Source: Deltaproteobacteria bacterium (GTDB taxonomy: Bacteria; Myxococcota_A; UBA9160; UBA4427). Taken from it: a stretch of 64,000 nt of DNA. Shown piece by piece: positions 1 to 64,000 of this stretch. A model generated the notes under the pieces. The model ran no database searches and had not been told where the DNA came from. It saw only the letters and a program-made list of their open reading frames with translations. Each line of letters starts with the position of its first letter. Position 1 is the first letter of the stretch. The DNA is taken from positions 9,651 through 73,650 of the forward strand of contig PBFW01000020.1 of assembly GCA_002719955.1 (NCBI GenBank). Direction: 5' to 3'. The position numbers and the translations under genes are program-made.

Positions 1-2121
1 GACGGGGCGCACGCGCTTCACGGGCTGGCGCCAGTCGCTTCGTACCGCCTTGGCGTTCCCGTTCTCGCGGAAGACCGCGAAGGTCTCCGCCTCGAGTCGG
101 CGCAGGACGCCCGGGTCCGGGCCCATCCATCTCACCTGGATCTTGCCGCCGTCGCCGGGTCCCATCACGAAGCGGCGGACGTAGACGAGCGCGTCCGGCG
201 CAAGCCCGATCAGGTCGCGCTCGGTCTGCGCGATGATCGGCCCGAGGTCCGTGCCTTCCTCTACGTCGACGAGGAACTGCGCGTAGGCGCCGTTCGTCTT
301 CTCGGGCGCGTAGGTCAGCAGGAAGCGCATCGCCCCGGCGCCCACCAGCGTCGTCACGTGTTTCGACGAATCGAGGCCCGCCAGATAGGCCTCGACCCCC
401 TCACTCTGTCGCTCCGTCTCCCCGATGAACGTGCCCTGCGGCAACCAGAAATCGACCATGTACTGCGGGCGCGTAGATTCGGGGAAGAAGCTGCGGTCGA
501 CGTGTCCGAAGCCCAGGATCGAGACGACGAAGAGCCCGAGGACGCCCGCGATCGTGACCCAGCGCCGCCGGATGCAGCTCGAGAGCACGTTCCGATAGAC
601 TTTGTAGAGGCCCTGCTCGTAAACGTCGCCGGGGTTGCCGACGCCGCCTGGCAGCACGATCGCCGCGATGACCGGCGTGACGGTCACTGCGGTGACCCAC
701 GATAGGGAAAGCGACACCATCACGACCTGGAAGAGGGAACGACAGAATTCACCCGTCGAGTCGTCGGAGGTTCCGATCGCCGCGAAGGCCATGATGGCGA
801 CAGCCGTCGCGCCGAGTAGCGGAAGCGCCGTCTGGCCCACGACATCGCGTGCGGCCTTCTCCGGGTCCTCTCCCGCGTTGATCCTCACGAGCATGCCATC
901 AACGACGACGATCGCATTGTCCACGAGCATGCCGAGCGCGATGATCAGCGCGCCGAGGGAGATGCGCTCGAGCGCCACGGCCATCTGATCGAGGAAGGGG
1001 AAGCTCCCTGCGATCGTCACCACCAGGATGAAACCGATCACGAGTCCGCTGCGCAGACCCATGAAGATCAACAGCACCACGATCACGATCGCGACCGCCT
1101 CGATGAGACTGATCACGAATCCGTCGATTGCCTTCGTCACAGCCCCGGATTGGAGTGAGATGATCCCGGCCTGGATCCCGAGCGGGATCTGGGGCTGGAG
1201 TTCGGTCATGCGCTTGGCGAGCGCGTCGCCCATCGAGACGACGTTGCCGCCCGGCGCCGTCGAGATGCCAAGGCCGATCGCACGATGGCCGTCATAGCGG
1301 AGGATTTCGCGCTGGGGCTCGATGTGGCCGCGGCGAATCGTTGCGAGGTCGCGTAGACGGATCTGTTCGCCCGACGGGCCCGTCACGAGGGTCTCGCCGA
1401 TATCCTCGATCGCTTCCGCAGAGCCGGTGGGGTCGATCGCGACGTATTCGGCACCCACCTCGACGCGCCCGGAGTCGGACACGACGTTGCGCGCCCGCAG
1501 TTCCTTGGCGATCGCCTGGGGTGTGATGCCCAGCTGGGCCACGCGCTCGCGATCCGGCACCACGTAGACCGCCTCCGGGCGATCGCCCCAGAAGTCGACC
1601 TTCGCGACGTCTTCCACCAGAAGCAGCTCTCGCCGCAGCAACTTCGCCGTTTCGTAGAGCTCCGTCTCGCCGTACTCGTCTCCGTAGAGAGCCACGAAGA
1701 CACCCCAAACGTCTCCGAAATCGTCGACGACGATCGAGGGGCTGGCGCCGGGCGGCAGGTTCTTCTGCGCGTCGTTCACCTTGCGCCGCAGCTCGTCCCA
1801 CACCTGGGGCAGCGTCGTCTTGTCATATTTGTTCTGGATCGTGACCGTCACGGTCGAGAGACCACGGTCCGACTTCGACTCCACCTCCATCAGCTGCCCG
1901 AGTTGCTGGGCGGCGATCTCGATCTTGTCGCTCACCTCTTCCGCGACCTCGAGCGCCGATGCGCCGGGGTACGGGGTGATTACGAGCGCGTCTTTGATCG
2001 TGAACTCGGGGTCCTCCAGCCGCGCCATCCCGTTGAAGGACATGAAGCCCGCGCCGAGCAGCACGAACGTGAGGACGAGCGTGGTCGTCCGGTTACGAAG
2101 GGCGAAGTCGGCGAGATTCAT
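1..2121 (-). CDS. RND efflux permease (AcrB/HAE1-type), first 707 codons; the C-terminus lies beyond the window edge
   Basis: Absent from the ORF track because it runs off the window. Reverse translation from the ATG (plus-strand cat 2119-2121) reads MNLADFALRNRTTTLVLTFVLLGAGFMSFNGMARLEDPEFTIKDALVITPYPGAS... and later ...ISLGALIIALGMLVDNAIVVVDGM..., typical of RND pumps. The frame looked open down to position 1 on an eye-read that was not checked codon by codon. It starts 10 nt after the adaptor gene stop. Confidence 0.88.
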   Translation of the reverse strand, partial: MNLADFALRNRTTTLVLTFVLLGAGFMSFNGMARLEDPEFTIKDALVITPYPGASALEVAEEVSDKIEIAAQQLGQLMEVESKSDRGLSTVTVTIQNKYDKTTLPQVWDELRRKVNDAQKNLPPGASPSIVVDDFGDVWGVFVALYGDEYGETELYETAKLLRRELLLVEDVAKVDFWGDRPEAVYVVPDRERVAQLGITPQAIAKELRARNVVSDSGRVEVGAEYVAIDPTGSAEAIEDIGETLVTGPSGEQIRLRDLATIRRGHIEPQREILRYDGHRAIGLGISTAPGGNVVSMGDALAKRMTELQPQIPLGIQAGIISLQSGAVTKAIDGFVISLIEAVAIVIVVLLIFMGLRSGLVIGFILVVTIAGSFPFLDQMAVALERISLGALIIALGMLVDNAIVVVDGMLVRINAGEDPEKAARDVVGQTALPLLGATAVAIMAFAAIGTSDDSTGEFCRSLFQVVMVSLSLSWVTAVTVTPVIAAIVLPGGVGNPGDVYEQGLYKVYRNVLSSCIRRRWVTIAGVLGLFVVSILGFGHVDRSFFPESTRPQYMVDFWLPQGTFIGETERQSEGVEAYLAGLDSSKHVTTLVGAGAMRFLLTYAPEKTNGAYAQFLVDVEEGTDLGPIIAQTERDLIGLAPDALVYVRRFVMGPGDGGKIQVRWMGPDPGVLRRLEAETFAVFRENGNAKAVRSDWRQPVKRVRPV

Positions 2122-2131
2122 GTGGCCCCTG

Positions 2132-3232
2132 CTAGTTCGCGGCCCGGGAGACGACCATGCCCTCGTGCAGGAAGGCGACGCCCGAAATGGCGATCCATTC
2201 GCTCCCGCCGAGGCCCGATCGGACCCGAATGCCATCCGATGACATCGTGCCGACCTCGACCGGGCGCGCCGAGACTGCCATCGAGGCGGGATCGACCGTC
2301 CAAACGATCGGTTGGCCCGACGGATCGCTCGTGACGGCGGCGACCGGGACGAAGAGCCCCGTCTCGCCGATCAGCTCGTCGGAGACGTGGAACAGGACGT
2401 TGGCTGTCATCCCGGTCGCGAGACTCACGTCGCCCGGGTTGTCGAAGGCGAGCGTCGCCGCGAAGGTGCGGGTGCGTGGGTCCGCCGTCGTCGCGAATTC
2501 GGTGAGGCGCGCTGGGAAGGCGCGATTCTCGAGCGCGCTGACAGTGATCTCGGGCTTGCCGCGTACGGTGCGCTCATCGAGCGAGAGGTTGGGGGGCAGC
2601 CGCGCCGCGTCCTGCTCGGGAATGTCCGCCTCGACCTCGAAGACGCTGTCGTTCTCCAGCACGAGGACGACCTGCTTTGCCTGCACGTTCTCGAAGTTCT
2701 CGACGTCGGTTCGCGCGATGATGCCCGCGAAGGGAGCGACGAGGCGAGCATCCTCGAGGGCTTTCCGGGCACGTTCGAGGTTCGTGCGCGTGACTTCGTA
2801 GTTGCGCTGGCGCGTGTCGAGCTGCTGCTGCGAGGTCACTTTCTCCTGGAACAGCTTGAGCGTTCGATCGTATTCGGCTTTCGCGGCGCGTTCCTTCGCG
2901 CGCTCGGCATCGACTTTCGACTGGAAGTCCCGTGGGTCGAGGCGCGCGAGAACGTCACCGGTGGCCACCTCCTGACCTTCGAATACAGCCAGCTCCTCGA
3001 TTCGGCCCGCGACTTCGAACGCCATCTCGGCGCTCTGTCCCGCCTTCACGGTGCCGGGGAACTCAAGCACCTGCTCGCTCGCGTCCCCCCCGAGTTCGAG
3101 GATCTTGATCGGGCGAACCACGGGTTCGGGCGGTGCTGCTTCATCGCCGCACGCCAGGGGCAGCAGCAGGAGTGGCAGGAGGAGTCCGAGTCGGACATGA
3201 CGGTTGGACGCGGTGAGGTGGGAAGCGAGCAT
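2132..3232 (-). CDS. RND efflux periplasmic adaptor (membrane fusion protein, HlyD/AcrA family), lipoprotein
   Basis: ORF track 2132..3286. The internal ATG at 3232 has GGAGG about 4 nt upstream and gives the lipobox signal MLASHLTASNRHVRLGLLLPLLLLPLAC. The body has the coiled-coil hairpin typical of adaptors (RLDPRDFQSKVDAERAKERAAKAEYDRTLKLFQEKVTSQQQLD). It lies directly upstream of the RND permease. Confidence 0.9.
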   Translation of the reverse strand: MLASHLTASNRHVRLGLLLPLLLLPLACGDEAAPPEPVVRPIKILELGGDASEQVLEFPGTVKAGQSAEMAFEVAGRIEELAVFEGQEVATGDVLARLDPRDFQSKVDAERAKERAAKAEYDRTLKLFQEKVTSQQQLDTRQRNYEVTRTNLERARKALEDARLVAPFAGIIARTDVENFENVQAKQVVLVLENDSVFEVEADIPEQDAARLPPNLSLDERTVRGKPEITVSALENRAFPARLTEFATTADPRTRTFAATLAFDNPGDVSLATGMTANVLFHVSDELIGETGLFVPVAAVTSDPSGQPIVWTVDPASMAVSARPVEVGTMSSDGIRVRSGLGGSEWIAISGVAFLHEGMVVSRAAN

Positions 3233-3846
3233 GGGACCTCCGAGCGAATTCCCAACGAAGTCGATCGCGACCGATGCTACCAACATGGTCGACGACGGTC
3301 GACCAAGGTCGGCGCGAGTATGCCCCGAAAGTCAATGCTCGCCGTCGCCGAGCGCGCCGGACCCCGACTCGTCCCCGATCGGGAGATCTCGCTTTCCCAA
3401 GTCGTCGACGATGACAACGAGACCCTCGGCAGCACCGCTTCGACCGATCCCAACCCGAAGCTCTTGGTTTGCGACTTCGGCCTGCCGCGTCTCGTGACAT
3501 TCCGAATTCGACATGCTGCAACGGAGACGCCCTGAAAGCACAAGGTATTTCCGATCTGCCTACCTGTAGGCGGAGCACGAGATCAGATTCGAACCGGTGA
3601 CCCTCACGTTGGCAACAGGGAGAGAGGGCCAGGAATGACGGGGACCTAGTGTCTTCGGGGGGGGGGCCGGCAGAGGACGGCACCGAGCGACATCCCCGAC
3701 GCGCACGGGGAGCTTCGCGTAGAAAACGAAAACGGCGACAACGTGGCGGTCTCAGACTTCGACCGTTCGGTCTTCGGTGGCGTTTCGCTGACGGTTCCGT
3801 TCTGATCCCGGCTCGACGGCGGAATCGTCGATTTTGATGGGCGCGC

Positions 3847-4114
3847 ATGAGGCCAGATAGGGACAGGCTCCCGTCCGTCCGATTCGCTCCCATTCTCATG
3901 GCGATCGCCGTCGTCGCATCGGCCTGCGCGTCCCCGATCGGTGTGAAGCGCGTCGATCCGCGCGTCGTCCAGCGAGAGCTCGCGGAGAGCGTGCTCACTT
4001 CGAAGCGGGTGAATGGCCAGACCCGGAACGTGCTGCGGCTCGCGAATCTCGAAGAGGACGTAAACGCTCGCCCCGAGGAGGTGGTCGAGTTCGTCCATCG
4101 GATCCTGCTCGAAG
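3847..4114 (+). pseudogene. 5' fragment of a lipoprotein gene (about 90 codons), truncated
   Basis: The ORF at 3847..4440 begins with a lipoprotein signal (MRPDRDRLPSVRFAPILMAIAVVASAC) and a plausible mature N-terminus (ASPIGVKRVDPRVVQRELAESVLTSKRVNGQTRNVLRLANLEEDVNARPEEVVEFVHRILLED). Beyond about 4115 it degenerates into Arg/Gly-rich sequence, while a different frame becomes protein-like. Confidence 0.35.
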
Positions 4115-4576
4115 ATGTCCAACGAGGTGAGACGGTTTCCCGACTGGTGGTGGGACGCCTCTCGCGCGGGCGGATGGTTGGCGGCTTCGGGGTCGCACGC
4201 GATCGATCAGATTCGCGTCTGGCTGGGCGAGATCGGATGGGTGAGCGCGGACCTCGTGTCGCTTGCGCGGGGATGCGTGAACTGCCGATCCCCGAGGCTT
4301 GGCGCGCTGACATTGGACAAGGCGCCCAAACACTCGTCGCATCACTTCGGGCACCTGGAACTCGGGCCCTATACCCGGCTCTGCGAATCCTTTCGCGACG
4401 CGATTCTCGCCGGAGCGGAGTCGGCTGGCGCATCCATTGAGACCGATGTGGAGCTCGCGAACTTCGAAGACGGTCTGGCCAATGTAAGAGTGATCGAAGC
4501 GGCCCGACGGTCGCGGGAACACGGGCAATCGGTGAGGGGCGACGAGGTCGCCGCCGCGGATTCATGCGTGGGTTGA
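4115..4576 (+). pseudogene. C-terminal half of a Gfo/Idh/MocA-family oxidoreductase, with no N-terminal Rossmann domain
   Basis: The translation ...WWWDASRAGGWLAASGSHAIDQIRVWLGEIGWVSADL...VELANFEDGLANVRVIEAARRSREHGQSV matches the C-terminal alpha/beta domain of Gfo/Idh/MocA enzymes. I saw no GxGxxG NAD-binding domain upstream. It abuts the lipoprotein fragment in another frame. Confidence 0.5.
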
Positions 4577-4580
4577 GGCG

Positions 4581-5189
4581 CTAGAGCAGTGCGCGAATCG
4601 TCTCCGCGGTTTCGAGGGCCGCCGCGAGGGGGTCGTCGAAGGGCCAGCCGCGCTCCGGCAGATCGAAATATTCGACGGATAGGCGTCCGCAATAGCCGAT
4701 CCGATCGAGCTCGTCGAAGATCGCGGCGAAGTCGACATCGCCTTCTCGCGCCTGGCTCTGGCCGACTTTCGCCTGGCGTAGCTGGATATGCGAGGCGTGG
4801 GGGAGCAATTCGATCACGTCACCGCCCCAGGCCGTCACGTGGCCCACGTCGAGCAGGAGCGAAAGGCCCGGAACCTCGCGAAGGATCGCCAGGGTCGCGT
4901 CATTGCTGCCGACCGCACCGCCGCCCCAGGGTTCGATGCGACAATTCGGGATCTGCGCGAAATCGGCCACGGTCTTCTCGAAGCTGCGGCGATCGGCGGC
5001 GAGTGGGCCCGTGCTGCAGCCCTCGGTGGGCCTCGGGGCGAAGCGGTCGTGGATCGGCAGCGCGAGTTCGTCGGCCACGTCGCCGGAGACGTCGATATGT
5101 TCGAATCCCTGTTTCTTGGCGAGTTCGGCCGCCTCTTCGATCGGCAGATCGCCGTACACGACGGAGACGATACCCAGGGGCCAGCGCAT
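4581..5189 (-). CDS. sugar phosphate isomerase/epimerase (xylose isomerase-like TIM barrel) family protein
   Basis: ORF track 4581..5225; the likely start is ATG 5189 (MRWPLGIVSVVYGDLPIEEAAELAKKQGFEHIDVSGD...). The C-terminal part (...LLLDVGHVTAWGGDVIELLPHASHIQLRQA...DFAAIFDELDRIGYCGRLSVEYF) is typical of AP-endonuclease-2/TIM-barrel isomerases. Confidence 0.8.
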   Translation of the reverse strand: MRWPLGIVSVVYGDLPIEEAAELAKKQGFEHIDVSGDVADELALPIHDRFAPRPTEGCSTGPLAADRRSFEKTVADFAQIPNCRIEPWGGGAVGSNDATLAILREVPGLSLLLDVGHVTAWGGDVIELLPHASHIQLRQAKVGQSQAREGDVDFAAIFDELDRIGYCGRLSVEYFDLPERGWPFDDPLAAALETAETIRALL

Positions 5190-5291
5190 ATTCGGCAAGC
5201 TACTCGGCCCCCGTCGTGGGTTCAAGCGCCATCGGACGCGCTGGAGCGCCTATACTGGGCCACCCATTGAAGGAAACTCTTGGAGGACTCC

Positions 5292-5831
5292 ATGGAACGA
5301 ATCCGCGTGCTCGACCCGACGGCGCCGCCGCCGGCGGTTTCGACCGACCCCGGGCCTGATGCCGGCTCGCTCGCGGGCAAGACGATCGGCTTTCGCCTCG
5401 ATCAAACCTGGCAATCCTTCTTCCACGTTCGGGACGAGTGGGTGGGCCGATTCGAAGAGGCCGGCGCCAGGGTGCGGGTCTGGGACGCGGGCCACCGCGT
5501 CGGGGAAGAGGGCGAACAAACCCGCCGAGAACTCGGGGAATTTGCCGACGCCGTGGATATCGCGGTCGTCGGCCTCGGGAATTGAGGCTCCTGCACCGCC
5601 TGGACGGTCCACGACACGGTCGCGGTCCTCGAGGCGGGCAAGACGGCGGTCGCCGTTGTGACGCAGGAATTCGAATCTCTCTCCCGCACGATGGCCTCGA
5701 ATGCCGGATGGCAGGGGCTGCGCGTGCAGGTTCTGCCCTATCCGCTCGAGGCGCGGCCCGATGAAGAAGTGCGCCAGATCGCGCGCGAATCTTATCCCGA
5801 ACTGCTCGCGGCGCTCGGCGTCTGCCACTGA
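5292..5831 (+). CDS. UGSC-motif (seleno)protein; in-frame TGA 5583-5585 read as selenocysteine
   Basis: GGAGGA at 5282-5287 precedes ATG 5292. The track ORF stops at TGA 5583-5585 (...DIAVVGLGN*). The same frame stays open 81 more codons to TGA 5829-5831 (GSCTAWTVHDTVAVLEAGKTAVAVVTQEFESLSRTMASNAGWQGLRVQVLPYPLEARPDEEVRQIARESYPELLAALGVCH). The stop therefore sits in GLGN-U-GSCT. Confidence 0.7.
5603..5630 (+). promoter_or_regulatory. possible bacterial SECIS-like hairpin downstream of UGA 5583
   Basis: A hand-drawn imperfect GC-rich stem-loop (GACGGUCCACGAC-ACG-GUCGCGGUCCUC) begins 18 nt 3' of the UGA. It was not folded computationally. Confidence 0.2.
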
Positions 5832-5856
5832 GCTCGGAGCGAGGAGGTCCATATCC

Positions 5857-6942
5857 ATGCCGGAAGGTGTCATCGACCGCGACTGCGGCCCAGAGGGCTG
5901 CGAGATCGACTGGCTGGCGAGTCCGCGTGTGGAGGTTTCCGCCGATGTGACGGCCTTCACGAAATTTGCGACGGATGCGGGTTGGGGTGACGGTCTGCCC
6001 CTCGTGCCTCCGACCGAGGCGCGGGTGCGCGAATATGTGAGCGCTTCCGGGCGTTTTCCCGATGAGCACCTGGGTGACCTGCCCCCGCGCAACGGGCGCT
6101 GCACCGTGGAAAAGGTCGCGATCAACGCCGTTCTGGCGGGGGCCCCCCCGAATGCCATGCGGCTGTTATGCGCGTCGATCGAGGCGATGCTCGAACCGCC
6201 GCTCAATCTCTTCGCCCTCAATACGACGACCTGCTGCGTCGTCCCGGGTGTCTTCGTCAACGGCCCGGCTCGGCACGAACTCGACTTGCCTTATTCGGCG
6301 GGTTGTTTTGGCGGCGAAGCCGGGCCGGCCCCACCGATCGGCCGGGCGCTGCGTCTGCTCATGAGAAATGTCGGAGGGCAGGTCGTCGGCGTCTCCTCGA
6401 AGAGCGTTTTCGGGCAGCCGGGCCGGGTGACCGGCATCGTGGTTGCGGAATGGGAGGAACGATCACCCTGGGCACCGCTCGGCGAGCGTCGCGGGGTCGT
6501 CGGAAATGCGCTGACGGTCCACGGCGTCACCGGCACCATCGACGTCGCCGACACCGTCGCGCAGAACGGCGTCGACCTGCTCGAGATCATCGGCAAGTCG
6601 CTGGCCTTTCCCGGCACGAATGCCTTCATCGGCGGGGACCATGGCGCCGAGGTCTTCCTCGCCATCGCGCCGCCCTGGGCGGATCTGATCGCGAAATCCT
6701 ATCCCGAGATCGAGACGGTGCAGGAGAAACTCTGGGAACATGCGGCGCTTCCCGTCGACTGGTGGCCCCGGGCCCACCAACGCGAATACGAAGAGCAGGG
6801 CCGGATCGATGAGCGCGGTCGCGTGCCACTCGTGAAATCGCCCGAGCGCGTGGTCGTGTTGGTCTGTGGGGGACTCGGCAACCTGCATGCCCTGGCGATG
6901 CATAGCTTCGGACCGACGCAGGCCGTGACGCACCCATTCTGA
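5857..6942 (+). CDS. conserved hypothetical protein (362 aa) coupled to the UGSC gene
   Basis: ORF track 5701..6942. ATG 5857 is preceded by GAGGAGG (5841-5847), 25 nt after the UGSC stop. The sequence is protein-like throughout (…TDAGWGDGLPLVPPTEARVREYV…TVEKVAINAVLAGAPPNAMRLL…ALNTTTCCVVPGVFVNGP…IGRALRLLMRNVGG…). I do not recognise a named domain. Confidence 0.75.
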   Translation: MPEGVIDRDCGPEGCEIDWLASPRVEVSADVTAFTKFATDAGWGDGLPLVPPTEARVREYVSASGRFPDEHLGDLPPRNGRCTVEKVAINAVLAGAPPNAMRLLCASIEAMLEPPLNLFALNTTTCCVVPGVFVNGPARHELDLPYSAGCFGGEAGPAPPIGRALRLLMRNVGGQVVGVSSKSVFGQPGRVTGIVVAEWEERSPWAPLGERRGVVGNALTVHGVTGTIDVADTVAQNGVDLLEIIGKSLAFPGTNAFIGGDHGAEVFLAIAPPWADLIAKSYPEIETVQEKLWEHAALPVDWWPRAHQREYEEQGRIDERGRVPLVKSPERVVVLVCGGLGNLHALAMHSFGPTQAVTHPF

Positions 6943-7224
6943 TCAGGGCTCGGCGGGTTTGGGTCTGATCTCGCCCCCCCGAAATCCCTCGATCAGTTCA
7001 GCCATCCCCGCATTCGTCCGGCGATGGCTCGCCACCACCACGAGAAGACCCGCCTCGCGATGTAGATCGAGCGCTCATGCGAGGGCATCCAGGATCCACT
7101 CGCTGCGATTTCCAAATGCGCCGCCCCCGAGAAGCGTGACGAAGACGAATGGATTTCCTGTGCGGTTCCGGTTGAGCGCGCCCGCGGCGAGGCGGTCAAG
7201 GGGAGTGCCGAGGCATACGCCTGG
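6943..7224 (-). pseudogene. gene remnant (possibly macro-domain/PARG-like C-terminus) with an in-frame TGA and no start
   Basis: The minus frame reads PGVCLGTPLDRLAAGALNRNRTGNPFVFVTLLGGGAFGNRSEWILDALA-TGA(7075-7077)-ALDLHREAGLLVVVASHRRTNAGMAELIEGFRGGEIRPKPAEP*. It is bounded upstream by a stop at 7225-7227 and has no start codon. The family guess is weak. Confidence 0.3.
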
Positions 7225-7350
7225 CTATCGCCCCGCCCCATCGGGGCTGGGTTAGGATGGGAGCGAGTTGGGCGGAAGATCGCGTGATTCCTTTTCTGGC
7301 AAGGACCGGGGAGACCGAAGGGGATTCGCCGACGGAGGCACGAGTACAGA

Positions 7351-8526
7351 GTGAAGATCGATATTTTTAGCGAGATCCAGCGGGCGGGCTGGGAGCGGAA
7401 GAAGGAGGGGAAGCTGATCGGGGATTCGATCGAGTTGGCCAAGGTCGCGGACGAGACCGGTTACGGCGCCTGGTGGCAGGTCGAGCATAATGGTTCGGGG
7501 GCCTTCAGCATCAGCTCGGCGCCGGAACTATTCAATGCGATTCTGGCGCGGGAGACACAGAAGATTCGCCTGGGTCAGGCTGGTGTGCTCTCGCCCTTCA
7601 AGATCAATCATCCGCTGAGGGTCGCTGCGCGGGCGGCTTTCACCGATATCGTCAGCGGCGGTCGCGTGGAGTTGGGCGTCGCGCGCTCTTCGGGCAATGA
7701 GTGGACGCGCTTCCAGGTCGACGGCGAAACGACGCGCGAAGAGACGAGCGAACTCCTGCGGATGCTTCCGCGCATGTGGTCGAATGATCGCTTCAGCTGG
7801 AAGAGCGATTTGATCGAGATCCCCGAGGTCGATGTGGTTCCGAAGCCGGTCCAGAAGCCGCATCCGCCGATGTGGCTAACGGGGACGGCCCAGGCGGCCT
7901 TCGAAGAGGCGGGCGGGCTCGGAGTCGGGGCGATCGCGACGACGATGCTCTGGCCGATCGAGAGCATCAAGGTATTGGTCGACGCCTATCGCCAGGCGAT
8001 TGATGCTTGCGAAGAGCCCGCGGGCGATGTGATGAACGACCAGTTCGGTTGTTTCACGTTCGTGCATTGCGCGCCGAGTCGGGAAGAGGCGATCGCGAGT
8101 GGCGCTTGCGAGGCTGCGCTCTGGTACGCGAATACGGCGCCGAGCGTCTTCAATAATCCCCGCGGCGCCCTCGTCGACGCGATTCGGGGTCTCTACGCGC
8201 CAGATCTCGAGAGCTGGCGCCATTCCCACGAAGAGAAGGTCGAGTACGCAGTCGACCCCGACGACCCGGTGCCGGTGGTTCGCCTGATGAATCGACAATA
8301 CCTGGGGATGGAGATCGATCCGGAGGAGGCCTATGAGGTTCTCGGGGCGATCGATTCGGTCATCATCGGGGATCCCGATACGTGTCTGGCCAAGATGAAG
8401 AAATTCGAGGAGGTCGGTGTCGATCGCCTCCTGACGCTGCAGCAGTTCGGCGCCCTGCAGCACAAGCGTGTTCTCGGCAGCTTGCGCCTGATCGGCGAGG
8501 AGCTGGTGCCGCAGATCGACGTCTGA
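7351..8526 (+). CDS. LLM-class (luciferase-like) flavin-dependent monooxygenase/oxidoreductase
   Basis: 391-aa ORF with a GTG start. Signatures: MKIDIFSEIQ..., ...GYGAWWQVEHN..., IRLGQAGVLSPFKINHPLRVAARAAFTDIVSGGRVELGVARS, VQKPHPPMW. These indicate a bacterial luciferase-like TIM barrel. Confidence 0.9.
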   Translation: MKIDIFSEIQRAGWERKKEGKLIGDSIELAKVADETGYGAWWQVEHNGSGAFSISSAPELFNAILARETQKIRLGQAGVLSPFKINHPLRVAARAAFTDIVSGGRVELGVARSSGNEWTRFQVDGETTREETSELLRMLPRMWSNDRFSWKSDLIEIPEVDVVPKPVQKPHPPMWLTGTAQAAFEEAGGLGVGAIATTMLWPIESIKVLVDAYRQAIDACEEPAGDVMNDQFGCFTFVHCAPSREEAIASGACEAALWYANTAPSVFNNPRGALVDAIRGLYAPDLESWRHSHEEKVEYAVDPDDPVPVVRLMNRQYLGMEIDPEEAYEVLGAIDSVIIGDPDTCLAKMKKFEEVGVDRLLTLQQFGALQHKRVLGSLRLIGEELVPQIDV

Positions 8527-8578
8527 GAGCGAATTCTGTCGGGGTAGGGAGCGCGCAAACGCATCCGCTGGCGCAATC

Positions 8579-9517
8579 TCAGTCCTTCGCGCTGGCCCGC
8601 TTGATCGCGGACCAGCGAAAGGGCGAGAGCATCTGACGCCACCAGGTCATCGGGAAGGCCGAGAGGTCGGCGATGCCGATATCCTTGGGCGCCTCGCGAT
8701 CCGCGGGCAGGAAACGCGTGCCGAAGACGACGTCCCAGAGGATCAGATTCGAGCCGTAGTTGGTATTGGACTCCGTGACCGTCCGAGAGTGATGCCAGCG
8801 GTGGAGTTCCGCCATGCTGAAGATCCAGTTGAGCGGCCCACAGCGAATGGACATGTTGGCGTGCTGGAAGAGACCGTGGATCGCGGAGGCCACGATCCAC
8901 AGCGAGAAGATCCGCGCGTCGGCGCCGAGGGCGATCAACGGAACCGTGAAGCCCAGGTTCAGGAAGGTGGTGTCCACGACGTGGAAGCGATTCGCATTCA
9001 GCCAATAGAGACGCGGTGCGCTGTGATGGGTCGCGTGGAAACGCCAGAGAAAATCGATCTCGTGCATCCAGCGATGGGCCCAATAGTGAAAGAACTCGAC
9101 GACCACGAAGGAGAGCGCCAACTGCGCGACCAGGGGCCACTTGGCGGGCCAGAGCCCTGAACCGAAGTGCGCCGAGAGCCAGCCTGCGATGGGGATTGCC
9201 AGGAATGCGGCGAGCGGACGTAATGCCAAACCGGTTGCATTGCCCGTGAAGAACCACGCCGTGTCGGTGGCCACGTCGTCCTGAGAACGTGTCCAACTCG
9301 TCGCGTGGGGGTAGATTCGCTCGCAGGCGATCACGATGAGATAGCCGAGGCCCAAAGGCACGAGCAGCGCGACCAGCGGATTCGCCTCGCGATGGTGGAA
9401 ATGGGTCGCCAGCCCCACGCAGGCGGTCATCGTCAGCGGAAAGATCGACCAGGCGAAGAGGGTCTCGCCGGGTTTCGTCAAGTCGCCGTCCGTTTCGGTA
9501 TCGATCGCCGCGCTCAT
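8579..9517 (-). CDS. sterol desaturase / fatty acid hydroxylase superfamily membrane protein
   Basis: ORF track 8579..9601. ATG 9517 has GAGGAGG upstream. Histidine boxes are present: HYWAHRWMH, FHATHHS and HRWHHS. Several hydrophobic segments are visible. Confidence 0.85.
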   Translation of the reverse strand: MSAAIDTETDGDLTKPGETLFAWSIFPLTMTACVGLATHFHHREANPLVALLVPLGLGYLIVIACERIYPHATSWTRSQDDVATDTAWFFTGNATGLALRPLAAFLAIPIAGWLSAHFGSGLWPAKWPLVAQLALSFVVVEFFHYWAHRWMHEIDFLWRFHATHHSAPRLYWLNANRFHVVDTTFLNLGFTVPLIALGADARIFSLWIVASAIHGLFQHANMSIRCGPLNWIFSMAELHRWHHSRTVTESNTNYGSNLILWDVVFGTRFLPADREAPKDIGIADLSAFPMTWWRQMLSPFRWSAIKRASAKD

Positions 9518-9578
9518 GATGTCCTCCTCGAAAATCGGATCGTCTCGGAGATAGGGGGAACTCCAACGCCTCCGTGGT

Positions 9579-10040
9579 CTAATCGCTGCGGTGAACCTCA
9601 TGAATCACCGCGTCCTGGGGGTGGGTCGTCACGACGGCGATGCGCCAATCATCCTCCCCCCCTCCCCGGTGGAGGGTATAGGTCACCGCGTATTCATCGT
9701 ATTGTTTCTCGTCCAGGTCGAAGCGCGTGATCTCGAGACTCAGGAGGACACAGCGCGAGCCGAGGAAGGTGAGTTGCGGGGGCCCGAGCCCCGTTCGCCG
9801 ATAGCGCTTCGACTTCATGTCGAGCATGACCTGCTCGAAATAACGGCCGAGATCCGGAGCTTCCGGGTAGAGTTCGATTCCGAGCGGTGTGATGAACATG
9901 CAGGGCGCATTGTAAAAGGGCAGGGCGGGTGTTGGATCCGGTTTCGCTCCGGGATCGTTCGCAAAACGCTCATAGGCCGATTGGAAGCTCGAGGTATAGC
10001 CCCCGTAGGCCGCGAGAACGGAAGCTCGTTGGTCCGGCAT
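9579..10040 (-). CDS. hypothetical protein, possibly NTF2-like fold
   Basis: 153-aa ORF with protein-like composition and G/C-rich third positions (…YFEQVMLDMKSKRYRRTGLGPPQLTFLGSRCVLLSLEITRFDLDEKQYDEYAVTYTLHRGG…WRIAVVTTH). The fold guess is tentative. Confidence 0.55.
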   Translation of the reverse strand: MPDQRASVLAAYGGYTSSFQSAYERFANDPGAKPDPTPALPFYNAPCMFITPLGIELYPEAPDLGRYFEQVMLDMKSKRYRRTGLGPPQLTFLGSRCVLLSLEITRFDLDEKQYDEYAVTYTLHRGGGEDDWRIAVVTTHPQDAVIHEVHRSD

Positions 10041-10060
10041 TTTTTTGGGCCTCTCTGTTT

Positions 10061-10780
10061 TTAGGCGTTTTCGGCGATCGCGTTCAGGCGGCGGGCGAGT
10101 TCCCGTGGCTGCGTGATCATGACGTTATGACCCGAATCGATCTCCTCGATCTGCAGGCCGGGCAGCAGAGCGATCATATCCTCTTGCAACTCCCAGGGAA
10201 CCGCATCGTCCCGGCGCAGCCGCACGTAGGTCCGAGGCAGCGTTTGCGGGAGGCCGGCTCGTGAGGCTCGATCCGTGAACAGGTGTTTCGAGTCCGGGCC
10301 GACGTGCTGAAGCACCCAGCGGATCTCCTCCTCGCTCATGTCGGCGCCCAGCAATTCGCGGTGGGTCGTCTCGTCCATTTCCGATTTGGCTTCCGTGGAT
10401 TCTCCCAATCGGCGTCGCATCAGCTCCCGGGTCTCGTCTGGAAAGGCGTCGATCACGGCCCCCCCGTCCGGGGCCATGATGCAGCTGATGAGCACCAGAT
10501 GGGCTACCCGATCTGGTGCCGCGGCCGCGACGACGGGAACCGTAGCGCCTCCGAGCGAGTGTCCGACGAGCACCACACGCTCGAGGCCCGCCGCGTCCAT
10601 ATCGGTGATCACCGAGCGCACACAGGCCTCGATGTTCACCTCTTCCATCGGGGCGGGATGCTTGCCGCGGCCCGGGAGATCCACCGCGAGCGCGGGCTTC
10701 CCGAGATGCGGAAGCAGGCGATCCCAGCACCAGGCCCCGTGGAAGCCACCGTGAACCAGAACGAACGCGTCGACACTCAT
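10061..10780 (-). CDS. alpha/beta hydrolase (esterase, methylesterase/SABP2-like)
   Basis: MSVDAFVLVHGGFHGAWCWDRLLPHL..., the nucleophile elbow VLVGHSLGG, and a C-terminal ...IEEIDSGHNVMITQP (catalytic His). Confidence 0.9.
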   Translation of the reverse strand: MSVDAFVLVHGGFHGAWCWDRLLPHLGKPALAVDLPGRGKHPAPMEEVNIEACVRSVITDMDAAGLERVVLVGHSLGGATVPVVAAAAPDRVAHLVLISCIMAPDGGAVIDAFPDETRELMRRRLGESTEAKSEMDETTHRELLGADMSEEEIRWVLQHVGPDSKHLFTDRASRAGLPQTLPRTYVRLRRDDAVPWELQEDMIALLPGLQIEEIDSGHNVMITQPRELARRLNAIAENA

Positions 10781-10841
10781 ACGATGCTCACCTCGATTTT
10801 CTGCTTGGGCGCCACTCTACACCCGGATCATTGATTCTTCA

Positions 10842-11588
10842 TCATGCCGAGGGTAGGCGGATTTTGAGATTCCGTGCGGCACACCACCTCTCCAGGAATT
10901 CCTCTCGTGGAATCACCCGCGCACCTAACACTCTCTTGTAGGTATGATGGGGATGTCCCATATTCCAGAAAGCGAAGCCGAGATCTCGTAGCCGCTGCGC
11001 GAGCAAGACTATCTGCAATGTTCCGAAATGACGCCAGGTTCGATCGGGCCGCGTGCAGAATCCCGAGAGACTCGTGTAGGTCCCGCCGATCGTGTATCCG
11101 AGTTCGCCAGCGATGAGTTCTGCTCCCCTACTTCCTTTCATCGACCAGAGTTCGGTCCCACGAAGCGCGAAGCCGAAATCCCCGTCAGCGGGGAGCCTGG
11201 GGAGGAGGGCGCAATAGGGGGCGCTGAGCCAGGTTCGTGGCCCGTGATAGGCGAGGAGGCATTTGAGGACCCGCCTGCAATCGTCGACGATTCGCAACTC
11301 GATTCCCTCGTCCTCGAGTCGCCCCGATCGGATGATTTTCCGGACGTGACCGGATACGTGTAGATTCGGCCAATCGAGGACGGCATAGGCGTCCTGGAGT
11401 TCGGCGATCAGGACTGCGCCGAGATCGGGATGTCTCTGCGAGATCGAAATGAATCCGGCGCGAGCAAGCGCCACGTAGAAAACTGGATCCCAATCCGTCG
11501 ACCAGAAATGGGTCTCCTCGAGATTCGGGTAGAAAATCTCGCGCAGAATATCCTCGTGAAGCATGTCTGGCGAGATAGGGCGGATCAT
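10842..11588 (-). CDS. leucyl/phenylalanyl-tRNA-protein transferase-like (Aat-family/GNAT-fold) protein
   Basis: 248-aa ORF. Its layout resembles L/F-transferase: ...LHVSGHVRKIIRSGR..., ...ELIAGELGYTIGGTYTSLSGF..., ...LQIVLLAQRLRDLGFAFWNMGHPHHTYKRVLGARVIPREEFLERW. It is divergent and the assignment is from memory. Confidence 0.5.
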   Translation of the reverse strand: MIRPISPDMLHEDILREIFYPNLEETHFWSTDWDPVFYVALARAGFISISQRHPDLGAVLIAELQDAYAVLDWPNLHVSGHVRKIIRSGRLEDEGIELRIVDDCRRVLKCLLAYHGPRTWLSAPYCALLPRLPADGDFGFALRGTELWSMKGSRGAELIAGELGYTIGGTYTSLSGFCTRPDRTWRHFGTLQIVLLAQRLRDLGFAFWNMGHPHHTYKRVLGARVIPREEFLERWCAARNLKIRLPSA

Positions 11589-11780
11589 ATGCGGCTTTCG
11601 GGATCTCCTACTCGAAGAGAGTCCTATGATGGCCTCCTCGAACGAAGCCCGCGACCGCTCGTGGAGCCCCTATCAGCACGCGACTCGATCTCGTTAGACT
11701 GACGGAGTGCGCCAAACCAAGCGCGTTGGCTGGTTCGCACGGACCTTCCTCCCAAGTCATGACAGAACAGGAAGCCAGAA

Positions 11781-12662
11781 ATGGATATCGGACTCATCAG
11801 CACCGGCGGCCCGCCGCAGATCGTCGAACGTTACGTACAGACCGCCGAAGCGGCGGGTTTTGCCTCGCTCTGGGCCTCGGAGCACGTCGTCTTCTTCGAG
11901 GATTTCGATCCCAGCTATCCCTATGCGGAGGGGGGGCGCCCGCCGATGGCCACGGATACTGCGATGATGGAGCCGCTCAATCTCCTCTCCTTTATCGCGG
12001 CGAAGACGGAACGTCTTCGTCTGGGGACGGGCGTCTTCCTGCTGCCTCAGCGCAATCCCGTCTATACGGCGAAGGAGACATCGACCCTCGATGTGCTCTC
12101 GGGGGGGCGCCTCGATTTTGGGATCGGCGTCGGCTGGCTGCGCGAAGAATTCGAAGCGGTGAATGTCCCCTTCGAAGAGCGTGGCGCCCGCTGTGACGAA
12201 TATATCGAGGTCTTGAAGCGGCTCTGGACCCAGGATGTGGCCGAGTATTCGGGTCGCTTCTACGCGTTGGCTCCCTGCATCCAGGAGCCGCACCCGGTCC
12301 AGAAGCCGCACCCTCCGATTCTGATCGGAGGGACTTCCGCGCCTGCGATTCGCCGCGCCGCACGCCTGGGAGACGGATGGGTGGCCATCAATTTGTCTCC
12401 GGAAGAGGCCGCGCAGAAACTAACGAGCTTGCGGGCGCAGCGGCAGGAGGCCGGGCTCAGCATGGACCGTTTCCGCTCCACCCTGATGGCCGTGAATTAT
12501 GCCATCGAGCCGGATGACCTCGCCCACTACCGCGACGCCGGTATCGATCAGATCGTGCTCCCACCCATGAGAGGTGATCGGATTCTGCGCACGGACGAGG
12601 ACCTCTTCGCTCTGGTGGAAGAAATCGGCGAGCGCTTCGTCGGGGTCGCGGCGAAGCTCTGA
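11781..12662 (+). CDS. LLM-class F420-dependent oxidoreductase (Rv2161c/TIGR03619-like)
   Basis: 293 aa: MDIGLISTGG..., AGFASLWASEHVVF, LRLGTGVFLLPQRNPVYTAKETSTLDVLSGGRLDFGIGVGWLREEFEAVNVPFEERGARCDEYIEVLKRLW, VQKPHPPILIGG. Confidence 0.88.
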   Translation: MDIGLISTGGPPQIVERYVQTAEAAGFASLWASEHVVFFEDFDPSYPYAEGGRPPMATDTAMMEPLNLLSFIAAKTERLRLGTGVFLLPQRNPVYTAKETSTLDVLSGGRLDFGIGVGWLREEFEAVNVPFEERGARCDEYIEVLKRLWTQDVAEYSGRFYALAPCIQEPHPVQKPHPPILIGGTSAPAIRRAARLGDGWVAINLSPEEAAQKLTSLRAQRQEAGLSMDRFRSTLMAVNYAIEPDDLAHYRDAGIDQIVLPPMRGDRILRTDEDLFALVEEIGERFVGVAAKL

Positions 12663-12856
12663 TGCAGAGCCTCTCGGGGTCGAGCGCCACGCGTCGTGGC
12701 CATCCGCCTCGGGAAGTGCCGCCGCGCTCGCTGAGGTGAAAGCTGGAGGTTACCTGGGCCCGCAGGACTGGCACGCTCGCTGCAATGGATCCTCTTGTAA
12801 ATGCATGACGAGCCGCGGGGCCACGCTCTTCGGTCAAAATCTGGAGGAGGCCAGGC

Positions 12857-13270
12857 ATGCCCGAATGGTCCGCCGACGGCATGGAGATTCTCGAGCAACC
12901 CGAATGTGAGGGCTTCCTGAAGCGCGCGGGGGTCGGTTTGCTGGCGATGGCCGGGGTCGCCGCGCCAGTCGTCAGGCCGGTGAATTTTGCGGTCCATGAG
13001 GACTATATCCTGATTCGCACGGGTGAGGGGCAGATCCTCGATGCCGCCTGTGCCGCCGAAGCCGCCTCCTTTGTGATCACCGATGTCGATCGCTTCGAAC
13101 ATTCGGGTTGGAGTGTTGTCGTGGTCGGGACCCTGATGGAGAGGTCCAGTCTGGGCGATGTCGAGGATGTCCCTCTGCGCCCCTGGTCGAAGGCCGACAA
13201 ACATCATTTCGTGGGTCTCTCGATTCAGGATATCTCGGGCCGCCGACTGGCAGCGGCGCGGATGCCATGA
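12857..13270 (+). CDS. pyridoxamine 5'-phosphate oxidase (PPOX) family protein, probably flavin/deazaflavin binding
   Basis: 137 aa: ...LEQPECEGFLKRAGVGLLAMAGVAAPVVRPVNFAVHEDYILIRTGEGQ...WSVVVVGTLMERSS... The stop overlaps the next gene's ATG (ATGA). Confidence 0.82.
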   Translation: MPEWSADGMEILEQPECEGFLKRAGVGLLAMAGVAAPVVRPVNFAVHEDYILIRTGEGQILDAACAAEAASFVITDVDRFEHSGWSVVVVGTLMERSSLGDVEDVPLRPWSKADKHHFVGLSIQDISGRRLAAARMP

Positions 13271-14076
13271 TGGGTGCTTCCAGATTCTCGAAGACGCAAC
13301 CGGAGCAGGCGGAGGTGCAACTCGACCGCTGGGGGCGCGACGCGACCCGATCGCTCACGAGCAGTTTCTTCGAGGCCGCCTGTCGCTCCTGGTTTCGAGT
13401 CGAGTGGGAGGGCCTCGAACAGATTCCGCGGACCGGTGGTGCGCTGCTGGTCGCGAACCACGCGGGTATGATGCCCGTGGATGGCGGAATCATACAGTAC
13501 GGCATTCAGGAGGAGGTCGAACGACCGGTCTACCTGCTCGCCCATCACGGCTTTTTCCGAATTCCATTCATGGGGCGTCTCCTGAATCGAGCGGGGACGG
13601 TCGTCGCCCACCCCGATAATGCGCATCGGCTCCTGAACGAGGATCGGGAACTGGTGGCCGTCTTCCCGGAGGGCGAGAAGGGGCCGGTCAAACCTCGCTC
13701 GGAACGCTATCGACTCCAACGTTTTGGCCGCGGCGGATTCATCGAAACAGCGATGCGCGCCGACGTGCCGATCGTGCCGATCGTGTTGATGGGAACGGAG
13801 GACGCCACGCCGACGATCGCGGACCTCGACTTCGGCGGACAGAAGATGCCGCTGACCCTGAACGCGGCCCTCTTCGGTCCCGTGTTGGGGGCGATCGCAC
13901 AATTTCCGGCGAAGATTCGCGTGCGCGTTCTACCTCCGGTTCGTTTCGAGCCGGAGGCCGCGGGTGCCCCGATCTCCCGGAGCGTCCTGATGGATGGGGC
14001 GGAGGCTATTCGGGGCGAAATGCAGGCGGCCCTCGACGAGATGCTGGCGGCGCGGGAGGACATCTGGCTTGGCTGA
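13267..14076 (+). CDS. lysophospholipid (1-acyl-sn-glycerol-3-phosphate) acyltransferase family protein
   Basis: In ORF 13108..14076. ATG 13267 overlaps the upstream stop. Signatures: ...GGALLVANHAGMMPVDG... (acyltransferase H-box), VAVFPEGEKG, VPIVPIVLMGTE. Confidence 0.85.
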   Translation: MMGASRFSKTQPEQAEVQLDRWGRDATRSLTSSFFEAACRSWFRVEWEGLEQIPRTGGALLVANHAGMMPVDGGIIQYGIQEEVERPVYLLAHHGFFRIPFMGRLLNRAGTVVAHPDNAHRLLNEDRELVAVFPEGEKGPVKPRSERYRLQRFGRGGFIETAMRADVPIVPIVLMGTEDATPTIADLDFGGQKMPLTLNAALFGPVLGAIAQFPAKIRVRVLPPVRFEPEAAGAPISRSVLMDGAEAIRGEMQAALDEMLAAREDIWLG

Positions 14077-15013
14077 CTCCGCCAGACGACGCGTCGTGGT
14101 GACGGGAGCGAGGAGCCCGCTGGGTCGTCGACTGCTCGATGCCCTGCACAAGCGGTCCGAGGTCGAGTTCGTTCGTGGCCTCGAGGCCAGGCCCGCACGC
14201 CGTGGGTCCGAAGAACCGGATCTCGACATCGTCCCCTTCAGCCCCGATCACAGACCCTTCGTTGAGTATCTCGCTCGCGAGAGCATCGATACGGTGATCC
14301 AGATCGGTCTGGCACCAGACCGTACCGGGTTCGCTTCGAGCGTGAGTGAGGCCGACGTGATCGGGACCATGAGCCTCGGCGCTGCGATCGGCAGCCAGGG
14401 CGGATCCGTTCGGTGCTGGGTCGTGGCCTCCTCGAGCGCGGTCTATCCGATTGCGAGCAATTCTCCGCGCGTTGCGAGCGAGAGTCTGAAGATCCACACC
14501 GAGCAGGATTCCTTCGCGGCATCGATCCTCGAGGCCGAGGACTACGCGCGGGACATGGCGGATCGCGCGACGCATATCAATGTTTCGATCCTGCGCCTGC
14601 AACAACTCGTCGGGAAGGGAGTCGAAGGCCATCTCGCTTCCCTGCTCGAGCGGGATCGCATTCCGTCAGCGATCGGTTTCGACGCTTCGATTCAGCTCCT
14701 TCATGTCGAAGATGCCGCTCGCGCGCTGGCCTTCGCTTCGATGAACGAACTCGCTGGTGTCTTCAATGTCGCGTCGGGAGGATTGACCCATTGGGCCGCC
14801 GTTCTCGACCGATGCGGCGGTCGGCCGGCCCCCGTCCTGCCCATGGCCGCAGCGGGCCTCGAACCGATTCTCGATCGACTCGGCGTGCCCTTCCTGCCTG
14901 CAGCCCTGGTCGACCTTCTTCGACACGGCCTTGTCATCGATCTCCGAAAGATCGAGAAAGCGGGATGGAAGCCGCGGCACGACCAGGCGAGCTGTCTGGA
15001 GGATTATGGATGA
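14069..15013 (+). CDS. NAD-dependent epimerase/dehydratase (extended SDR) family protein
   Basis: In ORF 13994..15013. A TTG at 14069 (or a GTG about 27 nt downstream) overlaps the upstream stop. RRVVVTGARSPLGRRLLDAL is a Rossmann N-terminus. Later: ...LLHVEDAARALAFAS...VFNVASG. Confidence 0.78.
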   Translation: MADSARRRVVVTGARSPLGRRLLDALHKRSEVEFVRGLEARPARRGSEEPDLDIVPFSPDHRPFVEYLARESIDTVIQIGLAPDRTGFASSVSEADVIGTMSLGAAIGSQGGSVRCWVVASSSAVYPIASNSPRVASESLKIHTEQDSFAASILEAEDYARDMADRATHINVSILRLQQLVGKGVEGHLASLLERDRIPSAIGFDASIQLLHVEDAARALAFASMNELAGVFNVASGGLTHWAAVLDRCGGRPAPVLPMAAAGLEPILDRLGVPFLPAALVDLLRHGLVIDLRKIEKAGWKPRHDQASCLEDYG

Positions 15014-15085
15014 GTTCTTGCGGCGTCGGGTTTGCGAGCGGGGCCGGGAGACAATCGGGGCGGGCTCGGTGAGGGGAGGCGCGGG

Positions 15086-16555
15086 ATGGAGACCGAGAAG
15101 GAAGACAATCTGCGATTCGTGATCATCGGTGCGGGGATGGCCGGAATCCTGAGCGCGATCAAACTCGAGGAAGCTGGTCTCCACAACGTCACCCTCTACG
15201 AGAAGGCAGAACGACTCGGCGGCACGTGGCGGGAGAACACCTATCCCGGAATCGCCTGCGATGTCCCCTCTCACCTCTACAGCTACTCCTTCGCCCCCAA
15301 TCCGGAGTGGAGCCATCAATATTCGCCGGGCGTCGAAATCCAGCGTTATTTCGAGGATGTCGCAAGCCAGTTCGGGATCGGAGATCGAATCCGCTTCGGC
15401 GAGGAAATCGAGCGCTGTGAGTTCGTGGACAGTCGCTGGAAGCTTCGAACCAGGGCGGGGCGCAGGGACGAGGCCGATTTCATCATCGCCGCGACCGGTG
15501 TCCTTCACCACCCGAATAATCCAGAGATCGAGGGGCTCGAAGACTTTGACGGGGCGCTCTTCCACAGCGCGCGCTGGGATCATGACGTGCCGCTCGATGG
15601 GAAGAAGATCGGAGTAATCGGGACGGGCTCGACCGGCGTGCAGATCACATCCGCCCTCGCCGATCGTGCCCAGAAATTCTCGCTCTTCCAGCGGACGGCC
15701 CAATGGGTGATGCCGCAGGAGAATCCCGCCTACAGCGAGGCGGAGAAAAAAGAGTTCCGCGAGCATCCCGAACAGCTGAGAATCCTGCACCAGGCGATTT
15801 CGAAGCTCTTCGCGGCGAGTTTTGCGAATGCCATCGTCGATGCAGATTCCGACCTCATGAAGGAGATCGAAGCACAATGTCTCCTCAACCTGGAACAGAG
15901 CGTTTCGGATCCCGGGCTTCGGGAACGACTCCGCCCGAATTATCGCGCCGCCTGCAAACGGCTCGTGATTTCTCCCGACTTCTACGAAGCGATCCAGAAG
16001 CCGAGGGTAGAGCTCGTGACCGATGGGATTCGGAGCGTCGAACCCGGCGGAGTGCGAACGGTGGATGGTGGATTCCATGAACTCGATGTCCTCGTGATGG
16101 CCACGGGTTTTCGAGCGGATCGCTTCATGCGGCCCATGGAGATCATCGGGCGAACGGGCAAACGCCTCGACGAGGTCTGGGCAGATCGACCCTCCGCCTA
16201 CCTTTCGATTTCGATTCCCGACCTCCCGAATTTTTTCATGCTGAACGGACCGAATGGACCCGTTGGAAACTTCTCGTTGATCGAGGTAGCGGAACTCCAG
16301 TTCAAGTACATCCTGCAACTCGTCGACCAGGTTCGCGCGGGCGAGTGCCGGAGCCTCTCGGCGAGCGACGTGGCGACGCAGGTCTTCGACCGGGAACGGG
16401 TCGAGGCGGCGAAGAAGACGATCTGGAGCACGGGTTGTCGCAGCTGGTACCTGGATGATCGAGGAATCCCCGCGACCTGGCCCTGGACCTTCGATCGCTT
16501 CAGGGAAGCGATGTCCGAGCCCGATCTGGCGGCCTACGATTTTTTCTTCACGTGA
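15086..16555 (+). CDS. Baeyer-Villiger/flavin-containing monooxygenase (NAD(P)/FAD-dependent)
   Basis: In ORF 15032..16555; ATG 15086 follows GGGGAGG. Signatures: FVIIGAGMAGILSAIKLEEAG (FAD GxGxxG), YEKAERLGGTWRENTYPGIACDVPSHLYSYSF, a second dinucleotide motif KKIGVIGTGSTGVQ, and ATGF. Confidence 0.9.
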   Translation: METEKEDNLRFVIIGAGMAGILSAIKLEEAGLHNVTLYEKAERLGGTWRENTYPGIACDVPSHLYSYSFAPNPEWSHQYSPGVEIQRYFEDVASQFGIGDRIRFGEEIERCEFVDSRWKLRTRAGRRDEADFIIAATGVLHHPNNPEIEGLEDFDGALFHSARWDHDVPLDGKKIGVIGTGSTGVQITSALADRAQKFSLFQRTAQWVMPQENPAYSEAEKKEFREHPEQLRILHQAISKLFAASFANAIVDADSDLMKEIEAQCLLNLEQSVSDPGLRERLRPNYRAACKRLVISPDFYEAIQKPRVELVTDGIRSVEPGGVRTVDGGFHELDVLVMATGFRADRFMRPMEIIGRTGKRLDEVWADRPSAYLSISIPDLPNFFMLNGPNGPVGNFSLIEVAELQFKYILQLVDQVRAGECRSLSASDVATQVFDRERVEAAKKTIWSTGCRSWYLDDRGIPATWPWTFDRFREAMSEPDLAAYDFFFT

Positions 16556-16576
16556 GTCACATTCACGTGAGTCACA
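16547..16576. repeat. perfect 15-bp tandem duplication TTCACGTGAGTCACA x2
   Basis: 16547-16561 and 16562-16576 are identical. Each copy contains the palindromes CACGTG and GTGAGTCAC. The first copy includes the monooxygenase stop codon (16553-16555). Confidence 0.9.
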
Positions 16577-16674
16577 ACGAGGTCGACGCGGCTGGACCCG
16601 CCGCGATCTTGGGATCGAAAATGGTGGGTCGGTCCGCAGGGGGGGCGCAGATAAAGGGGGGGTCGAGGTCACGA

Positions 16675-17079
16675 ATGAGTGAAGCAGTGACGGTTGCCGA
16701 GGTGATGACCCGTCGGGTTCAAACGGGAACGCTCGATGAACCCGTGGAGGAGATTTGGGATATCCTCGTGGAGGAGGGCTGCCATCACATTCCGATCCTC
16801 GATCAAGGACGCTTGGTCGATATGGTCAGCACTTTCGATCGGGTGGAGCTGGTGCGCCAGGACGGTGGCAAGAGGCTACTGAGTGGTGTTCTCGGTCGGA
16901 AGATCGCGGCCGATGTGATGGCCACGAAAATCGAGAGAATCCATCAGGGTGAGTCGGTCGATGTCGCAATCGATCGCATCGGACCGGGGGAGTTTTATGC
17001 GCTCCTGGTCGTTGACGACCTGGACGCGCTCGCCGGAATCGTGACGCACCACGATCTCCTGCATTTCCTGGCGAGCTGA
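16675..17079 (+). CDS. CBS domain-pair protein
   Basis: In ORF 16552..17079; ATG 16675 follows a G-rich RBS. MSEAVTVAEVMTRRVQTGTLDEPVEEIWDILVEEGCHHIPILDQGRLVDMVS... and a second CBS repeat ...ALLVVDDLDALAGIVTHHDLLHFL. Confidence 0.8.
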   Translation: MSEAVTVAEVMTRRVQTGTLDEPVEEIWDILVEEGCHHIPILDQGRLVDMVSTFDRVELVRQDGGKRLLSGVLGRKIAADVMATKIERIHQGESVDVAIDRIGPGEFYALLVVDDLDALAGIVTHHDLLHFLAS

Positions 17080-17135
17080 CCGCAGAGTGTCGCAGGGTCC
17101 CGTGGCTCGAGTAGACGATGAGGGGGGAGAGCAGA

Positions 17136-17558
17136 ATGAAGAAGAATGAGCCGATCGAGAAAATCCTGACGCGAGGCGTTGAAACGGTTCACGCGGGAAT
17201 GGCGGTGAGCGACGTGCGGAAGCTATTCGCAGACAGGGGGTTTCACCATGTTCCGGTCGTCTCCGGAAAGAAACTGGTCGGGCTGATCGCGGCGTCCGAT
17301 ATCCTAGGGATTTCCGTCGATGGAGTAGGCGCCGACGACCGGTCGATGGATGCCTATCTGGACCACCGATTCACGATCGAAGAACTCATGACCGAGGAAC
17401 TCCGAACGCTTCCCCTCAAAAAATCGACGATCGCTGATGCTGCGAAACTGCTCTCCGAGGGGAGCTTCCACGCCGTTCCGGTCGTAGACGAAACCGGTCA
17501 GCTCGAGGGCCTCGTCACTTCGACGGACCTGATTCGTTATTTGCTGACGCTCTTCTAG
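17136..17558 (+). CDS. CBS domain-pair protein
   Basis: In ORF 17118..17558; ATG 17136 follows GAGGGGGGAG. ...ILTRGVETVHAGMAVSDVRKLFADRGFHHVPVVSGKKLVGLIAASDIL... and ...FHAVPVVDETGQLEGLVTSTDLIRYL. Confidence 0.8.
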   Translation: MKKNEPIEKILTRGVETVHAGMAVSDVRKLFADRGFHHVPVVSGKKLVGLIAASDILGISVDGVGADDRSMDAYLDHRFTIEELMTEELRTLPLKKSTIADAAKLLSEGSFHAVPVVDETGQLEGLVTSTDLIRYLLTLF

Positions 17559-17568
17559 GCGGGCGGGG

Positions 17569-17913
17569 TCAGTGGTCCGCGATGAAATAGGTGAGCGATC
17601 GGATCAGTCCGTCCTCGACGATGAAGAGATCCATCGCGTGGATGCCTGAGCCATCGGCGAGCGCAATCTTGATTTCCGCGACGGCACGCGAGCCATTCAC
17701 GAGAACTTCACCGATCAGGGCCGGTGTTGGGCTGGCGGCTTCGATCGAAGCTTTGTAGAAATCGCGAATCGTCTCGCGACCGGATTTCACACCGCCGAGG
17801 CCGATGATCGAACCGTCTTCGTGAAAGAGATCCGCGACGCCCGGGTCGCGTCCGCGGACTCTGTCGAAATAATTCCGTGCGATCTTTTCTGCTTCCTGCA
17901 TTTCCGTCGGCAT
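17569..17913 (-). CDS. nuclear transport factor 2 (SnoaL-like) family protein
   Basis: 114 aa: ...IARNYFDRVRGRDPGVADLFHEDGSIIGLGGVKSGRETIRDFYKASIE...AVAEIKIALADGSGIHAMDLFIVEDGLIRSLTYF. Confidence 0.75.
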   Translation of the reverse strand: MPTEMQEAEKIARNYFDRVRGRDPGVADLFHEDGSIIGLGGVKSGRETIRDFYKASIEAASPTPALIGEVLVNGSRAVAEIKIALADGSGIHAMDLFIVEDGLIRSLTYFIADH

Positions 17914-18058
17914 TCTGACTCACCTTCGTGCTCCGGATGAGTGGAGCGTTGGATGAGTATGCAATATCCGGAGCTGCCTGCCGTCGGTGAGGGAATGGAC
18001 CCAGAAAAAAAGGTGTCCGGGAAATGAGCGCTCGCATCCAGTGGCCTAGAGTCTCAGC

Positions 18059-18976
18059 ATGTCGTCGTGCTCTGCCTCGATCGGTCAGGTTCGCGAAATA
18101 TTGCGCTATCCGGTGAAGTCCATGGCGGCCGAGTCGCTGGCGGAGACCTCCGCGACGACGGGCAGGGGACTCATCGGCGATCGGGCCTGGGCGCTGTGGG
18201 ACGTGGTGGCAAAGGAGATCCGGGGCGCCAAGAAGATCCCGTCGCTCCTGGATTGTCGGTCGCGCTACGTCGAAGAGGCGCAGGTCGAGGCATCGGCGGT
18301 AGTCGAGATCGATCTCGGCAAACTCGGTCGCGTGCGCTCTGACGACTCCGAGATCTCCTCGCAGATCAGCCAGAAGATCGGACGCGAAGTCCAGCTCTGC
18401 CCCCGCGCCCCCGCCAGCGAAAGCGCTCACTACCGTCGCGCGGAGCCCGTGACCGATATGGAGAGGGAAATACGAGAGGGGAGCGCATTGCTGCCCGAAG
18501 AGGCGCTTCCCGATTTCGAAGAGCTGCCGACCGATCTATCGATCGTGACGGAATACGTCTCGCCCCCGGGCACCTATTTCGATTTCTTCGACCTTCATCT
18601 CCTCTCGGAGCAATCGCTCGAGAGTCTCGCGCGGCGCGCTCCGGAATCCGTGATCGACAAGGCTCGTTTCCGGCCCAATCTCCTCGTCGACCTCGAAGCG
18701 CTCTCCACGTCGGTCTCGGCGTCGAACAGGTCTGCCGATTGGCCGGAGCTCGAGCTCGTGGGGCGCATCCTGCTCGTTGGCGACGCTGAACTCGAGGTGG
18801 TGATGCCCATGATGCGCTGTGTGATGACGACCCATGCTCAGCCGGGGCTGCCCAAGGACCCGACGATCATGCGGACCCTCGTTCGGGATTGCGAGATGAA
18901 TCTCGGTGTCGGGATTCAGGTCCAGAAGACGGGGCGAATACGCGTGGGCGACGAGATTCGGATCTGCGAAGGTTGA
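18059..18976 (+). CDS. MOSC domain-containing protein (with N-terminal beta-barrel)
   Basis: 305 aa: ...IGQVREILRYPVKSMAAESLAETSATTGRGLIGDRAWALWD... plus a C-terminal ...RFRPNLLVDL...MPMMRCVMTTHAQPGLPKDPTIMRTL..., with the conserved Cys typical of MOSC. Confidence 0.85.
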   Translation: MSSCSASIGQVREILRYPVKSMAAESLAETSATTGRGLIGDRAWALWDVVAKEIRGAKKIPSLLDCRSRYVEEAQVEASAVVEIDLGKLGRVRSDDSEISSQISQKIGREVQLCPRAPASESAHYRRAEPVTDMEREIREGSALLPEEALPDFEELPTDLSIVTEYVSPPGTYFDFFDLHLLSEQSLESLARRAPESVIDKARFRPNLLVDLEALSTSVSASNRSADWPELELVGRILLVGDAELEVVMPMMRCVMTTHAQPGLPKDPTIMRTLVRDCEMNLGVGIQVQKTGRIRVGDEIRICEG

Positions 18977-19025
18977 AACTGCGCGCAGCGCAAAGAAGAA
19001 TTCGAGAATCAGGGAGGGAATAGAA

Positions 19026-19433
19026 ATGTCGATCGAGCGAATCAACCCGGATGGACTCTTCAAGCTGGATGCATTCAGTCAGATCGTGACGGCGACCGGA
19101 GGTGGGCGAATTGCGTTCATCGCGGGGCAGGGTGGCTTCGATGCGGAGTTCAATCTGATCGGCCCGGGTGATCTCCATGCCCAGGTCGTTCAAGCCTTCA
19201 GGAACCTGCGGACTGCGCTCGAGGCGATCGGGGGCAGCATCGATGATATCGTGAGCACGAATATGCTGATCGTTGGGATCGATGCCGAAAAGGTCGAGAT
19301 CTTCGGCAAGGCGATGTCCGAAGCGCTGGACGGCAAGCCCGTGCCGCCGAACGCATCGACGATGATCGGTGTTCAGGGGCTCGCGATGGAGGGGATGTTG
19401 GTCGAGATCAGCGCCGTCGCCGTCGTGCCCTGA
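19026..19433 (+). CDS. RidA/YjgF/L-PSP family reactive-intermediate deaminase
   Basis: In ORF 18906..19433; ATG 19026 follows AGGGAGG. MSIERINPDGLFKLDAFSQIVTATGGGRIAFIAGQGG...HAQVVQAFRNLRTALEAIGGSIDDIVSTNMLIV...GVQGLAMEGMLVEISAVAV. Confidence 0.9.
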   Translation: MSIERINPDGLFKLDAFSQIVTATGGGRIAFIAGQGGFDAEFNLIGPGDLHAQVVQAFRNLRTALEAIGGSIDDIVSTNMLIVGIDAEKVEIFGKAMSEALDGKPVPPNASTMIGVQGLAMEGMLVEISAVAVVP

Positions 19434-19490
19434 TCGGCGGCATCATGGAAGCGCTGAATGAGGGCGCCGAGATGCCTCGGATCTTCTCGA

Positions 19491-20892
19491 TCATCCTTCG
19501 TTCTCATCGAGGTGTGCACGGGCCCATGCCCGACGCTTCTCGCGATCGGGGTCGGAGATGGTGAGGCAAGGGTCGTCGGTGATCATCGTCGGTCGCTCTT
19601 CCAGTGTGTATCGCGGTCAAGGTCCGGTCTCTGGACACGAGGGATCACCGGCGCGTGCGAAGGCCAGCCACGCGGACTGCATGGCCCTGGAAACGCGGAG
19701 CGCCCCGCGCCGTCGCCCGCGACTTTCGAGACCAGATCGGTCGTGCCGAGGGCAAAGGAAATGTCGAGGGCGTGACAAGCGCCCAGCCGTCCCTCGGCCA
19801 TCGGGGAGGTCCAACGATACCGGTACAAATAGGTCGCTGAATCGAGGCTAGCTTGATTCTCCGCCAGTCGTGTGGAGGGCACGAAGAGCCTCGCATTCGT
19901 CACGGCTACGAAGAAACGCTTCTCGTCTTCGAGTTCCGGGCCCGAGTAGAAGGGCATCAGTTTCGTGGCGGCTTCGAGCGCGCGCTCGCGCGGTCTCGGC
20001 AGCCGGCGCGCCAGCGCAGAGGGAATCTGGGCAAGAGGCTCCGGCGGAAATATTTCGCCCAGGTGATGGAGCTGCATCTCGTGTTTGGTGGTTCCCATGA
20101 TCAGCGAAACGTCGCGAGCACATCCCCGGGCGATTGCGTCCAGCGGCGTCTCGGGAATGATCTTCCCGTCCACGACCGGTGCGAAGAACATTCCGATCTG
20201 TCTCGGGCCCGGCTCCTTGCAGAGATCCAGGGTCTCCAGGATTTCGTCCACGCTGCGTCGACGCAGTCCCTCGAGATCGAGTCGGCCCTTGCCCGTGGCT
20301 TCCACGAAGAGTTCAAGGCGTCGGTCTGCCTCCTCCCCCGAGAGGATTCCTTCTGGTGCGGCGCTCTGGATGATCGCCCGATCGAAGAGCCCGTTTGCCC
20401 CCGGCATGCAGAGCCGCGCCACCAGGCTCCCGGCCCCGCGGATTCGCCGAAGACCGTGACCCGGTCTGGATCTCGGCCGAAGGCGGCGATTTCGGTGCGG
20501 ATGAAACGAAGAGTGGCGATCTGATCCTGTAATCCCACATTGGGTGATCCGGCGCCCAGGTGACCAAGGGCTCCGCCTCAGTCGTTGAGCGCGACCACGA
20601 CGACGTCGCCATCGCGCGCGAGACGGCTGCCCTCATAGACGGGCCCTGCGGCAGTTCCGCTCGCGAAAGCGCCTCCGTGGATCCAGACTATGACGGGGCG
20701 CAAGGTCTCCGACGGTTCGGTGGGGCTGAACACGTTCAGGTGAAGGCAATCTTCGTTCTGGGGATGATCGGCCAACAATCCCAGCTCGAGCGAGAGGCCA
20801 CCGACCCGCTGAATCGGAGCGGGGCCCAAACGAGTGGCCTCGCGATTGGGCTTGGACCCGCCTGCTCTGCCCATGTCCTGCCGACCGCTCAT
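19491..20892 (-). pseudogene. type-B carboxylesterase (para-nitrobenzyl esterase-like) disrupted by 2 in-frame TGAs and 2 frameshifts
   Basis: Pieces in three frames carry the family landmarks: EDCLHLNVF...PVIVWIHGGAFASG...VVVALND-TGA(20578-80)-GGALGHLGAGSPNVGLQDQIATLRFIRTEIAAFGRDPDRVTVFGESAG. A frameshift at about 20430 follows, then ...LFDRAIIQSAAP...GACHALDISFALG. A second frameshift at about 19700-19720 gives ...MQSAWLAFARAGDPSCPETGP-TGA(19617-19)-PRYTLEERPTMITDDP...*. The N-terminus upstream of 20892 also looks eroded. Confidence 0.8.
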
Positions 20893-21088
20893 CCGGTCAC
20901 CTTCGAGGGCGACAGGCTAGCCCCTTGCGCGCGCGGGTCAGATCTCGAGTGGGAAGGCCTGGGGTCGATGTGGTCGGCCCGGTTGTGCAGGGCCCGGGAG
21001 TGGGAGATCGTAGGGATCGTCGCGCGGCCGCAGATCGCTTCGCGGGATGATCCCGAAACCTGTTCGAAATGACTTCGCGAACTCGAAG

Positions 21089-21568
21089 ATGAAGACCTCT
21101 CATATCCTGATCAAGCTTACCGAGTGGATGCCCTGGCTACCGATGGCGATCGTGAAGTGCCAGCGTTGGGTCTACGACGCGAGCGGCGGCCGGATCATGA
21201 CGACGATCGAGGGGTCTCCGATCTGCGTTGTGACGATGACCGGTGCGCGCAGCGGCAAGCGATACAAATGGCCCCTGATGTACGTGCCCTACGAAGACGG
21301 TGTCCTGCTCGTGGCTTCGCGTGGCGGTGCCGCCACGAATCCAAAATGGTACTACAACCTGCGTGCCCATCCGGAGATCGAGGTCCACACCCGCGGACGC
21401 CGGATCCGCGTGAGGGCGCGTCAGGCGAGTTCAGAAGAGAAAGAGAGGCTCTGGCCGATCTGCGTCGAGGCCTACCCGTCCTACGGCGACTACCAGGGTT
21501 GGTCGACCCGTGATATCCCCGTCTTCGTCTGTCTCCCGAGCGCACAAGAAGAAGGAAGAGACCGATGA
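21089..21568 (+). CDS. nitroreductase-family deazaflavin (F420)-dependent oxidoreductase (DDN-like)
   Basis: In ORF 21047..21568; ATG at 21089. ...VVTMTGARSGKRYKWPLMYVPYEDGVLLVASRGGAATNPKWYYNLRAHPEIEVHTRGRRIRVRARQASSEEKERLWPICVEAYPSYGDYQGWSTRDIPVFVC matches the DDN-family signature. Confidence 0.85.
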   Translation: MKTSHILIKLTEWMPWLPMAIVKCQRWVYDASGGRIMTTIEGSPICVVTMTGARSGKRYKWPLMYVPYEDGVLLVASRGGAATNPKWYYNLRAHPEIEVHTRGRRIRVRARQASSEEKERLWPICVEAYPSYGDYQGWSTRDIPVFVCLPSAQEEGRDR

Positions 21569-22749
21569 ACGATGAGTTCATGCTCTTTCCGGAGATCGAC
21601 TTTGCCTGGAACGAAGTGCTGGATCTTCACGCGCTCCTCGCGAAGGCACGCGAGAGCGGGCCGGTCGTGCGGATCCGCTACCACGACAAGCCGGCCTATC
21701 TGGTATTGAGCCACGAAGCCGTGGGTGCTGGACTCTCGGACGAAGAGCATTTCCCCTCGCCCGCATTCCACACGAAATGGTCGATGCCGACGATGGGTCG
21801 GACCCTTCAATGCATGACGGGTGACGAGCATCGACGCACGCGCAGCCTGGTCAATTCTGCGTTTCGCCCATCCGTCATGAAACGCGCGGTCGAAGGTCTG
21901 CTCGAGCCCGTCGCTCATCAGCTGATCGACGATTTTGTGGCCGACGGACACGTCGAGATCATCGAAGGTTTCGCGCACCGCTACCCCGCGAAAATCATCA
22001 TGCGAATGCTCGGGCTTCCGGATCACGATGAGACGATGGTCCTGCGTTGGGCGCTCGATCTGATCAACTATCCCTGGCAGCCCAACGAGGCGCTCCAGTC
22101 CTCGCGCGAGTTCACAGCCTATCTCGCTGAGGTCGTTCGCGAACGTCGGCTGGAGCCCCGAGAAGATCTGCTCTCCGAGTTGTGCAGGGGCGAGGTGGAC
22201 GGCGACCGACTCTCGGACGAGGAGATCTTCTCGCTCGTTCGCCTGCTCTTTCCGGCGGGTGCCGACACGACCTACAAGGCGCTCGGGAGTTTCTGTTGGG
22301 CCGTTCTGACGCAGACTGAACTTTCGGGCGAAGTCGCCAGCGATCCGGCGTTGCGATCGTCACTGATCGAGGAAACGCTTCGCTGGGAGCCGCCGATCGC
22401 CTTGCAACCGCGCACGGCGAGGGGGCAGCCCTTCTCCTGGTTCGGAGCCGAAATTCCTGCGGATGCGGCCATTTTGCTCGCGATCACGGCGGCCAATCGC
22501 GATCCGGAGATCTTCAGTGACCCGGATCGTTTCGACCCGGAAAGAAATGCGCGCAGCATCCTGACCTTCGGTCGGGGAACGCATTTCTGTCTCGGGACGC
22601 ATCTCGCGCGCCGCGAGATGGATGTGGCCACGAAGGCGATCTTCGAAAGGTGTCGAGGATTGCGACTCGCGGCGTCCGAACCCGTGGAGGTAGTGGGCGC
22701 GATCCTGCGTGGACCGAAGGCGCTTCACGTGGAATTCGAGGCGGCTTGA
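21565..22749 (+). CDS. cytochrome P450
   Basis: 394 aa. The start overlaps the upstream stop (ATGA). Signatures: the I-helix ...LLFPAGADTTYKAL, EETLRWEPP (ExxR), and the haem-binding loop FGRGTHFCLGTHLARRE. Confidence 0.95.
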   Translation: MNDEFMLFPEIDFAWNEVLDLHALLAKARESGPVVRIRYHDKPAYLVLSHEAVGAGLSDEEHFPSPAFHTKWSMPTMGRTLQCMTGDEHRRTRSLVNSAFRPSVMKRAVEGLLEPVAHQLIDDFVADGHVEIIEGFAHRYPAKIIMRMLGLPDHDETMVLRWALDLINYPWQPNEALQSSREFTAYLAEVVRERRLEPREDLLSELCRGEVDGDRLSDEEIFSLVRLLFPAGADTTYKALGSFCWAVLTQTELSGEVASDPALRSSLIEETLRWEPPIALQPRTARGQPFSWFGAEIPADAAILLAITAANRDPEIFSDPDRFDPERNARSILTFGRGTHFCLGTHLARREMDVATKAIFERCRGLRLAASEPVEVVGAILRGPKALHVEFEAA

Positions 22750-22763
22750 GGGCCGGGGCTTCC

Positions 22764-23618
22764 ATGTTCGAGATCGCCAGGACCACATCGCTTACGGTGC
22801 TGCGAAAGGTTCCGACGGGGTGGATGCTCGGAGCAGACGATCGCGAGGTGCTGCTCCCGACGCGTTTCGTACCAGAGGGGACGAAGCGCGGCGATCGGCT
22901 CGAGGTCTTTCTGTATACGGATTCGGAAGATCGTCCGATCGCGACGACGGCGAGGCCGCTCGCGCAGGCGGGTGAGTTTGCCGGACTTCGGGTCGCCTCG
23001 GTGAACTCGACTGGCGCTTTTCTCGACTGGGGGCTTCCGAAGGATCTGCTCTTGCCCTTTCGGTCTCAGCTCGGGCGACTTCGGCCCGGACAACGGGTCG
23101 TGGTCTACGTCGATTGCGATTCGGTCTCCGGTCGACCGGTTGCGTCCGCCAAGGTCGAGCGCTTTCTCGAAATCCCACCCGAGCAATTGCGTGAGGGCCA
23201 GGCGGTTGAGATTCTCGTCTATGAGGAGACCGAGCTGGGTGCAAAAGCGATCGTCGACGGCCGCTTCGGAGGACTGCTCTATGCCGATTCGGGCAGGAGC
23301 CAGCTCGAGATTGGTGTCGCGGCTGGCGGGTACATCGATCGTATCCGTCCGGATGGGAAGGTCGATCTCTCTCTCGCACCCAGGGGTCGGGCGGGGGCGG
23401 AGCAGGCGAGGGAGATCCTCTTGCGAGCGCTCGAGCGGGCTGGCGGACGTCTCGAACTCTCGGATGGGAGTTCGCCCGAGGAGATTCGTCGGGAACTCGG
23501 CCTCAGCAAGAAGGCTTTCAAGCGGGCGGTCGGTGCGCTCTACCGAGAGCGGCGTATTCGTCTTGAGGATTTATCGATCGAGTGGACGGATTCGGGGAAG
23601 AAGGGCGGCGAAATGTGA
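22764..23618 (+). CDS. S1-like RNA-binding domain protein, CvfB/YitL family
   Basis: In ORF 22650..23618; ATG at 22764. ...GWMLGADDREVLLPTRFVPEGTKRGDRLEVFLYTDSEDRPIATT...GAFLDWGLPKDLLLPF...RPDGKVDLSLAPRG... plus a winged-helix-like C-terminus ...LGLSKKAFKRAVGALYRERRI. Confidence 0.85.
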   Translation: MFEIARTTSLTVLRKVPTGWMLGADDREVLLPTRFVPEGTKRGDRLEVFLYTDSEDRPIATTARPLAQAGEFAGLRVASVNSTGAFLDWGLPKDLLLPFRSQLGRLRPGQRVVVYVDCDSVSGRPVASAKVERFLEIPPEQLREGQAVEILVYEETELGAKAIVDGRFGGLLYADSGRSQLEIGVAAGGYIDRIRPDGKVDLSLAPRGRAGAEQAREILLRALERAGGRLELSDGSSPEEIRRELGLSKKAFKRAVGALYRERRIRLEDLSIEWTDSGKKGGEM

Positions 23619-24250
23619 AAGATGACCCGTATTCGATCGATCCCGCCCAGCGGACGACCATCCTGGCCCACTACTATCGAGCGATGGTCGGTCGAGCCGA
23701 CATCTGGCGAACGCGCCTGGATGCGACGACGAACTGGGCCATCGGCGCGACTGCGGCGATTATTTCCTTCACCCTGGGCAACGATCAGGTTCCCCATTAT
23801 GTGGTCTTCATCGCGCCCCTGATGACCTGCAGTTTCCTGCTCCTCGAGGCCCGCCGGCTCACGTTCTATCATCTCTGGCAACAGCGCGTGCTCCTGCTCG
23901 AAGAGGGATTGATGCGCCCCGCGCTCTCCGCTGCGGCCGAAGGGAGTTTCGACCTGTCGGCGTCGCTCGAGGGTCATCTCGGCCGCACGATTCCCACGAC
24001 GCCGCTCGCGAAGGCCGTCGCGCGTAGGCTCTGACGGGTCTCTCTCTATCTCTTCGCGGTTCAGCTGCTCGCCTGGACACTGAAACTCGTCGATCATCCG
24101 ACGCCCGCGAAGTCGATCGCGACGGTCGTCGAACGGGCGGATCTTGGCTTCTTGTCCGGCTGAGGGGTGATTGCCGGGGGAGTGGTTCTGGTGGTGATGG
24201 TGCTGATCGTCTCGATCCTGCGAGTTGGCATCGATCGCGATCCGGCCTGA
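23615..24250 (+). pseudogene. DUF2270-like integral membrane protein gene interrupted by two in-frame TGAs (24032-24034, 24161-24163)
   Basis: The GTG at 23615 overlaps the cvfB-like stop (GTGA). ...ILAHYYRAMVGRADIWRTRLDATTNWAIGATAAIISF...LEARRLTFYHLWQQRVLLLE...AVARRL-TGA-RVSLYLFAVQLLAWTLKLVDHPTPAKSIATVVERADLGFLSG-TGA-GVIAGGVVLVVMVLIVSILRVGIDRDPA*. The parts after each TGA keep the frame, the codon bias and TM-helix character. Confidence 0.6.
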
Positions 24251-24292
24251 ACCAGCCTGTGCGGCGCTGTCGTGCGGTAGGCTAGGAGGCCG

Positions 24293-25144
24293 ATGACCGA
24301 TTCGTCTTCCATGCCCGAACCTCCCGTCCCCCCGCGACCCGCCGCCACCGTCATGCTCGTGCGTGACGGCCGCGCCGGCGTCGAAGTCTTCCTCATGGAG
24401 CGCAGTCACGTCGGGATCTTTGGTGGCTTGCACGTCTTTCCGGGCGGGAAGGTCGACCTCGCAGATCACGCCGAGGGCTGGGCCGCGAGGGCCTGCGGCC
24501 CAGACGATGTCGGGGCGAATCGCCTGCTGGGTGTGGAGGCGGGTGGCTTCGGCTTCTGGGTGGCTTGTATTCGCGAGTGTTTCGAAGAGGCCGGTGTGCT
24601 CCTCGCGACGGATGAGAGTGATGAGCCGGTCGGATTCCATTCGGCCGAGATTCGCAAGCGGTTCGGTGTGTGGCGGGATCGGTTGAACGCGGGCGAAGCC
24701 GGCGTGTTCGAAGAAATGTGCGCGGGCGAGAGGCTCCGACTCGCAACGGATCAGCTGGCCTATGTGTCTCATTGGATCACGCCGGTCGACCAGCCGAAGC
24801 GCTACGACACGCGCTTTTTCGTGGCGCGGGCGCCCAGCGAACAGGAGGCCCTCCACGATGGCTACGAGACCGTCGAAAGCGCCTGGATCCGGCCCGAAGT
24901 GGCGCTCGCCCGCTTTGCGGCGGGCAAGCTGAACATGATTTCGCCGACGCTCAAGAATCTCGAATCGATCGTGAGCTATGCGACGACCGAAGCATTGATC
25001 GAGGCCAAACGCCGGGTCGATCCGTCTACGATCCCGACGATTCTTCCACGGATCGTGCGGTCCACTTCGCAGCCATCGGACTCGAATCTATTCGAGGAGT
25101 TGCTCGAGGTCGTGGGCTATGGCGGTCGACTCTCGGAGTGCTGA
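24293..25144 (+). CDS. NUDIX hydrolase family protein
   Basis: 283 aa; AGGAGG lies upstream. ...AATVMLVRDGRAGVEVFLMERS...FPGGKVD...ACIRECFEEAGVLL (Nudix box GX5EX7REUXEEXGU-like). Confidence 0.85.
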   Translation: MTDSSSMPEPPVPPRPAATVMLVRDGRAGVEVFLMERSHVGIFGGLHVFPGGKVDLADHAEGWAARACGPDDVGANRLLGVEAGGFGFWVACIRECFEEAGVLLATDESDEPVGFHSAEIRKRFGVWRDRLNAGEAGVFEEMCAGERLRLATDQLAYVSHWITPVDQPKRYDTRFFVARAPSEQEALHDGYETVESAWIRPEVALARFAAGKLNMISPTLKNLESIVSYATTEALIEAKRRVDPSTIPTILPRIVRSTSQPSDSNLFEELLEVVGYGGRLSEC

Positions 25145-25212
25145 GCTGCAGGTCGATCGGGCCAGAATCCCGTCGGTCGACTCGCGAAGCGGTGGTCGTT
25201 GGGAGAGAGGAA

Positions 25213-25330
25213 TCAGCTGCCGCCGGCTTTTGTTCCGGCGTCGCCCGGATTGTCGTGTCCCGTGACGAAGCTATGCAGGTTCGAGGCCAGGAAGAGAGTG
25301 GCCTGTCCCCGTTCTTTCCACCAGCCAGTC
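25213..25330 (-). pseudogene. 3' remnant of a short-chain dehydrogenase gene
   Basis: The minus frame ending at the stop (plus tca 25213-25215) reads ...GQATLFLASNLHSFVTGHDNPGDAGTKAGGS*. This resembles the SDR C-terminus (FLASD.ASFVTGQ...VDGG). Nothing SDR-like continues upstream. Confidence 0.25.
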
Positions 25331-25480
25331 GGTCCACCGTCGCCCTGAGGGGCACTACTCCTCGCTCCCCCCTGCCGTCGCACGCGGTGGCCTAGCAGGC
25401 TGAGGAAAAGCCCTCCTTTTCATGGTAGGAGATGAGGCGATTTGTGCGTTATGCGTGGAGACGCTCGCGACTAGGGTTCG

Positions 25481-26215
25481 ATGTTTAGTTATGTGTCGTT
25501 GGAGGCACGGATCCCTTCGGATCATCCGCTTCGACAGATGCGAACCATGGTGGATCGGGCCTTGGAGTCGATCTCGGCGGGGTTCTCGGAGCTGAGCCCG
25601 ACGATGGGGAGGCCTGCAATCCCACCGGAACGGCTGCTTCGCGCCCTTCGTGTGCAGATCCCGTTCTCAGCCCCCAGCGAACGTCAGTTGATGGAGCAGC
25701 TCGAGTACAACCTGCTCTAACCGCTGCTTCGTCGGGCTCGGCATGGATGATCCGGTCTGGGATCCGACGACGTTCGGGAAGAACCGGGATCGGTTGCTGG
25801 AAGGCGACGTTGCGCGGGCCTTCTTCGACACCGTGCACGAGTAGGCCTCCGAGAAGAAGCTCTTGTCGTCGAACCACTTCACCGAGGACGGGACGCTGAT
25901 CGAGGCTTGGCGAGCACAAGAGCTTTCAGCCGAAGAAGGACAAGAACGGCCAGAGCCAGTGGGGTTCCGGTGGTGGAGGCTCTCGTAACGAGACGGTCTC
26001 CTGCCATGGCCAGAAGCGCTTGAACGACACGCAGGACTCTGTCGATGCGTGTCGGTCCCTTGCGGTCACGCCCCACGTGGCGCAGAACACGTCGAACCGG
26101 TCGAGCCGGATCGACGGTCGATCGACGCGACACGGGGGCTACGCGGTCAGTCAGCGCCGCCGGAAGCGGGTCGAAGAGGTCTTTGGTTGGACGAAGACGG
26201 GCGGTCTGCTAGCGC
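25481..26215 (+). mobile_element. degraded IS5/IS1182-family transposase gene (frameshifts, stops, internal deletion of the DDE core)
   Basis: The N-terminal domain is intact (MFSYVSLEARIPSDHPLRQMRTMVDRALESISAGFSELSPTMGRPAIPPERLLRAL...SERQLMEQLEYNLL*). It then continues in other frames: ...CFVGLGMDDPVWDPTTFGKNRDRLLEGDVARAFFDTVHE*, ...LLSSNHFTEDGTLIEAW..., GGGGSRNETVSCHGQKRLNDTQDSVDA. From there it jumps straight to the C-terminal motif ...VTPHVAQNTSNRSSRIDGRSTRHGGYAVSQRRRKRVEEVFGWTKTGGL. I could not define the inverted repeats. Confidence 0.8.
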
Positions 26216-26661
26216 ACGGCCACACGAAGAATCGAGAGCGCTTTGTCCGCGTGGCCCGACATGTCGAGTTCGCTCTTGATGATGCCCAGAATCTTTCGGT
26301 CCCTTCCGATCACGAAAGTGGCGCGCTTATTCGGCAGAGGACCGAACCGCTTCACGCCGAAGCCTCTCGCGATCTCGCGATCGGGATCCGAGAGAAGCGG
26401 GAAGCCGAGATCGTTCTCTTCGTCGAAGGTTTTCTGCCGATCCACCGGATCGGCGCTGATTCCCACGCGCTGGGCACCGAGTTCCGAGAACTCGCGAGCC
26501 AGGTCACGAAAGTGGCAGCATTCGATCGTTCAACCCGGCGTCATCGCCTTCGGATAGAAGAAGAGCGCGAGCGGCCCGCTCGCGAGAAGATCACTCAGCC
26601 GGACGATCTTTCCGTCCTGGTCCGTTGAGGCGAAATCACTCACCAGATCGTTCGTCTCCAT
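26209..26661 (-). CDS. bcp: BCP/PrxQ-type peroxiredoxin with TGA (selenocysteine candidate) at the peroxidatic position
   Basis: ATG 26661 follows AAGGAG. METNDLVSDFASTDQDGKIVRLSDLLASGPLALFFYPKAMTPG-TGA(plus tca 26530-26532)-TIECCHFRDLAREFSELGAQRVGISADPVDRQKTFDEENDLGFPLLSDPDREIARGFGVKRFGPLPNKRATFVIGRDRKILGII... The track lists only the 3' 85 codons (26209..26466). Confidence 0.8.
26479..26493 (-). promoter_or_regulatory. perfect 6-bp hairpin downstream of the peroxiredoxin UGA (possible part of a SECIS element)
   Basis: On the mRNA strand, GAGUUC-UCG-GAACUC lies 37-51 nt 3' of the UGA. Found by hand; the distance is on the long side for a bacterial SECIS. Confidence 0.15.
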
Positions 26662-26935
26662 CCTGTGGTCTCCTTCTGTCCCGTAGTCAAGAGGTCGGCT
26701 CGTCCATTCGAGCGAGCGCTGTGGGTTCCGTGACGCCGATCGAGGGTACAGGAGGAGGAAGCGGAGCGCGGGAGATTCGGCTCCTCTATTGTCTGGCAGT
26801 TCCCGAATTCGGAGAAGGGGCGACCCCCATCATGGTGCCAGCATCCGGGGCTCCGGTCGGAGCCGTTGCGAATCGCCCCCCGATCGGTGTCCGACATCAG
26901 GGCCTCGGCAAATTCCATCGAGAGGAGAGAGTCGC

Positions 26936-27340
26936 ATGAGCGCCGTTCAGACGATTACTGGCTATACCCACATCAACATCGTGATCGATGATCTCGAGGC
27001 AGCACACGCCTTCTATATTGATACCCTCGGTTTCGAGGTTCTGCCCCGTCCCGATTTTCCGGGCTTCGGCGGCGCTTGGTATCGGATCGGGCAGATGGCG
27101 CTCCATTTGAGCCTTGCCGACGAAATGCCGGATCTGAAGGGGAGCTTTCCTCATCTCGCGTTCCATATTCCGTCCGACGATTTCGACTCGACGATCGACT
27201 CCTTGAAAAGTGCCGGAATCGAATTTCTGGGGGACACGATGCGGCGCGAGGATCTGGGCGTCCCGGTTCGGGCGATCTTCTGCAAGGATCCCGCTGGCAA
27301 TCCGATCGAGTTCACGGACGTCGGGCCTTTCGAGGATTGA
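26936..27340 (+). CDS. VOC (glyoxalase/bleomycin resistance/dioxygenase) family protein
   Basis: In ORF 26789..27340; ATG 26936 follows AGAGGAGAGA. ...GYTHINIVIDDLEAAHAFYIDTLGFEVLPRPDFPGFGGAWYRIGQMALHLS...PHLAFHIPSDDFDSTIDSLKSAGIEF...IFCKDPAGNPIEF. Confidence 0.85.
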   Translation: MSAVQTITGYTHINIVIDDLEAAHAFYIDTLGFEVLPRPDFPGFGGAWYRIGQMALHLSLADEMPDLKGSFPHLAFHIPSDDFDSTIDSLKSAGIEFLGDTMRREDLGVPVRAIFCKDPAGNPIEFTDVGPFED

Positions 27341-27511
27341 GAGGGTGGGGTCCGGACTCGATTCTTTCGATCGGTCGAGCGCCCCCTGTGATCCCGGGCC
27401 GAGATCGACGCGCGCGGTCTGCTCTTCATCCGGGAGGGCCATGGGATCGGGAGTGATGACGCGTTCCTCATTCCCCAATCCTCCGTCAGTTACCGGCGTC
27501 AATCGCGCAGA

Positions 27512-27949
27512 TTGCCACCGGAAATGGAGTCTGCCTTCATGGCCTCGCTCGAGCAGTCCTTGATCGACGGGGCGGAGGAAGCCAGGATTCCGATCGTGCA
27601 GGCGCCCGGTGAGTGCGTCCTCCAGGTCGCGATGGGGCTCGTGGGCGTGGAAATCGAGCGGACGACCTCACGGTCGATCGGTCGCGTGACGCTCGTCGTG
27701 GAGTTTCGCGACACGCTGAGTGGCCAGCCGCTGCTTCGTCATGCCACCCATAACACGATCGAGAACGAAGGGACGGGAGCGCCGCGAGGCAATCAGATTC
27801 GCCAGGCCTTCGACGAAATGGTTGGGGAGATGAATATCGGTGGCGCCGTGGGCGCGGCGGGCCTCTCTAAGAGTGAGATCCGTTCCGGATGCCTGGGGAC
27901 ATTGGCCGATCGCGGCGGGGCGATCCCCCCGGCGGCCTCCGCCCGCTGA
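27512..27949 (+). CDS. hypothetical protein (possibly an N-terminally truncated fragment)
   Basis: 145-aa ORF with a TTG start and no clear RBS or signal peptide. The middle part is protein-like (…IPIVQAPGECVLQVAMGLVGVEIERTTSRSIGRVTLVVEFRDTLSGQPLLRHATHNTIE…). Function is unknown. Confidence 0.4.
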   Translation: MPPEMESAFMASLEQSLIDGAEEARIPIVQAPGECVLQVAMGLVGVEIERTTSRSIGRVTLVVEFRDTLSGQPLLRHATHNTIENEGTGAPRGNQIRQAFDEMVGEMNIGGAVGAAGLSKSEIRSGCLGTLADRGGAIPPAASAR

Positions 27950-28044
27950 TCCAAAGTCCGGTTGCATTCTCCGCAATCGAGGCGGGGTGGCGAGTCGTGC
28001 GCTCGCCTGATGGCGATTGCGATGCGAAGTCGATCTCCGGGCGT

Positions 28045-28422
28045 TCAGTCGCGCTGCATGACCACGACTTCGAGATGACCTCTCTCGCCAACATAGGCGT
28101 TCCCGATCCAGCCGGTCAGGCTGACGATCATCGCGCCGAGCAGGGCCGATCCGAAGCCCGCCACATTGAATCCGTCGAGCAGCTGGGCGACGAGGCCGAT
28201 CATTGCGGCGTTGATGACCCAGAGAAAGAGACCCAGCGAGAGCAGCGTGATCGGGAGGGTCAGGAGGACGGCGATCGGGCGCACGATGGCGTTCACGATT
28301 CCCAGCAAGAGGGCTGCCCAGAGAAGTGTTGCCGTGTTCGCGACGGAGATTCCGGGAACCAGCGCCGAGGCGACCCAGAGACCCACCGAGCTGATCGCCA
28401 GACGAACGAGTAGACCTGCCAT
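28045..28422 (-). CDS. phage holin family (DUF360/Phage_holin_4_2) small membrane protein
   Basis: In ORF 28045..28506; ATG 28422 follows AAAGGAG. MAGLLVRLAISSVGLWVASALVPGISV...LLWAALLLGIVNAIVRPIAVLLTLPITLLSLGLFLWVINAAMIGLVAQLL... Confidence 0.75.
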   Translation of the reverse strand: MAGLLVRLAISSVGLWVASALVPGISVANTATLLWAALLLGIVNAIVRPIAVLLTLPITLLSLGLFLWVINAAMIGLVAQLLDGFNVAGFGSALLGAMIVSLTGWIGNAYVGERGHLEVVVMQRD

Positions 28423-28548
28423 CTTCGACTCCTTTGGAGGACGCGCGACTCGAGCCCGGCTCAGAGCATCGGCGCGGGCGTCGGACCGGCAACCCCGGTC
28501 GTGCAAATGTTCACTTTTCTTGCGACGGGGCCGGGGAGCTCGAGACTC

Positions 28549-28956
28549 TCAGGTGCCGCTTCGAGAATGCAGGTGAGCCCGCCAATCTCCGCTCCCGATT
28601 CGTGCCCGGGCGTCCGGCACATGGTTGTATCGATAGACCCAGGCCCGCATCTGCGGGGGGTCGATCAGGTCCGTCCGCTCCCTCAGGTAGAGCGACTCCC
28701 GGGGCCTTTCGGGGTCGAAACCTTCGAACTCGTCGAGAATTTCGAGAACCTGTGGGTCGAGGATCGCATAGAGCTCCCCGACGACACGCGCTTCGCCGAG
28801 CCGTAAGCCGGGATAGCCCCCGAGGTCGAAGAGCTCTCCGGCGCAGATGCAGGGGCCGACGTAACGCATTCGATCGCTGATCCCGAGCGAGTTCATCCCG
28901 CCCAGACCGCGCATCAGCGATCCGTAGAGCGCGATCCAATCGAGTGCCCGTTTCAA
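28549..28956 (-). CDS. gamma-glutamylcyclotransferase (AIG2/GGCT-like) family protein
   Basis: 135 aa: ...IALYGSLMRGLGG...GPCICAGELFDLGGYPGLRLGEARVVGELYAILDPQVLEILDEFEGF...YLRERTDLI...AWVYRY. Confidence 0.8.
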   Translation of the reverse strand: MKRALDWIALYGSLMRGLGGMNSLGISDRMRYVGPCICAGELFDLGGYPGLRLGEARVVGELYAILDPQVLEILDEFEGFDPERPRESLYLRERTDLIDPPQMRAWVYRYNHVPDARARIGSGDWRAHLHSRSGT

Positions 28957-28960
28957 GACA

Positions 28961-29608
28961 TCAGTTCCCCAGCGATGCCCGAAGGTTGCTCAGGGCTTCG
29001 AAGGGCGTCGCGACGACCCGGGCGTTGATCAACCACTTCGGGATGCCGCCGCCGGGTTCGAGGTGCATGGTGAAGGTCACCTGTATCTTCCCCCCGCCCA
29101 GGGGTTCGAGCTTCCAGCTGCCATTTGCCATCCGGACGCGTACGCGATTCGCCTGCTCGGGGTAATAGTCCGGGGCGGCGGTCATCTGGATGTCGACGAT
29201 GCCCGTTTCCTCGTCGCGTTCCATGACGGTTCGAAGAACGTTGTCGCGATCGGAGACCGGCCACGGAGCGGCCATGACCGAGTACTGGTAAGAGACGCTG
29301 CCCTCGCGGCTGAGCAGCTTCGATTCCGGCGTGTTGGGAAACCAGTTCTTGAAGCCATCCGAGTCGCCCAACACGCGAAGCACAGCGTCGACATCCCCCT
29401 CGAATTCGGCCGTTCCCTTGAACGCCTTGACACCAGAACCGGCCACGGCGCGGGTGTAGACGTCGATCCCGTTCTCCTGCTTGTCGAGGGTCCACTCAGC
29501 GGTTGCGAAACCCGGGTTCGAGGCCAGGACACCGATCGCGAGGGCGCTCAATAGGATTCGGATTGCGGGGCGTGGTGCGACTCTTCCAATCTCGAACATC
29601 AGCTTCAT
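28961..29608 (-). CDS. START/SRPBCC lipid-binding domain protein, secreted
   Basis: Only the last 215 codons of track ORF 28961..30613 are used. ATG 29608 gives a signal peptide (MKLMFEIGRVAPRPAIRILLSALAIGVLASNPGFATA), followed by EWTLDKQENGIDVYTRAVAGSGVKAFKGTAEF...WFPNTPESKLL...PWPVSDRDNVL... Confidence 0.8.
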   Translation of the reverse strand: MKLMFEIGRVAPRPAIRILLSALAIGVLASNPGFATAEWTLDKQENGIDVYTRAVAGSGVKAFKGTAEFEGDVDAVLRVLGDSDGFKNWFPNTPESKLLSREGSVSYQYSVMAAPWPVSDRDNVLRTVMERDEETGIVDIQMTAAPDYYPEQANRVRVRMANGSWKLEPLGGGKIQVTFTMHLEPGGGIPKWLINARVVATPFEALSNLRASLGN

Positions 29609-29764
29609 GGTCCCCCTCGAGCGTGAACGTGCTGCGATTCTAGCTCTCCCCTGGCGAGATATCGCAGTGGGTTCGCGCTCGCAAACTCGTGGGGGAGTCC
29701 CTAAGGTCTGCAGCCCGATCAAGCCCGTGGTGAGCCAGCTTTCACGCGGAACCAGGAGCCCAGC

Positions 29765-30568
29765 ATGCCGCGTCTCGAAGGAAAAGTCGCAATCGTCACC
29801 GGCGCTGCCCGCGGCACGGGAGAGCAGACCGCAAGGCTCTTCGCCGAGGAGGGCGCGCGGGTCGTGATTGCGGATATCCTCGAAGAAGAGGGGCGTGGGA
29901 CGGCCGAGGAGATCGGCGATGCGGCGACCTTCGAGCGACTCGACGTGACCGATGTGGAGAGCTGGCGGCACGTGGTCGCGCGCACGAGCGAGGCGTTCGG
30001 ACCGCCGACGGTACTCGTGAACAACGCCGGTTTGCTTCATATGAAGGCCCTCGTCGACATCGATCCGGCGGATGTCGAACGTCTGTGGCGGGTCAATCAA
30101 TTCGGGCCCTTCCTCGGGATGCAGGCGGTTGCGCCCGCAATGAAGAGTGCCGGCGGTGGTTCGATCGTGAACGTGTCGTCGGTCGATGGTCTTTCGGCGA
30201 AGAATGGGCTCGGCGCCTATGTGCCGACCAAGTGGGCGCTTCGTGGACTCACCCGGGTGGCCGCTCTCGAGCTGGGCCAGATGGGGATCCGCGTGAACGT
30301 GGTCTGTCCGGAAGCGGGTGGCCCCGGGATGCGTCGCGAGTTTACGCCGGAGAGCATCGACCCGATGGATACGCTCTCCTTCACGCATGATGCGATTCCG
30401 CATAATCAGATGCGCCCGGGTCTCGAGATCATCCGCGACATCGCGCGCATGATCCTCTTCCTCGCATCGGACGAGAGCCTTTCCTGCACGGGTGCGGATT
30501 ATCCCGTCGACGCGGGCTGGACGGCGGGTCGGCGACTCAAATTCAATCCGGGCTACTCCGCTGAATGA
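29765..30568 (+). CDS. SDR-family oxidoreductase (classical short-chain dehydrogenase)
   Basis: 267 aa: LEGKVAIVTGAARGTGEQTARLFAEEGARVVIADI, NNAG, ...SSVDGL...YVPTKWALRGLTRVAALELG (YxxxK). Confidence 0.95.
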   Translation: MPRLEGKVAIVTGAARGTGEQTARLFAEEGARVVIADILEEEGRGTAEEIGDAATFERLDVTDVESWRHVVARTSEAFGPPTVLVNNAGLLHMKALVDIDPADVERLWRVNQFGPFLGMQAVAPAMKSAGGGSIVNVSSVDGLSAKNGLGAYVPTKWALRGLTRVAALELGQMGIRVNVVCPEAGGPGMRREFTPESIDPMDTLSFTHDAIPHNQMRPGLEIIRDIARMILFLASDESLSCTGADYPVDAGWTAGRRLKFNPGYSAE

Positions 30569-31510
30569 GTTCGTGGGTTGGGGCGACCATCCTGCGCGCG
30601 CGCTGAAACCCATTTTGCCAGATATCCGGTCCCGGATGCGATTTTCGAGGATCCAGAGCCTTCGAGCAGCGCTCCCATCGGGTGGGCGGAGTAGTTCGCA
30701 TAGTAGGGCTCGTGGAATGCGCCCGGGAAGAACTCGAGTGCCCAGTCGAGTTCGGGGTCATCGCCGGTCTGGAGCGAATCGACGAGGTCCAGAAATCCGC
30801 TCGGACGCAGGACGCGCCTGGTCTCGTCGAGGACGCTCTCGCGAACCGAGAGCGGCAACTCGTGGAAGAGGAAGATCGAGTAGACAGCGTCGAACCGCGC
30901 GTCGCCGAAGTCGAGGACAGCGGCATCCCCCTGAACACAATCGACTCGCTCGAAACTAGAAAGCTGCCGGCGGGCATGTCGCGTGCAGGCTGGCTCAGGT
31001 CGATGCAGGTGATCTTCGCTTTCGGGAAACAACGCGCCACGGCATGCGTCGCGCTCCCCGCCCCGGAATCGAGTTCCAGGAAATGGAGCCCGCGTCCATC
31101 GTGACCGCCGAAGTGGGCTCCGAGTGGCGGCAGAATCATCCGCCGCATCGCATCCGCCCCCCGCGAAAGAGCAGTTCGACCTGATGCTCGTAGAGATCGG
31201 CCGACTTTTTGCTCAGATAGCCATCGGTTTGGAAATGGAAATTGCGTTGGTAGTAGTCGGGCAGATCATCGAGCCAGCGCCGGGCGCCGCGCGAGAAGTG
31301 CTGCGACTCGCCCTGCCTACGGCGCTCCGTCACCGACGGGACGTCCATCAGGATGCGTAGCAGACGTTTGCCGTGTCCGAGGGGGTCGCGCGGGGTGAGG
31401 ACCGAAAGCGGGGCCTCGCCGCGGCCGATGAGCGCCGCGTCCCGTTCGAGAAGTTCGCGCAGGCGCGTGAGGGTGATCTCGAGCGCGCCCTCGGGCGGCG
31501 GCTCAGGCAT
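30553..31510 (-). pseudogene. class I SAM-dependent methyltransferase split over three frames (2 frameshifts)
   Basis: 31510..31136 reads ...DYYQRNFHFQTDGYLSKKSADLYEHQVELLFRGG. After a shift inside a G6 run (plus C6 around 31155) it reads ADAMRRMILPPLGAHFGG...LHFLELDSGAGSATHAVARCFPKAKITCIDLSQP (motif I). After a second shift at about 30995 it reads ...HARRQLSSFERVDCVQGDAAVLDFGDARFDAVYSIFLFHELP...RVLRPSGFL... Confidence 0.7.
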
Positions 31511-31744
31511 CTCCTCGCGTCGGGGCCGCGCCGCCAGGAGGAGCGGTACGCTCTCGGCCCGAAAGAGCGCGCAGCGCAGGGGTATGGGTCCCCATCGCGA
31601 GGGTCTCGGTCGGGTGACCGCTCATCCACCCGCGCGGATCGAAGACGCGCAGAGCCTTCGCCATCGATCGCGCCACCCGTGGAATGCGTAAGTCGGAAGG
31701 ACTCGGGGGCATCGATTTGGCTTCGGTTGCGTGGCGTCCTGAAC

Positions 31745-32638
31745 TCAGGGCAGCCTGAGGATCTCGGCGGTCTGGGCGGTGGTCGCGATGGGTCGGCCGA
31801 CCTTCGCACATAATTCGACCGCTTCGCGCATCAGATCCTCGTTCGAGGGGCTGCGGTTCGGGGAGTAGAATTCTTCGACTCCGATGTGGAGATGACCGCC
31901 GCGTTCGAGCGCGAGTCGGGCGATCGGTGTTTCCATCAAGGCGCCACCCCAGACCGAGACCGACCACGGGAGGTTCGTTCCCTCGATCATATCGAGGTAG
32001 GCGAGGAGACCATACTCGGTGGGCATCAACCCGAAGGTGACACCCGGCTCGGTGGCCATCAGTCCATAGTCGCCTCCGAAATAGAATTTTAACATCGTGC
32101 CCGCCGGCAACCGGCCCGCGCGGTGATATGTGAGGGTCGTGCGGAGCGAGTTCGGTTCGTAGATGCCGAGCGCTGGTCCCATCTGCAAGCGCTCACAGAA
32201 CGCGAAGGCATAACGACAATCGTCGTAGGACACGCCGTACACGCCACCCTCCGGAAGGCCGTCGGCGCCGGGAAGTCCGATATTGGTCGAGCCGGGATCG
32301 AAGGCGCACATGCGCAGCGAGAGATCCTGTGCGAGCAGTTCGACGTGTTCGAGTTTGCCCGCCATGTCCGCAGCGCCGGTGAGCGTCGGGTACCAGAGGG
32401 CGTCGGGGCGCGCCTCGAGGATCGGGTGCCACGCGAGCGCGTAATCGTCGGCGGCCTCGCGACCGCTCAGCTGGATGTCGCTGTTATGGGCGTGGACGAT
32501 CGTCGCGCCGAGTTCGTAAGCCAGAAGCGCATCCTTCTCGATCTCCTCCGGTGTGTGCGGGGAGTTCGGGTTCTTCTCCTTCGAGGTCATGCCGTTGATG
32601 GCGGCTTCGAGGATGACGGGGGAATCGAAAACAGACAT
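31745..32638 (-). CDS. 3-keto-5-aminohexanoate cleavage enzyme family (BKACE/DUF849) protein
   Basis: 297 aa: ...VILEAAINGMTSKEKNPNSPHTPEEIEKDALLAYELGATIVHAHN...GLMPTEYGLLAYLDMI...WSVSVWGG...LALERGGHLHIGVEEF... Confidence 0.88.
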   Translation of the reverse strand: MSVFDSPVILEAAINGMTSKEKNPNSPHTPEEIEKDALLAYELGATIVHAHNSDIQLSGREAADDYALAWHPILEARPDALWYPTLTGAADMAGKLEHVELLAQDLSLRMCAFDPGSTNIGLPGADGLPEGGVYGVSYDDCRYAFAFCERLQMGPALGIYEPNSLRTTLTYHRAGRLPAGTMLKFYFGGDYGLMATEPGVTFGLMPTEYGLLAYLDMIEGTNLPWSVSVWGGALMETPIARLALERGGHLHIGVEEFYSPNRSPSNEDLMREAVELCAKVGRPIATTAQTAEILRLP

Positions 32639-32824
32639 GCGGGGCTCTCTCCTGTGCGACCGCGCCCGGGGCGGTCGCTATCCGCGCGAGCGCCGAGCGT
32701 ACCAGCGTGGCCGAGGAGGGGCCGCTCCCCGCGGGCATTCTCTCAAGTAGGGCCCCGACTCAGCCGATCACCGGAGGGCATTGCCGCGTCCACCTCCCGC
32801 GGCGACGGGGAAAGGCCCGCCACC

Positions 32825-34717
32825 ATGTCGAAAGCCACGCGCTCCATCGCGAGCCTCGGGCTGCGCAGTCTTCTCATTGCAGCCCTCCTCGCGGCCACAG
32901 GCTGCGTCGGGGGCGCATGGAAGAAGACGCTCGAGGAAGATACCCCCGCGGCCTATTACCGATTCATGCGGGAGCACGGTGATTCGGAATTCTCCGGCGA
33001 GGCGCGCGAGCGACTCGATTTCCACAAGCTCCATCGCAGTCCGACAGTCACTGGTTTCGAGGTCTTTCGAAAGCGTTACCCGGAGAGCGACCTCATCGAG
33101 AAGCTCTATCCGGTGCTCCAGAAGCCCGCCTTCGAGGAGGCGCGGGCGCGGGGGACGGCGGCCGCCTATCGGGGATTCCTGGCGGGCTTCGCGCGCGGTG
33201 ACTTCGCCGCCCGTGCGGAAGGCAACGCCGTCTTCATGGAGGCGACGGGTTTCGGAGGGGATCCGAGACAACTCGCCATTTTCGCCGAGCGTTATCCGCT
33301 GAGTGATTTTGCGCCCGAGGCCCGCCGAACCGTAGAGGCCGTCGCCGCACGACAGACCGGGCGCATCGATCGCATCGGGCTCGTGATGGATATCGCGGCC
33401 ACGACCCCCGAAATCAAGCGGGTTCGCGACGCCCTCGTCGATCGGGTGATGAAGATGACCGAGCGGGTCGGCGTGGAGCTCGTAGCGATCCCCGATCGTC
33501 TCGATGCTTCGCAGGCGGATCGCTATCCCCAGGCTCGCCTCGAAGTGAGTCATATCGAACAACCCGTCGATCACCAGGTGAAGGCCGGTGAATTGGCGCG
33601 ACCCGCCGTCTTGGGAGCCACGCGGGTCGTGTTGCGGGAGCGAGAGGGGGGCGCGGTGATCGCGGATCGCCGTTTCGAGATTCGCGTCGAGGACAAAGCC
33701 CATGTTTCGGGGACTTCGGTGCTCTTCTCGGCTGTTTCGCCGCGCTTCTGGGACGAGTTCTTCGTGCCGATTGCTCGCTGGCGCAACGATCGCACGGTGC
33801 GACCGCCGACCCTCCTCGATCGGCCGGTCGTCGATCTCGACGGATTCGGAGATCGTATCGTGGTGCTCTACGAATCGGGTCATTTCGACCTGATCGGCCT
33901 CTCGGATCCGCTCGAGCCGGTGAAGCTCGCGACATATTCGCGCTCCGAGAACTTCAAGAAATGGACCGGGATCCGAGCGATTGGCGAGCGCGTTGCGATC
34001 TACGGTGAAGAAGGCCTCGAACTCATCCGCTTCACCGCCAAGGGACCGGTGGTAGAGAAGGCATGGAACCGCGGGGAAATCGGCCGCGTGCTTTCTCTCG
34101 CTCCGCTCGGCGATTCGATCGTGCTCGTCGGCGCGAAGGGCATGCAGCTTCTCGATCCGGTGGAGGGCACGGTTCGTCGTGTGATGCGGCGCGTGCTCAT
34201 GAGTGTGGCCGCTGTGGGCGACACCGTCGTCTTTGTCGACGGTGAGTCGATCTATCTCTCGAGCATGGCGTTGCTGGCGGAGAACCGCGTGATCGCACAG
34301 ATGAAGCTGGGCAAGACCTTTGGACCGAATAATGTGCGCGCGCTCGACGATGCGGCGGTCGTGACCGGGCCCGGTGGGGCGTTGGTGATCGATCTCCGCA
34401 ACCCGGGCCAGCCCAAGGCGGTCGCGAAGCTTTCGACGCGGGAGATCGGAAAGGTCGTGGACGCGACGCGTGTTCGAGGCCGGACCTTCCTGGTCGGTGA
34501 GCGCGGCTTGCAATTGCTGAATCGCAGACTCGATCGCGTCGAGGAGACGATCGATGTTGGCGAGCGCAATCGGGTGAGCGTGATGGGGCGCCACGTCGTG
34601 ACCGCCGATGCCCAGGGGATCCAGGTCGTCGATGCGACACCCTGGTCGGAGAGTCCGCGGCCGGCAGCGGCGGGCCCACGGCCCGGCGCGCCCGCCAGGG
34701 GCTCCGGGGGGTTCTAG
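32825..34717 (+). CDS. large lipoprotein: N-terminal helical repeats plus C-terminal beta-propeller-like (LVIVD-type) repeats
   Basis: ATG 32825 inside track ORF 32123..34717 gives the lipobox MSKATRSIASLGLRSLLIAALLAATGC. There are four copies of an about 30-aa motif (AAYxxFxxxYPxSxFxxEA). These are followed by repeated ...G.QLLD/VVD...P strands (GMQLLDPVEG, ALVIDLRNPGQP, GLQLLNRRL, GIQVVDATP). Confidence 0.8.
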   Translation: MSKATRSIASLGLRSLLIAALLAATGCVGGAWKKTLEEDTPAAYYRFMREHGDSEFSGEARERLDFHKLHRSPTVTGFEVFRKRYPESDLIEKLYPVLQKPAFEEARARGTAAAYRGFLAGFARGDFAARAEGNAVFMEATGFGGDPRQLAIFAERYPLSDFAPEARRTVEAVAARQTGRIDRIGLVMDIAATTPEIKRVRDALVDRVMKMTERVGVELVAIPDRLDASQADRYPQARLEVSHIEQPVDHQVKAGELARPAVLGATRVVLREREGGAVIADRRFEIRVEDKAHVSGTSVLFSAVSPRFWDEFFVPIARWRNDRTVRPPTLLDRPVVDLDGFGDRIVVLYESGHFDLIGLSDPLEPVKLATYSRSENFKKWTGIRAIGERVAIYGEEGLELIRFTAKGPVVEKAWNRGEIGRVLSLAPLGDSIVLVGAKGMQLLDPVEGTVRRVMRRVLMSVAAVGDTVVFVDGESIYLSSMALLAENRVIAQMKLGKTFGPNNVRALDDAAVVTGPGGALVIDLRNPGQPKAVAKLSTREIGKVVDATRVRGRTFLVGERGLQLLNRRLDRVEETIDVGERNRVSVMGRHVVTADAQGIQVVDATPWSESPRPAAAGPRPGAPARGSGGF

Positions 34718-35598
34718 TCGACCCCGATATCCGGCGGCGCGAGGCCGTTGCGGACGAGCAGGACCTCGGGGCCCTCACGATGCAGCGGCATTCGGTGTCC
34801 CAGATACTGTCCGTTCTTGGCGTCGAACCAGAACGAGAAGCTCGGGAGGAGTCGGCTCGCCAGCCAGGCGACGACCTCCCCGAAGTCGGGTCTATATTCG
34901 ATTTCGACGACGTCTCTCCCGTCGCGGCGAACCTTGTTGCCTCGGACCGCGATCATCTGGTGCAGCATCGGACCGGGGGCGCAGGTGGCGATCTGGAAAC
35001 GCAGACTGTCGACCTCGTTCCGGACCAAGGGCATGAAGAGCAGCTGCATCGGGACGTTGACCACGCGGTCTTCGCCCGGGATGTAGACGTGTTGTCCGGC
35101 GGAAGAGGCCTGGTCCGCGGGGTAGCAGCTCACCCGTCCGATGCGGTGGTCGATGAAGAGCAGAGGAAATGAAATGCCCTCGGCGGTCGTTGCTTGAGAG
35201 CGTTCCTCGACGATTCGCAGGGCGATCTCGCCGGTCGCCGCTCCGGCGGCTTCGATCGGAGTGAGGATCGCCTGGGAGAGATTGGTTCCGCCACCCTCGA
35301 TGACCATCGCGACCCGCATTCGCCGGAGGCCGCTCGCCTCGGCTTCGATTTCGAGAGAGGATTGGCCGACGATCTCTCCGCGCTCGTCGAAAGTGGTGGC
35401 GCCGATCGTTTCGAGCACGCGTGGCGCCAGCAGCATGACCATCGACTCGGCCCGGCTCGCGGCCGGGGCGAAGAACAACAGGCCAATCGATAAGACCGAG
35501 AGGGTACGACCGAGCGCGGTCGATCGTCGTTGATCGCGGATGGACCGATCCGCGTCGGCCGAGGGACGAGCGAATCGGTCGGGTTGGGGCGCGGGCAT
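34714..35598 (-). CDS. hypothetical secreted protein
   Basis: In ORF 34714..35823. ATG 35598 gives ...RRSTALGRTLSVLSIGLLFFAPAASRAES (signal-like). The body is protein-like (…RMRVAMVIEGGGTNLSQAILTPIE…FPLLFIDHRIGRVSCYPAD…FQIATCAPGPMLHQMIAVRGNKV…). No family is recognised. Confidence 0.6.
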   Translation of the reverse strand: MPAPQPDRFARPSADADRSIRDQRRSTALGRTLSVLSIGLLFFAPAASRAESMVMLLAPRVLETIGATTFDERGEIVGQSSLEIEAEASGLRRMRVAMVIEGGGTNLSQAILTPIEAAGAATGEIALRIVEERSQATTAEGISFPLLFIDHRIGRVSCYPADQASSAGQHVYIPGEDRVVNVPMQLLFMPLVRNEVDSLRFQIATCAPGPMLHQMIAVRGNKVRRDGRDVVEIEYRPDFGEVVAWLASRLLPSFSFWFDAKNGQYLGHRMPLHREGPEVLLVRNGLAPPDIGVD

Positions 35599-35822
35599 CG
35601 CGCGAGGATACCGAATGCGATCATCGAATGGATCGAGGTCCGTTCGGGGCCTTCCCCGGCCCTCCGCGCTTGCGTGCCCACCGGCCGAAGGTCCGGACTC
35701 GCGAACGAACAGGAAAAGACGCCTGGCCGCCTCTGACACCGCCCTCCGTCGCCGCGGCGGGCCGCGATCCGCCCTTCGATCGGTCCATGGATTCATCGGA
35801 TCGTGCGGCCGCTCGTCGTCCA

Positions 35823-37349
35823 TCAGGGGTATCGCTCGAGCAGGTAGGTGGCGAGCGCGCGCCGCTCTGCCCGCGGCAGGTGGACGACCGGCATCGGCGG
35901 GGTCGGCGTCTGGAAAAAGGTCACGAGCGAATCGATGTCGAAGCGCGAGGTGAGCGCGTCGAGTGGTTTGAGGGCGCTGCCGGTCTCCACCGGATCCGTC
36001 CGATGGCAGCTGGTGCAGGCATTGTCTTCAAAGAGGGTCTCGCCGCGCGCGACGAGGCGGGCTCGCTCCTCGGGGTCGAGCGAGGCCAGCGGATCCGCGG
36101 CGGGCTGGGTGGCCCCGGGCGGGGGGCGCAGGCGGCGCTCGACGTTGCCGCGGGCATCCTTGCCGATCCGCACGCGGTAGATCGCGCCGGCATAATCGTC
36201 GCTCACGTAGATCGATCCATCGGGACCCTCCGCGACATCGACCGGTCGGCCGATCACGTCCTCCTCGATTTCGAAACCCGTCAGAAAATCGCGTTCAGCG
36301 ATCTGGCCTGCTTCGTCCCAATGGAGCGACACGACCTTGTAGCCGTCGAGGCGTGAGCGGTTCCAGGAACCGTGGAGGGCCACGAGCGCCGCCCCTCGAA
36401 TCGCTTCCGGGGCGTCGGCGCTGCGGATGAAGGTCATGCCGAGAGGGGCGTTGTGGGCTCGGAAGGGGTGGACCGGGGGCGTCGATGTGGCGATGCGCCC
36501 CTCGTGTCCCTCGCCGAAATCGGGGTCTGGGCGGCGGTCACCGTTGGCGTAGGGCCAGCCGTAGAAGGCGCCCCGTTCGATCCGATTGAGTTCGCAGGGG
36601 GGGTCATCGTCGCCCAGCAAATCGCGTCCGTTGTCGGTCGCGTAGAACTCGTTCGTGCCAGGGCGCCAGTCGAAGCCGACGGAATTCCGGAGCCCGTATG
36701 CATAGATCTCCTCCCCGCTGCCGTCTGGCTCGTAGCGAAGGATGGCCGCCCTGCGAGCGTCCTCTTCCTCGCAGACATTGCAGCTCGACCCGACGTGGAT
36801 GTACATCCCGCCGTCCGCGCCGAAGCGGAGGCTGTGGGACCAGTGGTTTCCACCCTGCGGGATTCCCTCGACGATGCGGATCACCTCACCCTCGACCGCG
36901 AGCGAGTCGGGACCCTTTTCCGAGTAGGCGATCCGTGCGATGGCCGAGCCCTCGCCGATGTAGAGGTGCCCTTCCCGAAAATCAAAGCCGTGGGGCCGGT
37001 CGAGGCCATCGAGCAGGACCCGGTGGCCATCGGAGCGGCCATCGCCGTCCCGGTCGCCGAGGACCAGTCGCAGCTGACCGGAGCGGGGTTGGCTGACGAC
37101 CAGATCGCCGCCGGGGCTGAACCGCATGAAGCGGGCGTTCTCGATTCCCTCGGCGAAGAGGTCGACGCGCAGGCCCGGGAGGGTCCTGAAACGATCTCTC
37201 ACCACCAGTTCCGTTGGGGCACCCACCCCGCGCCCGAGCATCGAGCCGAGCATCGGCCCCCGGATCACCATCCCCCTCGGCCACAGGAGGCTGCATGCAG
37301 CGATCCCGATTAGTCCCAGGAGCGCCGTGATAAGAATGACTCGCCGCAT
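35823..37349 (-). CDS. PQQ-dependent sugar (glucose/sorbosone) dehydrogenase beta-propeller fused to a C-terminal mono-haem cytochrome c domain
   Basis: In ORF 35823..37364. It has a signal/TM segment, MRRVILITALLGLIGIAAC. Signatures: ...DGLDRPHGFDF..., GGNHWSHSLRFGADGGMYIHVGSSCNVCEE, YAYGLRNSVGFDW, FYGWPYANG, GPDGSIYVSDD, then ...GETLFEDNACTSCHRTD (CxxCH). Confidence 0.9.
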   Translation of the reverse strand: MRRVILITALLGLIGIAACSLLWPRGMVIRGPMLGSMLGRGVGAPTELVVRDRFRTLPGLRVDLFAEGIENARFMRFSPGGDLVVSQPRSGQLRLVLGDRDGDGRSDGHRVLLDGLDRPHGFDFREGHLYIGEGSAIARIAYSEKGPDSLAVEGEVIRIVEGIPQGGNHWSHSLRFGADGGMYIHVGSSCNVCEEEDARRAAILRYEPDGSGEEIYAYGLRNSVGFDWRPGTNEFYATDNGRDLLGDDDPPCELNRIERGAFYGWPYANGDRRPDPDFGEGHEGRIATSTPPVHPFRAHNAPLGMTFIRSADAPEAIRGAALVALHGSWNRSRLDGYKVVSLHWDEAGQIAERDFLTGFEIEEDVIGRPVDVAEGPDGSIYVSDDYAGAIYRVRIGKDARGNVERRLRPPPGATQPAADPLASLDPEERARLVARGETLFEDNACTSCHRTDPVETGSALKPLDALTSRFDIDSLVTFFQTPTPPMPVVHLPRAERRALATYLLERYP

Positions 37350-37475
37350 GCTGCCCCCTCGCAAGGGGGCGAGAATAACCTACGCGGAGCACGACACTCA
37401 TCGGGGTTGCGCCGGCCGATCACGCTTCGGGGCCCGCACTCGTGGGTGATATCAGCGTTTTTCCCCGTAGGGACC

Positions 37476-37504
37476 TTGACGAAAGCCGTTGTCTGGCGGA
37501 TACA
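37476..37504 (+). promoter_or_regulatory. possible sigma70-type promoter upstream of the rplX-like gene
   Basis: TTGACG (37476-37481), 17 nt, GATACA (37499-37504), about 100 nt upstream of ATG 37607. The -10 element is weak and this rests on pattern match only. Confidence 0.25.
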
Positions 37505-37606
37505 TAGGCGCTCTTAATGTCAGGCCGCAGCCGCCGGCACGTCCCGTCCCCGAACGGAGACCGAAGCATGGCGCCGGCGAGCGCGGCCCGAAGACAGGTA
37601 TTCAGG

Positions 37607-37942
37607 ATGCAGAAAATTCGAAGAGGCGACCTCGTTCAGGTCGTGAGCGGTGCCGGTGCGGCAAGCGCGACCCAGGGACGTGTGATCGCGGTGGATAGCG
37701 AAAAGGGACGCGTGCGGGTCGAAGGCGTTCGCCTCCAGAAAAGACATCTCCGCCCGGGGCGCAGTGGCGCACGTGAGGGCGGCATCGTGGAAACCGAGGG
37801 TTTTGTCGATACATCGAACGTGATGCTCGTCCATCCCGGAGACAACAAGCCCTCCCGCGTGCGGATCGAAGAGCGCGATGGGAAGCGTGTGCGTGTTTTC
37901 GCGCGCGGTGGCGAGCCGGTTCCGGATCCGGTCGGCGTCTAA
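37607..37942 (+). CDS. rplX: 50S ribosomal protein L24 (KOW domain) or L24 paralogue
   Basis: In ORF 37517..37942; ATG at 37607. MQKIRRGDLVQVVSGAGAASATQGRVIAVDSEKGRVRVEGVRLQKRHLRPGRSGAREGGIVETEGFVDTSNVMLVHPGDNKPSRVRIEERDGKRVRVFARGGEPV follows the L24 pattern (KKGD.V.VI.G..KG..G.V..V......V.VEGVN..KKH.KP....GGI...E.PI..SNV). Confidence 0.85.
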   Translation: MQKIRRGDLVQVVSGAGAASATQGRVIAVDSEKGRVRVEGVRLQKRHLRPGRSGAREGGIVETEGFVDTSNVMLVHPGDNKPSRVRIEERDGKRVRVFARGGEPVPDPVGV

Positions 37943-37987
37943 ATCTCGTTCCGGTCCCGCAAGGGCCGGAAAGAAGGAATTGAGTTC

Positions 37988-38155
37988 ATGGCGAAGAGCA
38001 AGCGCGAACAGATCAAGCTCGAGTCGACGGCGGGAACGGGTCATTTCTACACGACCTCGAAGAACCGCACGAACACTCCGAACAAACTCGAGTTCATGAA
38101 ATACGATCCCGTCGTGCGAAAGCACGTCCTCTACAAAGAGACGAAGCTCAAGTAG
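37988..38155 (+). CDS. rpmG: 50S ribosomal protein L33 (Cys-less form)
   Basis: 55 codons, below the ORF-track size cutoff. [61 protein letters not shown] lies upstream. There are no CxxC zinc motifs. Confidence 0.9.
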
Positions 38156-38343
38156 CGAAGGCGCCGCTCGCGCCGAATCGAGGTGGAGATTCGTTCTGGC
38201 TCCTCGGGCGGGGCTCGCTAACGTGTGGCGGCCACTTCGTAGGGTTCGAGGTGGTTTCGCTCGAAAAATGGATCACTCCAACGATCGAACGCGAATGGGT
38301 TCGGCACCGAATTGAAGTAACAGCAACGAGAGAGGGATTTCGA

Positions 38344-38700
38344 ATGGCCTGGGTGATCACCCGAATGTGTCGAGACTGTGTGGATATGGCATGCGTGGAA
38401 GTGTGTCCCGTCGACTGCATCGTTCAGCACAAGAACAAGGCCGACGCCGCTGGCTACGAGAATCAGCTCTACATCGACCCCGAAGAGTGCATCAACTGCG
38501 GTGTGTGCGAGCCCGAATGTCCGTGGGAAGCGATTTTTGAGGACGAGCAGGTCCCGAGTGTCTTCGAACAGGATACGGCGATCAACGCTAAGATCGTCGA
38601 AGAACGAGACGACTTCGAAGTCCCCGAGCGAGCGGACGTGGAAGTGCCCAGCACGGACCAGATCGCCGCGAACAAAGAGAAATGGGGCTACGCTGGTTAG
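38344..38700 (+). CDS. ferredoxin with two [Fe-S] cluster motifs (7Fe FdxA-like)
   Basis: In ORF 38251..38700; ATG at 38344. [26 protein letters not shown]...[22 protein letters not shown] (CxxCxxxxCxxxCP plus CxxCxxCxxxCP). Confidence 0.9.
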
Positions 38701-38752
38701 CGGGTTCGAACGCGCTCCGCGCGTCTGATCCGGGGCGGCAGAATGATGCGGA

Positions 38753-38782
38753 GGGCCAGCTTCCAGGAGCTGGCCCTTATAT
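38753..38782 (+). terminator. candidate intrinsic terminator after the ferredoxin gene
   Basis: A perfect 9-bp stem GGGCCAGCT/AGCTGGCCC (38753-61 / 38768-76) with a 6-nt loop, followed by TTATAT. It lies between the convergent ferredoxin and aroE genes. Confidence 0.45.
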
Positions 38783-38864
38783 GCGTTCCCACCCCGGGAT
38801 CAACCCTTCCGTGGCGGGGACGCGGAGGCGTTGAGACACTCGGTGTGCCGACGCCGGGACGGTC

Positions 38865-39743
38865 TCAGTGCTGCCCGGCCTGGTCGAAGGCCCGGGCCAT
38901 GGTCTCGGTGGCGGTCAGGATCGCATCGTTGCTCGGGGGGGTGCCGAGCAGGGCGGTCCACAGCCGGAGTTGTTCGACGGCCTGATAGACGAGCATCCAC
39001 TTGCCGCCGACGGCGCGGCCGCCGCGCGCCTCGCAGTCGATCAGGAGCTGTGTTCGCTCGGGGGCATAGACCACGTCGAGGACGATCATGCCTTCGCGGA
39101 GGGCGCCTTTCGGGACCGGGGATCTCATTTCGGAGAGGCCGACGCTCGTCGTGTTGACAACGATTTCCGGGTCGAGGCTGGGCAGGTCGTCGAGTGCACC
39201 GGCGGAAATCGCGCCGAGTTCGTCCACCAGCCGTTCGGCTCGCTCCTGCGTGCGATTCAGGACGAAGACCTCGCAGCCCCGATTCCGCAGCGCGTAGACC
39301 AGGGCACGTGCGGTTCCGCCGGCCCCGAGGACGACGGCGCGCTGGCCCGCGACGGGGGCGACGCGCTCGAGCGCGCGGATCGCACCGATCCAGTCCGTAT
39401 TCGTTCCGACCAGCCGCTCGTCGACCCGTGTCACCGTGTTGATCGCGCCGATCGCGCGCCCCACCGGCTCGACCTCGTCGACGAGATCCATCATCGACTC
39501 CTTGTGCGGGATCGAAACCGCCCATTGCCGAAGTCCACGTTTACGAAATCCAGCGACTGCGCGCGCGAGCTCCTCGGGTGGGATATCGAAGGCCTCGTAA
39601 TGGGCATCGAGTCCGAGCGCCCGGTAGGCCGCGTTGTGCATCGCGGGCGAACGCGTATGCCCGGCCGGATGGAGCACGACCCCGCATTCCAGGCTCGCCC
39701 TCGCCGTCGTCCGGGCAGAAGCGGCGGCGGTTTCGGCGTTCAT
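38865..39743 (-). CDS. aroE: shikimate dehydrogenase
   Basis: In ORF 38865..40043. ATG 39743 overlaps the upstream stop (ATGA). ...VVLHPAGHTRSPAMHNAAYRALGLDAHYEAF...WAVSIPHKESM...AIGAINTV...LVGTNTDWIGAIRAL...RAVVLGAGGTARALVYAL... Confidence 0.9.
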   Translation of the reverse strand: MNAETAAASARTTARASLECGVVLHPAGHTRSPAMHNAAYRALGLDAHYEAFDIPPEELARAVAGFRKRGLRQWAVSIPHKESMMDLVDEVEPVGRAIGAINTVTRVDERLVGTNTDWIGAIRALERVAPVAGQRAVVLGAGGTARALVYALRNRGCEVFVLNRTQERAERLVDELGAISAGALDDLPSLDPEIVVNTTSVGLSEMRSPVPKGALREGMIVLDVVYAPERTQLLIDCEARGGRAVGGKWMLVYQAVEQLRLWTALLGTPPSNDAILTATETMARAFDQAGQH

Positions 39744-40552
39744 GCGCCGGCGCGTTCGAATGCCGCCTGGAGATCCTGCCAGACGGCCCGGCGATTCTCG
39801 GGGGTGTATTTGCGGAGCAGATAGGCGGGGTGCAATGTCGGCATCAGGGGGATGCCCTGATATTCCTGCCAACTGCCCCGCAGTCGGGTGATCGCGACCT
39901 CCCGATCCAGGAGCAAGCTCGCGGCGGGTTTGCCCAGCGTCACGATGACCCGGGGCGCGACCGCACGGATCTGACCATCGAGGAAGGGGCGACACGCGCT
40001 CACTTCCGGAGGCAGCGGGTTTCGGTTTCGCGGGGGGCGGCACTTCACGATGTTGCAGATGTAGACATCGCGGCGGGGCAGGCCGATTCCCTTTTCGATC
40101 ATCTGGGTGAGCAGCTCGCCGGCACGGCCCACGAAGGGCAGCCCCTGGCGGTCCTCGTGTTCGCCCGGCCCCTCACCGATGAACATGAGGCCGGCGTTCG
40201 CATGGCCGTCGCCAAAAACGATCTTCGAGCGTCCCTCGTGCAGCCCACAGCGCTGGCAGTCGCCGAGCTCCGTTCGGACCTCTTCGAGCGTGGGCCGATC
40301 CCCGTTCCACGAGATGGGGCCGCGGGTCCCGGGAACCATTGCCGCGACCCGTGTGACCGGGCTCCTGGGGCTCCTGGGGCTCCTGGGCGTAGTCGGAGCT
40401 GTCGGGGTGGCCGAGGGAAGGGCGGCTGCGGGCCCTTCCAGCCGCTCGAACTCGGTGACGTCTTCCTCGGCGAGTTCGCGCAGGAGCGCTGCCGCGGACG
40501 CGGCGATCGCGCTCGCCACGTCGACTAGTTCCCGTTCTTCGCCGGCGGCCAT
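39740..40552 (-). CDS. uracil-DNA glycosylase, family 4, with an about 90-aa low-complexity N-terminal extension
   Basis: ...CQRCGLHEGRSKIVFGDGHANAGLMFIGEGPGEHEDRQGLPFVGRAGELL...YICNIVKCRPPRNRNP...LHPAYLLR. The N-terminus is Ala/Pro/Ser-rich and contains PRSPRSPRSP. Confidence 0.88.
   Translation of the reverse strand: MAAGEERELVDVASAIAASAAALLRELAEEDVTEFERLEGPAAALPSATPTAPTTPRSPRSPRSPVTRVAAMVPGTRGPISWNGDRPTLEEVRTELGDCQRCGLHEGRSKIVFGDGHANAGLMFIGEGPGEHEDRQGLPFVGRAGELLTQMIEKGIGLPRRDVYICNIVKCRPPRNRNPLPPEVSACRPFLDGQIRAVAPRVIVTLGKPAASLLLDREVAITRLRGSWQEYQGIPLMPTLHPAYLLRKYTPENRRAVWQDLQAAFERAGA
40361..40387. repeat. 3 x 9-bp perfect tandem repeat (GCTCCTGGG), encoding PRSPRSPRS in the UDG N-terminal extension
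   Basis: Read directly: 40361-69, 40370-78 and 40379-87 are identical. Confidence 0.9.
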
Positions 40553-40558
40553 CCCGAA

Positions 40559-42805
40559 CTAACCCGCGTCCGCAACGGGAAGCGGTGATGCCGGTTCACG
40601 CGCGTCGTCGCGTGCGCGCAGGAGACCGAAGGCGGCTTGCAGGTGCGCCCGATCGCCGTGTCGCGAGGGCGTGGGGTGCCGGGTGTCCGTTCCGTCCGGC
40701 CTCCCGGGCCGATGCTCCGGCGTGTGGAACGCCGACGACCCCTCGCGGGTCGCGGCCGCTTCGATCGTCCCGTGACGTTGTGCTTCGATACGCTCTTCGA
40801 CCTCGAACTGGAAGCCGGCATCGTTGGCATCGTCGTGGCAGGTTCCGCAGACCTTGAGGATCACGCAGGAATCACATTTGTCGCCGAGGGAGAGGATGGT
40901 GCCGACGCGCCTTGCGCTCTCGCCGATATGCTCGCTCCCCGGCCCGTGGCACGACTCGCAGCCGACACGTGCGAGATCGGATTGGGCCGAGACGGGGGCA
41001 CCGGGCGGAAATCCGCCGGGGCGGCCATACGCCGTCGTGTGACACTCCAGACAGCCTTCTTCGCCGGCCTGCCCCGTCTTTTCGAGGGTGGCGACCGAAT
41101 GGCCGTGGGGGCTCGCCTGCCAGGTCTTGAATTCCGACTCGTGACAGACCTGACAGGCTTCGGAGCCGACATAGTCGGCTGAGGTGGGGAGGAGGTCTCG
41201 GCTGGGGCCGCCCCCTTCGAGAAGCTGGCTGCGCTCCTCGTTCGAGAGGGATGCGATCCGCTTGTGGGAGACCCGCGGATGGAAGCTGGTGAAGTCGAAG
41301 CCGAGGGAGTGGGTCGGGTTGTGACAGGTCGCACAGACCTGGGCGTAGTCGCGTTTCGAGTCCTCGCCCCTCGGAACGAAATCCGGGCTCAGGTGTGGCC
41401 CGCCTCGGCCGTGGCACGACTCGCAGCCGACGTTCTCGAGATGAGCGGGTCGCCGGCTGAAATCGTAACCGCCCCTCTCCTCGAAGCCGACGACGTGGCA
41501 GCCGATGCAATCCGTTCGTCGATCGGCGGCGTGGGCGACGAGCGTCTCGAAAGCGGTGGCGTGTTTGGTGTACTGCCAGGCCGCATGTTCCTGCTCGTGG
41601 CAGGCCCCGCAAGCATCGTTGCCGCTGAATCCCTTCGCTTCGAGCAACATCGGCGCGGGCGCACCCGCTGCGCGGGACGCGTGCAGGCGCAGCAATCCGC
41701 CGTCGCGCTGCCCGTTCCAGCCCTGACTGCGATGCCGCAGGCGTCCTTCGCTGTCGACCACGGCCACGACGGGGACGCCACCGGTCACGCCCCAGCGGTC
41801 CGTAGCCTTGCCACTCGGGTCGAGGAAGGGATCGAAGAAGTCGAGCCCGAGATCAGCGAGCGACTTGCGGAGCGCGCTGGGCGAGTTCTGGATCGAGACC
41901 GCGACCAGGCGCGGCCGTTGTTCCAGGGGGATCGAGTCCAGAATGCCCTTGATCGCTTCCAGCGCCCTGTGACAGTGCGGACAGGTGTGCAGGAAGAAGA
42001 TCACGATGGCCGCGCGGCCCTGCAATTCTTTCGTCTCGAGCGATTGCCCGGTCGACATCGCGATCACGCCGAGTTCCGGGGCCTGGGGGTAGCCATAGAG
42101 CGCGCCCTTGCCATCCGCGACGGTGGCGGAGAGCCGCAGGCGGCTGCGCAATTCCTTGTCCGCGAAGGCACGCAGATCGCCGTCCTTTGGGAAGCCGGCG
42201 AAGCCGAAGGTCATGTAGCCGTCGGCGTCCACGCCGACCGCGGCGACCGCCGCGTTCAGCCGAAGCAACTGCGTAATCTTTCCGCCGCTATCGTCGATCA
42301 CGGGGAAGTCGAGACCCCCGTCTTTTGCGAAACGGGAGAGCGTGGCTGCATTCGAGCCGACGCCGATCCCGACGACGCGAATATTATGGTCGAGGGCGTC
42401 GGGAACGAGCGCGTTGACCGCGGCGCTCACCGGCGCGGACTCATCGGCCTCGGGGTTGAAGAAGAAGAGCAGGACACGTGCCCCCAGCAGGCTGCTCATC
42501 GAGAGTCGAGTGCCCGCGATGGTCGTACCCTCGAAGGCCGGAACCGGACGCTCATTGGGATTCCGCGCGGCCTTCTCGCCCTTGGCTTTCAGCGCTCGAG
42601 CGCTCGTCGTCGACGATGCCTGAGGGCCGTGATCGTGGGTTTCACCAGTGGCGGTTCCGGGGCTGCTCTCTTTCGTGGTCTCCGCGCGGGTCGCGGCGCC
42701 GGGGGGGGGCGTCTCCTCGCCCGTGCAGGCGATCGCGCCAGAGATCAGAAAACACAGAAGGATCGGGATCGGGAGGCCTCGAATGCCTCGGGTCGGTTTC
42801 GACAT
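40559..42805 (-). CDS. lipoprotein fusing two thioredoxin-fold (TlpA/redoxin-like) domains to an octa-haem c-type cytochrome (cytochrome c554-like multihaem) module
   Basis: 748 aa with the lipobox LLCFLISGAIAC. The first redoxin-like domain lacks CxxC (VLLFFFNPEADESAP). The second carries FFLHTCPHCHRALEA. There are eight CxxCH sites: CGACH, CIGCH, CESCH, CATCH, CQVCH, CLECH, CESCH and CGTCH. Confidence 0.85.
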   Translation of the reverse strand: MSKPTRGIRGLPIPILLCFLISGAIACTGEETPPPGAATRAETTKESSPGTATGETHDHGPQASSTTSARALKAKGEKAARNPNERPVPAFEGTTIAGTRLSMSSLLGARVLLFFFNPEADESAPVSAAVNALVPDALDHNIRVVGIGVGSNAATLSRFAKDGGLDFPVIDDSGGKITQLLRLNAAVAAVGVDADGYMTFGFAGFPKDGDLRAFADKELRSRLRLSATVADGKGALYGYPQAPELGVIAMSTGQSLETKELQGRAAIVIFFLHTCPHCHRALEAIKGILDSIPLEQRPRLVAVSIQNSPSALRKSLADLGLDFFDPFLDPSGKATDRWGVTGGVPVVAVVDSEGRLRHRSQGWNGQRDGGLLRLHASRAAGAPAPMLLEAKGFSGNDACGACHEQEHAAWQYTKHATAFETLVAHAADRRTDCIGCHVVGFEERGGYDFSRRPAHLENVGCESCHGRGGPHLSPDFVPRGEDSKRDYAQVCATCHNPTHSLGFDFTSFHPRVSHKRIASLSNEERSQLLEGGGPSRDLLPTSADYVGSEACQVCHESEFKTWQASPHGHSVATLEKTGQAGEEGCLECHTTAYGRPGGFPPGAPVSAQSDLARVGCESCHGPGSEHIGESARRVGTILSLGDKCDSCVILKVCGTCHDDANDAGFQFEVEERIEAQRHGTIEAAATREGSSAFHTPEHRPGRPDGTDTRHPTPSRHGDRAHLQAAFGLLRARDDAREPASPLPVADAG

Positions 42806-42838
42806 GGCCGGCAGGTTAGCAGGAGCCGGCCCGGGCGG

Positions 42839-43363
42839 TCAGGACTCGTCCTGCTGTCTCACCTTGAGTTCTTCCACCATCGTCTTGAAACCGGTGTTGC
42901 CCGGCTCGAAGGTCAGCGCCATCTGGAGATGCTGGATCGCCCCCCCGAGGTTGCCCGACTTGAGCTCGGTCTCGGCTTTGGCGTGGAATTGACGACCCCG
43001 AGCGGTCGCCCCCCGGCACTCGGCTCTGCGCTGTTGCGCGTGGGCGCTCCTCGCCTCAGCGAGCTGGATGCGCCGTGCATCTCCCTCGGCTCGTTGGGCG
43101 TCATAGACCTTGCGCCGGCGGGTATCGCGCAGGACACAATAGGCTTCGGTGATGCGTTTCGAGATCTGGCCGCATTGCTCCTGCAGGTCTGCGGCGAGCT
43201 GGCGGTTGGCATCCGGGTGGAAGCTGCGTGAGGAGTCGTGAAAGGCCTTGCGGATCTCGCTGCTCGAGGCAGTGGAGCCGATATTCAACAACTGGTAGTA
43301 GTCGAGCTCGTCCATGATTCGAACGAGGGCGGAGATCTCCAGCGGGTCGATCGCAACGCGCAT
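42839..43363 (-). CDS. J-domain (DnaJ-like) protein with a C-terminal TPR-like helix pair
   Basis: 174 aa: ...DYYQLLNIGSTASSSEIRKAFHDSSRSFHPDAN...ITEAYCVLRDTRRRKVYD (HPD motif). It starts 6 nt after the Hsp70 stop. Confidence 0.85.
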   Translation of the reverse strand: MRVAIDPLEISALVRIMDELDYYQLLNIGSTASSSEIRKAFHDSSRSFHPDANRQLAADLQEQCGQISKRITEAYCVLRDTRRRKVYDAQRAEGDARRIQLAEARSAHAQQRRAECRGATARGRQFHAKAETELKSGNLGGAIQHLQMALTFEPGNTGFKTMVEELKVRQQDES

Positions 43364-43369
43364 TCAGGT

Positions 43370-45286
<1,917 letters not shown>

Positions 45287-45547
45287 ACCAAATACTCCTT
45301 GTCGTGCTCCGCCGCGCCCCCCGGTCGGACGAGCCGATCGGCCCGTGGCCCTCTGGCGCACGCTGCACGATCTCGCGATGCCCTTCGGGGGCGGTCCGCG
45401 AGCCGCCTCTACCTTCGGCGTATCGGTCGGGTCGCATTCGGACTGAACCGCTCGGGCCGGTTCCGATGGGTCTCTCGTTGGCCCCTGTGCTACCTCGCCC
45501 AGGATGGCTCTGGGAACCCGCCCGCGCGGGCCGGAGCAGGAGATGCG

Positions 45548-46300
45548 ATGTCCGGTCACTCGAAATGGTCCACGATCAAGCGGAAGAAGGGCGCCCTCGA
45601 CGCCAAGCGGGGAAAGATCTTCACCAAGTTGATCCGCGAGCTGCAGACCGCCGCTCGCATCGGGGGCGGGGATTCAGATTCCAACCCGCGCCTGCGTCTC
45701 GTCGTCGACAAGGCCAAGCAGGCCAATATGCCCAAGGACAACATCACCCGGGCGATCGCGAAGGGCACCGGGGGGATCGATGGGGACGCCTTTGAAGAGG
45801 CCGTGTACGAGGGCTACGGACCGGGCGGCACCGCGATCCTGATCGAGACCCTTTCGGACAACAAGAACCGGACGGTCGGCGACGTGCGACACTGCCTCAC
45901 GAAGAATGGGGGCAATCTCGGAGCAACGGGTTGTGTCGCCTACCTGTTCGACAAACGGGGCATGATCCTCTTCGAGGGCGAGGGGATCGACGGCGACGCC
46001 GTTCTGGAGGCGGCTCTCGAGGCCGGGGCAGAGGATGTCGTGGAGGGAGAGTGCAGTTGTGAGGTCGTGACGGGCCCCACCGAGTTCCACGCGGTCCAGG
46101 AGGCGCTGGCGGCCGCGGGCTTCGAGCCCGCTTCGGCGGAGATGACGATGCAGCCCTCGACGACGGTGAAACTCGTCGGGAAGGAAGCGGAACAGATGCT
46201 CCGCTTGGCGGACGCGCTCGAAGACCTCGACGATGTGCAGAATTTCTACGCGAATTTCGATATCACAGAGGAAGATCTCGAGAGTTTCGTCGCATCATAA
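45548..46300 (+). CDS. YebC/PmpR family DNA-binding transcriptional regulator
   Basis: In ORF 44987..46300; ATG at 45548. [70 protein letters not shown]... Confidence 0.95.
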
Positions 46301-46447
46301 GATCGGAGAGTTCCGTTCGAGGAGCAGCGAGAAAGGCCGTGCGGCGACGGCGCCGGCAAGATGTGTGCGCCGTGGGTCTTTGTTCGGGGGGCGCGAAACG
46401 GCGAAGCCGCGAAGAGGTCGTGAGAAGAGGTCGAGGGAGAGGTCGAG

Positions 46448-46993
46448 ATGCGGGTCCTGGGGGTGGATCCCGGTTCCAACGCGACGGGGTTCGGGTTGAT
46501 CGTGCGAGAGGGTGGCCACGTTCGCCACCTGTGTCACGGCGTGCTGCGTCCGCCGAAGGGTGCCGAGCTCAGCGACCGACTGCATTTCCTGCACACCCGG
46601 CTGGCCGCGGTCCTGCGGGTGGAAAAACCCGAGGTCGCCGTCGTCGAACGCGTCTTTCTCGCCGCCAATCCCCGTTCGGCGCTCGTGCTCGGGCAGGCGC
46701 GGGGTGCGCTTCTGGCCAGCCTCGGCGAGGCCGGCGTTCGGGTCGCGGAGATCGCCGCCCGCGAAGCCAAGAAGGCGATCACGGGCAGCGGTGCAGCGGA
46801 CAAGGTCCAGATGCAGACGATGGTGACGCGCCTGCTGAAGCTCGATGAATCCCCCCCGGCCGATGCCGCGGATGCCCTCGCGCTCGCCCTCAGCTATGCG
46901 CATTCGGGCGCTCTGGCGGGTCTGCCCAGCCGCGGACGGGGCCGCAACAACCGGCGTGCGATGACGGAAATCGTGACGGGGAGAACGCGATGA
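46448..46993 (+). CDS. ruvC: crossover junction endodeoxyribonuclease RuvC
   Basis: MRVLGVDPGSNATGFGLI...VAVVERVFLAANPRSALVLGQARGALL...AKKAITGSGAADKVQMQTMV...ADAADALALAL. Confidence 0.95.
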   Translation: MRVLGVDPGSNATGFGLIVREGGHVRHLCHGVLRPPKGAELSDRLHFLHTRLAAVLRVEKPEVAVVERVFLAANPRSALVLGQARGALLASLGEAGVRVAEIAAREAKKAITGSGAADKVQMQTMVTRLLKLDESPPADAADALALALSYAHSGALAGLPSRGRGRNNRRAMTEIVTGRTR

Positions 46994-47604
46994 TCGCCTG
47001 GCTCGAAGGCAACCTGAGGGAGAAGGCGCCGACGCGGATCGTGCTCGATGTGCGCGGCGTCGGATACGAGCTCCTCGTCCCGCTCTCGACCTTCGAAGGG
47101 CTGCCGGATCTCGGCAAGACGGTCTCGCTGCTGGTTCACACCGCGGTCCGAGAGGACGCGATCCAGCTCTTCGGGTTTGCGACATCGCTCGAAAAGGAGC
47201 TCTTTCATCTCCTGCTCAAGGCGAACCGGGTCGGTCCGAAACTCGCGCAATCGATCCTTTCGGGCATGGAGCCCCACCGCCTCTTGCGTCTGCTGCGAGA
47301 CGCGGATGTGAAGGGGCTTCGCAAGGCGCCCGGGGTCGGCCCCAAGATGGCCGAGCGAATCGCGGTGGAGTTGCGCGAGGCCGCGGAGGCGTTGGCGGGA
47401 CGCGTGGGGGCGGACGGAGCCTCCGGAAGCCCGACGCTCTTTGATCGGGTCGAGCCGGACGAGGAACTCATGTCGGCGCTGATCAACCTCGGCTATTCCC
47501 GCAGCCAGGCCGAACGCGTCGTCGAATCTGCACTGGCCGAAGCGGAACCCGGGGCTGCGCTCGAGGACCTGATCCGGCTCGCGCTGCGTCATCTGGCGCC
47601 GTGA
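46990..47604 (+). CDS. ruvA: Holliday junction branch migration complex subunit RuvA
   Basis: [35 protein letters not shown]...[11 protein letters not shown]...[22 protein letters not shown]... The ATGA overlaps the ruvC stop. Confidence 0.95.
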
Positions 47605-47611
47605 AACCGGA

Positions 47612-48646
47612 TTGAGCGAGGGCGAAGGAGGGGCAATGGAGGAGCGAGGCGAGCTCAGTCAGGGGCAGCTGTCCGAGGAACGCAGCGCCGAGGAGACGCT
47701 ACGGCCCCAGAACCTGGATGAAATGATCGGGCAACCGCGGCTGCGGGAGAACCTGAGCGTCTTCGTCCAGGCGGCTCGGTCGCGCGACGAACCCCTCGAT
47801 CACGTGCTCTTTCACGGTCCACCCGGTCTCGGGAAGACCTCGCTCGCGCGCATCGTCGCCACCGAACTCGAAGCGCAATTTCGCGCGACCAGCGGCCCAG
47901 CGATCGAGCGGCCCGGCGATCTGGCCGCACTGCTCTCGAATCTCGAGGCCGGCGACGTGCTCTTCATCGACGAGATCCATCGCCTCTCTCCTTCGGTCGA
48001 GGAGATTCTCTATCCGGCGATGGAGGATTTTCAACTCGATCTGATGATCGGGGAGGGCCCCACGGCGCGATCGATCCGCTTCGATCTGCCGCGCTTCACG
48101 TTGGTCGGAGCGACCACGCGAGCGGGGTTGCTGACCTCGCCGCTGCGGGATCGCTTCGGCTGGTCGGCGCGGCTCGAGTATTATCCGGTGGAGGATCTCG
48201 AGCAGATCGTGCTGCGTTCGGGGGGGCTGCTCGGCGTCGATGTCGAGCCGAAGGCGGCCCACGAGATCGCGCGTCGCGCCCGGGGGACCCCGCGGATCGC
48301 GAACCGATTGCTGCGTCGGGTGCGCGATTTTTCGGTGGTTCGCGACGGAGACGCGCGGCGCGTCCTGTTGGACACGGCTCGCTTTGCGCTGGGTCGGCTC
48401 GACGTCGACGAAGCCGGCTTCGACGGACTCGATCGGTCCTTTCTGACGGCCCTCGTCGAGAAATTTGCCGGGGGGCCGGTTGGGCTGGATACCCTGGCCG
48501 CGGCGGTCGGAGAAGACAAGGGGACGCTGGAGGATGTCGTCGAACCCTTCCTGATTCATTGCGGTTTCTTGACGCGGACGCCGCGTGGACGCGTCGCGAC
48601 CGAGCGCGCCTTCGCGCATCTCGGCATCCCCGTTGCGCGGGTCTGA
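47612..48646 (+). CDS. ruvB: Holliday junction DNA helicase RuvB
   Basis: ...[54 protein letters not shown]...[10 protein letters not shown]...[18 protein letters not shown]... The start is TTG 47612 or ATG 47636. Confidence 0.95.
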
Positions 48647-48654
48647 GTTCGGCC

Positions 48655-50250
48655 TCAGTCCTGCTCGCCGGAGGCCATGCGGGGTCGCGTCCCCGGTAGA
48701 TTCCCGAGGTTTTCGAAGACGACCAGCGGAAGCGCCGGGTCGCGATCGTTGAAGGCGATGATCTCGTCGAGCCCGTCGCCGTCGAGGTCGGCGACGCGGC
48801 TCTCGCCCCCGGGCAGGGGGACGGGTTGGCGCGCGATCGCTGAACCGAAGATGGGTTCGTTCGGGACCCTGGAACCCATCCGGAAGGCGATCTCGTCCTT
48901 GCCCCGCGCCACGAAGAAATCCTTGACCCCGTCTCCGTTCCAGTCCCCGAGGCTCGGAACGAGTCCGGTCACGCTGTTTTTCCCGAAGTTCAGACGGAAG
49001 GAAAAATCGTCCTCGAAGATCGTGTGCGTCCCGCCCGGCGCCCCGGGGTCGAGCCGGAGGACGCGCACGCGGGTCTCGGCTCGTCGCGTCAAGAGGAAGC
49101 GGACGATCTGCAGAATCCCGAACTCGAGGCTCGTTTCGAGGATCTCGTCCCGGCCGTCTCCATCGACGTCGACGAAAGAAAAACTCGAGACCCCCCCGTC
49201 GAACGTTCGCTCGGCATCCGGGGTTTCGTCCACCGAGACCCCGGTACCGGAATTCAGATGGATCCGAGTCGTCGAGCGACCGTCCATCAGCCCGCCGCCG
49301 ATCGTGCTCAGGAGTAGATCGGCGCGCGTATCGCCATCGATGTCGCGCGCGAAATAGTTGTTGCCCGTCGCTTCGTGGGAGCGTTCGGTCTCCTCGTCGA
49401 AGGGAATGAGCTCGAGCTGACGGCTCGGGGCCCTCGGGAGACCTTCGGGTCCCGTGTGATAGATCGAGATATTCCAGCGGGAGAGAGCGAAGAGGTCGAT
49501 TCGACCATCGCCGTTGTCATCCGCCCGCGCCAGCGTCGGCCACTTCACCTCCTGGATCATCCATTTCCAGACGGTGCTCGGGATCTCCGGCATATAGGTC
49601 CGGTACTGCGCATAGACGGGGAGATCGACCGTTCGCAGCGAATCCGATTGCAGGTCGACCAGCCAGGCGCCGCGCAGCGCCGGGACGAGCGCCGTGGGGG
49701 GGCCGAGGTCGTCCCAATCGTCGACGACCGGAATGCGGGAGATCTCCCAGGGACGGTAGGGGAGAGGCAGGCCACCGGGAATCTCGATCCGCTTCGGCGG
49801 ATCGGAGCCGCCGAGTGCTTCGATGCGGATCCCCGCGGCACTGACGAGGAAGAGCTGCGGGCCGCTGCGCCCAGGCATGCCGGCCACGTCGACCACGACG
49901 GTCTCGTCCGGCAGCGTACGCTCGATGATGCGGGGGTCGCCCGGCGTCAGCGCCGAGCCGCAGGGCATCCAGGTCAGACGTTTTTCCTGGTTAGGGGGAC
50001 CGCCGACGGTGCTGAGGACCAGCAGATCGCTGGCAGCCCGCGCGCAGCGGCTGACGCGCAGCGGCCAGACCTGGCGGATGAGTCCCCGGATCTCGTGGGA
50101 CCGGACTGCGAAGGGGATGGGGGCCTTGGCCCCGGCGGGCGCCGAGAGCGCACAAAACGCCAGGCAGGCGACGCAGAACGCGTGCAGAAGGGGGGCCCGA
50201 AGGCTTTCGGACGGTCGCATGGGAAAGATCGGGACCACGCTCGGGATCAT
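48655..50250 (-). CDS. FG-GAP/VCBS repeat (integrin-alpha-like beta-propeller) protein, secreted
   Basis: 531 aa with a signal-like N-terminus (LLHAFCVACLAFCALSAPAGA). Calcium-binding-type repeats recur: DDNGDGRIDLFAL, DIDGDTRADLLL, VDVDGDGRDEILE, GDWNGDGVKDFFV, ADLDGDGLDEIIAF. Confidence 0.8.
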   Translation of the reverse strand: MIPSVVPIFPMRPSESLRAPLLHAFCVACLAFCALSAPAGAKAPIPFAVRSHEIRGLIRQVWPLRVSRCARAASDLLVLSTVGGPPNQEKRLTWMPCGSALTPGDPRIIERTLPDETVVVDVAGMPGRSGPQLFLVSAAGIRIEALGGSDPPKRIEIPGGLPLPYRPWEISRIPVVDDWDDLGPPTALVPALRGAWLVDLQSDSLRTVDLPVYAQYRTYMPEIPSTVWKWMIQEVKWPTLARADDNGDGRIDLFALSRWNISIYHTGPEGLPRAPSRQLELIPFDEETERSHEATGNNYFARDIDGDTRADLLLSTIGGGLMDGRSTTRIHLNSGTGVSVDETPDAERTFDGGVSSFSFVDVDGDGRDEILETSLEFGILQIVRFLLTRRAETRVRVLRLDPGAPGGTHTIFEDDFSFRLNFGKNSVTGLVPSLGDWNGDGVKDFFVARGKDEIAFRMGSRVPNEPIFGSAIARQPVPLPGGESRVADLDGDGLDEIIAFNDRDPALPLVVFENLGNLPGTRPRMASGEQD

Positions 50251-50428
50251 AAGCGAGCCTCGCCCGATGCCGCCGGCTCAAACGCGGTCGAGGCTCAGAT
50301 CGAACTCCCGGTCGACCGATAGAGCGGTCGGGGAGATTGCTTCGGCGGGCCGGGTGGTTCGCTGGGGGACCCCTCCGATCGACGAGACCCGAAAGCGGGT
50401 CTTGATCGCCACCGTGTGAGTTCATCGC

Positions 50429-53050
50429 GTGCGAATTCTCGCCAGAGTCCTGTCCTTCCCCATCGCCGTCCTGCTCCTCGCCTTTGGCGCCTTTGCGGTG
50501 GCCGCCAGCTACGCTGGGGAAGCGGAATTCACCGATCAGGCTCGGCGCCAGCTCCAAGACCTCACGCGTTGGGGGATCGATCGGGGTGTCGGCATTCCGC
50601 GGGATTTCGCCGTCAGCCTCGAAGAAGCCCTGGCCGGGACCCTTCTGCGCTTCGTGCTCCTACCGGGTGGTCTGGCTCTGCTCGGATTCGCCATCGGCCT
50701 GATCGGTGGCGCGGGGTTCGACCTTTCGGAGACCTCCGCCGAGATGGGCGAGGGCGCGGACGAGAAGCCGACGCGCTCGCTTCAGCGCGTCGCGAAGAAG
50801 ATCGTCAAGCAGGCGAATGCGCTCAAGAAGCAGGGCGAGCTGCTCGAGGCCGCGGATCTGCTCTGGAATAATGATCTGCTCGACGAAGCGGCAAAAATCT
50901 ACATTGGAGCCGGTGAGTTCATCCGCGCTGCCGAGATCAGGCACGACCAGAATCGCTTCCTCGAATCCGCGGAGCTTCATCTCGAGGGCGAAAATTTCGA
51001 GGCTGCGGGGTCGATCTTTGGCCAGCAGGGAGAATGGTCCAGCGCCGCCGAATGCTATTTGAAATGCAGTCACAAGAGCGTGGCCGCGGAGATGTTCGAG
51101 AAGGCGGGACAGTTCCGCGAGGCGGCGGAATGCTATTGCGAGACCGATTTCATGCGCCATGCCGCCGCCATGTATGTGAAGTGCAAGGACTGGCGGCTTG
51201 CGGCCGAATGTCTCGAGACCGTGTTCGTCGAGGAGGGCGGGAATTCGGGTGTCGACCCCAAGAGGGCCGCCGAGATGTCGAAGCTCGTTCGACAAGCGGG
51301 CAAGCTCTTCTTGAAATGTGAGGACCTGGCGAAGGCGCGTCAGATTTTCGAGCGTGGCGGATGTGCGCTCGAGGCGGGTGAGGTGTGCGCGCTGCTCGGA
51401 GATCACGAATCTGCGGCGCAGCACTTCCGGTTGGCCGGCGAGGTCGAGCGGGCGGCAGAATCCTTGCGGGGGGCGGGCCAGGAGGCCGATGCGGCGCGCA
51501 TGCTCGGGCAGCACCTGCGCGATTCGGGAGATCGTGTTCGTGCGGCGGCGCTGCTCGAGGAAGCGGGCGACCACCTCGATGCGGGTGATCTCTACCGGAG
51601 CCTCGAAGAATTCCAGAAAGCGGCGGAGTGCTACGAGGCCCAGAACGGATTCGCTCAGGCCGCCGAAATGTTTCAGCTCGCGGGGGACCGCGCGCGCGCG
51701 GGGAACGCCTTCGAACGCGCGGGGCGTTTCACCGAAGCCGCCGAATGTCTGGCGCTTGCTGGCAACACGGCGCGCGAGGCGGAACTCCTCGAGAAGGCGG
51801 GCGATTTCCTGCGCGCGGGCGAGATCTTCCACGGTGAGGGCCTCGACGACGAGGCGATTTCGGTGCTCCAGAAGGTGCCGGCGGAAGACGAGGACTTCGC
51901 TCGCGCGGCGGCCATCCTCGGCGACATCTTCGCGTCACGCGGGCAGCTCTCGCTCGCGGTCACGAAGCTGCAGCAGGCAGTCCTCGATGCCGAATTGACC
52001 CGTGGCAGTGTCGATGGGCACTACAAGCTGGCCGCGATCTATCAGGAGGATGGCAAGTTTCGGGAAGCCGTCGAAATCTTCGAGAAGGTGATGGCCTTCG
52101 ATTATCACTATCGCGACGTCGAGGTGCGGCTCGCCGAGGTACGCGCGCGGGTCGGGGAGGATGAGCCCCTCGCGCTGTCGACCGACGGGAATGAAGCCGG
52201 CGGCGGCGCGGGACGACCCGGTGCCCCCTCCGAAGAGGATCGTTACCAGATCGTCGGTGAACTCGGGCGCGGTGGCATGGGCATCGTCTACAAGGCCCAG
52301 GATACGGTTCTCGACCGGTTGGTCGCTTTCAAGGTGTTGCCCCAGGCGCTGACCGAGAACCCCCAGGCGATCAGCAATTTCATGCGCGAGGCGCAGGCCG
52401 CGGCCAAGCTCAACCATCCGAATATCGTCACCGTCTACGACACCGGTGAACAGCAGGGTCGATTTTATATCGCGATGGAATACGTCGAGGGGACGACACT
52501 CAAGGAAATCTTGCGGCGGCGCGGCGCGATCTCGCCCTCGGGCATCTTACACGTGCTCATGCAGATCAGCGAGGCGCTCGCCTACGCCCACGAGAAGAAG
52601 GTCGTGCACCGCGACATCAAGCCGGCGAACGCGATGTGGACGCGAGACAAGAAAGTCAAATTGATGGATTTTGGTCTCGCCAAGGTCGTCGAAGAAGCGC
52701 GCAACCACACCACCGTCGTGGCGGGGACGCCCTACTATATGAGCCCGGAGCAGACGCTCGGCAAGAATATCGATCATCGGACCGACATTTATTCGCTGGG
52801 CGTTGCGGTCTTCGAGATGGCGACCGGGACCGTTCCCTTCAAGGAAGGCAATATCCCCTACCACCATGTTCACACGGCACCCCCTAAAATCCAGGATCTG
52901 CGAGAAGACCTGCCGTCGACGCTGTCGCACATCGTGGAACGATGTCTCGAGAAGGATCCGACGAATCGATTTCAATCGACGCGAGAGATCCTGGCCGAGG
53001 TTCGCGACAGCCTCGCGAGTTCCGTGGGAACGGATCGCACCGATTCGTGA
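50429..53050 (+). CDS. membrane-anchored Ser/Thr protein kinase with a long array of 13-residue helical repeats
   Basis: 873 aa with a GTG start. Two N-terminal hydrophobic segments, then about 25 tandem 13-aa units (aa ~128-475), then a Hanks kinase domain: YQIVGELGRGGMGIVYKA...VAFKVL, HRDIKPANAM, DFGLAK, GTPYYMSPEQ. Confidence 0.9.
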   Translation: MRILARVLSFPIAVLLLAFGAFAVAASYAGEAEFTDQARRQLQDLTRWGIDRGVGIPRDFAVSLEEALAGTLLRFVLLPGGLALLGFAIGLIGGAGFDLSETSAEMGEGADEKPTRSLQRVAKKIVKQANALKKQGELLEAADLLWNNDLLDEAAKIYIGAGEFIRAAEIRHDQNRFLESAELHLEGENFEAAGSIFGQQGEWSSAAECYLKCSHKSVAAEMFEKAGQFREAAECYCETDFMRHAAAMYVKCKDWRLAAECLETVFVEEGGNSGVDPKRAAEMSKLVRQAGKLFLKCEDLAKARQIFERGGCALEAGEVCALLGDHESAAQHFRLAGEVERAAESLRGAGQEADAARMLGQHLRDSGDRVRAAALLEEAGDHLDAGDLYRSLEEFQKAAECYEAQNGFAQAAEMFQLAGDRARAGNAFERAGRFTEAAECLALAGNTAREAELLEKAGDFLRAGEIFHGEGLDDEAISVLQKVPAEDEDFARAAAILGDIFASRGQLSLAVTKLQQAVLDAELTRGSVDGHYKLAAIYQEDGKFREAVEIFEKVMAFDYHYRDVEVRLAEVRARVGEDEPLALSTDGNEAGGGAGRPGAPSEEDRYQIVGELGRGGMGIVYKAQDTVLDRLVAFKVLPQALTENPQAISNFMREAQAAAKLNHPNIVTVYDTGEQQGRFYIAMEYVEGTTLKEILRRRGAISPSGILHVLMQISEALAYAHEKKVVHRDIKPANAMWTRDKKVKLMDFGLAKVVEEARNHTTVVAGTPYYMSPEQTLGKNIDHRTDIYSLGVAVFEMATGTVPFKEGNIPYHHVHTAPPKIQDLREDLPSTLSHIVERCLEKDPTNRFQSTREILAEVRDSLASSVGTDRTDS

Positions 53051-53189
53051 CGCGCATGCGCCTCGGTGGCGCGATGACCCTCCCCGGCGCCCACGCTACC
53101 CTGGCTCCCCTCCATTCCGTCCAAGCCGGCGGGTTCTTTCGGAAGCGTGACCGGCCCCGGTCGCACGTCCTTCGATCGCTGGAGGTGAG

Positions 53190-54059
53190 GTGAAACAATC
53201 GACGATCGCACGGCCGATCGAGTGGGACGGACTCGGTCTCCATTCGGGCATTCCGGTTCGTGTCGAGATGAGCCCCTCGGCGGCGAATTCGGGAATCGTC
53301 TTCGTTCGGGCGGGCGAGGTCGCGGGAGCCGATGTGGAGATCCCAGCCCTCCACGGCTCGCTCTACTCGGGTTCTCGGGCGACGACGCTCGCGGCGAATG
53401 CAGGTGGCGCCCGCGAGGCACGGATCGCGACGGTCGAACACCTGCTCGCGACGCTCTACAGCCTCGAAATCGACAACCTGCGCGTTCGTGTCGACGGACC
53501 GGAGTTGCCGGCCATGGACGGAAGTGCGAGACCGCTCGTCGATCGGGTGAACGCGGCTGGCCGCGAGCATCTGCCCGCCGATCGTGGCGCCGTCACGATT
53601 TTTGAGTCGGTCGAAATTCAAGAGAGTGGGTGCTGGATTCGAGCGGAGCCGGCGGATCGTCTGCAGTTGACCTATTCGATCGACTTTGATCATCCGATGA
53701 TCGGATGCCAGACCCTCGCGTTACGCGATTTCGATCGCGCCTGTTTCGCGCGCGAGCTGGCGAGTGCGCGGACCTTCGGATTCCTTCACGAGTGGGAGGC
53801 GCTTCGAAGCGCGGGCCTCGCGCGCGGGGGAAGCCTCGAGAATACCGTTGTGCTGGATGACGAGGGGGTCTTGAACGAGGATGGGCTTCGTTTTCCGGAC
53901 GAGTTCGTTCGTCACAAGGTCGTCGACCTGATCGGAGACCTCGCCCTCCTGGGAGCCCCCCTTCGCGCACACGTGTCCGTCGAGGGTGGCGGGCACGCCC
54001 TTCACCATCGTCTGGTGCGTGCGATTGCGGAGTTGGCGACGCCCGCCCACTCCGGGTAA
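53190..54059 (+). CDS. lpxC: UDP-3-O-acyl-N-acetylglucosamine deacetylase
   Basis: 289 aa; the GTG start follows GGAGGTGAGG. ...QSTIARPIEWDGLGLHSGIPVRVEMSPSAANSGIVF...ATVEHLLATLYSLEIDNLRVRVDGPELPAMDGSA...FGFLHEWEALRSAGLARGGSLENTVVLD...FVRHKVVDLIGDLAL. Confidence 0.95.
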   Translation: MKQSTIARPIEWDGLGLHSGIPVRVEMSPSAANSGIVFVRAGEVAGADVEIPALHGSLYSGSRATTLAANAGGAREARIATVEHLLATLYSLEIDNLRVRVDGPELPAMDGSARPLVDRVNAAGREHLPADRGAVTIFESVEIQESGCWIRAEPADRLQLTYSIDFDHPMIGCQTLALRDFDRACFARELASARTFGFLHEWEALRSAGLARGGSLENTVVLDDEGVLNEDGLRFPDEFVRHKVVDLIGDLALLGAPLRAHVSVEGGGHALHHRLVRAIAELATPAHSG

Positions 54060-54355
54060 TCCTCGACTTCGCGCGCGAGCGCGGCGGTTCGTGTCGGGTC
54101 GGTGAACTGGAGCCCGACGCCGGGGGGCCGAGTGCTCCCATCCGGCTCTTTCCGCGCAGCGTGGTACCAGGTGACGCGGTATTCGAGTTCGTGGAGTGTG
54201 TTGCCGCCGAGAATCCGAAAGCGGACCTTGACGATGTCGCCGCGCGCCATCGGGAGCTCGGTCTCGAGGAACATGCCTCCGGCCCCGAGCGTGGCCGCAT
54301 AGTCGCAGTGGATGCTGCCCCGCGCCAGATCATCGACGAGGATCCGCACAGTCAT
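54002..54355 (-). CDS. PilZ domain protein (no obvious N-terminal RxxxR motif)
   Basis: The last 117 codons of track ORF 54002..54934. ATG 54355 is the first start codon downstream of the giant gene's stop. MTVRILVDDLARGSIHCDYAATLGAGGMFLETELPMARGDIVKVRFRILGGNTLHELEYRVTWYHAARKEPDGSTRPPGVGLQFTD... shows the PilZ beta-barrel pattern (D.S.GG.F...G..V.v.f....v.W....PG.G..F). Confidence 0.7.
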   Translation of the reverse strand: MTVRILVDDLARGSIHCDYAATLGAGGMFLETELPMARGDIVKVRFRILGGNTLHELEYRVTWYHAARKEPDGSTRPPGVGLQFTDPTRTAALAREVEDYPEWAGVANSAIARTRRW

Positions 54356-54416
54356 GCCCCTGTGTTCACGCGTATTTTTGGGGTGCGTCGCGCGATGATC
54401 GCTTCTCCTTTCGCCT

Positions 54417-57400
54417 CTAGTGGCTTCTTTCGAGCCGTTCGCAGAGTAGATTCGTGATGTGCGCCAGCAATCTTCGTGCGGGCTCGGAAGTCGAGGCCAG
54501 GGTTCCGATTCTGGCCCCTTCGAAGGCGGCGCTTTCGGAGTCCGCGCTCTCGAGTACGAGCAGCGCGCGAAGTACACATCGAAGGTCACCGCCGTGGCGA
54601 TCGACGGACCGGGCCGCCGCCATCGCCCGCAGGTCGTCGCCCCAGGCCTGGTGGTCCAATGCCTCGATCTCGCGGAGCGTCGTCTCCTCGACGCTTCGCC
54701 GAATCTTGCGTCGGGTCCAACGTCCCAGAGATTCCTCGAGTTCGGTTCGGAACTGAGATTCGTGACCGGTGCCGCCCGGGTCGAGGGACAGAGCCACCAA
54801 CGTGGAGAAGAGTGTCGCGCGTTCGCCGGTCTCGAGACGGGCGAGGCCTGGCGCGCAGAGTTCGTCCTCGATCGATCCGATCTGACGGATCGCGTCGGCG
54901 ATCTGCGGATCTTCGTCATCGGGTCGACCGGCACCAGAGCCCGCGAGGACAGCCGAGAGTTCTTCCCTCATCTGATGTGCCAGGCGACGCAGCCTCTCCG
55001 CCTCGGGGTCCACCATCTGCGGACCGGCGTCGATCGGGAATCGCAGCGTGGTCGGTGCGGACGCTTCTTCTTGTGGGGAGGCCAGACCGAGCGCGCGAAG
55101 TACGGTGATGGCTCCGTCCTCGACCTCTGATTCTCCGCGTTCTTTCGCGATCTGGCCGATCGCGCGAAGGGAGTCTGCGGTCGTGGGGGAGGATGCGAGA
55201 ATTTCCCGATGCAGTGCGAGGGATTCACGCCAGCGCTCTGGTGCGTGCAGGAGCAGGCGTGCCAGCGACGCTCGGGCGACGCCCATCTCCGGTTGCAGCG
55301 CGAGGGCGGATTGGTAGGCGGCCACGGCTTGATCGAAATCCTCCAGGGGTCCGGACAGGAGGCGACCGCGTTCGAGGTAGATATGGGCGAGGGCGCGGCG
55401 CTCACGATTCGGGTGGGCTTCGATGAAATTCTTGAGCACCGCATCCGCCTCGACCCAATCGCCGGCCATGCGCGCCAGTCGGGACTCACAGAGTGCCGCA
55501 TCGCTCGCGCTCGGGTCCCACCGCGCGGTTTCGCGATAGTGTTCTCGCGCTTCCTCGGTCTCTCCCGCGATCTCGGCCAGGCGTGCCGCACGCAGTGAGA
55601 TCTGCGCCGACAGGGAACTCGGCTCGATCGAATCGAGCGCGCGGGCGCATAGCGTTCGGACATCGGAGTCCGGCCCGCGTTCCCCCATCAGATCGCAGAG
55701 CAGAACCCACGCCGAGGAAAACCGTGGATCCACCTCGGTCGCGCATTCGAGCTGCTCGATCGCCCGATCCGTATCCTCCAGCGCGAGGGCGTGTTCGGCT
55801 GCTCGGAAGTGAGTGAGTGCGCGCGTCTCGGCCGCGCCGGGGGCCTCCGACCATCGTTCGAGTGCTGCGAGTGCTTCCTCCGGGCGAGCGGCACGTTCGT
55901 GCACACGGACCACGCCTTCGTGGGCGTTCTGGAGGGACGGGTCGGCCTCGATGGCTTCCTCATAGCGGGCCCATGCCACGTCGAGGTGATTCTCGGCCTC
56001 GAGTCCACGCGCGATGATCGCCAGGTGCTGGGCGCGATCCCGGTTCTCGCCTGGGAGGTCGATGCGGCGTTCGAGGGCCACACGCGCGGCACAGAAGTCG
56101 CCGTCCTCGAAATGGGCGAACCCGACGCATTCGAGGGCTTCGGGCTGATCCGCGTCGATTTCGAGGGCGATCTCGAAAAGGCCGCGACTCGCGTCGCGAC
56201 GGCCGAGTTCCCGGGCGGCGCAGCCGCCGAGCACTGCGACTTCGAGACGCTCCGCGTCGTCGATCGGCTCGGCGCGGGCGAGGTCGAGGGATCGCTGCGC
56301 CGCGCGTTCGGTTTCCTCGAGTCTTTCCAATCGATGGGCGACACGCGTGAGCGCGACATGCGCGCCGAGGGCGGCTGGGTCGAGTTCGATCGCGCGCAGG
56401 AGCAGGCGATGCGAGCGGTCTATATCGAGACCCATCGCGCAGGCAGCGGCTTTCGTACAATGGTCCGCGGCCGCGTCGGGCGAGGCGTGATCCGCGGCGC
56501 GTTCGAAGGCGGTCGCGGCTTGCTCGCAATGTCCGGCGTCCCGCGCGAGGTGGGCGAGCAGTGCCCAGGCGGCGTCGGACTCCGGCGCCACAGCGGTCGC
56601 TCGTTCGCTGCGGATGAGTGCCGTCTCCGAATCCCCTCGCGCGACGAGCGCCCGGGCGACTTCGAGATGATCGCTGACGCCGGCCTCGGAATCGCTCCGG
56701 TCGCACCAGTGGCCCAGACATTCGCAGAACGATTCCATGTCTCCGACCGTTTCGAATAGGCGGGCCAGTCGCAGCTCGTCCGGCGCACTGAGATGTTCGA
56801 GTTCGGCAGCCGCGCGGTAGGCCTCGATCGCATCGCCAGGATGCTCGCAAGCGTCGATCGACAGCGTCGCGACTCGTAGCCAGATCTCTCGCCGGCGCGA
56901 TCGGGTCTCGCACTCGTCTGCGAGGATCTCGAGTTCGCGGCGATAGAGGGCAATGCTATTGACGGATTCGCAACAGGCTTCCTTCACCAGGATCAGCGAT
57001 CGCAGCGCCTCGAGATCGTTGGCATCGAGATCAAGTGCGAGCTGATAGCCGCGGGCGGCGCGTTCCCCGGCGCCGAGGCGATGCCAGTAGACATCGCCGA
57101 GCCGTCGCGCGAGGGCCGCGCGCTGTGCGGGCTCGAGAAGATCATCGAGGCCGTATTCCGCCTCGATGGCATCGGCGAGTCCCTGCCAATCCCGGAGTCG
57201 CTCGCTACAACGTCGCCGCCCGCGGACCGCATCGAGGATCTGCTCGGGATCGCTCTCTGCAGCACGATAGGCGTCGCGTGCCCCCCGCAAGTCCAGCAGC
57301 CTTTCCTCTCGGATCTGAGCCAATTCGAGCCAGGCTGCCCCGTCGTCATCGCGGCGCTCGACAGACGCGACCAGTTCGCTTGCGAGCTCCGGAAGTCGCC

Positions 57401-60400
57401 CGGTGCGCCGCAGGAGCTTGCGGAGTCGCTCGCCGAGTACGGGATCAAATTCGCCGTCGGTACGGCAGAGCACGCGGAGATGTCCGAGTGCGCGCTCGCT
57501 GTCGCCCATCAGGGTGTCGTAGGTCCGCGCGAGTTCCTCACGCAGGGTACGCTTGAATTCGCGGGGGGTCGTGTCCTTCAGAACCGGGTCGTTCTCGATG
57601 ATTGCGAGTTCACGCTCGGCGACGTGGACCCATTGATCGTGGCGGCCGCTCGCCCGGAGGGCAGCGTCGAGGGCTCCGAGGGCAGCGATTTCGCCCTGCG
57701 GATCGTGACGGCTCGTCTCGACGTTGGCGACGAGATGGGGGATCGCTCTTTCGGGCTTTGCGAGGGTCGTACAGAAGAGTGCTGAGACCGCTTTGCGAAG
57801 CTCGAAGCATTTGTCGTCGTCGAGGAGTTCGATGCGCGCTTCGAGAATTTCGGCGCGCTCGGGCGTGCGCCCCATGAGGTCGTAGAGCCGATCGAGTTCT
57901 CGGAGGATCTCCGCCTTGTCATCGCTTCGCTCGAGCGCTTCGCGATAGGCATGGATCGCGCGGCCCGGAGCGTGGAGATCGCGCTCGAGCAGCCGCGCTC
58001 GCTGTAGGTGAAGCCGGCAGCGTTCCGCATCGTCGGTTCGGCGATCGAGTTCGTCGTCGAGGGCGCGAAGGGCTGCTTCGAAGCGGCCCGCTCGGCGATG
58101 CACCTCGGCAAGACGCGCGTAGAGTTCGGGATCCTGCGGTCTTTCCTCCAGCATGCGTGCGAGCCAGGGCAGGGACGCATCCGGATTGATCCTCGACCAG
58201 GCGATCTCGGACGCTTCTTCGAAGAGTTCGTAGCGGTCCGCGTTCTGCTTCTCCATCGCTTCGACGAAGAGACAGTCGAGCACCGCCGGCCACCGTTCTA
58301 GACGCTCGAGCAGCAAGCGCAGGGAGGTCCTGGCGCTCTTCCGACTCCGGTCGAACGAGATCGATTCGCGAAGGCTCAGCACCGCCTGGTCGGGGCGATC
58401 GAGTTCATTTGCGAAGAGATCGGCGCGGCGTTCGAGGATCTCTGCGCGCTCGTGGTTCGGGAGCGAGGTGCCGAGTGAACGATCGAGCAGCGAGAGAAGC
58501 CGCTCATTGTCGTGGCTTTGCTCGGTGAGCTCGACGGCGCGGTTGAACGCGTCGCGATGTTGCGGAAGGGAATCGAGGATCCACTCGAGGTGCACCAATG
58601 CCTGTTCGGGTTCATTGCGCCTCTCGGCGTGAAGGCGGGCCAGTCGCAGGCGCAGGTCGATGTTCTCGTCCTCACGGGCGAGGGATAGATGTTTTTCGAG
58701 GAGCTCGGTGAGTGGCTCGATCTCGTCGACGCGCTCGTAGATCTCGATCAGCGTCGTCTCGATCTCGTGATCGTTCGGGGACTCGGCGAGTGCTGCGCGA
58801 TAGGCGATCGCCGCTTCGTCGAAGTGGCCGAGTGCGTATTCACTCTCGCCGAGCCGAAGCCACCAGACCAGCTCGCCGTGTCCTTCGCCCGGGCTGGCGA
58901 GGACGGCGCGCGCGAGATCGCGTGCCGCCTCGTGTGCGTCGCCGCGACCGTAGAGTTCAGCCAGTGGATCGGCGACCTGGGGAATCGGGCCGAGGCGCTC
59001 GAGAGCGTGTTCGAGGAGGGGTCGCGCTCGCTCGTCGTCGTTCAGTGGGCCGCAGAGGAGGCTAGCGAGTCGCAGTCGAATCTCCGTCGCCTCGGGGCCA
59101 TCCGATTCTTCGACGCTGGCCAGGCGCGCTTCGAGGATCTTCGCGGTCTCGTCGTGGCGATCTTCGCTCGAAAAATGCATCGCGAGCACTTCGGCCGCCT
59201 CTGCATGGCCCGGGTCGAGTTCGAGAACACGCTGGTAGTGTTCGTAGGCCTCGCCGACCTCGCTTCCCTCAGGCCGTCGGTCCTCGTCGAGGCAGAGTCG
59301 TGCGGCCCCGACGCGCAGCATGAATTCACGTTCGGGCGAGGCCACGCAATCGAGCTCAGCCTTGACGACGCGCAGCCAGTCGGCGGGGCGATCGAGCTTC
59401 TGGGCGTAGATCTCCTCGAGTTGCTGCCAGACGTCGACGCGATTGCTTTCGAGTTGGGCAACGATCTCGAGCTGCTCGGCACAGCCTGCGAAATCGCTGA
59501 GGCGATCGCGGCAGAGCGCGGCCAGCCCTTCGCGCAGCGTCGCCTCCTCCTCCTCGGGGAGCGCTTCTGCGCGCGTGTTCAGCCGCTCCCGCAGCCGCTC
59601 CCATTGAGACGTGAACTCGAGCAGTGCCTCCAAACGTTCCCCTGCGCGTTCGGCTGCTTCCGAACCGTTGTAGAGGGTGAGGATCTCTTCGTAGAGATCA
59701 CAGGCCTCGAGCGGCTCTTCCAGCCCCTCCTCCATGAGTGCGGCGCGCTCGAGCTGTATTTTCGCCCTGCACGCTTCGTCGGGTTCCCAGCCCGCTCGCT
59801 GCTCGAGGAGTTCGCAGAGGCCCGCGGCGTCGTCCCCGCTGCGAAGCGCTCGCTCGTAGAGGTCGATGATCTCGTTGCTCTCGGGGTGACACTCGTGGAG
59901 CGCGGCCAAGATTTCGGCGGCCTCTTCGCAATGACCGAGTGAGTCGAGCAGGATCGTCGCCCGCTGTGTGTCGAGTTCGAAGGCCTCTGGCGAATTGCCC
60001 CCGACGCGCTGCCGGCGGGTCGCGAGGAGATGCGCCAGCTCCGAATAGCGCCCCACCGATTCGAGCAACGACTCGAGTTCGTGGAATGCCTCGGCTGGGC
60101 CATCGGGCAGGTCGACGAGTCGCCATTTAACGACGATGGCCGCGTCGATATCTCCGAGCGGGTCCTGCAACGTCGAAGCGAGTTCTTCGAGCAGGTCGGG
60201 TTGTTCGTCAGGCGGGAGCAGATCGGTCAGCTGGCGGAGCGCGCGGACGAGATCCTGAGGACGCTTGAGGCGTCGATAGACGTCGCAAAGTGAGGTCAGG
60301 ACGTTTTGCGGATCGGCGTGGGATTCCAGCGCGAGCTCGAGTGCAGTCCCGGCGTCGAGATCCTGCCCCAGTTCGACGTGCAGCGCCGCTTGACGCTCGA

Positions 60401-62291
60401 GGGTGGTCCCCCGATCTCGGCCGGTCTGGAGTCGGGCGAGGATGCGTCGGGATTCGATCTCCGCCTGAGGTCGATCCAGGCGGGATTCGAAATAGGCGCG
60501 TCGCTCGAAGGCGTCCTTCCTCCCCGAAGAACATTCGCTCCAGCGCGTCGCCCAGCGCAGCGCTTCCTCGATCTCATTTCGTTCTTCGAGAATCGGGATC
60601 ACGCTGCGTGCGAGTTCGTCGATCTGGTCGGGATCGTCACAGCGCGCCGCCTCGCGCTCGCAGATCTCGAGCATGAGGTCGGGGTCCCCGCTCGCGTCGG
60701 CGAGCGTGCGGAGGCCCGCAAGGGCCAGTTCGCAGGAAGCATCGATTGAGAGTGCGGTTTCGAAGAGCGCGCGTGCGCGCGCCGCATCCTCGAAATGCTC
60801 GAGCGTGAGTTTGCCGAGCTGGGCGGGCAGACTGGCCGGGGGCTCATCGTCGTGGGTGCCGAGCGCCGCCTCCAGCACTTCGCGAAGCGCGTCCCAGTCG
60901 TCGCTTCTTTGATAGATGCGGTCGAGGGCATCGATGGCCGGGCCACTCCCCGGTTCGAGGTCGAATGCGCGTCGCCAATTCACGCGAGCGGCGTCGTCGT
61001 CCCCGAGATCGTCCTCCTGGAGCGTGGCCAGTTCGCGCAGCTGTTCGGCTCGATTCGACGCATCCCTTCCTGGATCGAGGGCCACCAGCGTTTCGAGCAC
61101 TTCCGCGAGCTCACGCTTGGCGCCTCCCTCACGCAGGAGTCGTGCGTGCAGCGTGAGGATTCGTTCGTCGCTGTGCCCGGCGCGGCGGATCGCGTCGAGT
61201 GCGGCGTCTGGGTTCCCGAAATCAGCGTGAAGCTCGGCGGCCTCGACGAGTGCGGCCTGAGGTGCGTTTGGACCGCTGAGAGTGATCAGCTTGTCGAGAT
61301 TCTCGAGCAGCGCTTCGCGATCGCCATCATTTCTCTCCACATCGCTCGCGGCGAGCAATACGGAGGGCTCTTCCGGACAGAGTTCGAGGGCGCGGTCGAC
61401 CCATGCCCGCGCGCGGGCCGGCGATTCGAGGTGGTTGAGCTGGATTTGGCTGGCCTCGACGGCAATGGCCGAGCGGTGTCGCGCGCCGGAAGCCAGGTCG
61501 AAGCAGCTCTCGAGCAGTTCCGAAACGACGGGCCAGTCTTCGTCCGCGGTGGCCAGGAGCAGCGACCATTCGATGGCGGGGGCCTGGAAGGGATCGTCAT
61601 CGAGCGCGGCCGCGAAACATTTGCGGGCGCGCTGTGACGCCTCGAGCGGTCCTGCATAGAGCCAGCCGAGCGCGATCCACGCGGGAGCCCGTTCCGGGCT
61701 CCGTGGTCGCCGCGTCAATCGCTCGAGAATCGTCGCGGCCTCGGCCCATCGACCCGCGTCCCGGTGGAGCTGGGCCAGACCTGCGAGGGCCGCGGGAAAT
61801 TCCGAGTCGGCTTCGAGTGCGCGTTCGAAGCAGGCACGTGCCTCGTCGGGATCTGCGAGTTGATCTTGCCAGGTTCGTCCGAGTTCGGATTCGAAGGCAG
61901 CACGCTCGTAGGGCGGCATGGTCGTCGCGCTCTCGAGTTCCGCGATCTGCAGGACCATGTCCCACTGCGTGCGGCGCTCGTGGATCCTCCGCAGCTGCCG
62001 AAGCGCCGGTCGGTTCGTGGGGTCCATCCGGGCGAGGGTCCAGTAGACCTCGATCGCTGCCTCGGCGTCAAGGACGCGCTCTTCGAGGATCTGTCCGAGG
62101 CGAAAGAGCACTGGCCCGCGCAGCGATTCGTCGGCTTCGACGGACGGGGCCGCGATCCGGTCGCGGTAGAGCTGCACGAGGGCATCCCAGGCACCCTCGA
62201 AGAAGAAATGTTCTTCGAGCCCCTCGAAAACCCGGCGATCGTCGGGGTTGCTTGCGAAGATCTTCTGTTGTGCGTCGAGACCAGTTGCCAA
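54417..62291 (-). CDS. giant (2624 aa) tetratricopeptide-repeat protein
   Basis: One uninterrupted ORF of 7.9 kb. The sequence is helical-repeat throughout, with TPR-like periodicity (e.g. [42 protein letters not shown]; AIEAYRAAAELEHLSAPDELRLARLFETVGDMESF). I saw no enzymatic motif. Confidence 0.9.
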   Translation of the reverse strand: MATGLDAQQKIFASNPDDRRVFEGLEEHFFFEGAWDALVQLYRDRIAAPSVEADESLRGPVLFRLGQILEERVLDAEAAIEVYWTLARMDPTNRPALRQLRRIHERRTQWDMVLQIAELESATTMPPYERAAFESELGRTWQDQLADPDEARACFERALEADSEFPAALAGLAQLHRDAGRWAEAATILERLTRRPRSPERAPAWIALGWLYAGPLEASQRARKCFAAALDDDPFQAPAIEWSLLLATADEDWPVVSELLESCFDLASGARHRSAIAVEASQIQLNHLESPARARAWVDRALELCPEEPSVLLAASDVERNDGDREALLENLDKLITLSGPNAPQAALVEAAELHADFGNPDAALDAIRRAGHSDERILTLHARLLREGGAKRELAEVLETLVALDPGRDASNRAEQLRELATLQEDDLGDDDAARVNWRRAFDLEPGSGPAIDALDRIYQRSDDWDALREVLEAALGTHDDEPPASLPAQLGKLTLEHFEDAARARALFETALSIDASCELALAGLRTLADASGDPDLMLEICEREAARCDDPDQIDELARSVIPILEERNEIEEALRWATRWSECSSGRKDAFERRAYFESRLDRPQAEIESRRILARLQTGRDRGTTLERQAALHVELGQDLDAGTALELALESHADPQNVLTSLCDVYRRLKRPQDLVRALRQLTDLLPPDEQPDLLEELASTLQDPLGDIDAAIVVKWRLVDLPDGPAEAFHELESLLESVGRYSELAHLLATRRQRVGGNSPEAFELDTQRATILLDSLGHCEEAAEILAALHECHPESNEIIDLYERALRSGDDAAGLCELLEQRAGWEPDEACRAKIQLERAALMEEGLEEPLEACDLYEEILTLYNGSEAAERAGERLEALLEFTSQWERLRERLNTRAEALPEEEEATLREGLAALCRDRLSDFAGCAEQLEIVAQLESNRVDVWQQLEEIYAQKLDRPADWLRVVKAELDCVASPEREFMLRVGAARLCLDEDRRPEGSEVGEAYEHYQRVLELDPGHAEAAEVLAMHFSSEDRHDETAKILEARLASVEESDGPEATEIRLRLASLLCGPLNDDERARPLLEHALERLGPIPQVADPLAELYGRGDAHEAARDLARAVLASPGEGHGELVWWLRLGESEYALGHFDEAAIAYRAALAESPNDHEIETTLIEIYERVDEIEPLTELLEKHLSLAREDENIDLRLRLARLHAERRNEPEQALVHLEWILDSLPQHRDAFNRAVELTEQSHDNERLLSLLDRSLGTSLPNHERAEILERRADLFANELDRPDQAVLSLRESISFDRSRKSARTSLRLLLERLERWPAVLDCLFVEAMEKQNADRYELFEEASEIAWSRINPDASLPWLARMLEERPQDPELYARLAEVHRRAGRFEAALRALDDELDRRTDDAERCRLHLQRARLLERDLHAPGRAIHAYREALERSDDKAEILRELDRLYDLMGRTPERAEILEARIELLDDDKCFELRKAVSALFCTTLAKPERAIPHLVANVETSRHDPQGEIAALGALDAALRASGRHDQWVHVAERELAIIENDPVLKDTTPREFKRTLREELARTYDTLMGDSERALGHLRVLCRTDGEFDPVLGERLRKLLRRTGRLPELASELVASVERRDDDGAAWLELAQIREERLLDLRGARDAYRAAESDPEQILDAVRGRRRCSERLRDWQGLADAIEAEYGLDDLLEPAQRAALARRLGDVYWHRLGAGERAARGYQLALDLDANDLEALRSLILVKEACCESVNSIALYRRELEILADECETRSRRREIWLRVATLSIDACEHPGDAIEAYRAAAELEHLSAPDELRLARLFETVGDMESFCECLGHWCDRSDSEAGVSDHLEVARALVARGDSETALIRSERATAVAPESDAAWALLAHLARDAGHCEQAATAFERAADHASPDAAADHCTKAAACAMGLDIDRSHRLLLRAIELDPAALGAHVALTRVAHRLERLEETERAAQRSLDLARAEPIDDAERLEVAVLGGCAARELGRRDASRGLFEIALEIDADQPEALECVGFAHFEDGDFCAARVALERRIDLPGENRDRAQHLAIIARGLEAENHLDVAWARYEEAIEADPSLQNAHEGVVRVHERAARPEEALAALERWSEAPGAAETRALTHFRAAEHALALEDTDRAIEQLECATEVDPRFSSAWVLLCDLMGERGPDSDVRTLCARALDSIEPSSLSAQISLRAARLAEIAGETEEAREHYRETARWDPSASDAALCESRLARMAGDWVEADAVLKNFIEAHPNRERRALAHIYLERGRLLSGPLEDFDQAVAAYQSALALQPEMGVARASLARLLLHAPERWRESLALHREILASSPTTADSLRAIGQIAKERGESEVEDGAITVLRALGLASPQEEASAPTTLRFPIDAGPQMVDPEAERLRRLAHQMREELSAVLAGSGAGRPDDEDPQIADAIRQIGSIEDELCAPGLARLETGERATLFSTLVALSLDPGGTGHESQFRTELEESLGRWTRRKIRRSVEETTLREIEALDHQAWGDDLRAMAAARSVDRHGGDLRCVLRALLVLESADSESAAFEGARIGTLASTSEPARRLLAHITNLLCERLERSH

Positions 62292-62359
62292 GGATCCCTC
62301 TCATCGACTCGCATCGGGGGTCTACCGGGTTCTTTATCGACACGTGAGACGCATCCTTG

Positions 62360-62893
62360 ATGGAGGAATTCGCTTTGGGAATCGAAGGTGTCCGCCGTCA
62401 GACGCGGGTTGGTGAGGGATCGGGGGACAAAGCGGATCATCTCTACTTTCGGGGGATCTCCGCCTCGGACTCGGAGGTTCTCGAAGCCCTGGCCAAGCGC
62501 TCGATGGATCGCGCCTGGTCCCGGGACCAGATCGAGGGGGCCCTGATGGGAGCAGAAGCCCGCGCCTGTCTGATGGAACGGCTTCCCTCCGAGGGGGAGG
62601 CTGTCCACCCGGTTGGATTCGTGCTGGCGCGTCGGTTCGGAGACCTGCTCGAAATCGACCTCGTGGGCGTCGACCCGGCGAGTCGTCGTCGAGGTGTGGC
62701 TCGACGGCTTCTCGAGAATTTGATCGAGGGCGAACGCACGCTGGGGATGGCTGAGGCGCGCCTGGAGTTGGCGGCCTCCAATGCGGCGGCGCTGGCGCTC
62801 TACGAGGGTCTCGGATTCGTGGTCGTTGGACGGCGTTCACGCTATTACCCCGACGGCGATGATGCCCTGCTTTTGACGAAGGCGTTCAAATGA
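62360..62893 (+). CDS. rimI: ribosomal-protein-alanine N-acetyltransferase (GNAT)
   Basis: ORF track 62357 (TTG) with an ATG at 62360. ...LEIDLVGVDPASRRRGVARRLLENLI...ARLELAASNAAALALYEGLGFVVVGRRSRYYPDGDDALLL. Confidence 0.8.
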   Translation: MEEFALGIEGVRRQTRVGEGSGDKADHLYFRGISASDSEVLEALAKRSMDRAWSRDQIEGALMGAEARACLMERLPSEGEAVHPVGFVLARRFGDLLEIDLVGVDPASRRRGVARRLLENLIEGERTLGMAEARLELAASNAAALALYEGLGFVVVGRRSRYYPDGDDALLLTKAFK

Positions 62894-62936
62894 TCGGCGC
62901 CCGCGCGATGGGGCTTCGGCCAGACCGGAGGGGTGT

Positions 62937-63803
62937 TTGGGCTCGAACAACGCGCTGGTCCGATCTGTCCCAGCGAAGGATCCGCCGATTCGCGGCTACG
63001 CCCGCGTGCTCGCCAATCTTGCGGAGGGAAACGGCCGCAGGATTCGCGTGGCCATCCGCGGTTGGCCGGGTGCGATTCCCGGTCAATTCGTGATGGTGGG
63101 TGCCGGCGCCGAGGCTTCGGTGCCCCGCTACGACCCGCTGCTCTCGCGCCCGATGGCGGTCTACCGCGAGCACGGGCCGGGGGAGGCCGGCGAGGCCGAA
63201 ATCGAGCTCTTCTACCGGGTGGTCGGACGCGGGACGGCCCTGCTCTCGGAGGTTGGGCCTGCACAAAGGGTCTCGATCGTGGGGCCGCTCGGTCGAGGTT
63301 TTCCGCTCGTCGACTGCGGATCGGGCGGCGGTCCGGCGCTGCTCGTCGGTGGCGGAACGGGAATCGCCTCGCTCTACGAATTCGCGCGGGCGTTGGCGGA
63401 AGCGGGGAGAAGCGTGGTCCTGCTGCTCGGCGCGGGTGCCCGCGACGACCTGATCGGTCGCGCGGATTTCGAAGCCCTCGGTCTCGAACTCGTGTGCACC
63501 ACCGAAGATGGCAGTGACGGGATCCGGGGGCTCGTCACCGGGCCGCTCGAGACTCGACTCGCCGAGCACGGCTCTGCGGCCTCGGTCTTCGCAGTGGGCC
63601 CGACGCCGATGTTGCGCGCCTGCGCGGATCTGGCGGCGCGCTACGCCGCCGCCTGTCTCGTCTCGCTGGAGAACCCGATGGCCTGCGGATTTGGCGTCTG
63701 TCTAGGCTGCGCCGTGCCGCGCGCCGAGGAGGGCTTCTCGCTGGTCTGTCGCGACGGGCCGGTCTTCGACGCACGAGAGATCGATTGGGAGGGGCTTCCG
63801 TGA
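62937..63803 (+). CDS. pyrK: dihydroorotate dehydrogenase (type 1B) electron-transfer subunit
   Basis: 288 aa with a TTG start. ...PGQFVMVGAG...DPLLSRPMAVY...IVGPLGRGF...LLVGGGTGIASLYEFA...VFAVGPTPML... and the C-terminal 2Fe-2S ligands CGFGVCLGCAV...LVCRDGPVF. Confidence 0.9.
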   Translation: MGSNNALVRSVPAKDPPIRGYARVLANLAEGNGRRIRVAIRGWPGAIPGQFVMVGAGAEASVPRYDPLLSRPMAVYREHGPGEAGEAEIELFYRVVGRGTALLSEVGPAQRVSIVGPLGRGFPLVDCGSGGGPALLVGGGTGIASLYEFARALAEAGRSVVLLLGAGARDDLIGRADFEALGLELVCTTEDGSDGIRGLVTGPLETRLAEHGSAASVFAVGPTPMLRACADLAARYAAACLVSLENPMACGFGVCLGCAVPRAEEGFSLVCRDGPVFDAREIDWEGLP

Positions 63804-64000
63804 GCGTGGGGGGGGCGACACAGGCGGGCGGAGGCGCGGGCGCGGAGATCGATGAAAGCGTCGAATTCGCGGGCATCGCCCTGCGAAATCCCGTGCTGAC
63901 CGCCTCCGGGACCTTTGGCTACGGCACGGAATTCGCGCCCTTCCTCGATCTCGAGAAGATCGGTGGCTTCGTGGCCAAGAGCCTGACGCTCGAGCCGCGC
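63800..64000 (+). CDS. pyrD: dihydroorotate dehydrogenase catalytic subunit, 5' end (continues beyond the window)
   Basis: The GTG at 63800 overlaps the pyrK stop (GTGA). ...VEFAGIALRNPVLTASGTFGYGTEFAPFLDLEKIGGFVAKSLTLEPR matches the PyrD class 1 N-terminus. Confidence 0.85.
   Translation, partial: MSVGGATQAGGGAGAEIDESVEFAGIALRNPVLTASGTFGYGTEFAPFLDLEKIGGFVAKSLTLEPR

Follow-up and report, generated by a model that had tools for sequence, protein, structure and literature searches.

A UGSC-family gene with a probable selenocysteine codon, its downstream hairpins and its partner gene

The window (the whole 64,000-nt stretch of DNA analysed here) very probably carries, at positions 5292-5831 of the plus strand, a single gene whose UGA at 5583-5585 is decoded as selenocysteine (Sec) under the direction of mRNA structure, yielding a 179-residue selenoprotein of the UGSC family. 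The gene comprises 179 codons, with a ribosome-binding site (RBS) read from the sequence as GGAGGA (5283-5288, plus strand), Sec at codon 98 within the U-G-S-C redox motif (TGA GGC TCC TGC, 5583-5594, plus strand), and the true stop at TGA 5829-5831. The analysis shows the gene to be continuous, to belong to the family, to pair Sec with Cys, to contain, downstream of the UGA, two hairpins (P2 and P3) conserved specifically in Sec forms, and to form a two-gene module with its neighbour. UGSC is a documented family of predicted selenoproteins with Cys-containing homologues, ranks among the most abundant selenoprotein families of marine and freshwater environments and is of unknown function (PMC2398784, PMC13188914). 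For all its abundance, the family has gone without an assigned function for about 20 years. Judged by its sequence, the protein of the window is a genuine, ordinary new member of this family, which has been known since 2005. Merging the 97-aa and 57-aa fragments of the public annotation into one selenoprotein is a routine correction, which applies equally to ~85 genomes and to a peroxiredoxin (Prx) gene of the window; the by-products of the analysis (the partner, the fold and the tandem hairpins) weigh more.

One gene across the UGA at 5583-5585

The alignment of homologues begins at ATG 5292, and from there to the TGA ending at 5831 the frame has TGA 5583-5585 as its sole interruption. A preliminary description of this DNA had reported that the predicted ORF ends at TGA 5583-5585 and that the frame then stays open for 81 codons up to TGA 5829-5831; these coordinates were confirmed, the accompanying read-through translation matched the sequence exactly, and the RBS that had been noted at 5841 for the next gene was recovered as GAGGAGG (5841-5847, plus strand), 10 nt past the UGSC stop and ahead of ATG 5857. 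Public gene calls for three independent assemblies of identical sequence comprise a 97-aa ORF (no Pfam match) and a 57-aa ORF (PF24696:UGSC), i.e. the gene callers mis-split the UGSC gene at the Sec UGA. Separately, the relative L079 is 88-93% identical.

With U replaced by C, the read-through product matched Pfam PF24696 over its full length, its residues 6-176 covering profile positions 2-171 of 172 with a score of 108.8 bits (cut-off 25), bearing out the earlier assignment to the UGSC family, and the 179-aa length fits the ~180 aa of that family. The protein is a member of this broad family but falls outside the narrower NCBIfam equivalog NF041046: the match, confined to the C-terminal half (residues 80-175 on profile positions 51-146 of 147), scored 74 bits where 125 are required, which places the protein in a diverged branch found mostly in Myxococcota and Acidimicrobiia. 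A Cys had been expected opposite residue 98, and it is indeed present in 120/120 of the best homologues, in which C98, G99 and C101 are conserved, S100 is kept in 119/120 and the TGA position is surrounded by an invariant N-C-G-S-C-T-x-W-T motif. The preliminary description had also named homologues ending at the TGA as evidence that would speak against its proposal; none of them ends there unless the same TGA is present. A degenerate DNA pattern that includes the TGA returned 98 genome loci; ~85 of these are UGSC genes, at 34-88% identity (median 57%), in which homology extends to either side of the TGA. The TGA thus stands at the same codon in ~85 other genomes of several phyla, mostly Acidimicrobiia and Myxococcota. 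Over the 78 codons that follow the UGA, entropy was 0.64, 0.54 and 1.16 at codon positions 1, 2 and 3, a pattern indicative of purifying selection, which is stronger after the TGA than before it.

TGA serves as the stop codon of 25 of the 35 window genes, including the UGSC gene and its partner, and thus is not reassigned. Eight in-frame TGAs flanked by coding-like sequence were returned by a scan of the window, from which the Prx gene was excluded by the length filter; among the window candidates, only those of UGSC and Prx fall on an invariant catalytic Cys. The Prx codon had been noted beforehand as a second Sec-type TGA at 26530, and it is real: it lies on the minus strand (26532-26530), in the context FFYPKAMTPG-U-TIECC, and replaces the peroxidatic Cys of an AhpC/TSA (BCP-type) peroxiredoxin, a predicted selenoprotein encoded at 26209-26661 (minus strand). 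The Prx read-through product matched PF00578 over its full length (108.7 bits), 92 of 94 full-length homologues have Cys at the TGA position, and Sec-form relatives are likewise split in public gene calls. In two full-length Prx entries of the database, W stands where U is expected; these were probably translated with another code. Prx, too, has been documented among the abundant families of selenoproteins (PMC2398784). The alignment of the UGSC TGA with Cys, its occurrence in ~85 genomes, the use of TGA as a normal stop and the TGA of the Prx gene together argue for a Sec-decoded UGSC protein.

The in-frame TGAs of a DUF2270 gene of the window were also considered as Sec codons and were rejected, since one aligns with an Arg and the other with a variable residue, and the RNA downstream is not notably structured (z = +0.18); the TGA at the Arg position looks like a nonsense mutation. 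Pfam scans of ~40 ORFs of the 64-kb window returned no selA, selB or selD, and ARAGORN returned no tRNA-Sec, nor any other tRNA, in the window. No tRNA-Sec was found in loci L001-L178 either, where ARAGORN gave only two tRNAs in ~1.1 Mb, possibly through under-calling.

Were TGA 5583 a true stop, it would leave a 97-aa N-terminal fragment, and the 81 codons beyond it would be either in decay or translated in part as a 57-aa ORF with a start of its own, in keeping with the split ORFs of the public gene callers, with the rank of TGA as the commonest stop codon in the window and with the likely nonsense mutation of DUF2270 in the same window. We consider this highly improbable, however, as the same TGA recurs in ~85 genomes from several phyla, where homology continues across it and purifying selection is the stronger beyond it, takes the place of the leading Cys in an invariant CxxC, is followed by Sec-specific RNA hairpins and has no RBS or start codon closely after it. 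Less probable still is that the codon is read in some way other than as Sec, be it by genome-wide reassignment (Trp or Gly), by near-cognate read-through (Cys or Trp) or as a sequencing or assembly error for TGC/TGT. The negative outcome of the searches for Sec machinery in the window and the two Prx entries with W at the U position would be in line with such a reading; against it, 25/35 genes stop at TGA, the two extra TGAs of DUF2270, at an Arg and a variable residue, reveal no consistent alternative meaning, the sequence is identical in at least three independent assemblies with the TGA recurring in ~85 genomes, and both Cys-aligned TGAs lie in documented selenoprotein families (PMC2398784).

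Hairpins downstream of the UGA

The GC-rich hairpin that had been drawn at 5603-5630 is present, but it proved to be the inner part of a longer imperfect hairpin, P2 (5596-5637, plus strand; apical loop ACG at 5616-5618), which starts 13 nt past the U of the UGA, and it is not the most conserved element. That element is P3 (5642-5657, plus strand), a 6-bp hairpin of sequence GACGGC-GGUC-GCCGUU with the loop GGUC at 5648-5651, which is a candidate SelB-binding minihelix. In the minimum free energy (MFE) fold, both are tentatively enclosed by P1 (5589-5668, plus strand), a weak outer pairing of 5589-5594 with 5663-5668. Folding of 5583-5650 gave an MFE of -34 kcal/mol (z = -1.7), and folding of 5570-5680 gave z = -2.84. 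P1 would need to melt with the UGA in the A site; in other Sec forms it appears in two alternative registers following the Ser codon, with 56% of cells paired at a fixed register, and this outer stem is suggestive, not solid.

Comparison of 47 non-redundant Sec forms with 62 Cys forms revealed that both P2 and P3 are specific to the former. Nearly all Sec forms have the base of P2 at +10/+13 to +55/+56, with variable sequence, and alignment-free folding gave a mean z of -2.68 for the Sec set versus -0.11 for the Cys set (p = 3e-15). The loop sequence of P2 is not conserved (ACG in the window; ACC, ACU or ACA elsewhere), many Sec forms having GCG or GCA loops, with G first, followed by a conserved GU at +36/+37. 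P3, by contrast, has the consensus GACGGC-GGUC-GCCGU(C/U), which is near-invariant in Sec forms, synonymous sites included, and absent from Cys forms: the synonymous sites between +57 and +71 measured 0.15, 0, 0.15, 0 and 0.40 bits in the Sec set versus 1.40, 1.37, 1.64, 1.64 and 1.73 bits in the Cys set, while those flanking this interval are saturated alike in both. P3 is part of the MFE fold in 36/47 Sec forms and in 0/62 Cys forms, with mean z values of -2.70 and -0.47, respectively (p ~1e-15), and the region encodes K-T-A-V-A-V in Sec forms versus L-P-T-T/V-A-V in Cys forms. The exact P3 sequence is missing from three divergent Sec forms (L025, L051 and L080), in which a weaker CCG...CGG hairpin, read by eye, occupies the same position with GGUC (L051 and L080) or GUC (L025) in its loop.

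Covariation at a fixed codon register was marginal (69.6% of cells paired versus 68.3% in shuffles) because the register of P1 and P2 differs from one sequence to another and P3 does not vary, and the contrasts between Sec and Cys forms were therefore used as evidence instead. Compatible changes in P3 were only one-sided (A-U to G-U in 12 sequences, G-C to G-U in six), owing to its near-invariance, and RNAalifold on the codon-register alignment recovered 5/6 P3 pairs together with a spurious 2-bp helix.

The Prx mRNA has a similar layout, in which a long hairpin (+13 to +77) is directly followed by an 8-bp, P3-like hairpin with a GGU loop, GCCGAUCC-GGU-GGAUCGGC (26436-26454, minus strand; +78 to +96). 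The layout recurs in four Sec-Prx relatives, in which the P3-like hairpin is conserved at the nucleotide level, and the peptide GISADPVDRQ occurs in 19/24 Sec-form versus 8/94 Cys-form Prx. As to background, the GC-rich window contains 14 GGU-loop hairpins where ~8 are expected, and a P3-like GGUC hairpin at 42254-42239 (minus strand) was dismissed as a chance occurrence: its gene contains no UGA, and the hairpin falls within a redoxin-like domain devoid of Cys, where it codes for N-A-A-V-A-A-V. A hairpin-first search of ~0.7 Mb of Sec-using genomes returned only UGSC and the Prx of the window, plus two implausible matches.

The published consensus for bacterial SECIS elements (bSECIS) calls for a loop of 3-9 nt with G in its first two positions, a stem of 4-16 bp, a distance of 16-37 nt from the UGA and an MFE of at most -7.5 kcal/mol (PMC13188914), and neither P2 nor P3 alone satisfies it. 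P2 agrees with the rules for spacing, stem and energy, with a loop that reads ACG here; P3, with its GGUC loop, 6-bp stem and MFE of ~-8.5 kcal/mol, agrees with all but the distance rule, its loop lying 62 nt from the UGA on account of the ~44-nt hairpin interposed. The covariance-model comparison that the preliminary description had put forward gave nothing in its favour, as no Rfam SECIS family was matched at E <= 10 within 5400-5900 or at gathering thresholds across the whole window. In published work on SelB (PMC4605307), the SECIS is a hairpin held at the mRNA entrance; its stem has 6-8 bp, and its loop has a conserved G at ~20 nt from the UGA. We favour a mechanism in which recoding would be directed by structure within the coding sequence, the variable P2 being followed immediately by the invariant P3: P3 would act as the SelB-binding minihelix, and P2, folded at the mRNA entrance of the ribosome, as a structured spacer that brings P3 near the canonical distance. 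With P2 counted as closed, the path from UGA to loop would be ~13 + 2 + 6 = 21 nt.

It may instead be that P2 alone is the functional SECIS and that P3 is an accessory (stabilising clamp, pause site or efficiency enhancer) rather than a SelB site, a reading to which we give appreciable, though less than even, weight. The P2 apex lies at +33 to +36 and its loop 30-34 nt after the UGA, within the 16-37 nt rule, the stability of P2 is specific to Sec forms, many of which have G-first loops (GCG, GCA) and the conserved GU at +36/+37, and three Sec forms lack the exact P3 sequence. However, the P2 loop is not conserved and often is without the required G, and it is P3, not P2, that is invariant at synonymous sites, as a sequence-specific protein contact would predict; moreover, the apex of the first Prx hairpin, at ~41 nt from the UGA, breaks the rule, with a GGU hairpin again after it, and the three divergent Sec forms do keep, where P3 would lie, the weaker CCG...CGG hairpin. 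If P3 is the SelB-binding element, as we prefer, the two-hairpin layout offers a testable case of SelB tolerating a folded insert that separates its binding site from the UGA. In these lineages, as the Sec-specific tandem hairpins show, predictors that accept a SECIS loop only at 16-37 nt from the UGA may settle on the wrong element or overlook genes.

Partner gene and predicted fold

The gene downstream of UGSC (5857-6942, plus strand) encodes a very strongly conserved 361-aa protein rich in invariant Cys, such as C10, C15, C105 and C150, that has no match in Pfam, NCBIfam or, by sequence, the PDB. It adjoins UGSC in 82 of ~85 Sec loci and in 76 of 80 Cys loci (~95% of loci), overlapping it by 4 nt in Cys-form genomes, and UGSC and this partner thus form a two-gene module. 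The partner has more than 2,900 homologues, the best 120 of which (70-93% identity) are all labelled hypothetical; Foldseek returned class I fumarate hydratase as the best match, at an uninformative level (E = 0.012, TM 0.28). The UGSC protein would most likely be a redox (thiol/selenol-disulfide) subunit, or the reductant, of its co-translated partner, and we infer both the redox chemistry and a physical or functional coupling between the two. This near-universal, translationally coupled pair of UGSC and 361-aa proteins is a concrete one to express and assay.

A thioredoxin-like fold has been suggested for UGSC (PMC2398784). Modelling was done on P0001, a Cys homologue that shares 53% identity with the UGSC protein of the window. 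The AF2 model (pLDDT 92) comprises five parallel beta-alpha units, and its best PDB matches by Foldseek were flavodoxin-like domains (flavodiiron proteins, WrbA, MdaB and NQO1; TM ~0.5, E ~1e-4 to 1e-3). Thioredoxin-like folds are missing from the best 50 PDB matches listed, the leading ones being flavodoxin-like or Rossmann-like, and a sequence search of the PDB with UGSC gave nothing significant. The fold is thus predicted to be flavodoxin-like, not thioredoxin-like, and the model, if correct, would revise the assumed thioredoxin fold. It puts U-G-S-C, a predicted selenenylsulfide redox motif, in the stretch that links strand beta-3 to the N-terminal end of helix alpha-3, and with a CxxC at a helix N-terminus thioredoxin-like chemistry is still plausible. 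The model gave no evidence of an FMN site, and its structural matches, being to generic alpha/beta folds, indicate neither cofactor nor substrate.

Tentatively, and as possible rather than probable when all parts are taken jointly, we propose that UGSC and Prx mRNAs of the Myxococcota/Acidimicrobiia type may carry a distinct class of SECIS, in which the minihelix that binds SelB, with a GC stem and a GGU(C) loop, would lie 60-85 nt from the UGA, displaced by an inserted rigid spacer hairpin of variable sequence that would bring the effective distance back to the canonical ~21 nt, and that UGSC may serve as dedicated redox subunit to a highly conserved 361-aa Cys-rich enzyme outside all assigned families and possibly of new fold.

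Comparison with known systems

With the UGSC family of the Sargasso Sea and GOS surveys, the protein of the window shares the position of U-G-S-C, the Cys homologues, the length of ~180 aa and the full-length Pfam match, and it differs in scoring under the NF041046 cut-off; in the UGSC literature looked at, we found no mention of an obligatory 361-aa partner or of a two-hairpin recoding signal. In thioredoxin-fold oxidoreductases the CxxC follows strand beta-1 and occupies the N-terminal end of helix alpha-1, an arrangement of the fold that the UGSC model does not share. Flavodoxin-like oxidoreductases (WrbA, MdaB, NQO1 and flavodiiron proteins) have the same predicted topology of five parallel strands alternating with helices, but at 11-19% identity to UGSC and without CxxC/UxxC at the motif position this is a resemblance of fold, not membership.

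Akin to the Sec-containing peroxiredoxins of the T-x-x-U type in GOS, the Prx of the window has a TGA in place of the peroxidatic Cys codon within a full-length AhpC/TSA protein; it belongs to a family other than UGSC and serves as independent evidence for Sec decoding in this organism. Like the canonical bacterial SECIS of the E. coli fdhF type, the structure described here lies within the coding sequence just downstream of the UGA, the base of P2 being at +13, and the 6-bp GC stem of P3 with its 4-nt loop starting GGU fits the canonical rules (PMC13188914, PMC4605307). It departs from that type in that the P3 loop lies at 62 nt instead of 16-37 nt, whereas the hairpin at the canonical distance, P2, has no conserved loop; Prx provides a second example of this two-hairpin layout.

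Predicted read-through of a UGSC-family gene

The frame that opens at ATG 5292 (+ strand), preceded by the ribosome-binding site GGAGGA (5283-5288), has the TGA at 5583-5585 as its sole interruption and ends with the TGA at 5829-5831; coordinates and translation equal those of the preliminary description, which had proposed that 5292-5831 encodes one UGSC selenoprotein with selenocysteine (Sec) at residue 98. An identical locus occurs in three independent public assemblies (ENA ERZ17293539, NCBI GCA_024449815.1 and Logan ERR868453), where it is called as two ORFs, of 97 aa (no Pfam family) and 57 aa (PF24696, UGSC). The 179-aa product, written with C for U, matched the Pfam UGSC family PF24696 end to end, residues 6-176 aligning with profile positions 2-171 of 172 (108.8 bits; cut-off 25), while the narrower NCBIfam equivalog NF041046 was matched over the C-terminal half only, at 74 bits and thus below its cut-off of 125. 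A search of 5.8 billion proteins returned 545 significant matches, and in all of the 120 best (46-55% identity) Cys occupies the TGA position, as expected for residue 98, and again position +3, within an invariant N-C-G-S-C-T-x-W-T motif. In some Cys forms a NifU domain lies N-terminal to UGSC (in homologue P0014, NifU at 12-75 and UGSC at 97-268).

Sec-type relatives were recovered with a degenerate DNA pattern (AAY TGA GGN WSN TGY ACN NNN TGG AC) scanned over one genome per GTDB species. Of the 98 loci found by this TGA-centred scan, ~85 are UGSC genes in which TGA occupies the same codon and the sequence both before and after it is homologous to the window protein, which answers the earlier concern that the downstream codons might lack homologues. 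Most of these Sec forms belong to Acidimicrobiia (including 'Ca. Poriferisocius'), Myxococcota and MAGs labelled Spirochaetes or Deltaproteobacteria. Over the whole set, identity to the window protein is 34-88% (median 57%), and the nearest come from Myxococcota MAGs (loci L079, 88% and syntenic; L085, 73%; L006, 70%). Over the 78 codons following the UGA, entropy among 44 non-redundant Sec forms was 0.64, 0.54 and 1.16 bits at codon positions 1, 2 and 3, indicating purifying selection on the post-UGA protein that is stronger than upstream. As TGA is also the stop of 25 of the 35 window genes, including the UGSC gene and its neighbour, it is not reassigned.

The full-length PF24696 match, the Cys at the TGA in the best homologues and the same TGA in ~85 genomes together support the selenoprotein interpretation: 5292-5831 is a genuine Sec-type UGSC gene, with Sec predicted from the sequence, and a new example of an already known family. 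The literature bears out that such a family is known from marine surveys, the 'UGSC-containing protein' being a long-known predicted selenoprotein of uncharacterised function (PMC2398784; PMC13188914), with 255 Sec versus 21 Cys sequences in the GOS survey (PMC2398784). What goes beyond re-annotation is a Sec-specific recoding signal of tandem hairpins, in which the invariant GGUC hairpin is further from the UGA than the canonical range, together with a near-obligatory partner gene and a corrected fold.

Predicted fold and gene neighbourhood

The fold was modelled on P0001, a Cys homologue 53% identical to the window protein, with 32 aligned sequences (pLDDT 92, pTM 0.86). The model comprises five parallel beta-alpha units, with the C/U-x-x-C motif between strand beta-3 (90-96) and the N-terminus of helix alpha-3 (99-114), and its best matches in the PDB are domains of flavodoxin-like or Rossmann-like type (flavodiiron proteins, WrbA, MdaB, NQO1, SDRs; TM 0.4-0.5, 11-19% identity). 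Judged by this model, the UGSC fold is not a thioredoxin fold, contrary to the Trx-like nature guessed previously (PMC2398784), and a CxxC at a helix N-terminus is compatible with thioredoxin-like redox chemistry.

Immediately downstream lies a partner gene of 361 aa (5857-6942, + strand), whose ATG at 5857 follows a GAGGAGG (5841-5847) and whose product matches no Pfam or NCBIfam family. It adjoins UGSC in 82 of the ~85 Sec loci and 76 of 80 Cys loci, overlapping it by 4 nt in Cys-form genomes. Its homologues number more than 2,900, and the best 120, which span phyla including Myxococcota and Acidimicrobiia at 70-93% identity, are all labelled 'hypothetical'; invariant residues include C10, C15, C105 and C150. 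The partner model (pLDDT 79.6, pTM 0.83) had no significant match in the PDB (best, class I fumarate hydratase; E = 0.012, TM 0.28), and a sequence search of the PDB found nothing. The partner represents a large conserved family, possibly with a new fold, and we infer that UGSC is its redox partner. A scan for in-frame TGAs also picked up the partner's stop (TGA 6940-6942), beyond which 40 in-frame codons look coding-like; the stop is taken as a true one, since homologues (354-366 aa) end there.

A xylose-isomerase-like TIM-barrel gene (4581-5225, - strand), transcribed divergently from UGSC, also lies next to UGSC in 17 Sec-form loci and in no Cys-form locus, and may be a third, lineage-specific member of the neighbourhood. 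One contig (locus L189, JGI Ga0556604_0001811) holds two UGSC modules, at 6001-7859 and 11157-12772. In the first, a Cys form fused to NifU precedes a gene of partner size (347 aa, no Pfam). In the second, which lies on the opposite strand, UGSC is split into fragments of 100 and 78 aa and is presumably of the Sec type, and a 348-aa gene lies before UGSC, not after.

Other in-frame TGAs in the window

A second Sec-type TGA, placed at 26530 at first reading, proved to lie in an AhpC/TSA (BCP-type) peroxiredoxin gene, Prx (26661-26209, - strand; TGA 26532-26530 in ...FYPKAMTPG-U-T...). The read-through product matches PF00578 over its full length (108.7 bits), and 92 of the 94 full-length homologues have Cys where this gene has the TGA, which supports Sec decoding in this organism; selA, selB, selD and tRNA-Sec were not found within the 64-kb window. 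Two full-length database entries have Trp at this position, probably because depositors translated a Sec gene under a TGA=Trp code. In public gene calls, many close relatives appear as separate fragments of 43-45 and 85-107 aa.

Reading through the DUF2270 membrane-protein gene (23582-24175, + strand), which has in-frame TGAs at 24032-24034 and ~24161-24163, raised its Pfam score to 149 bits (108 without read-through) and extended the profile coverage from 123 to 170 of 184. The first TGA aligns with Arg in homologues (RRL-R-R; CGA to TGA is one transition), the second with a variable residue, and no RNA structure follows (z = +0.18); a selenoprotein was rejected on these grounds, and the gene is probably a recently inactivated one. 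Other window genes encode LpxC, a TPR Ser/Thr kinase, a 2,624-aa TPR protein and multihaem cytochromes, a content that, taken with the closest relatives, suggests a marine Myxococcota-like bacterium. A further gene (40559-42805, - strand) encodes a 748-aa fusion in which two AhpC/TSA or redoxin-like domains are joined to multihaem cytochrome c554/c7-type domains; the first of the two redoxin-like domains apparently lacks Cys (FFFNPEADESAP).

Tandem hairpins after the UGA and published SECIS models

Folding of the mRNA 3' of the UGSC UGA gave a long imperfect hairpin, P2 (5596-5637, + strand); the hairpin drawn earlier at 5603-5630 forms its inner part. P2 is followed by a shorter helix, P3 (5642-5657, + strand), which reads GACGGC-GGUC-GCCGUC in Sec forms, with U at the last position in the window, and belongs to a block (AAG ACG GCG GTC GCC GTC) ~60 nt past the UGA that is near-invariant at the nucleotide level in aligned Sec forms. 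An outer stem, P1 (5589-5594 with 5663-5668, + strand), is tentative; it has two pairing registers, which track the Ser codon (UCN or AGC). No Rfam family matches the region.

As a control we used 80 Cys-form loci from metagenomes, and compared non-redundant sets of 47 Sec and 62 Cys forms in codon register. Third-position entropy from +57 to +71 (counted from the U of UGA) was 0.15, 0, 0.15, 0 and 0.40 bits in Sec forms, as opposed to 1.40, 1.37, 1.64, 1.64 and 1.73 bits in Cys forms. At the synonymous sites on either side, saturation is the same in the two sets (1.0-1.8 bits), so that shared ancestry cannot explain the invariance of P3. The peptide also differs, K-T-A-V-A-V-V in Sec forms versus L-P-T-T/V-A-V-A in Cys forms, and the MFE fold includes P3 in 36/47 Sec forms versus 0/62 Cys forms. 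An alignment-free test of folding energy against dinucleotide shuffles gave mean z values of -2.68 (Sec) versus -0.11 (Cys) for the P2 region and -2.70 versus -0.47 for P3 (p ~1e-15 for each). Covariation in a fixed register was weak (69.6% of cells paired versus 68.3% in shuffles): P2 is 64% paired, and P3 is 90% paired yet invariant, except for compatible changes of A-U to G-U (12 sequences) and G-C to G-U (6 sequences).

The Prx mRNA has the same layout, with a long first hairpin (+13 to +77) and, directly after it, a second, GCCGAUCC-GGU-GGAUCGGC (26454-26436, - strand; +78 to +96). Both are kept in four Sec-Prx relatives (67-85% protein identity), where the apex of the first covaries (GAGUUC-NNN-GARCUC) and the second is nucleotide-conserved, one C to U change preserving a G-U pair. 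The hairpin-forming peptide GISADPVDRQ occurs in 19/24 truncated (Sec) forms versus 8/94 Cys forms, which mostly have ADKVDK. Prx is an independent replication of the two-hairpin arrangement of UGSC, with two caveats: GGU-loop hairpins of at least 6 bp are not unusual in a window this GC-rich (14 observed versus ~8 expected), and a P3-like one in the 748-aa fusion gene (CGCGGC-GGUC-GCCGCG, 42254-42239, - strand), which has no UGA, is best read as chance.

Which hairpin serves as the SECIS can be weighed against published models. The bSECIS model asks for an apical loop of 3-9 nt with G within its first two positions (mostly G[G|U]), a stem of 4-16 bp, 16-37 nt between UGA and loop, and an MFE of at most -7.5 kcal/mol (PMC13188914). 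The main rival to our reading takes P2 as the SECIS and P3 as an accessory element: P2, which extends from +10/+13 to +55/+56 with its apex at +32 to +36 in nearly all Sec forms, satisfies the rules for spacing, stem and energy, but its loop is ACG in the window and varies among Sec forms (GCG, ACG, GCA, GCC, others). P3, at 62 nt from the UGA, falls outside the spacing range but satisfies the rules for loop (GGUC), energy (-8.5 kcal/mol) and stem (6 bp). If P2 remains folded, its ends are adjacent and the path from UGA to P3 loop shortens to ~13 + 2 + 6 = 21 nt; in Prx, closing the first hairpin gives the same distance (13 + 0 + 8 = 21 nt). We tentatively prefer a reading in which SelB would bind P3, and P2 would act as a structured spacer. 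According to structural work on SelB, which holds the SECIS at the mRNA entrance through winged-helix domains 3/4, this hairpin has a stem of 6-8 bp and, ~20 nt from the UGA, a conserved G in its loop (PMC4605307).

Follow-up and report, generated by a model that had tools for sequence, protein, structure and literature searches.

A peroxiredoxin gene with a conserved UGA at the peroxidatic position, predicted to encode selenocysteine, and an unusual conserved RNA structure downstream

The reading frame from 26661 to 26209 on the minus strand of the window (the whole 64-kb stretch of DNA that was analysed) is very probably one intact gene for a BCP/PrxQ-type peroxiredoxin, a predicted thioredoxin-dependent thiol peroxidase whose peroxidatic residue is selenocysteine (Sec), encoded by the UGA at 26532-26530. 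The gene is intact, its TGA falls on the peroxidatic (CP) residue, and the TGA is conserved in orthologues. Purifying selection acts on both sides of the TGA, and the RNA downstream of it shows covariation that is specific to the Sec forms. From this we infer that Sec is inserted at the UGA; by analogy with other peroxiredoxins, the product would act as a peroxidase. The gene comprises the following features:

26209..26661, minus strand: complete predicted selenoprotein gene for a 150-aa BCP/PrxQ-type peroxiredoxin, with Sec as residue 44
26670..26675, minus strand: Shine-Dalgarno-like AAGGAG that precedes the ATG by 8 nt, read directly in the sequence
26530..26532, minus strand: candidate Sec codon UGA at the peroxidatic position of PxxxTxxU, the sole in-frame TGA
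26515..26520, minus strand: Cys codons +4 and +5, of which +5 is Cys49, the BCP-type resolving Cys

The gene starts at the ATG at 26661-26659, in agreement with the aligned orthologue starts MKKNDLV and MKPKDIV, and stops at the TAG at 26211-26209; beyond the single TGA, the frame contains no further stops or frameshifts. The mechanical list of open reading frames cuts the gene into a 43-aa piece (26530..26661) and an 85-aa piece starting at a GTG (26209..26466). The initial annotation had described the ATG at 26661, the AAGGAG 8 nt upstream and the one TGA, and had remarked that the reading-frame track gives only the 85-aa GTG piece; all of this is seen on the minus strand. Its description of the joined product as a full-length BCP-type peroxiredoxin of 150 aa agrees with the near end-to-end match to Pfam AhpC-TSA (PF00578; residues 5-124, profile positions 3-121 of 124, E 2.4e-31). 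The closest solved structure is the peroxiredoxin 5epf_A (E 2.4e-47 over residues 1-147). The TGA coincides with the peroxidatic Cys of 5epf_A. In an alignment of 23 sequences, it falls in the column where 19 Cys homologues have the Cys of FFYPKAMTPG-C-T.E.C. The active-site motif of the window product reads P37-K-A-M-T41-P-G-U44; this alignment shows no variation at P37, T41, G43, T45 or the catalytic R113, and the CP column holds either Cys or TGA. The alignment thus bears out the earlier placement of the TGA precisely on the Cys of PxxxTxxC, and, together with 5epf_A, that of a Cys at +5 in the BCP resolving position. The neighbouring Cys at +4 is particular to the window organism, orthologues having Ser. 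The +5 Cys occurs in 88% of the Sec orthologues, the remaining 12% carrying Gly or Arg, so the resolving Cys is not universal in the subfamily. The product scores 89.6 bits against NCBIfam PRK09437 (E. coli Bcp; cutoff 140) and 81.3 bits against PerredPrxQDein (Deinococcus PrxQ; cutoff 260). Since the equivalog level is reached in neither case, we regard it as a member of a BCP/PrxQ-like subfamily, equivalent neither to E. coli Bcp nor to Deinococcus PrxQ.

The public copies of the gene that were found are split into 43-aa and 85-aa fragments or carry Trp at the catalytic residue, and no named protein record was found among them. The 85-aa product of the split gene is present on 16 contigs. 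Six loci of the window organism were fetched, and each carries the TGA; their sources are two TARA samples, two assemblies of sequencing runs and a GenBank metagenome, five marine assemblies independent of one another, and a sequencing error is thereby excluded. Out of 5.8 billion proteins, the closest three homologues (P0001-P0003; 72-77% identical) are recorded with a ‘W’ at this position, but the codon in their DNA is TGA. In locus L001, the read-through translation overruns the conserved C-terminus by about 80 residues and crosses two more TGAs, which exposes the ‘W’ as an artefact of gene calling. A degenerate pattern requiring the TGA (FFYP.A.T.G-TGA-T.E), searched in 185,579 species genomes, matched 109 of them, and all 109 matches are peroxiredoxin homologues by tblastn; by our own estimate (47 bits of information), chance matches should number far below 1. 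Four metagenome contigs also have TGA at this codon. About 80 of the 109 are orthologues of the same subfamily (57-84% identity), the best match being a Myxococcota MAG with 83.6% identity. Their hosts are mostly Acidimicrobiales and other Actinomycetota, Myxococcota or ‘Deltaproteobacteria’, and Spirochaetaceae and Gemmatimonadetes contribute a few. The other 30 or so belong to distant peroxiredoxin groups (33-45% identity) in which the TGA likewise stands at CP.

Pairwise comparison of the window gene with nine orthologues gave dN/dS values of 0.06-0.25 upstream and 0.07-0.22 downstream of the TGA, the latter becoming 0.09-0.19 once the RNA-structured codons are left out. Values this low on both sides of the TGA indicate that both halves are translated and constrained. 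The nearest neighbour of a Sec form is another Sec form in 72 of 73 cases, with a few Cys forms nested among them, and the Sec forms thus make up a coherent subfamily. One Cys orthologue (P0007, locus L240) is syntenic with the window gene, with Phage_holin_4_2 upstream and NUDIX downstream; such interchange of Sec and Cys is typical of selenoprotein families. The initial annotation had looked to orthologues for a decision, and the relatives keep TGA, as in the 109 species genomes, or TGC at this codon, with no decay.

A second gene of the window, 21 kb from the peroxiredoxin gene, also carries an in-frame TGA at a motif residue:

5292..5831, plus strand: UGSC-family gene, second predicted selenoprotein gene of the window, with TGA 5583-5585 as the U of UGSC

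This gene matches PF24696 over profile positions 2-171 of 172 (E 4.3e-31) and NF041046, ‘UGSC family (seleno)protein’, with 74 bits, below the 125-bit cutoff. Judged from its sequence, it is indirect evidence that the organism may decode Sec. All 119 homologues in which the motif was located (among the best 120) have Cys, and no Sec form was seen among them. A Pfam scan of the window’s reading frames (first 50 kb of the 64 kb) and the fetched loci revealed no selA, selB or selD; no tRNA gene was found in the 64-kb window, and no tRNA-Sec in the window or in loci L001-L119. Two further same-frame TGA junctions, at 13991-16555 and 40559-43363, were considered as selenoproteins and rejected, being merely adjacent genes.

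The RNA downstream of the UGA was analysed by setting 72 Sec orthologues against 113 Cys forms from metagenomes, selected because they have the T.ESCHFR context in common with them; positions are numbered such that +n is window coordinate 26532-n. From codon -2 to codon +32, the Sec forms show an unusual fixation of synonymous codons: CCT-GGT ahead of the TGA, GAA at codons 3 and 16, CAT at codon 6, and a fixed run, ATC-AGC-GCC-GAT-CCG-GTG-GAT-CGG, at codons 24-31. GAT makes up 89-97% in the Sec forms, whereas the Cys forms have about 90% GAC; CGG reaches 97% in the Sec forms. The synonymously fixed positions make up three helices, all of which RNAalifold drew independently:

26470..26502 (+30..+62), minus strand: hairpin H2, with 82.7% of cells paired and 5 pairs showing compensatory changes
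26436..26454 (+78..+96), minus strand: hairpin H3, an 8-bp stem GCCGAUCC/GGAUCGGC with a GGU triloop at 26446-26444
26455..26459 (+73..+77), minus strand: UCAGC, the 3' strand of a possible 5-bp long-range helix P0, whose partner GUUGA (26534-26530, -2..+2) includes the UGA

In the alignment of the 72 orthologues, 89.2% of the cells of the whole structure are paired, compared with at most 50% when the pairing is slid, and none of 500 shuffles reached the observed pairing on any measure. The Sec forms are one clade and some of the nucleotides that they share could be inherited, yet dS between members ranges from 0.6 to >2. The upper stem of H2 (GAGUUC-UCG-GAACUC, 26493-26479, 37-51 nt after the TGA) has 95.8% of its cells paired in the Sec forms against 58.1% in the Cys forms, of which 2.7% have it fully paired. 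Even among sequences with the same EF.EL residues, it is fully paired in 96.5% of the Sec forms but in 30% of the Cys forms. The hairpin that the initial annotation had singled out is therefore real, lies at the distance given there and is Sec-specific. Its loop is a variable codon (UCG in the window) with no conserved nucleotide. In H3, the contrast is sharper, with 96.8% of cells paired in the Sec forms and 31.4% in the Cys forms, none of which has the hairpin fully paired. Compensatory changes affect five of its eight pairs (GAUCC/GGAUC to GACUC/GAGUC; GCC..GGC to GCU..AGC and to GGU..GCC), its closing pair varies between C-G, A-U and G-C, and the GGU triloop is kept in 70 of 72 Sec sequences. 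In the three closest Cys forms with identical ADPVDRQ residues, H3 is disrupted by synonymous changes. P0 has 98.3% of its cells paired in the Sec forms and 62.1% in the Cys forms, where it is fully paired in none; its changes are one-sided, so that the case for it is one of conservation, not covariation. RNAalifold also drew a further, weak helix (+17..+33), whose loop, at +24..+26, is CGY and whose changes are one-sided only. A candidate hairpin H1 (+8..+25) with a K-type/I-type register shift (4.58 vs 4.08 pairs of 5, no energy gain) was dropped because it is not Sec-specific and would sit within the ribosome during decoding. Folding of the downstream region as a single sequence was no better than that of shuffles (z 0.04 and -0.77). 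Such folding is uninformative in GC-rich coding sequence, and a hairpin by itself is accordingly no evidence here, while the comparative data are. Rfam scans of the region, both at the gathering threshold and with E relaxed to 10, returned no SECIS family and no match.

In the mechanism that we envisage, (i) SelB with Sec-tRNA(Sec) would be recruited by the structure that the coding RNA adopts downstream of the UGA; (ii) Sec would be inserted at the UGA in place of termination; (iii) following known peroxiredoxin chemistry, the selenolate of residue 44 would attack the peroxide and be converted to selenenic acid; (iv) Cys49 at +5 would resolve the selenenic acid to a selenenylsulfide; and (v) a thioredoxin-like partner would reduce the latter. 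If P0 forms, folding of the mRNA would bring H3 and the UGA side by side.

In the published model of the bacterial SECIS (bSECIS; PMC13188914), the loop measures 3-9 nt, follows the pattern N1-G-[G/U]-N-N2 and has G within its first two positions; the stem has 4-16 bp, the MFE is <= -7.5 kcal/mol, and the spacing to the UGA is 16-37 nt. Some selenoprotein genes fall outside this model (PMC13188914). In E. coli, the upper stem-loop must be 11 nt from the UGA (PMC8659212). H3 agrees with the model in loop, stem and energy, and its spacing is 83 nt instead of 16-37 nt; H2 is spaced 42 nt from the UGA and, in the window, has no consensus G in its loop. No element in the RNA of the subfamily agrees with the full bSECIS consensus. 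For the hairpin of the initial annotation, for which a SECIS prediction had been suggested, this gives a divided result: it is conserved and Sec-specific (95.8% vs 58.1%), but it falls outside the consensus because of its 42-nt spacing and a UCG loop without an early G. In the distant Sec-peroxiredoxin groups, the loops are ordinary (GU or GGUC) and lie near +20..+30, which makes the odd geometry specific to the subfamily of the window gene.

We regard H3 as the best SECIS-like element and as a putative SelB-binding site. It is quite possible, however, that the product is a Sec-peroxiredoxin whose mRNA is bound by SelB at H2 or at the +17..+33 hairpin, with H3 and P0 serving mRNA stability, ribosome pausing or competition with RF2. 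H2 is itself Sec-specific and nearer to the consensus spacing (42 nt vs 16-37 nt), the helix drawn by RNAalifold at +17..+33 lies at a canonical distance, the distant Sec-peroxiredoxin groups have their GU-loop hairpins at about +20..+30, and the 11-nt requirement of E. coli (PMC8659212) points to a proximal element as well. On the other hand, the loop of H2 is variable and lacks the consensus G in the window, and the +17..+33 helix changes on one side only, its bases being set by C-H-F-R-D-L residues that are common to the Cys forms. H3 alone combines an N1-G-G-U-N2 loop with strong covariation and near-total loss in the Cys forms. On the reading that H3 is the SelB site, we tentatively suggest, though with more doubt than confidence, that the PrxQ-Sec subfamily represents a distinct SECIS class, in which SelB would bind a GGU-triloop hairpin about 83 nt downstream that is brought to the UGA by H2 and P0. 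The UGSC gene of the same window has a similar layout, a long hairpin followed by a GGUC-loop hairpin at +65, and this likeness hints at an arrangement that may be characteristic of the SelB of the lineage.

A DUF2270 gene near the peroxiredoxin gene also has an in-frame TGA (24032-24034), past which its Pfam match runs on. It was considered as a third selenoprotein and rejected: the TGA replaces an Arg that is conserved in 117 of 119 homologues, no homologue has a stop there, and the change from CGA to TGA is a textbook nonsense mutation. A split COesterase is also located near the peroxiredoxin gene, and an IS5/DUF772 fragment lies directly downstream of it. Taken together, the DUF2270 nonsense mutation, the split COesterase and the IS5 fragment show that pseudogenes do occur in this genome. 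With such neighbours, with public gene calls that split the gene and with no Sec machinery seen in the window (protein-family scan of the first 50 kb), the peroxiredoxin gene could be taken for an ordinary Cys peroxiredoxin that has suffered a TGC/TGT-to-TGA nonsense mutation and is decaying. We consider this very unlikely. The same TGA recurs in 109 species genomes and four metagenome contigs, with about 80 orthologues at 57-84% identity; dN/dS downstream of it is 0.07-0.22; further stops and frameshifts are absent; and the RNA downstream has a covarying structure that is Sec-specific. DUF2270 itself provides the contrast with a genuine nonsense mutation, which is shared by no homologue and falls on an Arg, not on a redox Cys. 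The conserved TGA, the low dN/dS and the Sec-specific covarying RNA thus uphold the judgement of the initial annotation that Sec is likelier here than a chance nonsense mutation.

An alternative code or near-cognate read-through, with TGA read as Trp, Cys or Gly and no selenium involved, is hardly credible, since the one point in its favour, the W stored at the catalytic residue of P0001-P0003, is the artefact seen in the overrun of L001 by about 80 residues, while TGA is an ordinary stop in the housekeeping genes ruvC, ruvA and ruvB (all with full-length Pfam matches), the window has a GC content of 64.5% when the TGA-reassigned lineages known so far are low in GC, Trp at the peroxidatic position would abolish the peroxidase chemistry of a peroxiredoxin, and a reassigned code would leave the conserved downstream RNA structure unexplained.

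Peroxiredoxins are among the established prokaryotic selenoproteins (PMC13188914), and a Sec-peroxiredoxin family with the TxxU motif (COG1225) has been known since 2005 and is abundant in marine metagenomes (PMC1088965), with 43 genes in the Sargasso Sea (PMC1088965; PMC13188914). The initial annotation had already placed the gene in an established bacterial selenoprotein class, in agreement with this literature (PMC1088965), and as the family is already recognised, the window gene is an addition to it. What is notable about the gene is its systematic mis-annotation and the non-canonical, well-supported RNA structure of its subfamily. Split or given Trp in its public copies, a predicted, abundant marine antioxidant selenoenzyme has been missed or mis-described, and such errors lead to an underestimate of the selenium dependence of these lineages. 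The conserved RNA violates the spacing rule on which predictors of bacterial SECIS elements rely. Should SelB bind the distal GGU hairpin, such predictors would overlook a class of selenoprotein genes, and the strict UGA-SECIS distance of E. coli would not be universal.

In comparison with known systems, the window product shares with the TxxU peroxiredoxin family (COG1225/PF00578) the AhpC-TSA fold, predicted Sec in place of the peroxidatic Cys in PxxxTxxU, marine origin, widespread Cys homologues and a further putative redox selenoprotein (UGSC) in the same genome. It differs at the protein level in nothing essential, the extra +4 Cys of the window organism apart; at the RNA level, by contrast, the conserved structure of its subfamily breaks the published bSECIS spacing rule. 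A biochemical precedent, as cited in PMC13188914, is PrxU of Eubacterium acidaminophilum (Sohling et al. 2001). PrxU belongs, however, to a different peroxiredoxin subfamily with a profile of 233 positions (NF040737, peroxi_PrxU), which the BCP/PrxQ-type window product of about 150 aa matches weakly (25.8 bits, cutoff 270). The Cys forms of BCP/PrxQ (5epf_A, E. coli Bcp and P0007) resemble the product in their length of about 150 aa, in FFYP.AMTPG-C/U-T.E.C, in the conserved Arg of KRATF and in the distance of five residues between CP and CR, whereas they have Cys in the place of Sec and lack the conserved H2, H3 and P0. Compared with the SECIS of the E. coli fdhF type, H3 is alike in its location within the coding region, its G-G-U apical loop and its covarying closing pair, and the UGA may likewise be base-paired in a lower helix (P0); with its 8-bp stem and mean MFE of -12.8 kcal/mol, it also resembles the bSECIS consensus. 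In contrast to the fdhF type, with 11 nt from the UGA to the upper stem-loop in E. coli, its loop lies 83 nt after the UGA, the conserved H2 is inserted between the two, and H3 is a separate 3' hairpin rather than the end of one continuous stem.

The resolving Cys at +5, five residues after the Sec of the BCP/PrxQ-type peroxiredoxin (Prx), is missing from nine of the fetched Sec orthologues, being replaced by Gly in L004, L051, L069 and L077 and by Arg in L049, L080, L096, L099 and L115 (L-numbers denote homologue DNA loci). This implies that part of the Sec-Prx subfamily would either work by a 1-Sec mechanism or resolve through another thiol. Two orthologues, L016 and L080, keep the TGA but lack H3, the SECIS-like hairpin downstream of the UGA, and its GGU loop; the nearest relative of L080 is a Cys form. 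Both loci may be pseudogenes or users of another signal.

In the source gene calls of short metagenome contigs, the Sec TGA had been rendered as Trp (L001-L004; proteins P0001-P0003, the three closest database homologues), and the call for L001 also passes a genuine TGA stop, which adds approximately 80 spurious residues. A 'W' at the catalytic Cys column in protein databases offers a fast search route to hidden selenoprotein genes.

A TGA at the peroxidatic position was also found in distant peroxiredoxin groups (33-45% identity), comprising a Planctomycetota group (L014, L017, L022, L031, L044, L075, L110), an Anaeromyxobacter group (L026, L041, L054, L064, L065) and the further loci L056, L063, L066 and L081. 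The hairpins of these groups look like canonical SECIS elements, their loops being GGUC or GUU and lying at approximately +20 to +30 (nucleotides after the UGA). The occurrence of TGA at this position in distant groups shows that Sec has been adopted in several peroxiredoxin lineages.

Further reading frames noted in the window are the following:

19583-20892, minus strand: COesterase (carboxylesterase) gene, broken by the gene calls into pieces of 104 and 274 aa, with another of 31 aa
23582-24163, plus strand: DUF2270 membrane-protein gene, cut short by a TGA at 24032-24034
25481-25720, plus strand: DUF772 (IS5-family transposase N-terminal) fragment of 79 aa, extending to about 26100
40559-42838, minus strand: large protein gene with a putative redoxin-like CPHC segment and many putative CxxCH haem-binding motifs, picked out by eye
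54417-62300, minus strand: open frame of 2,628 codons with coding-like GC3 values

The COesterase gene, with approximately 170 nt between its fragments, is probably disrupted, and the DUF772 fragment, located directly 3' of the peroxiredoxin stop, looks like an insertion-sequence remnant. Sec was rejected for the DUF2270 gene, in which the TGA replaces an Arg kept in 117 of 119 homologues and likely arose by a CGA-to-TGA change, making it a true nonsense mutation or truncation; the Pfam match runs on beyond this codon, and the public records MBJ19698.1 and MCP4905476.1 hold the truncated 139-aa product. The gene at 40559-42838 directly follows a DnaJ-like gene whose terminal TGA shares its frame; a selenoprotein spanning this codon was rejected in favour of two adjacent genes. 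Opposite the 2,628-codon frame, same-frame open stretches form a chain separated by TGA.

One further in-frame TGA falls on the U of a UGSC motif:

5292-5831, plus strand: UGSC-family selenoprotein gene with TGA at 5583-5585 (PF24696 match, E 4.3e-31)

This gene is probably the 'first' selenoprotein candidate of the initial annotation. Among the top 120 database homologues, all 119 in which the motif was located have Cys at the U position. The RNA 3' of the TGA (fold z -2.29) contains a long hairpin at approximately +10 to +56, followed by a hairpin whose 6-bp stem carries a GGUC loop at +65 to +68, a layout similar to that of the Prx gene.
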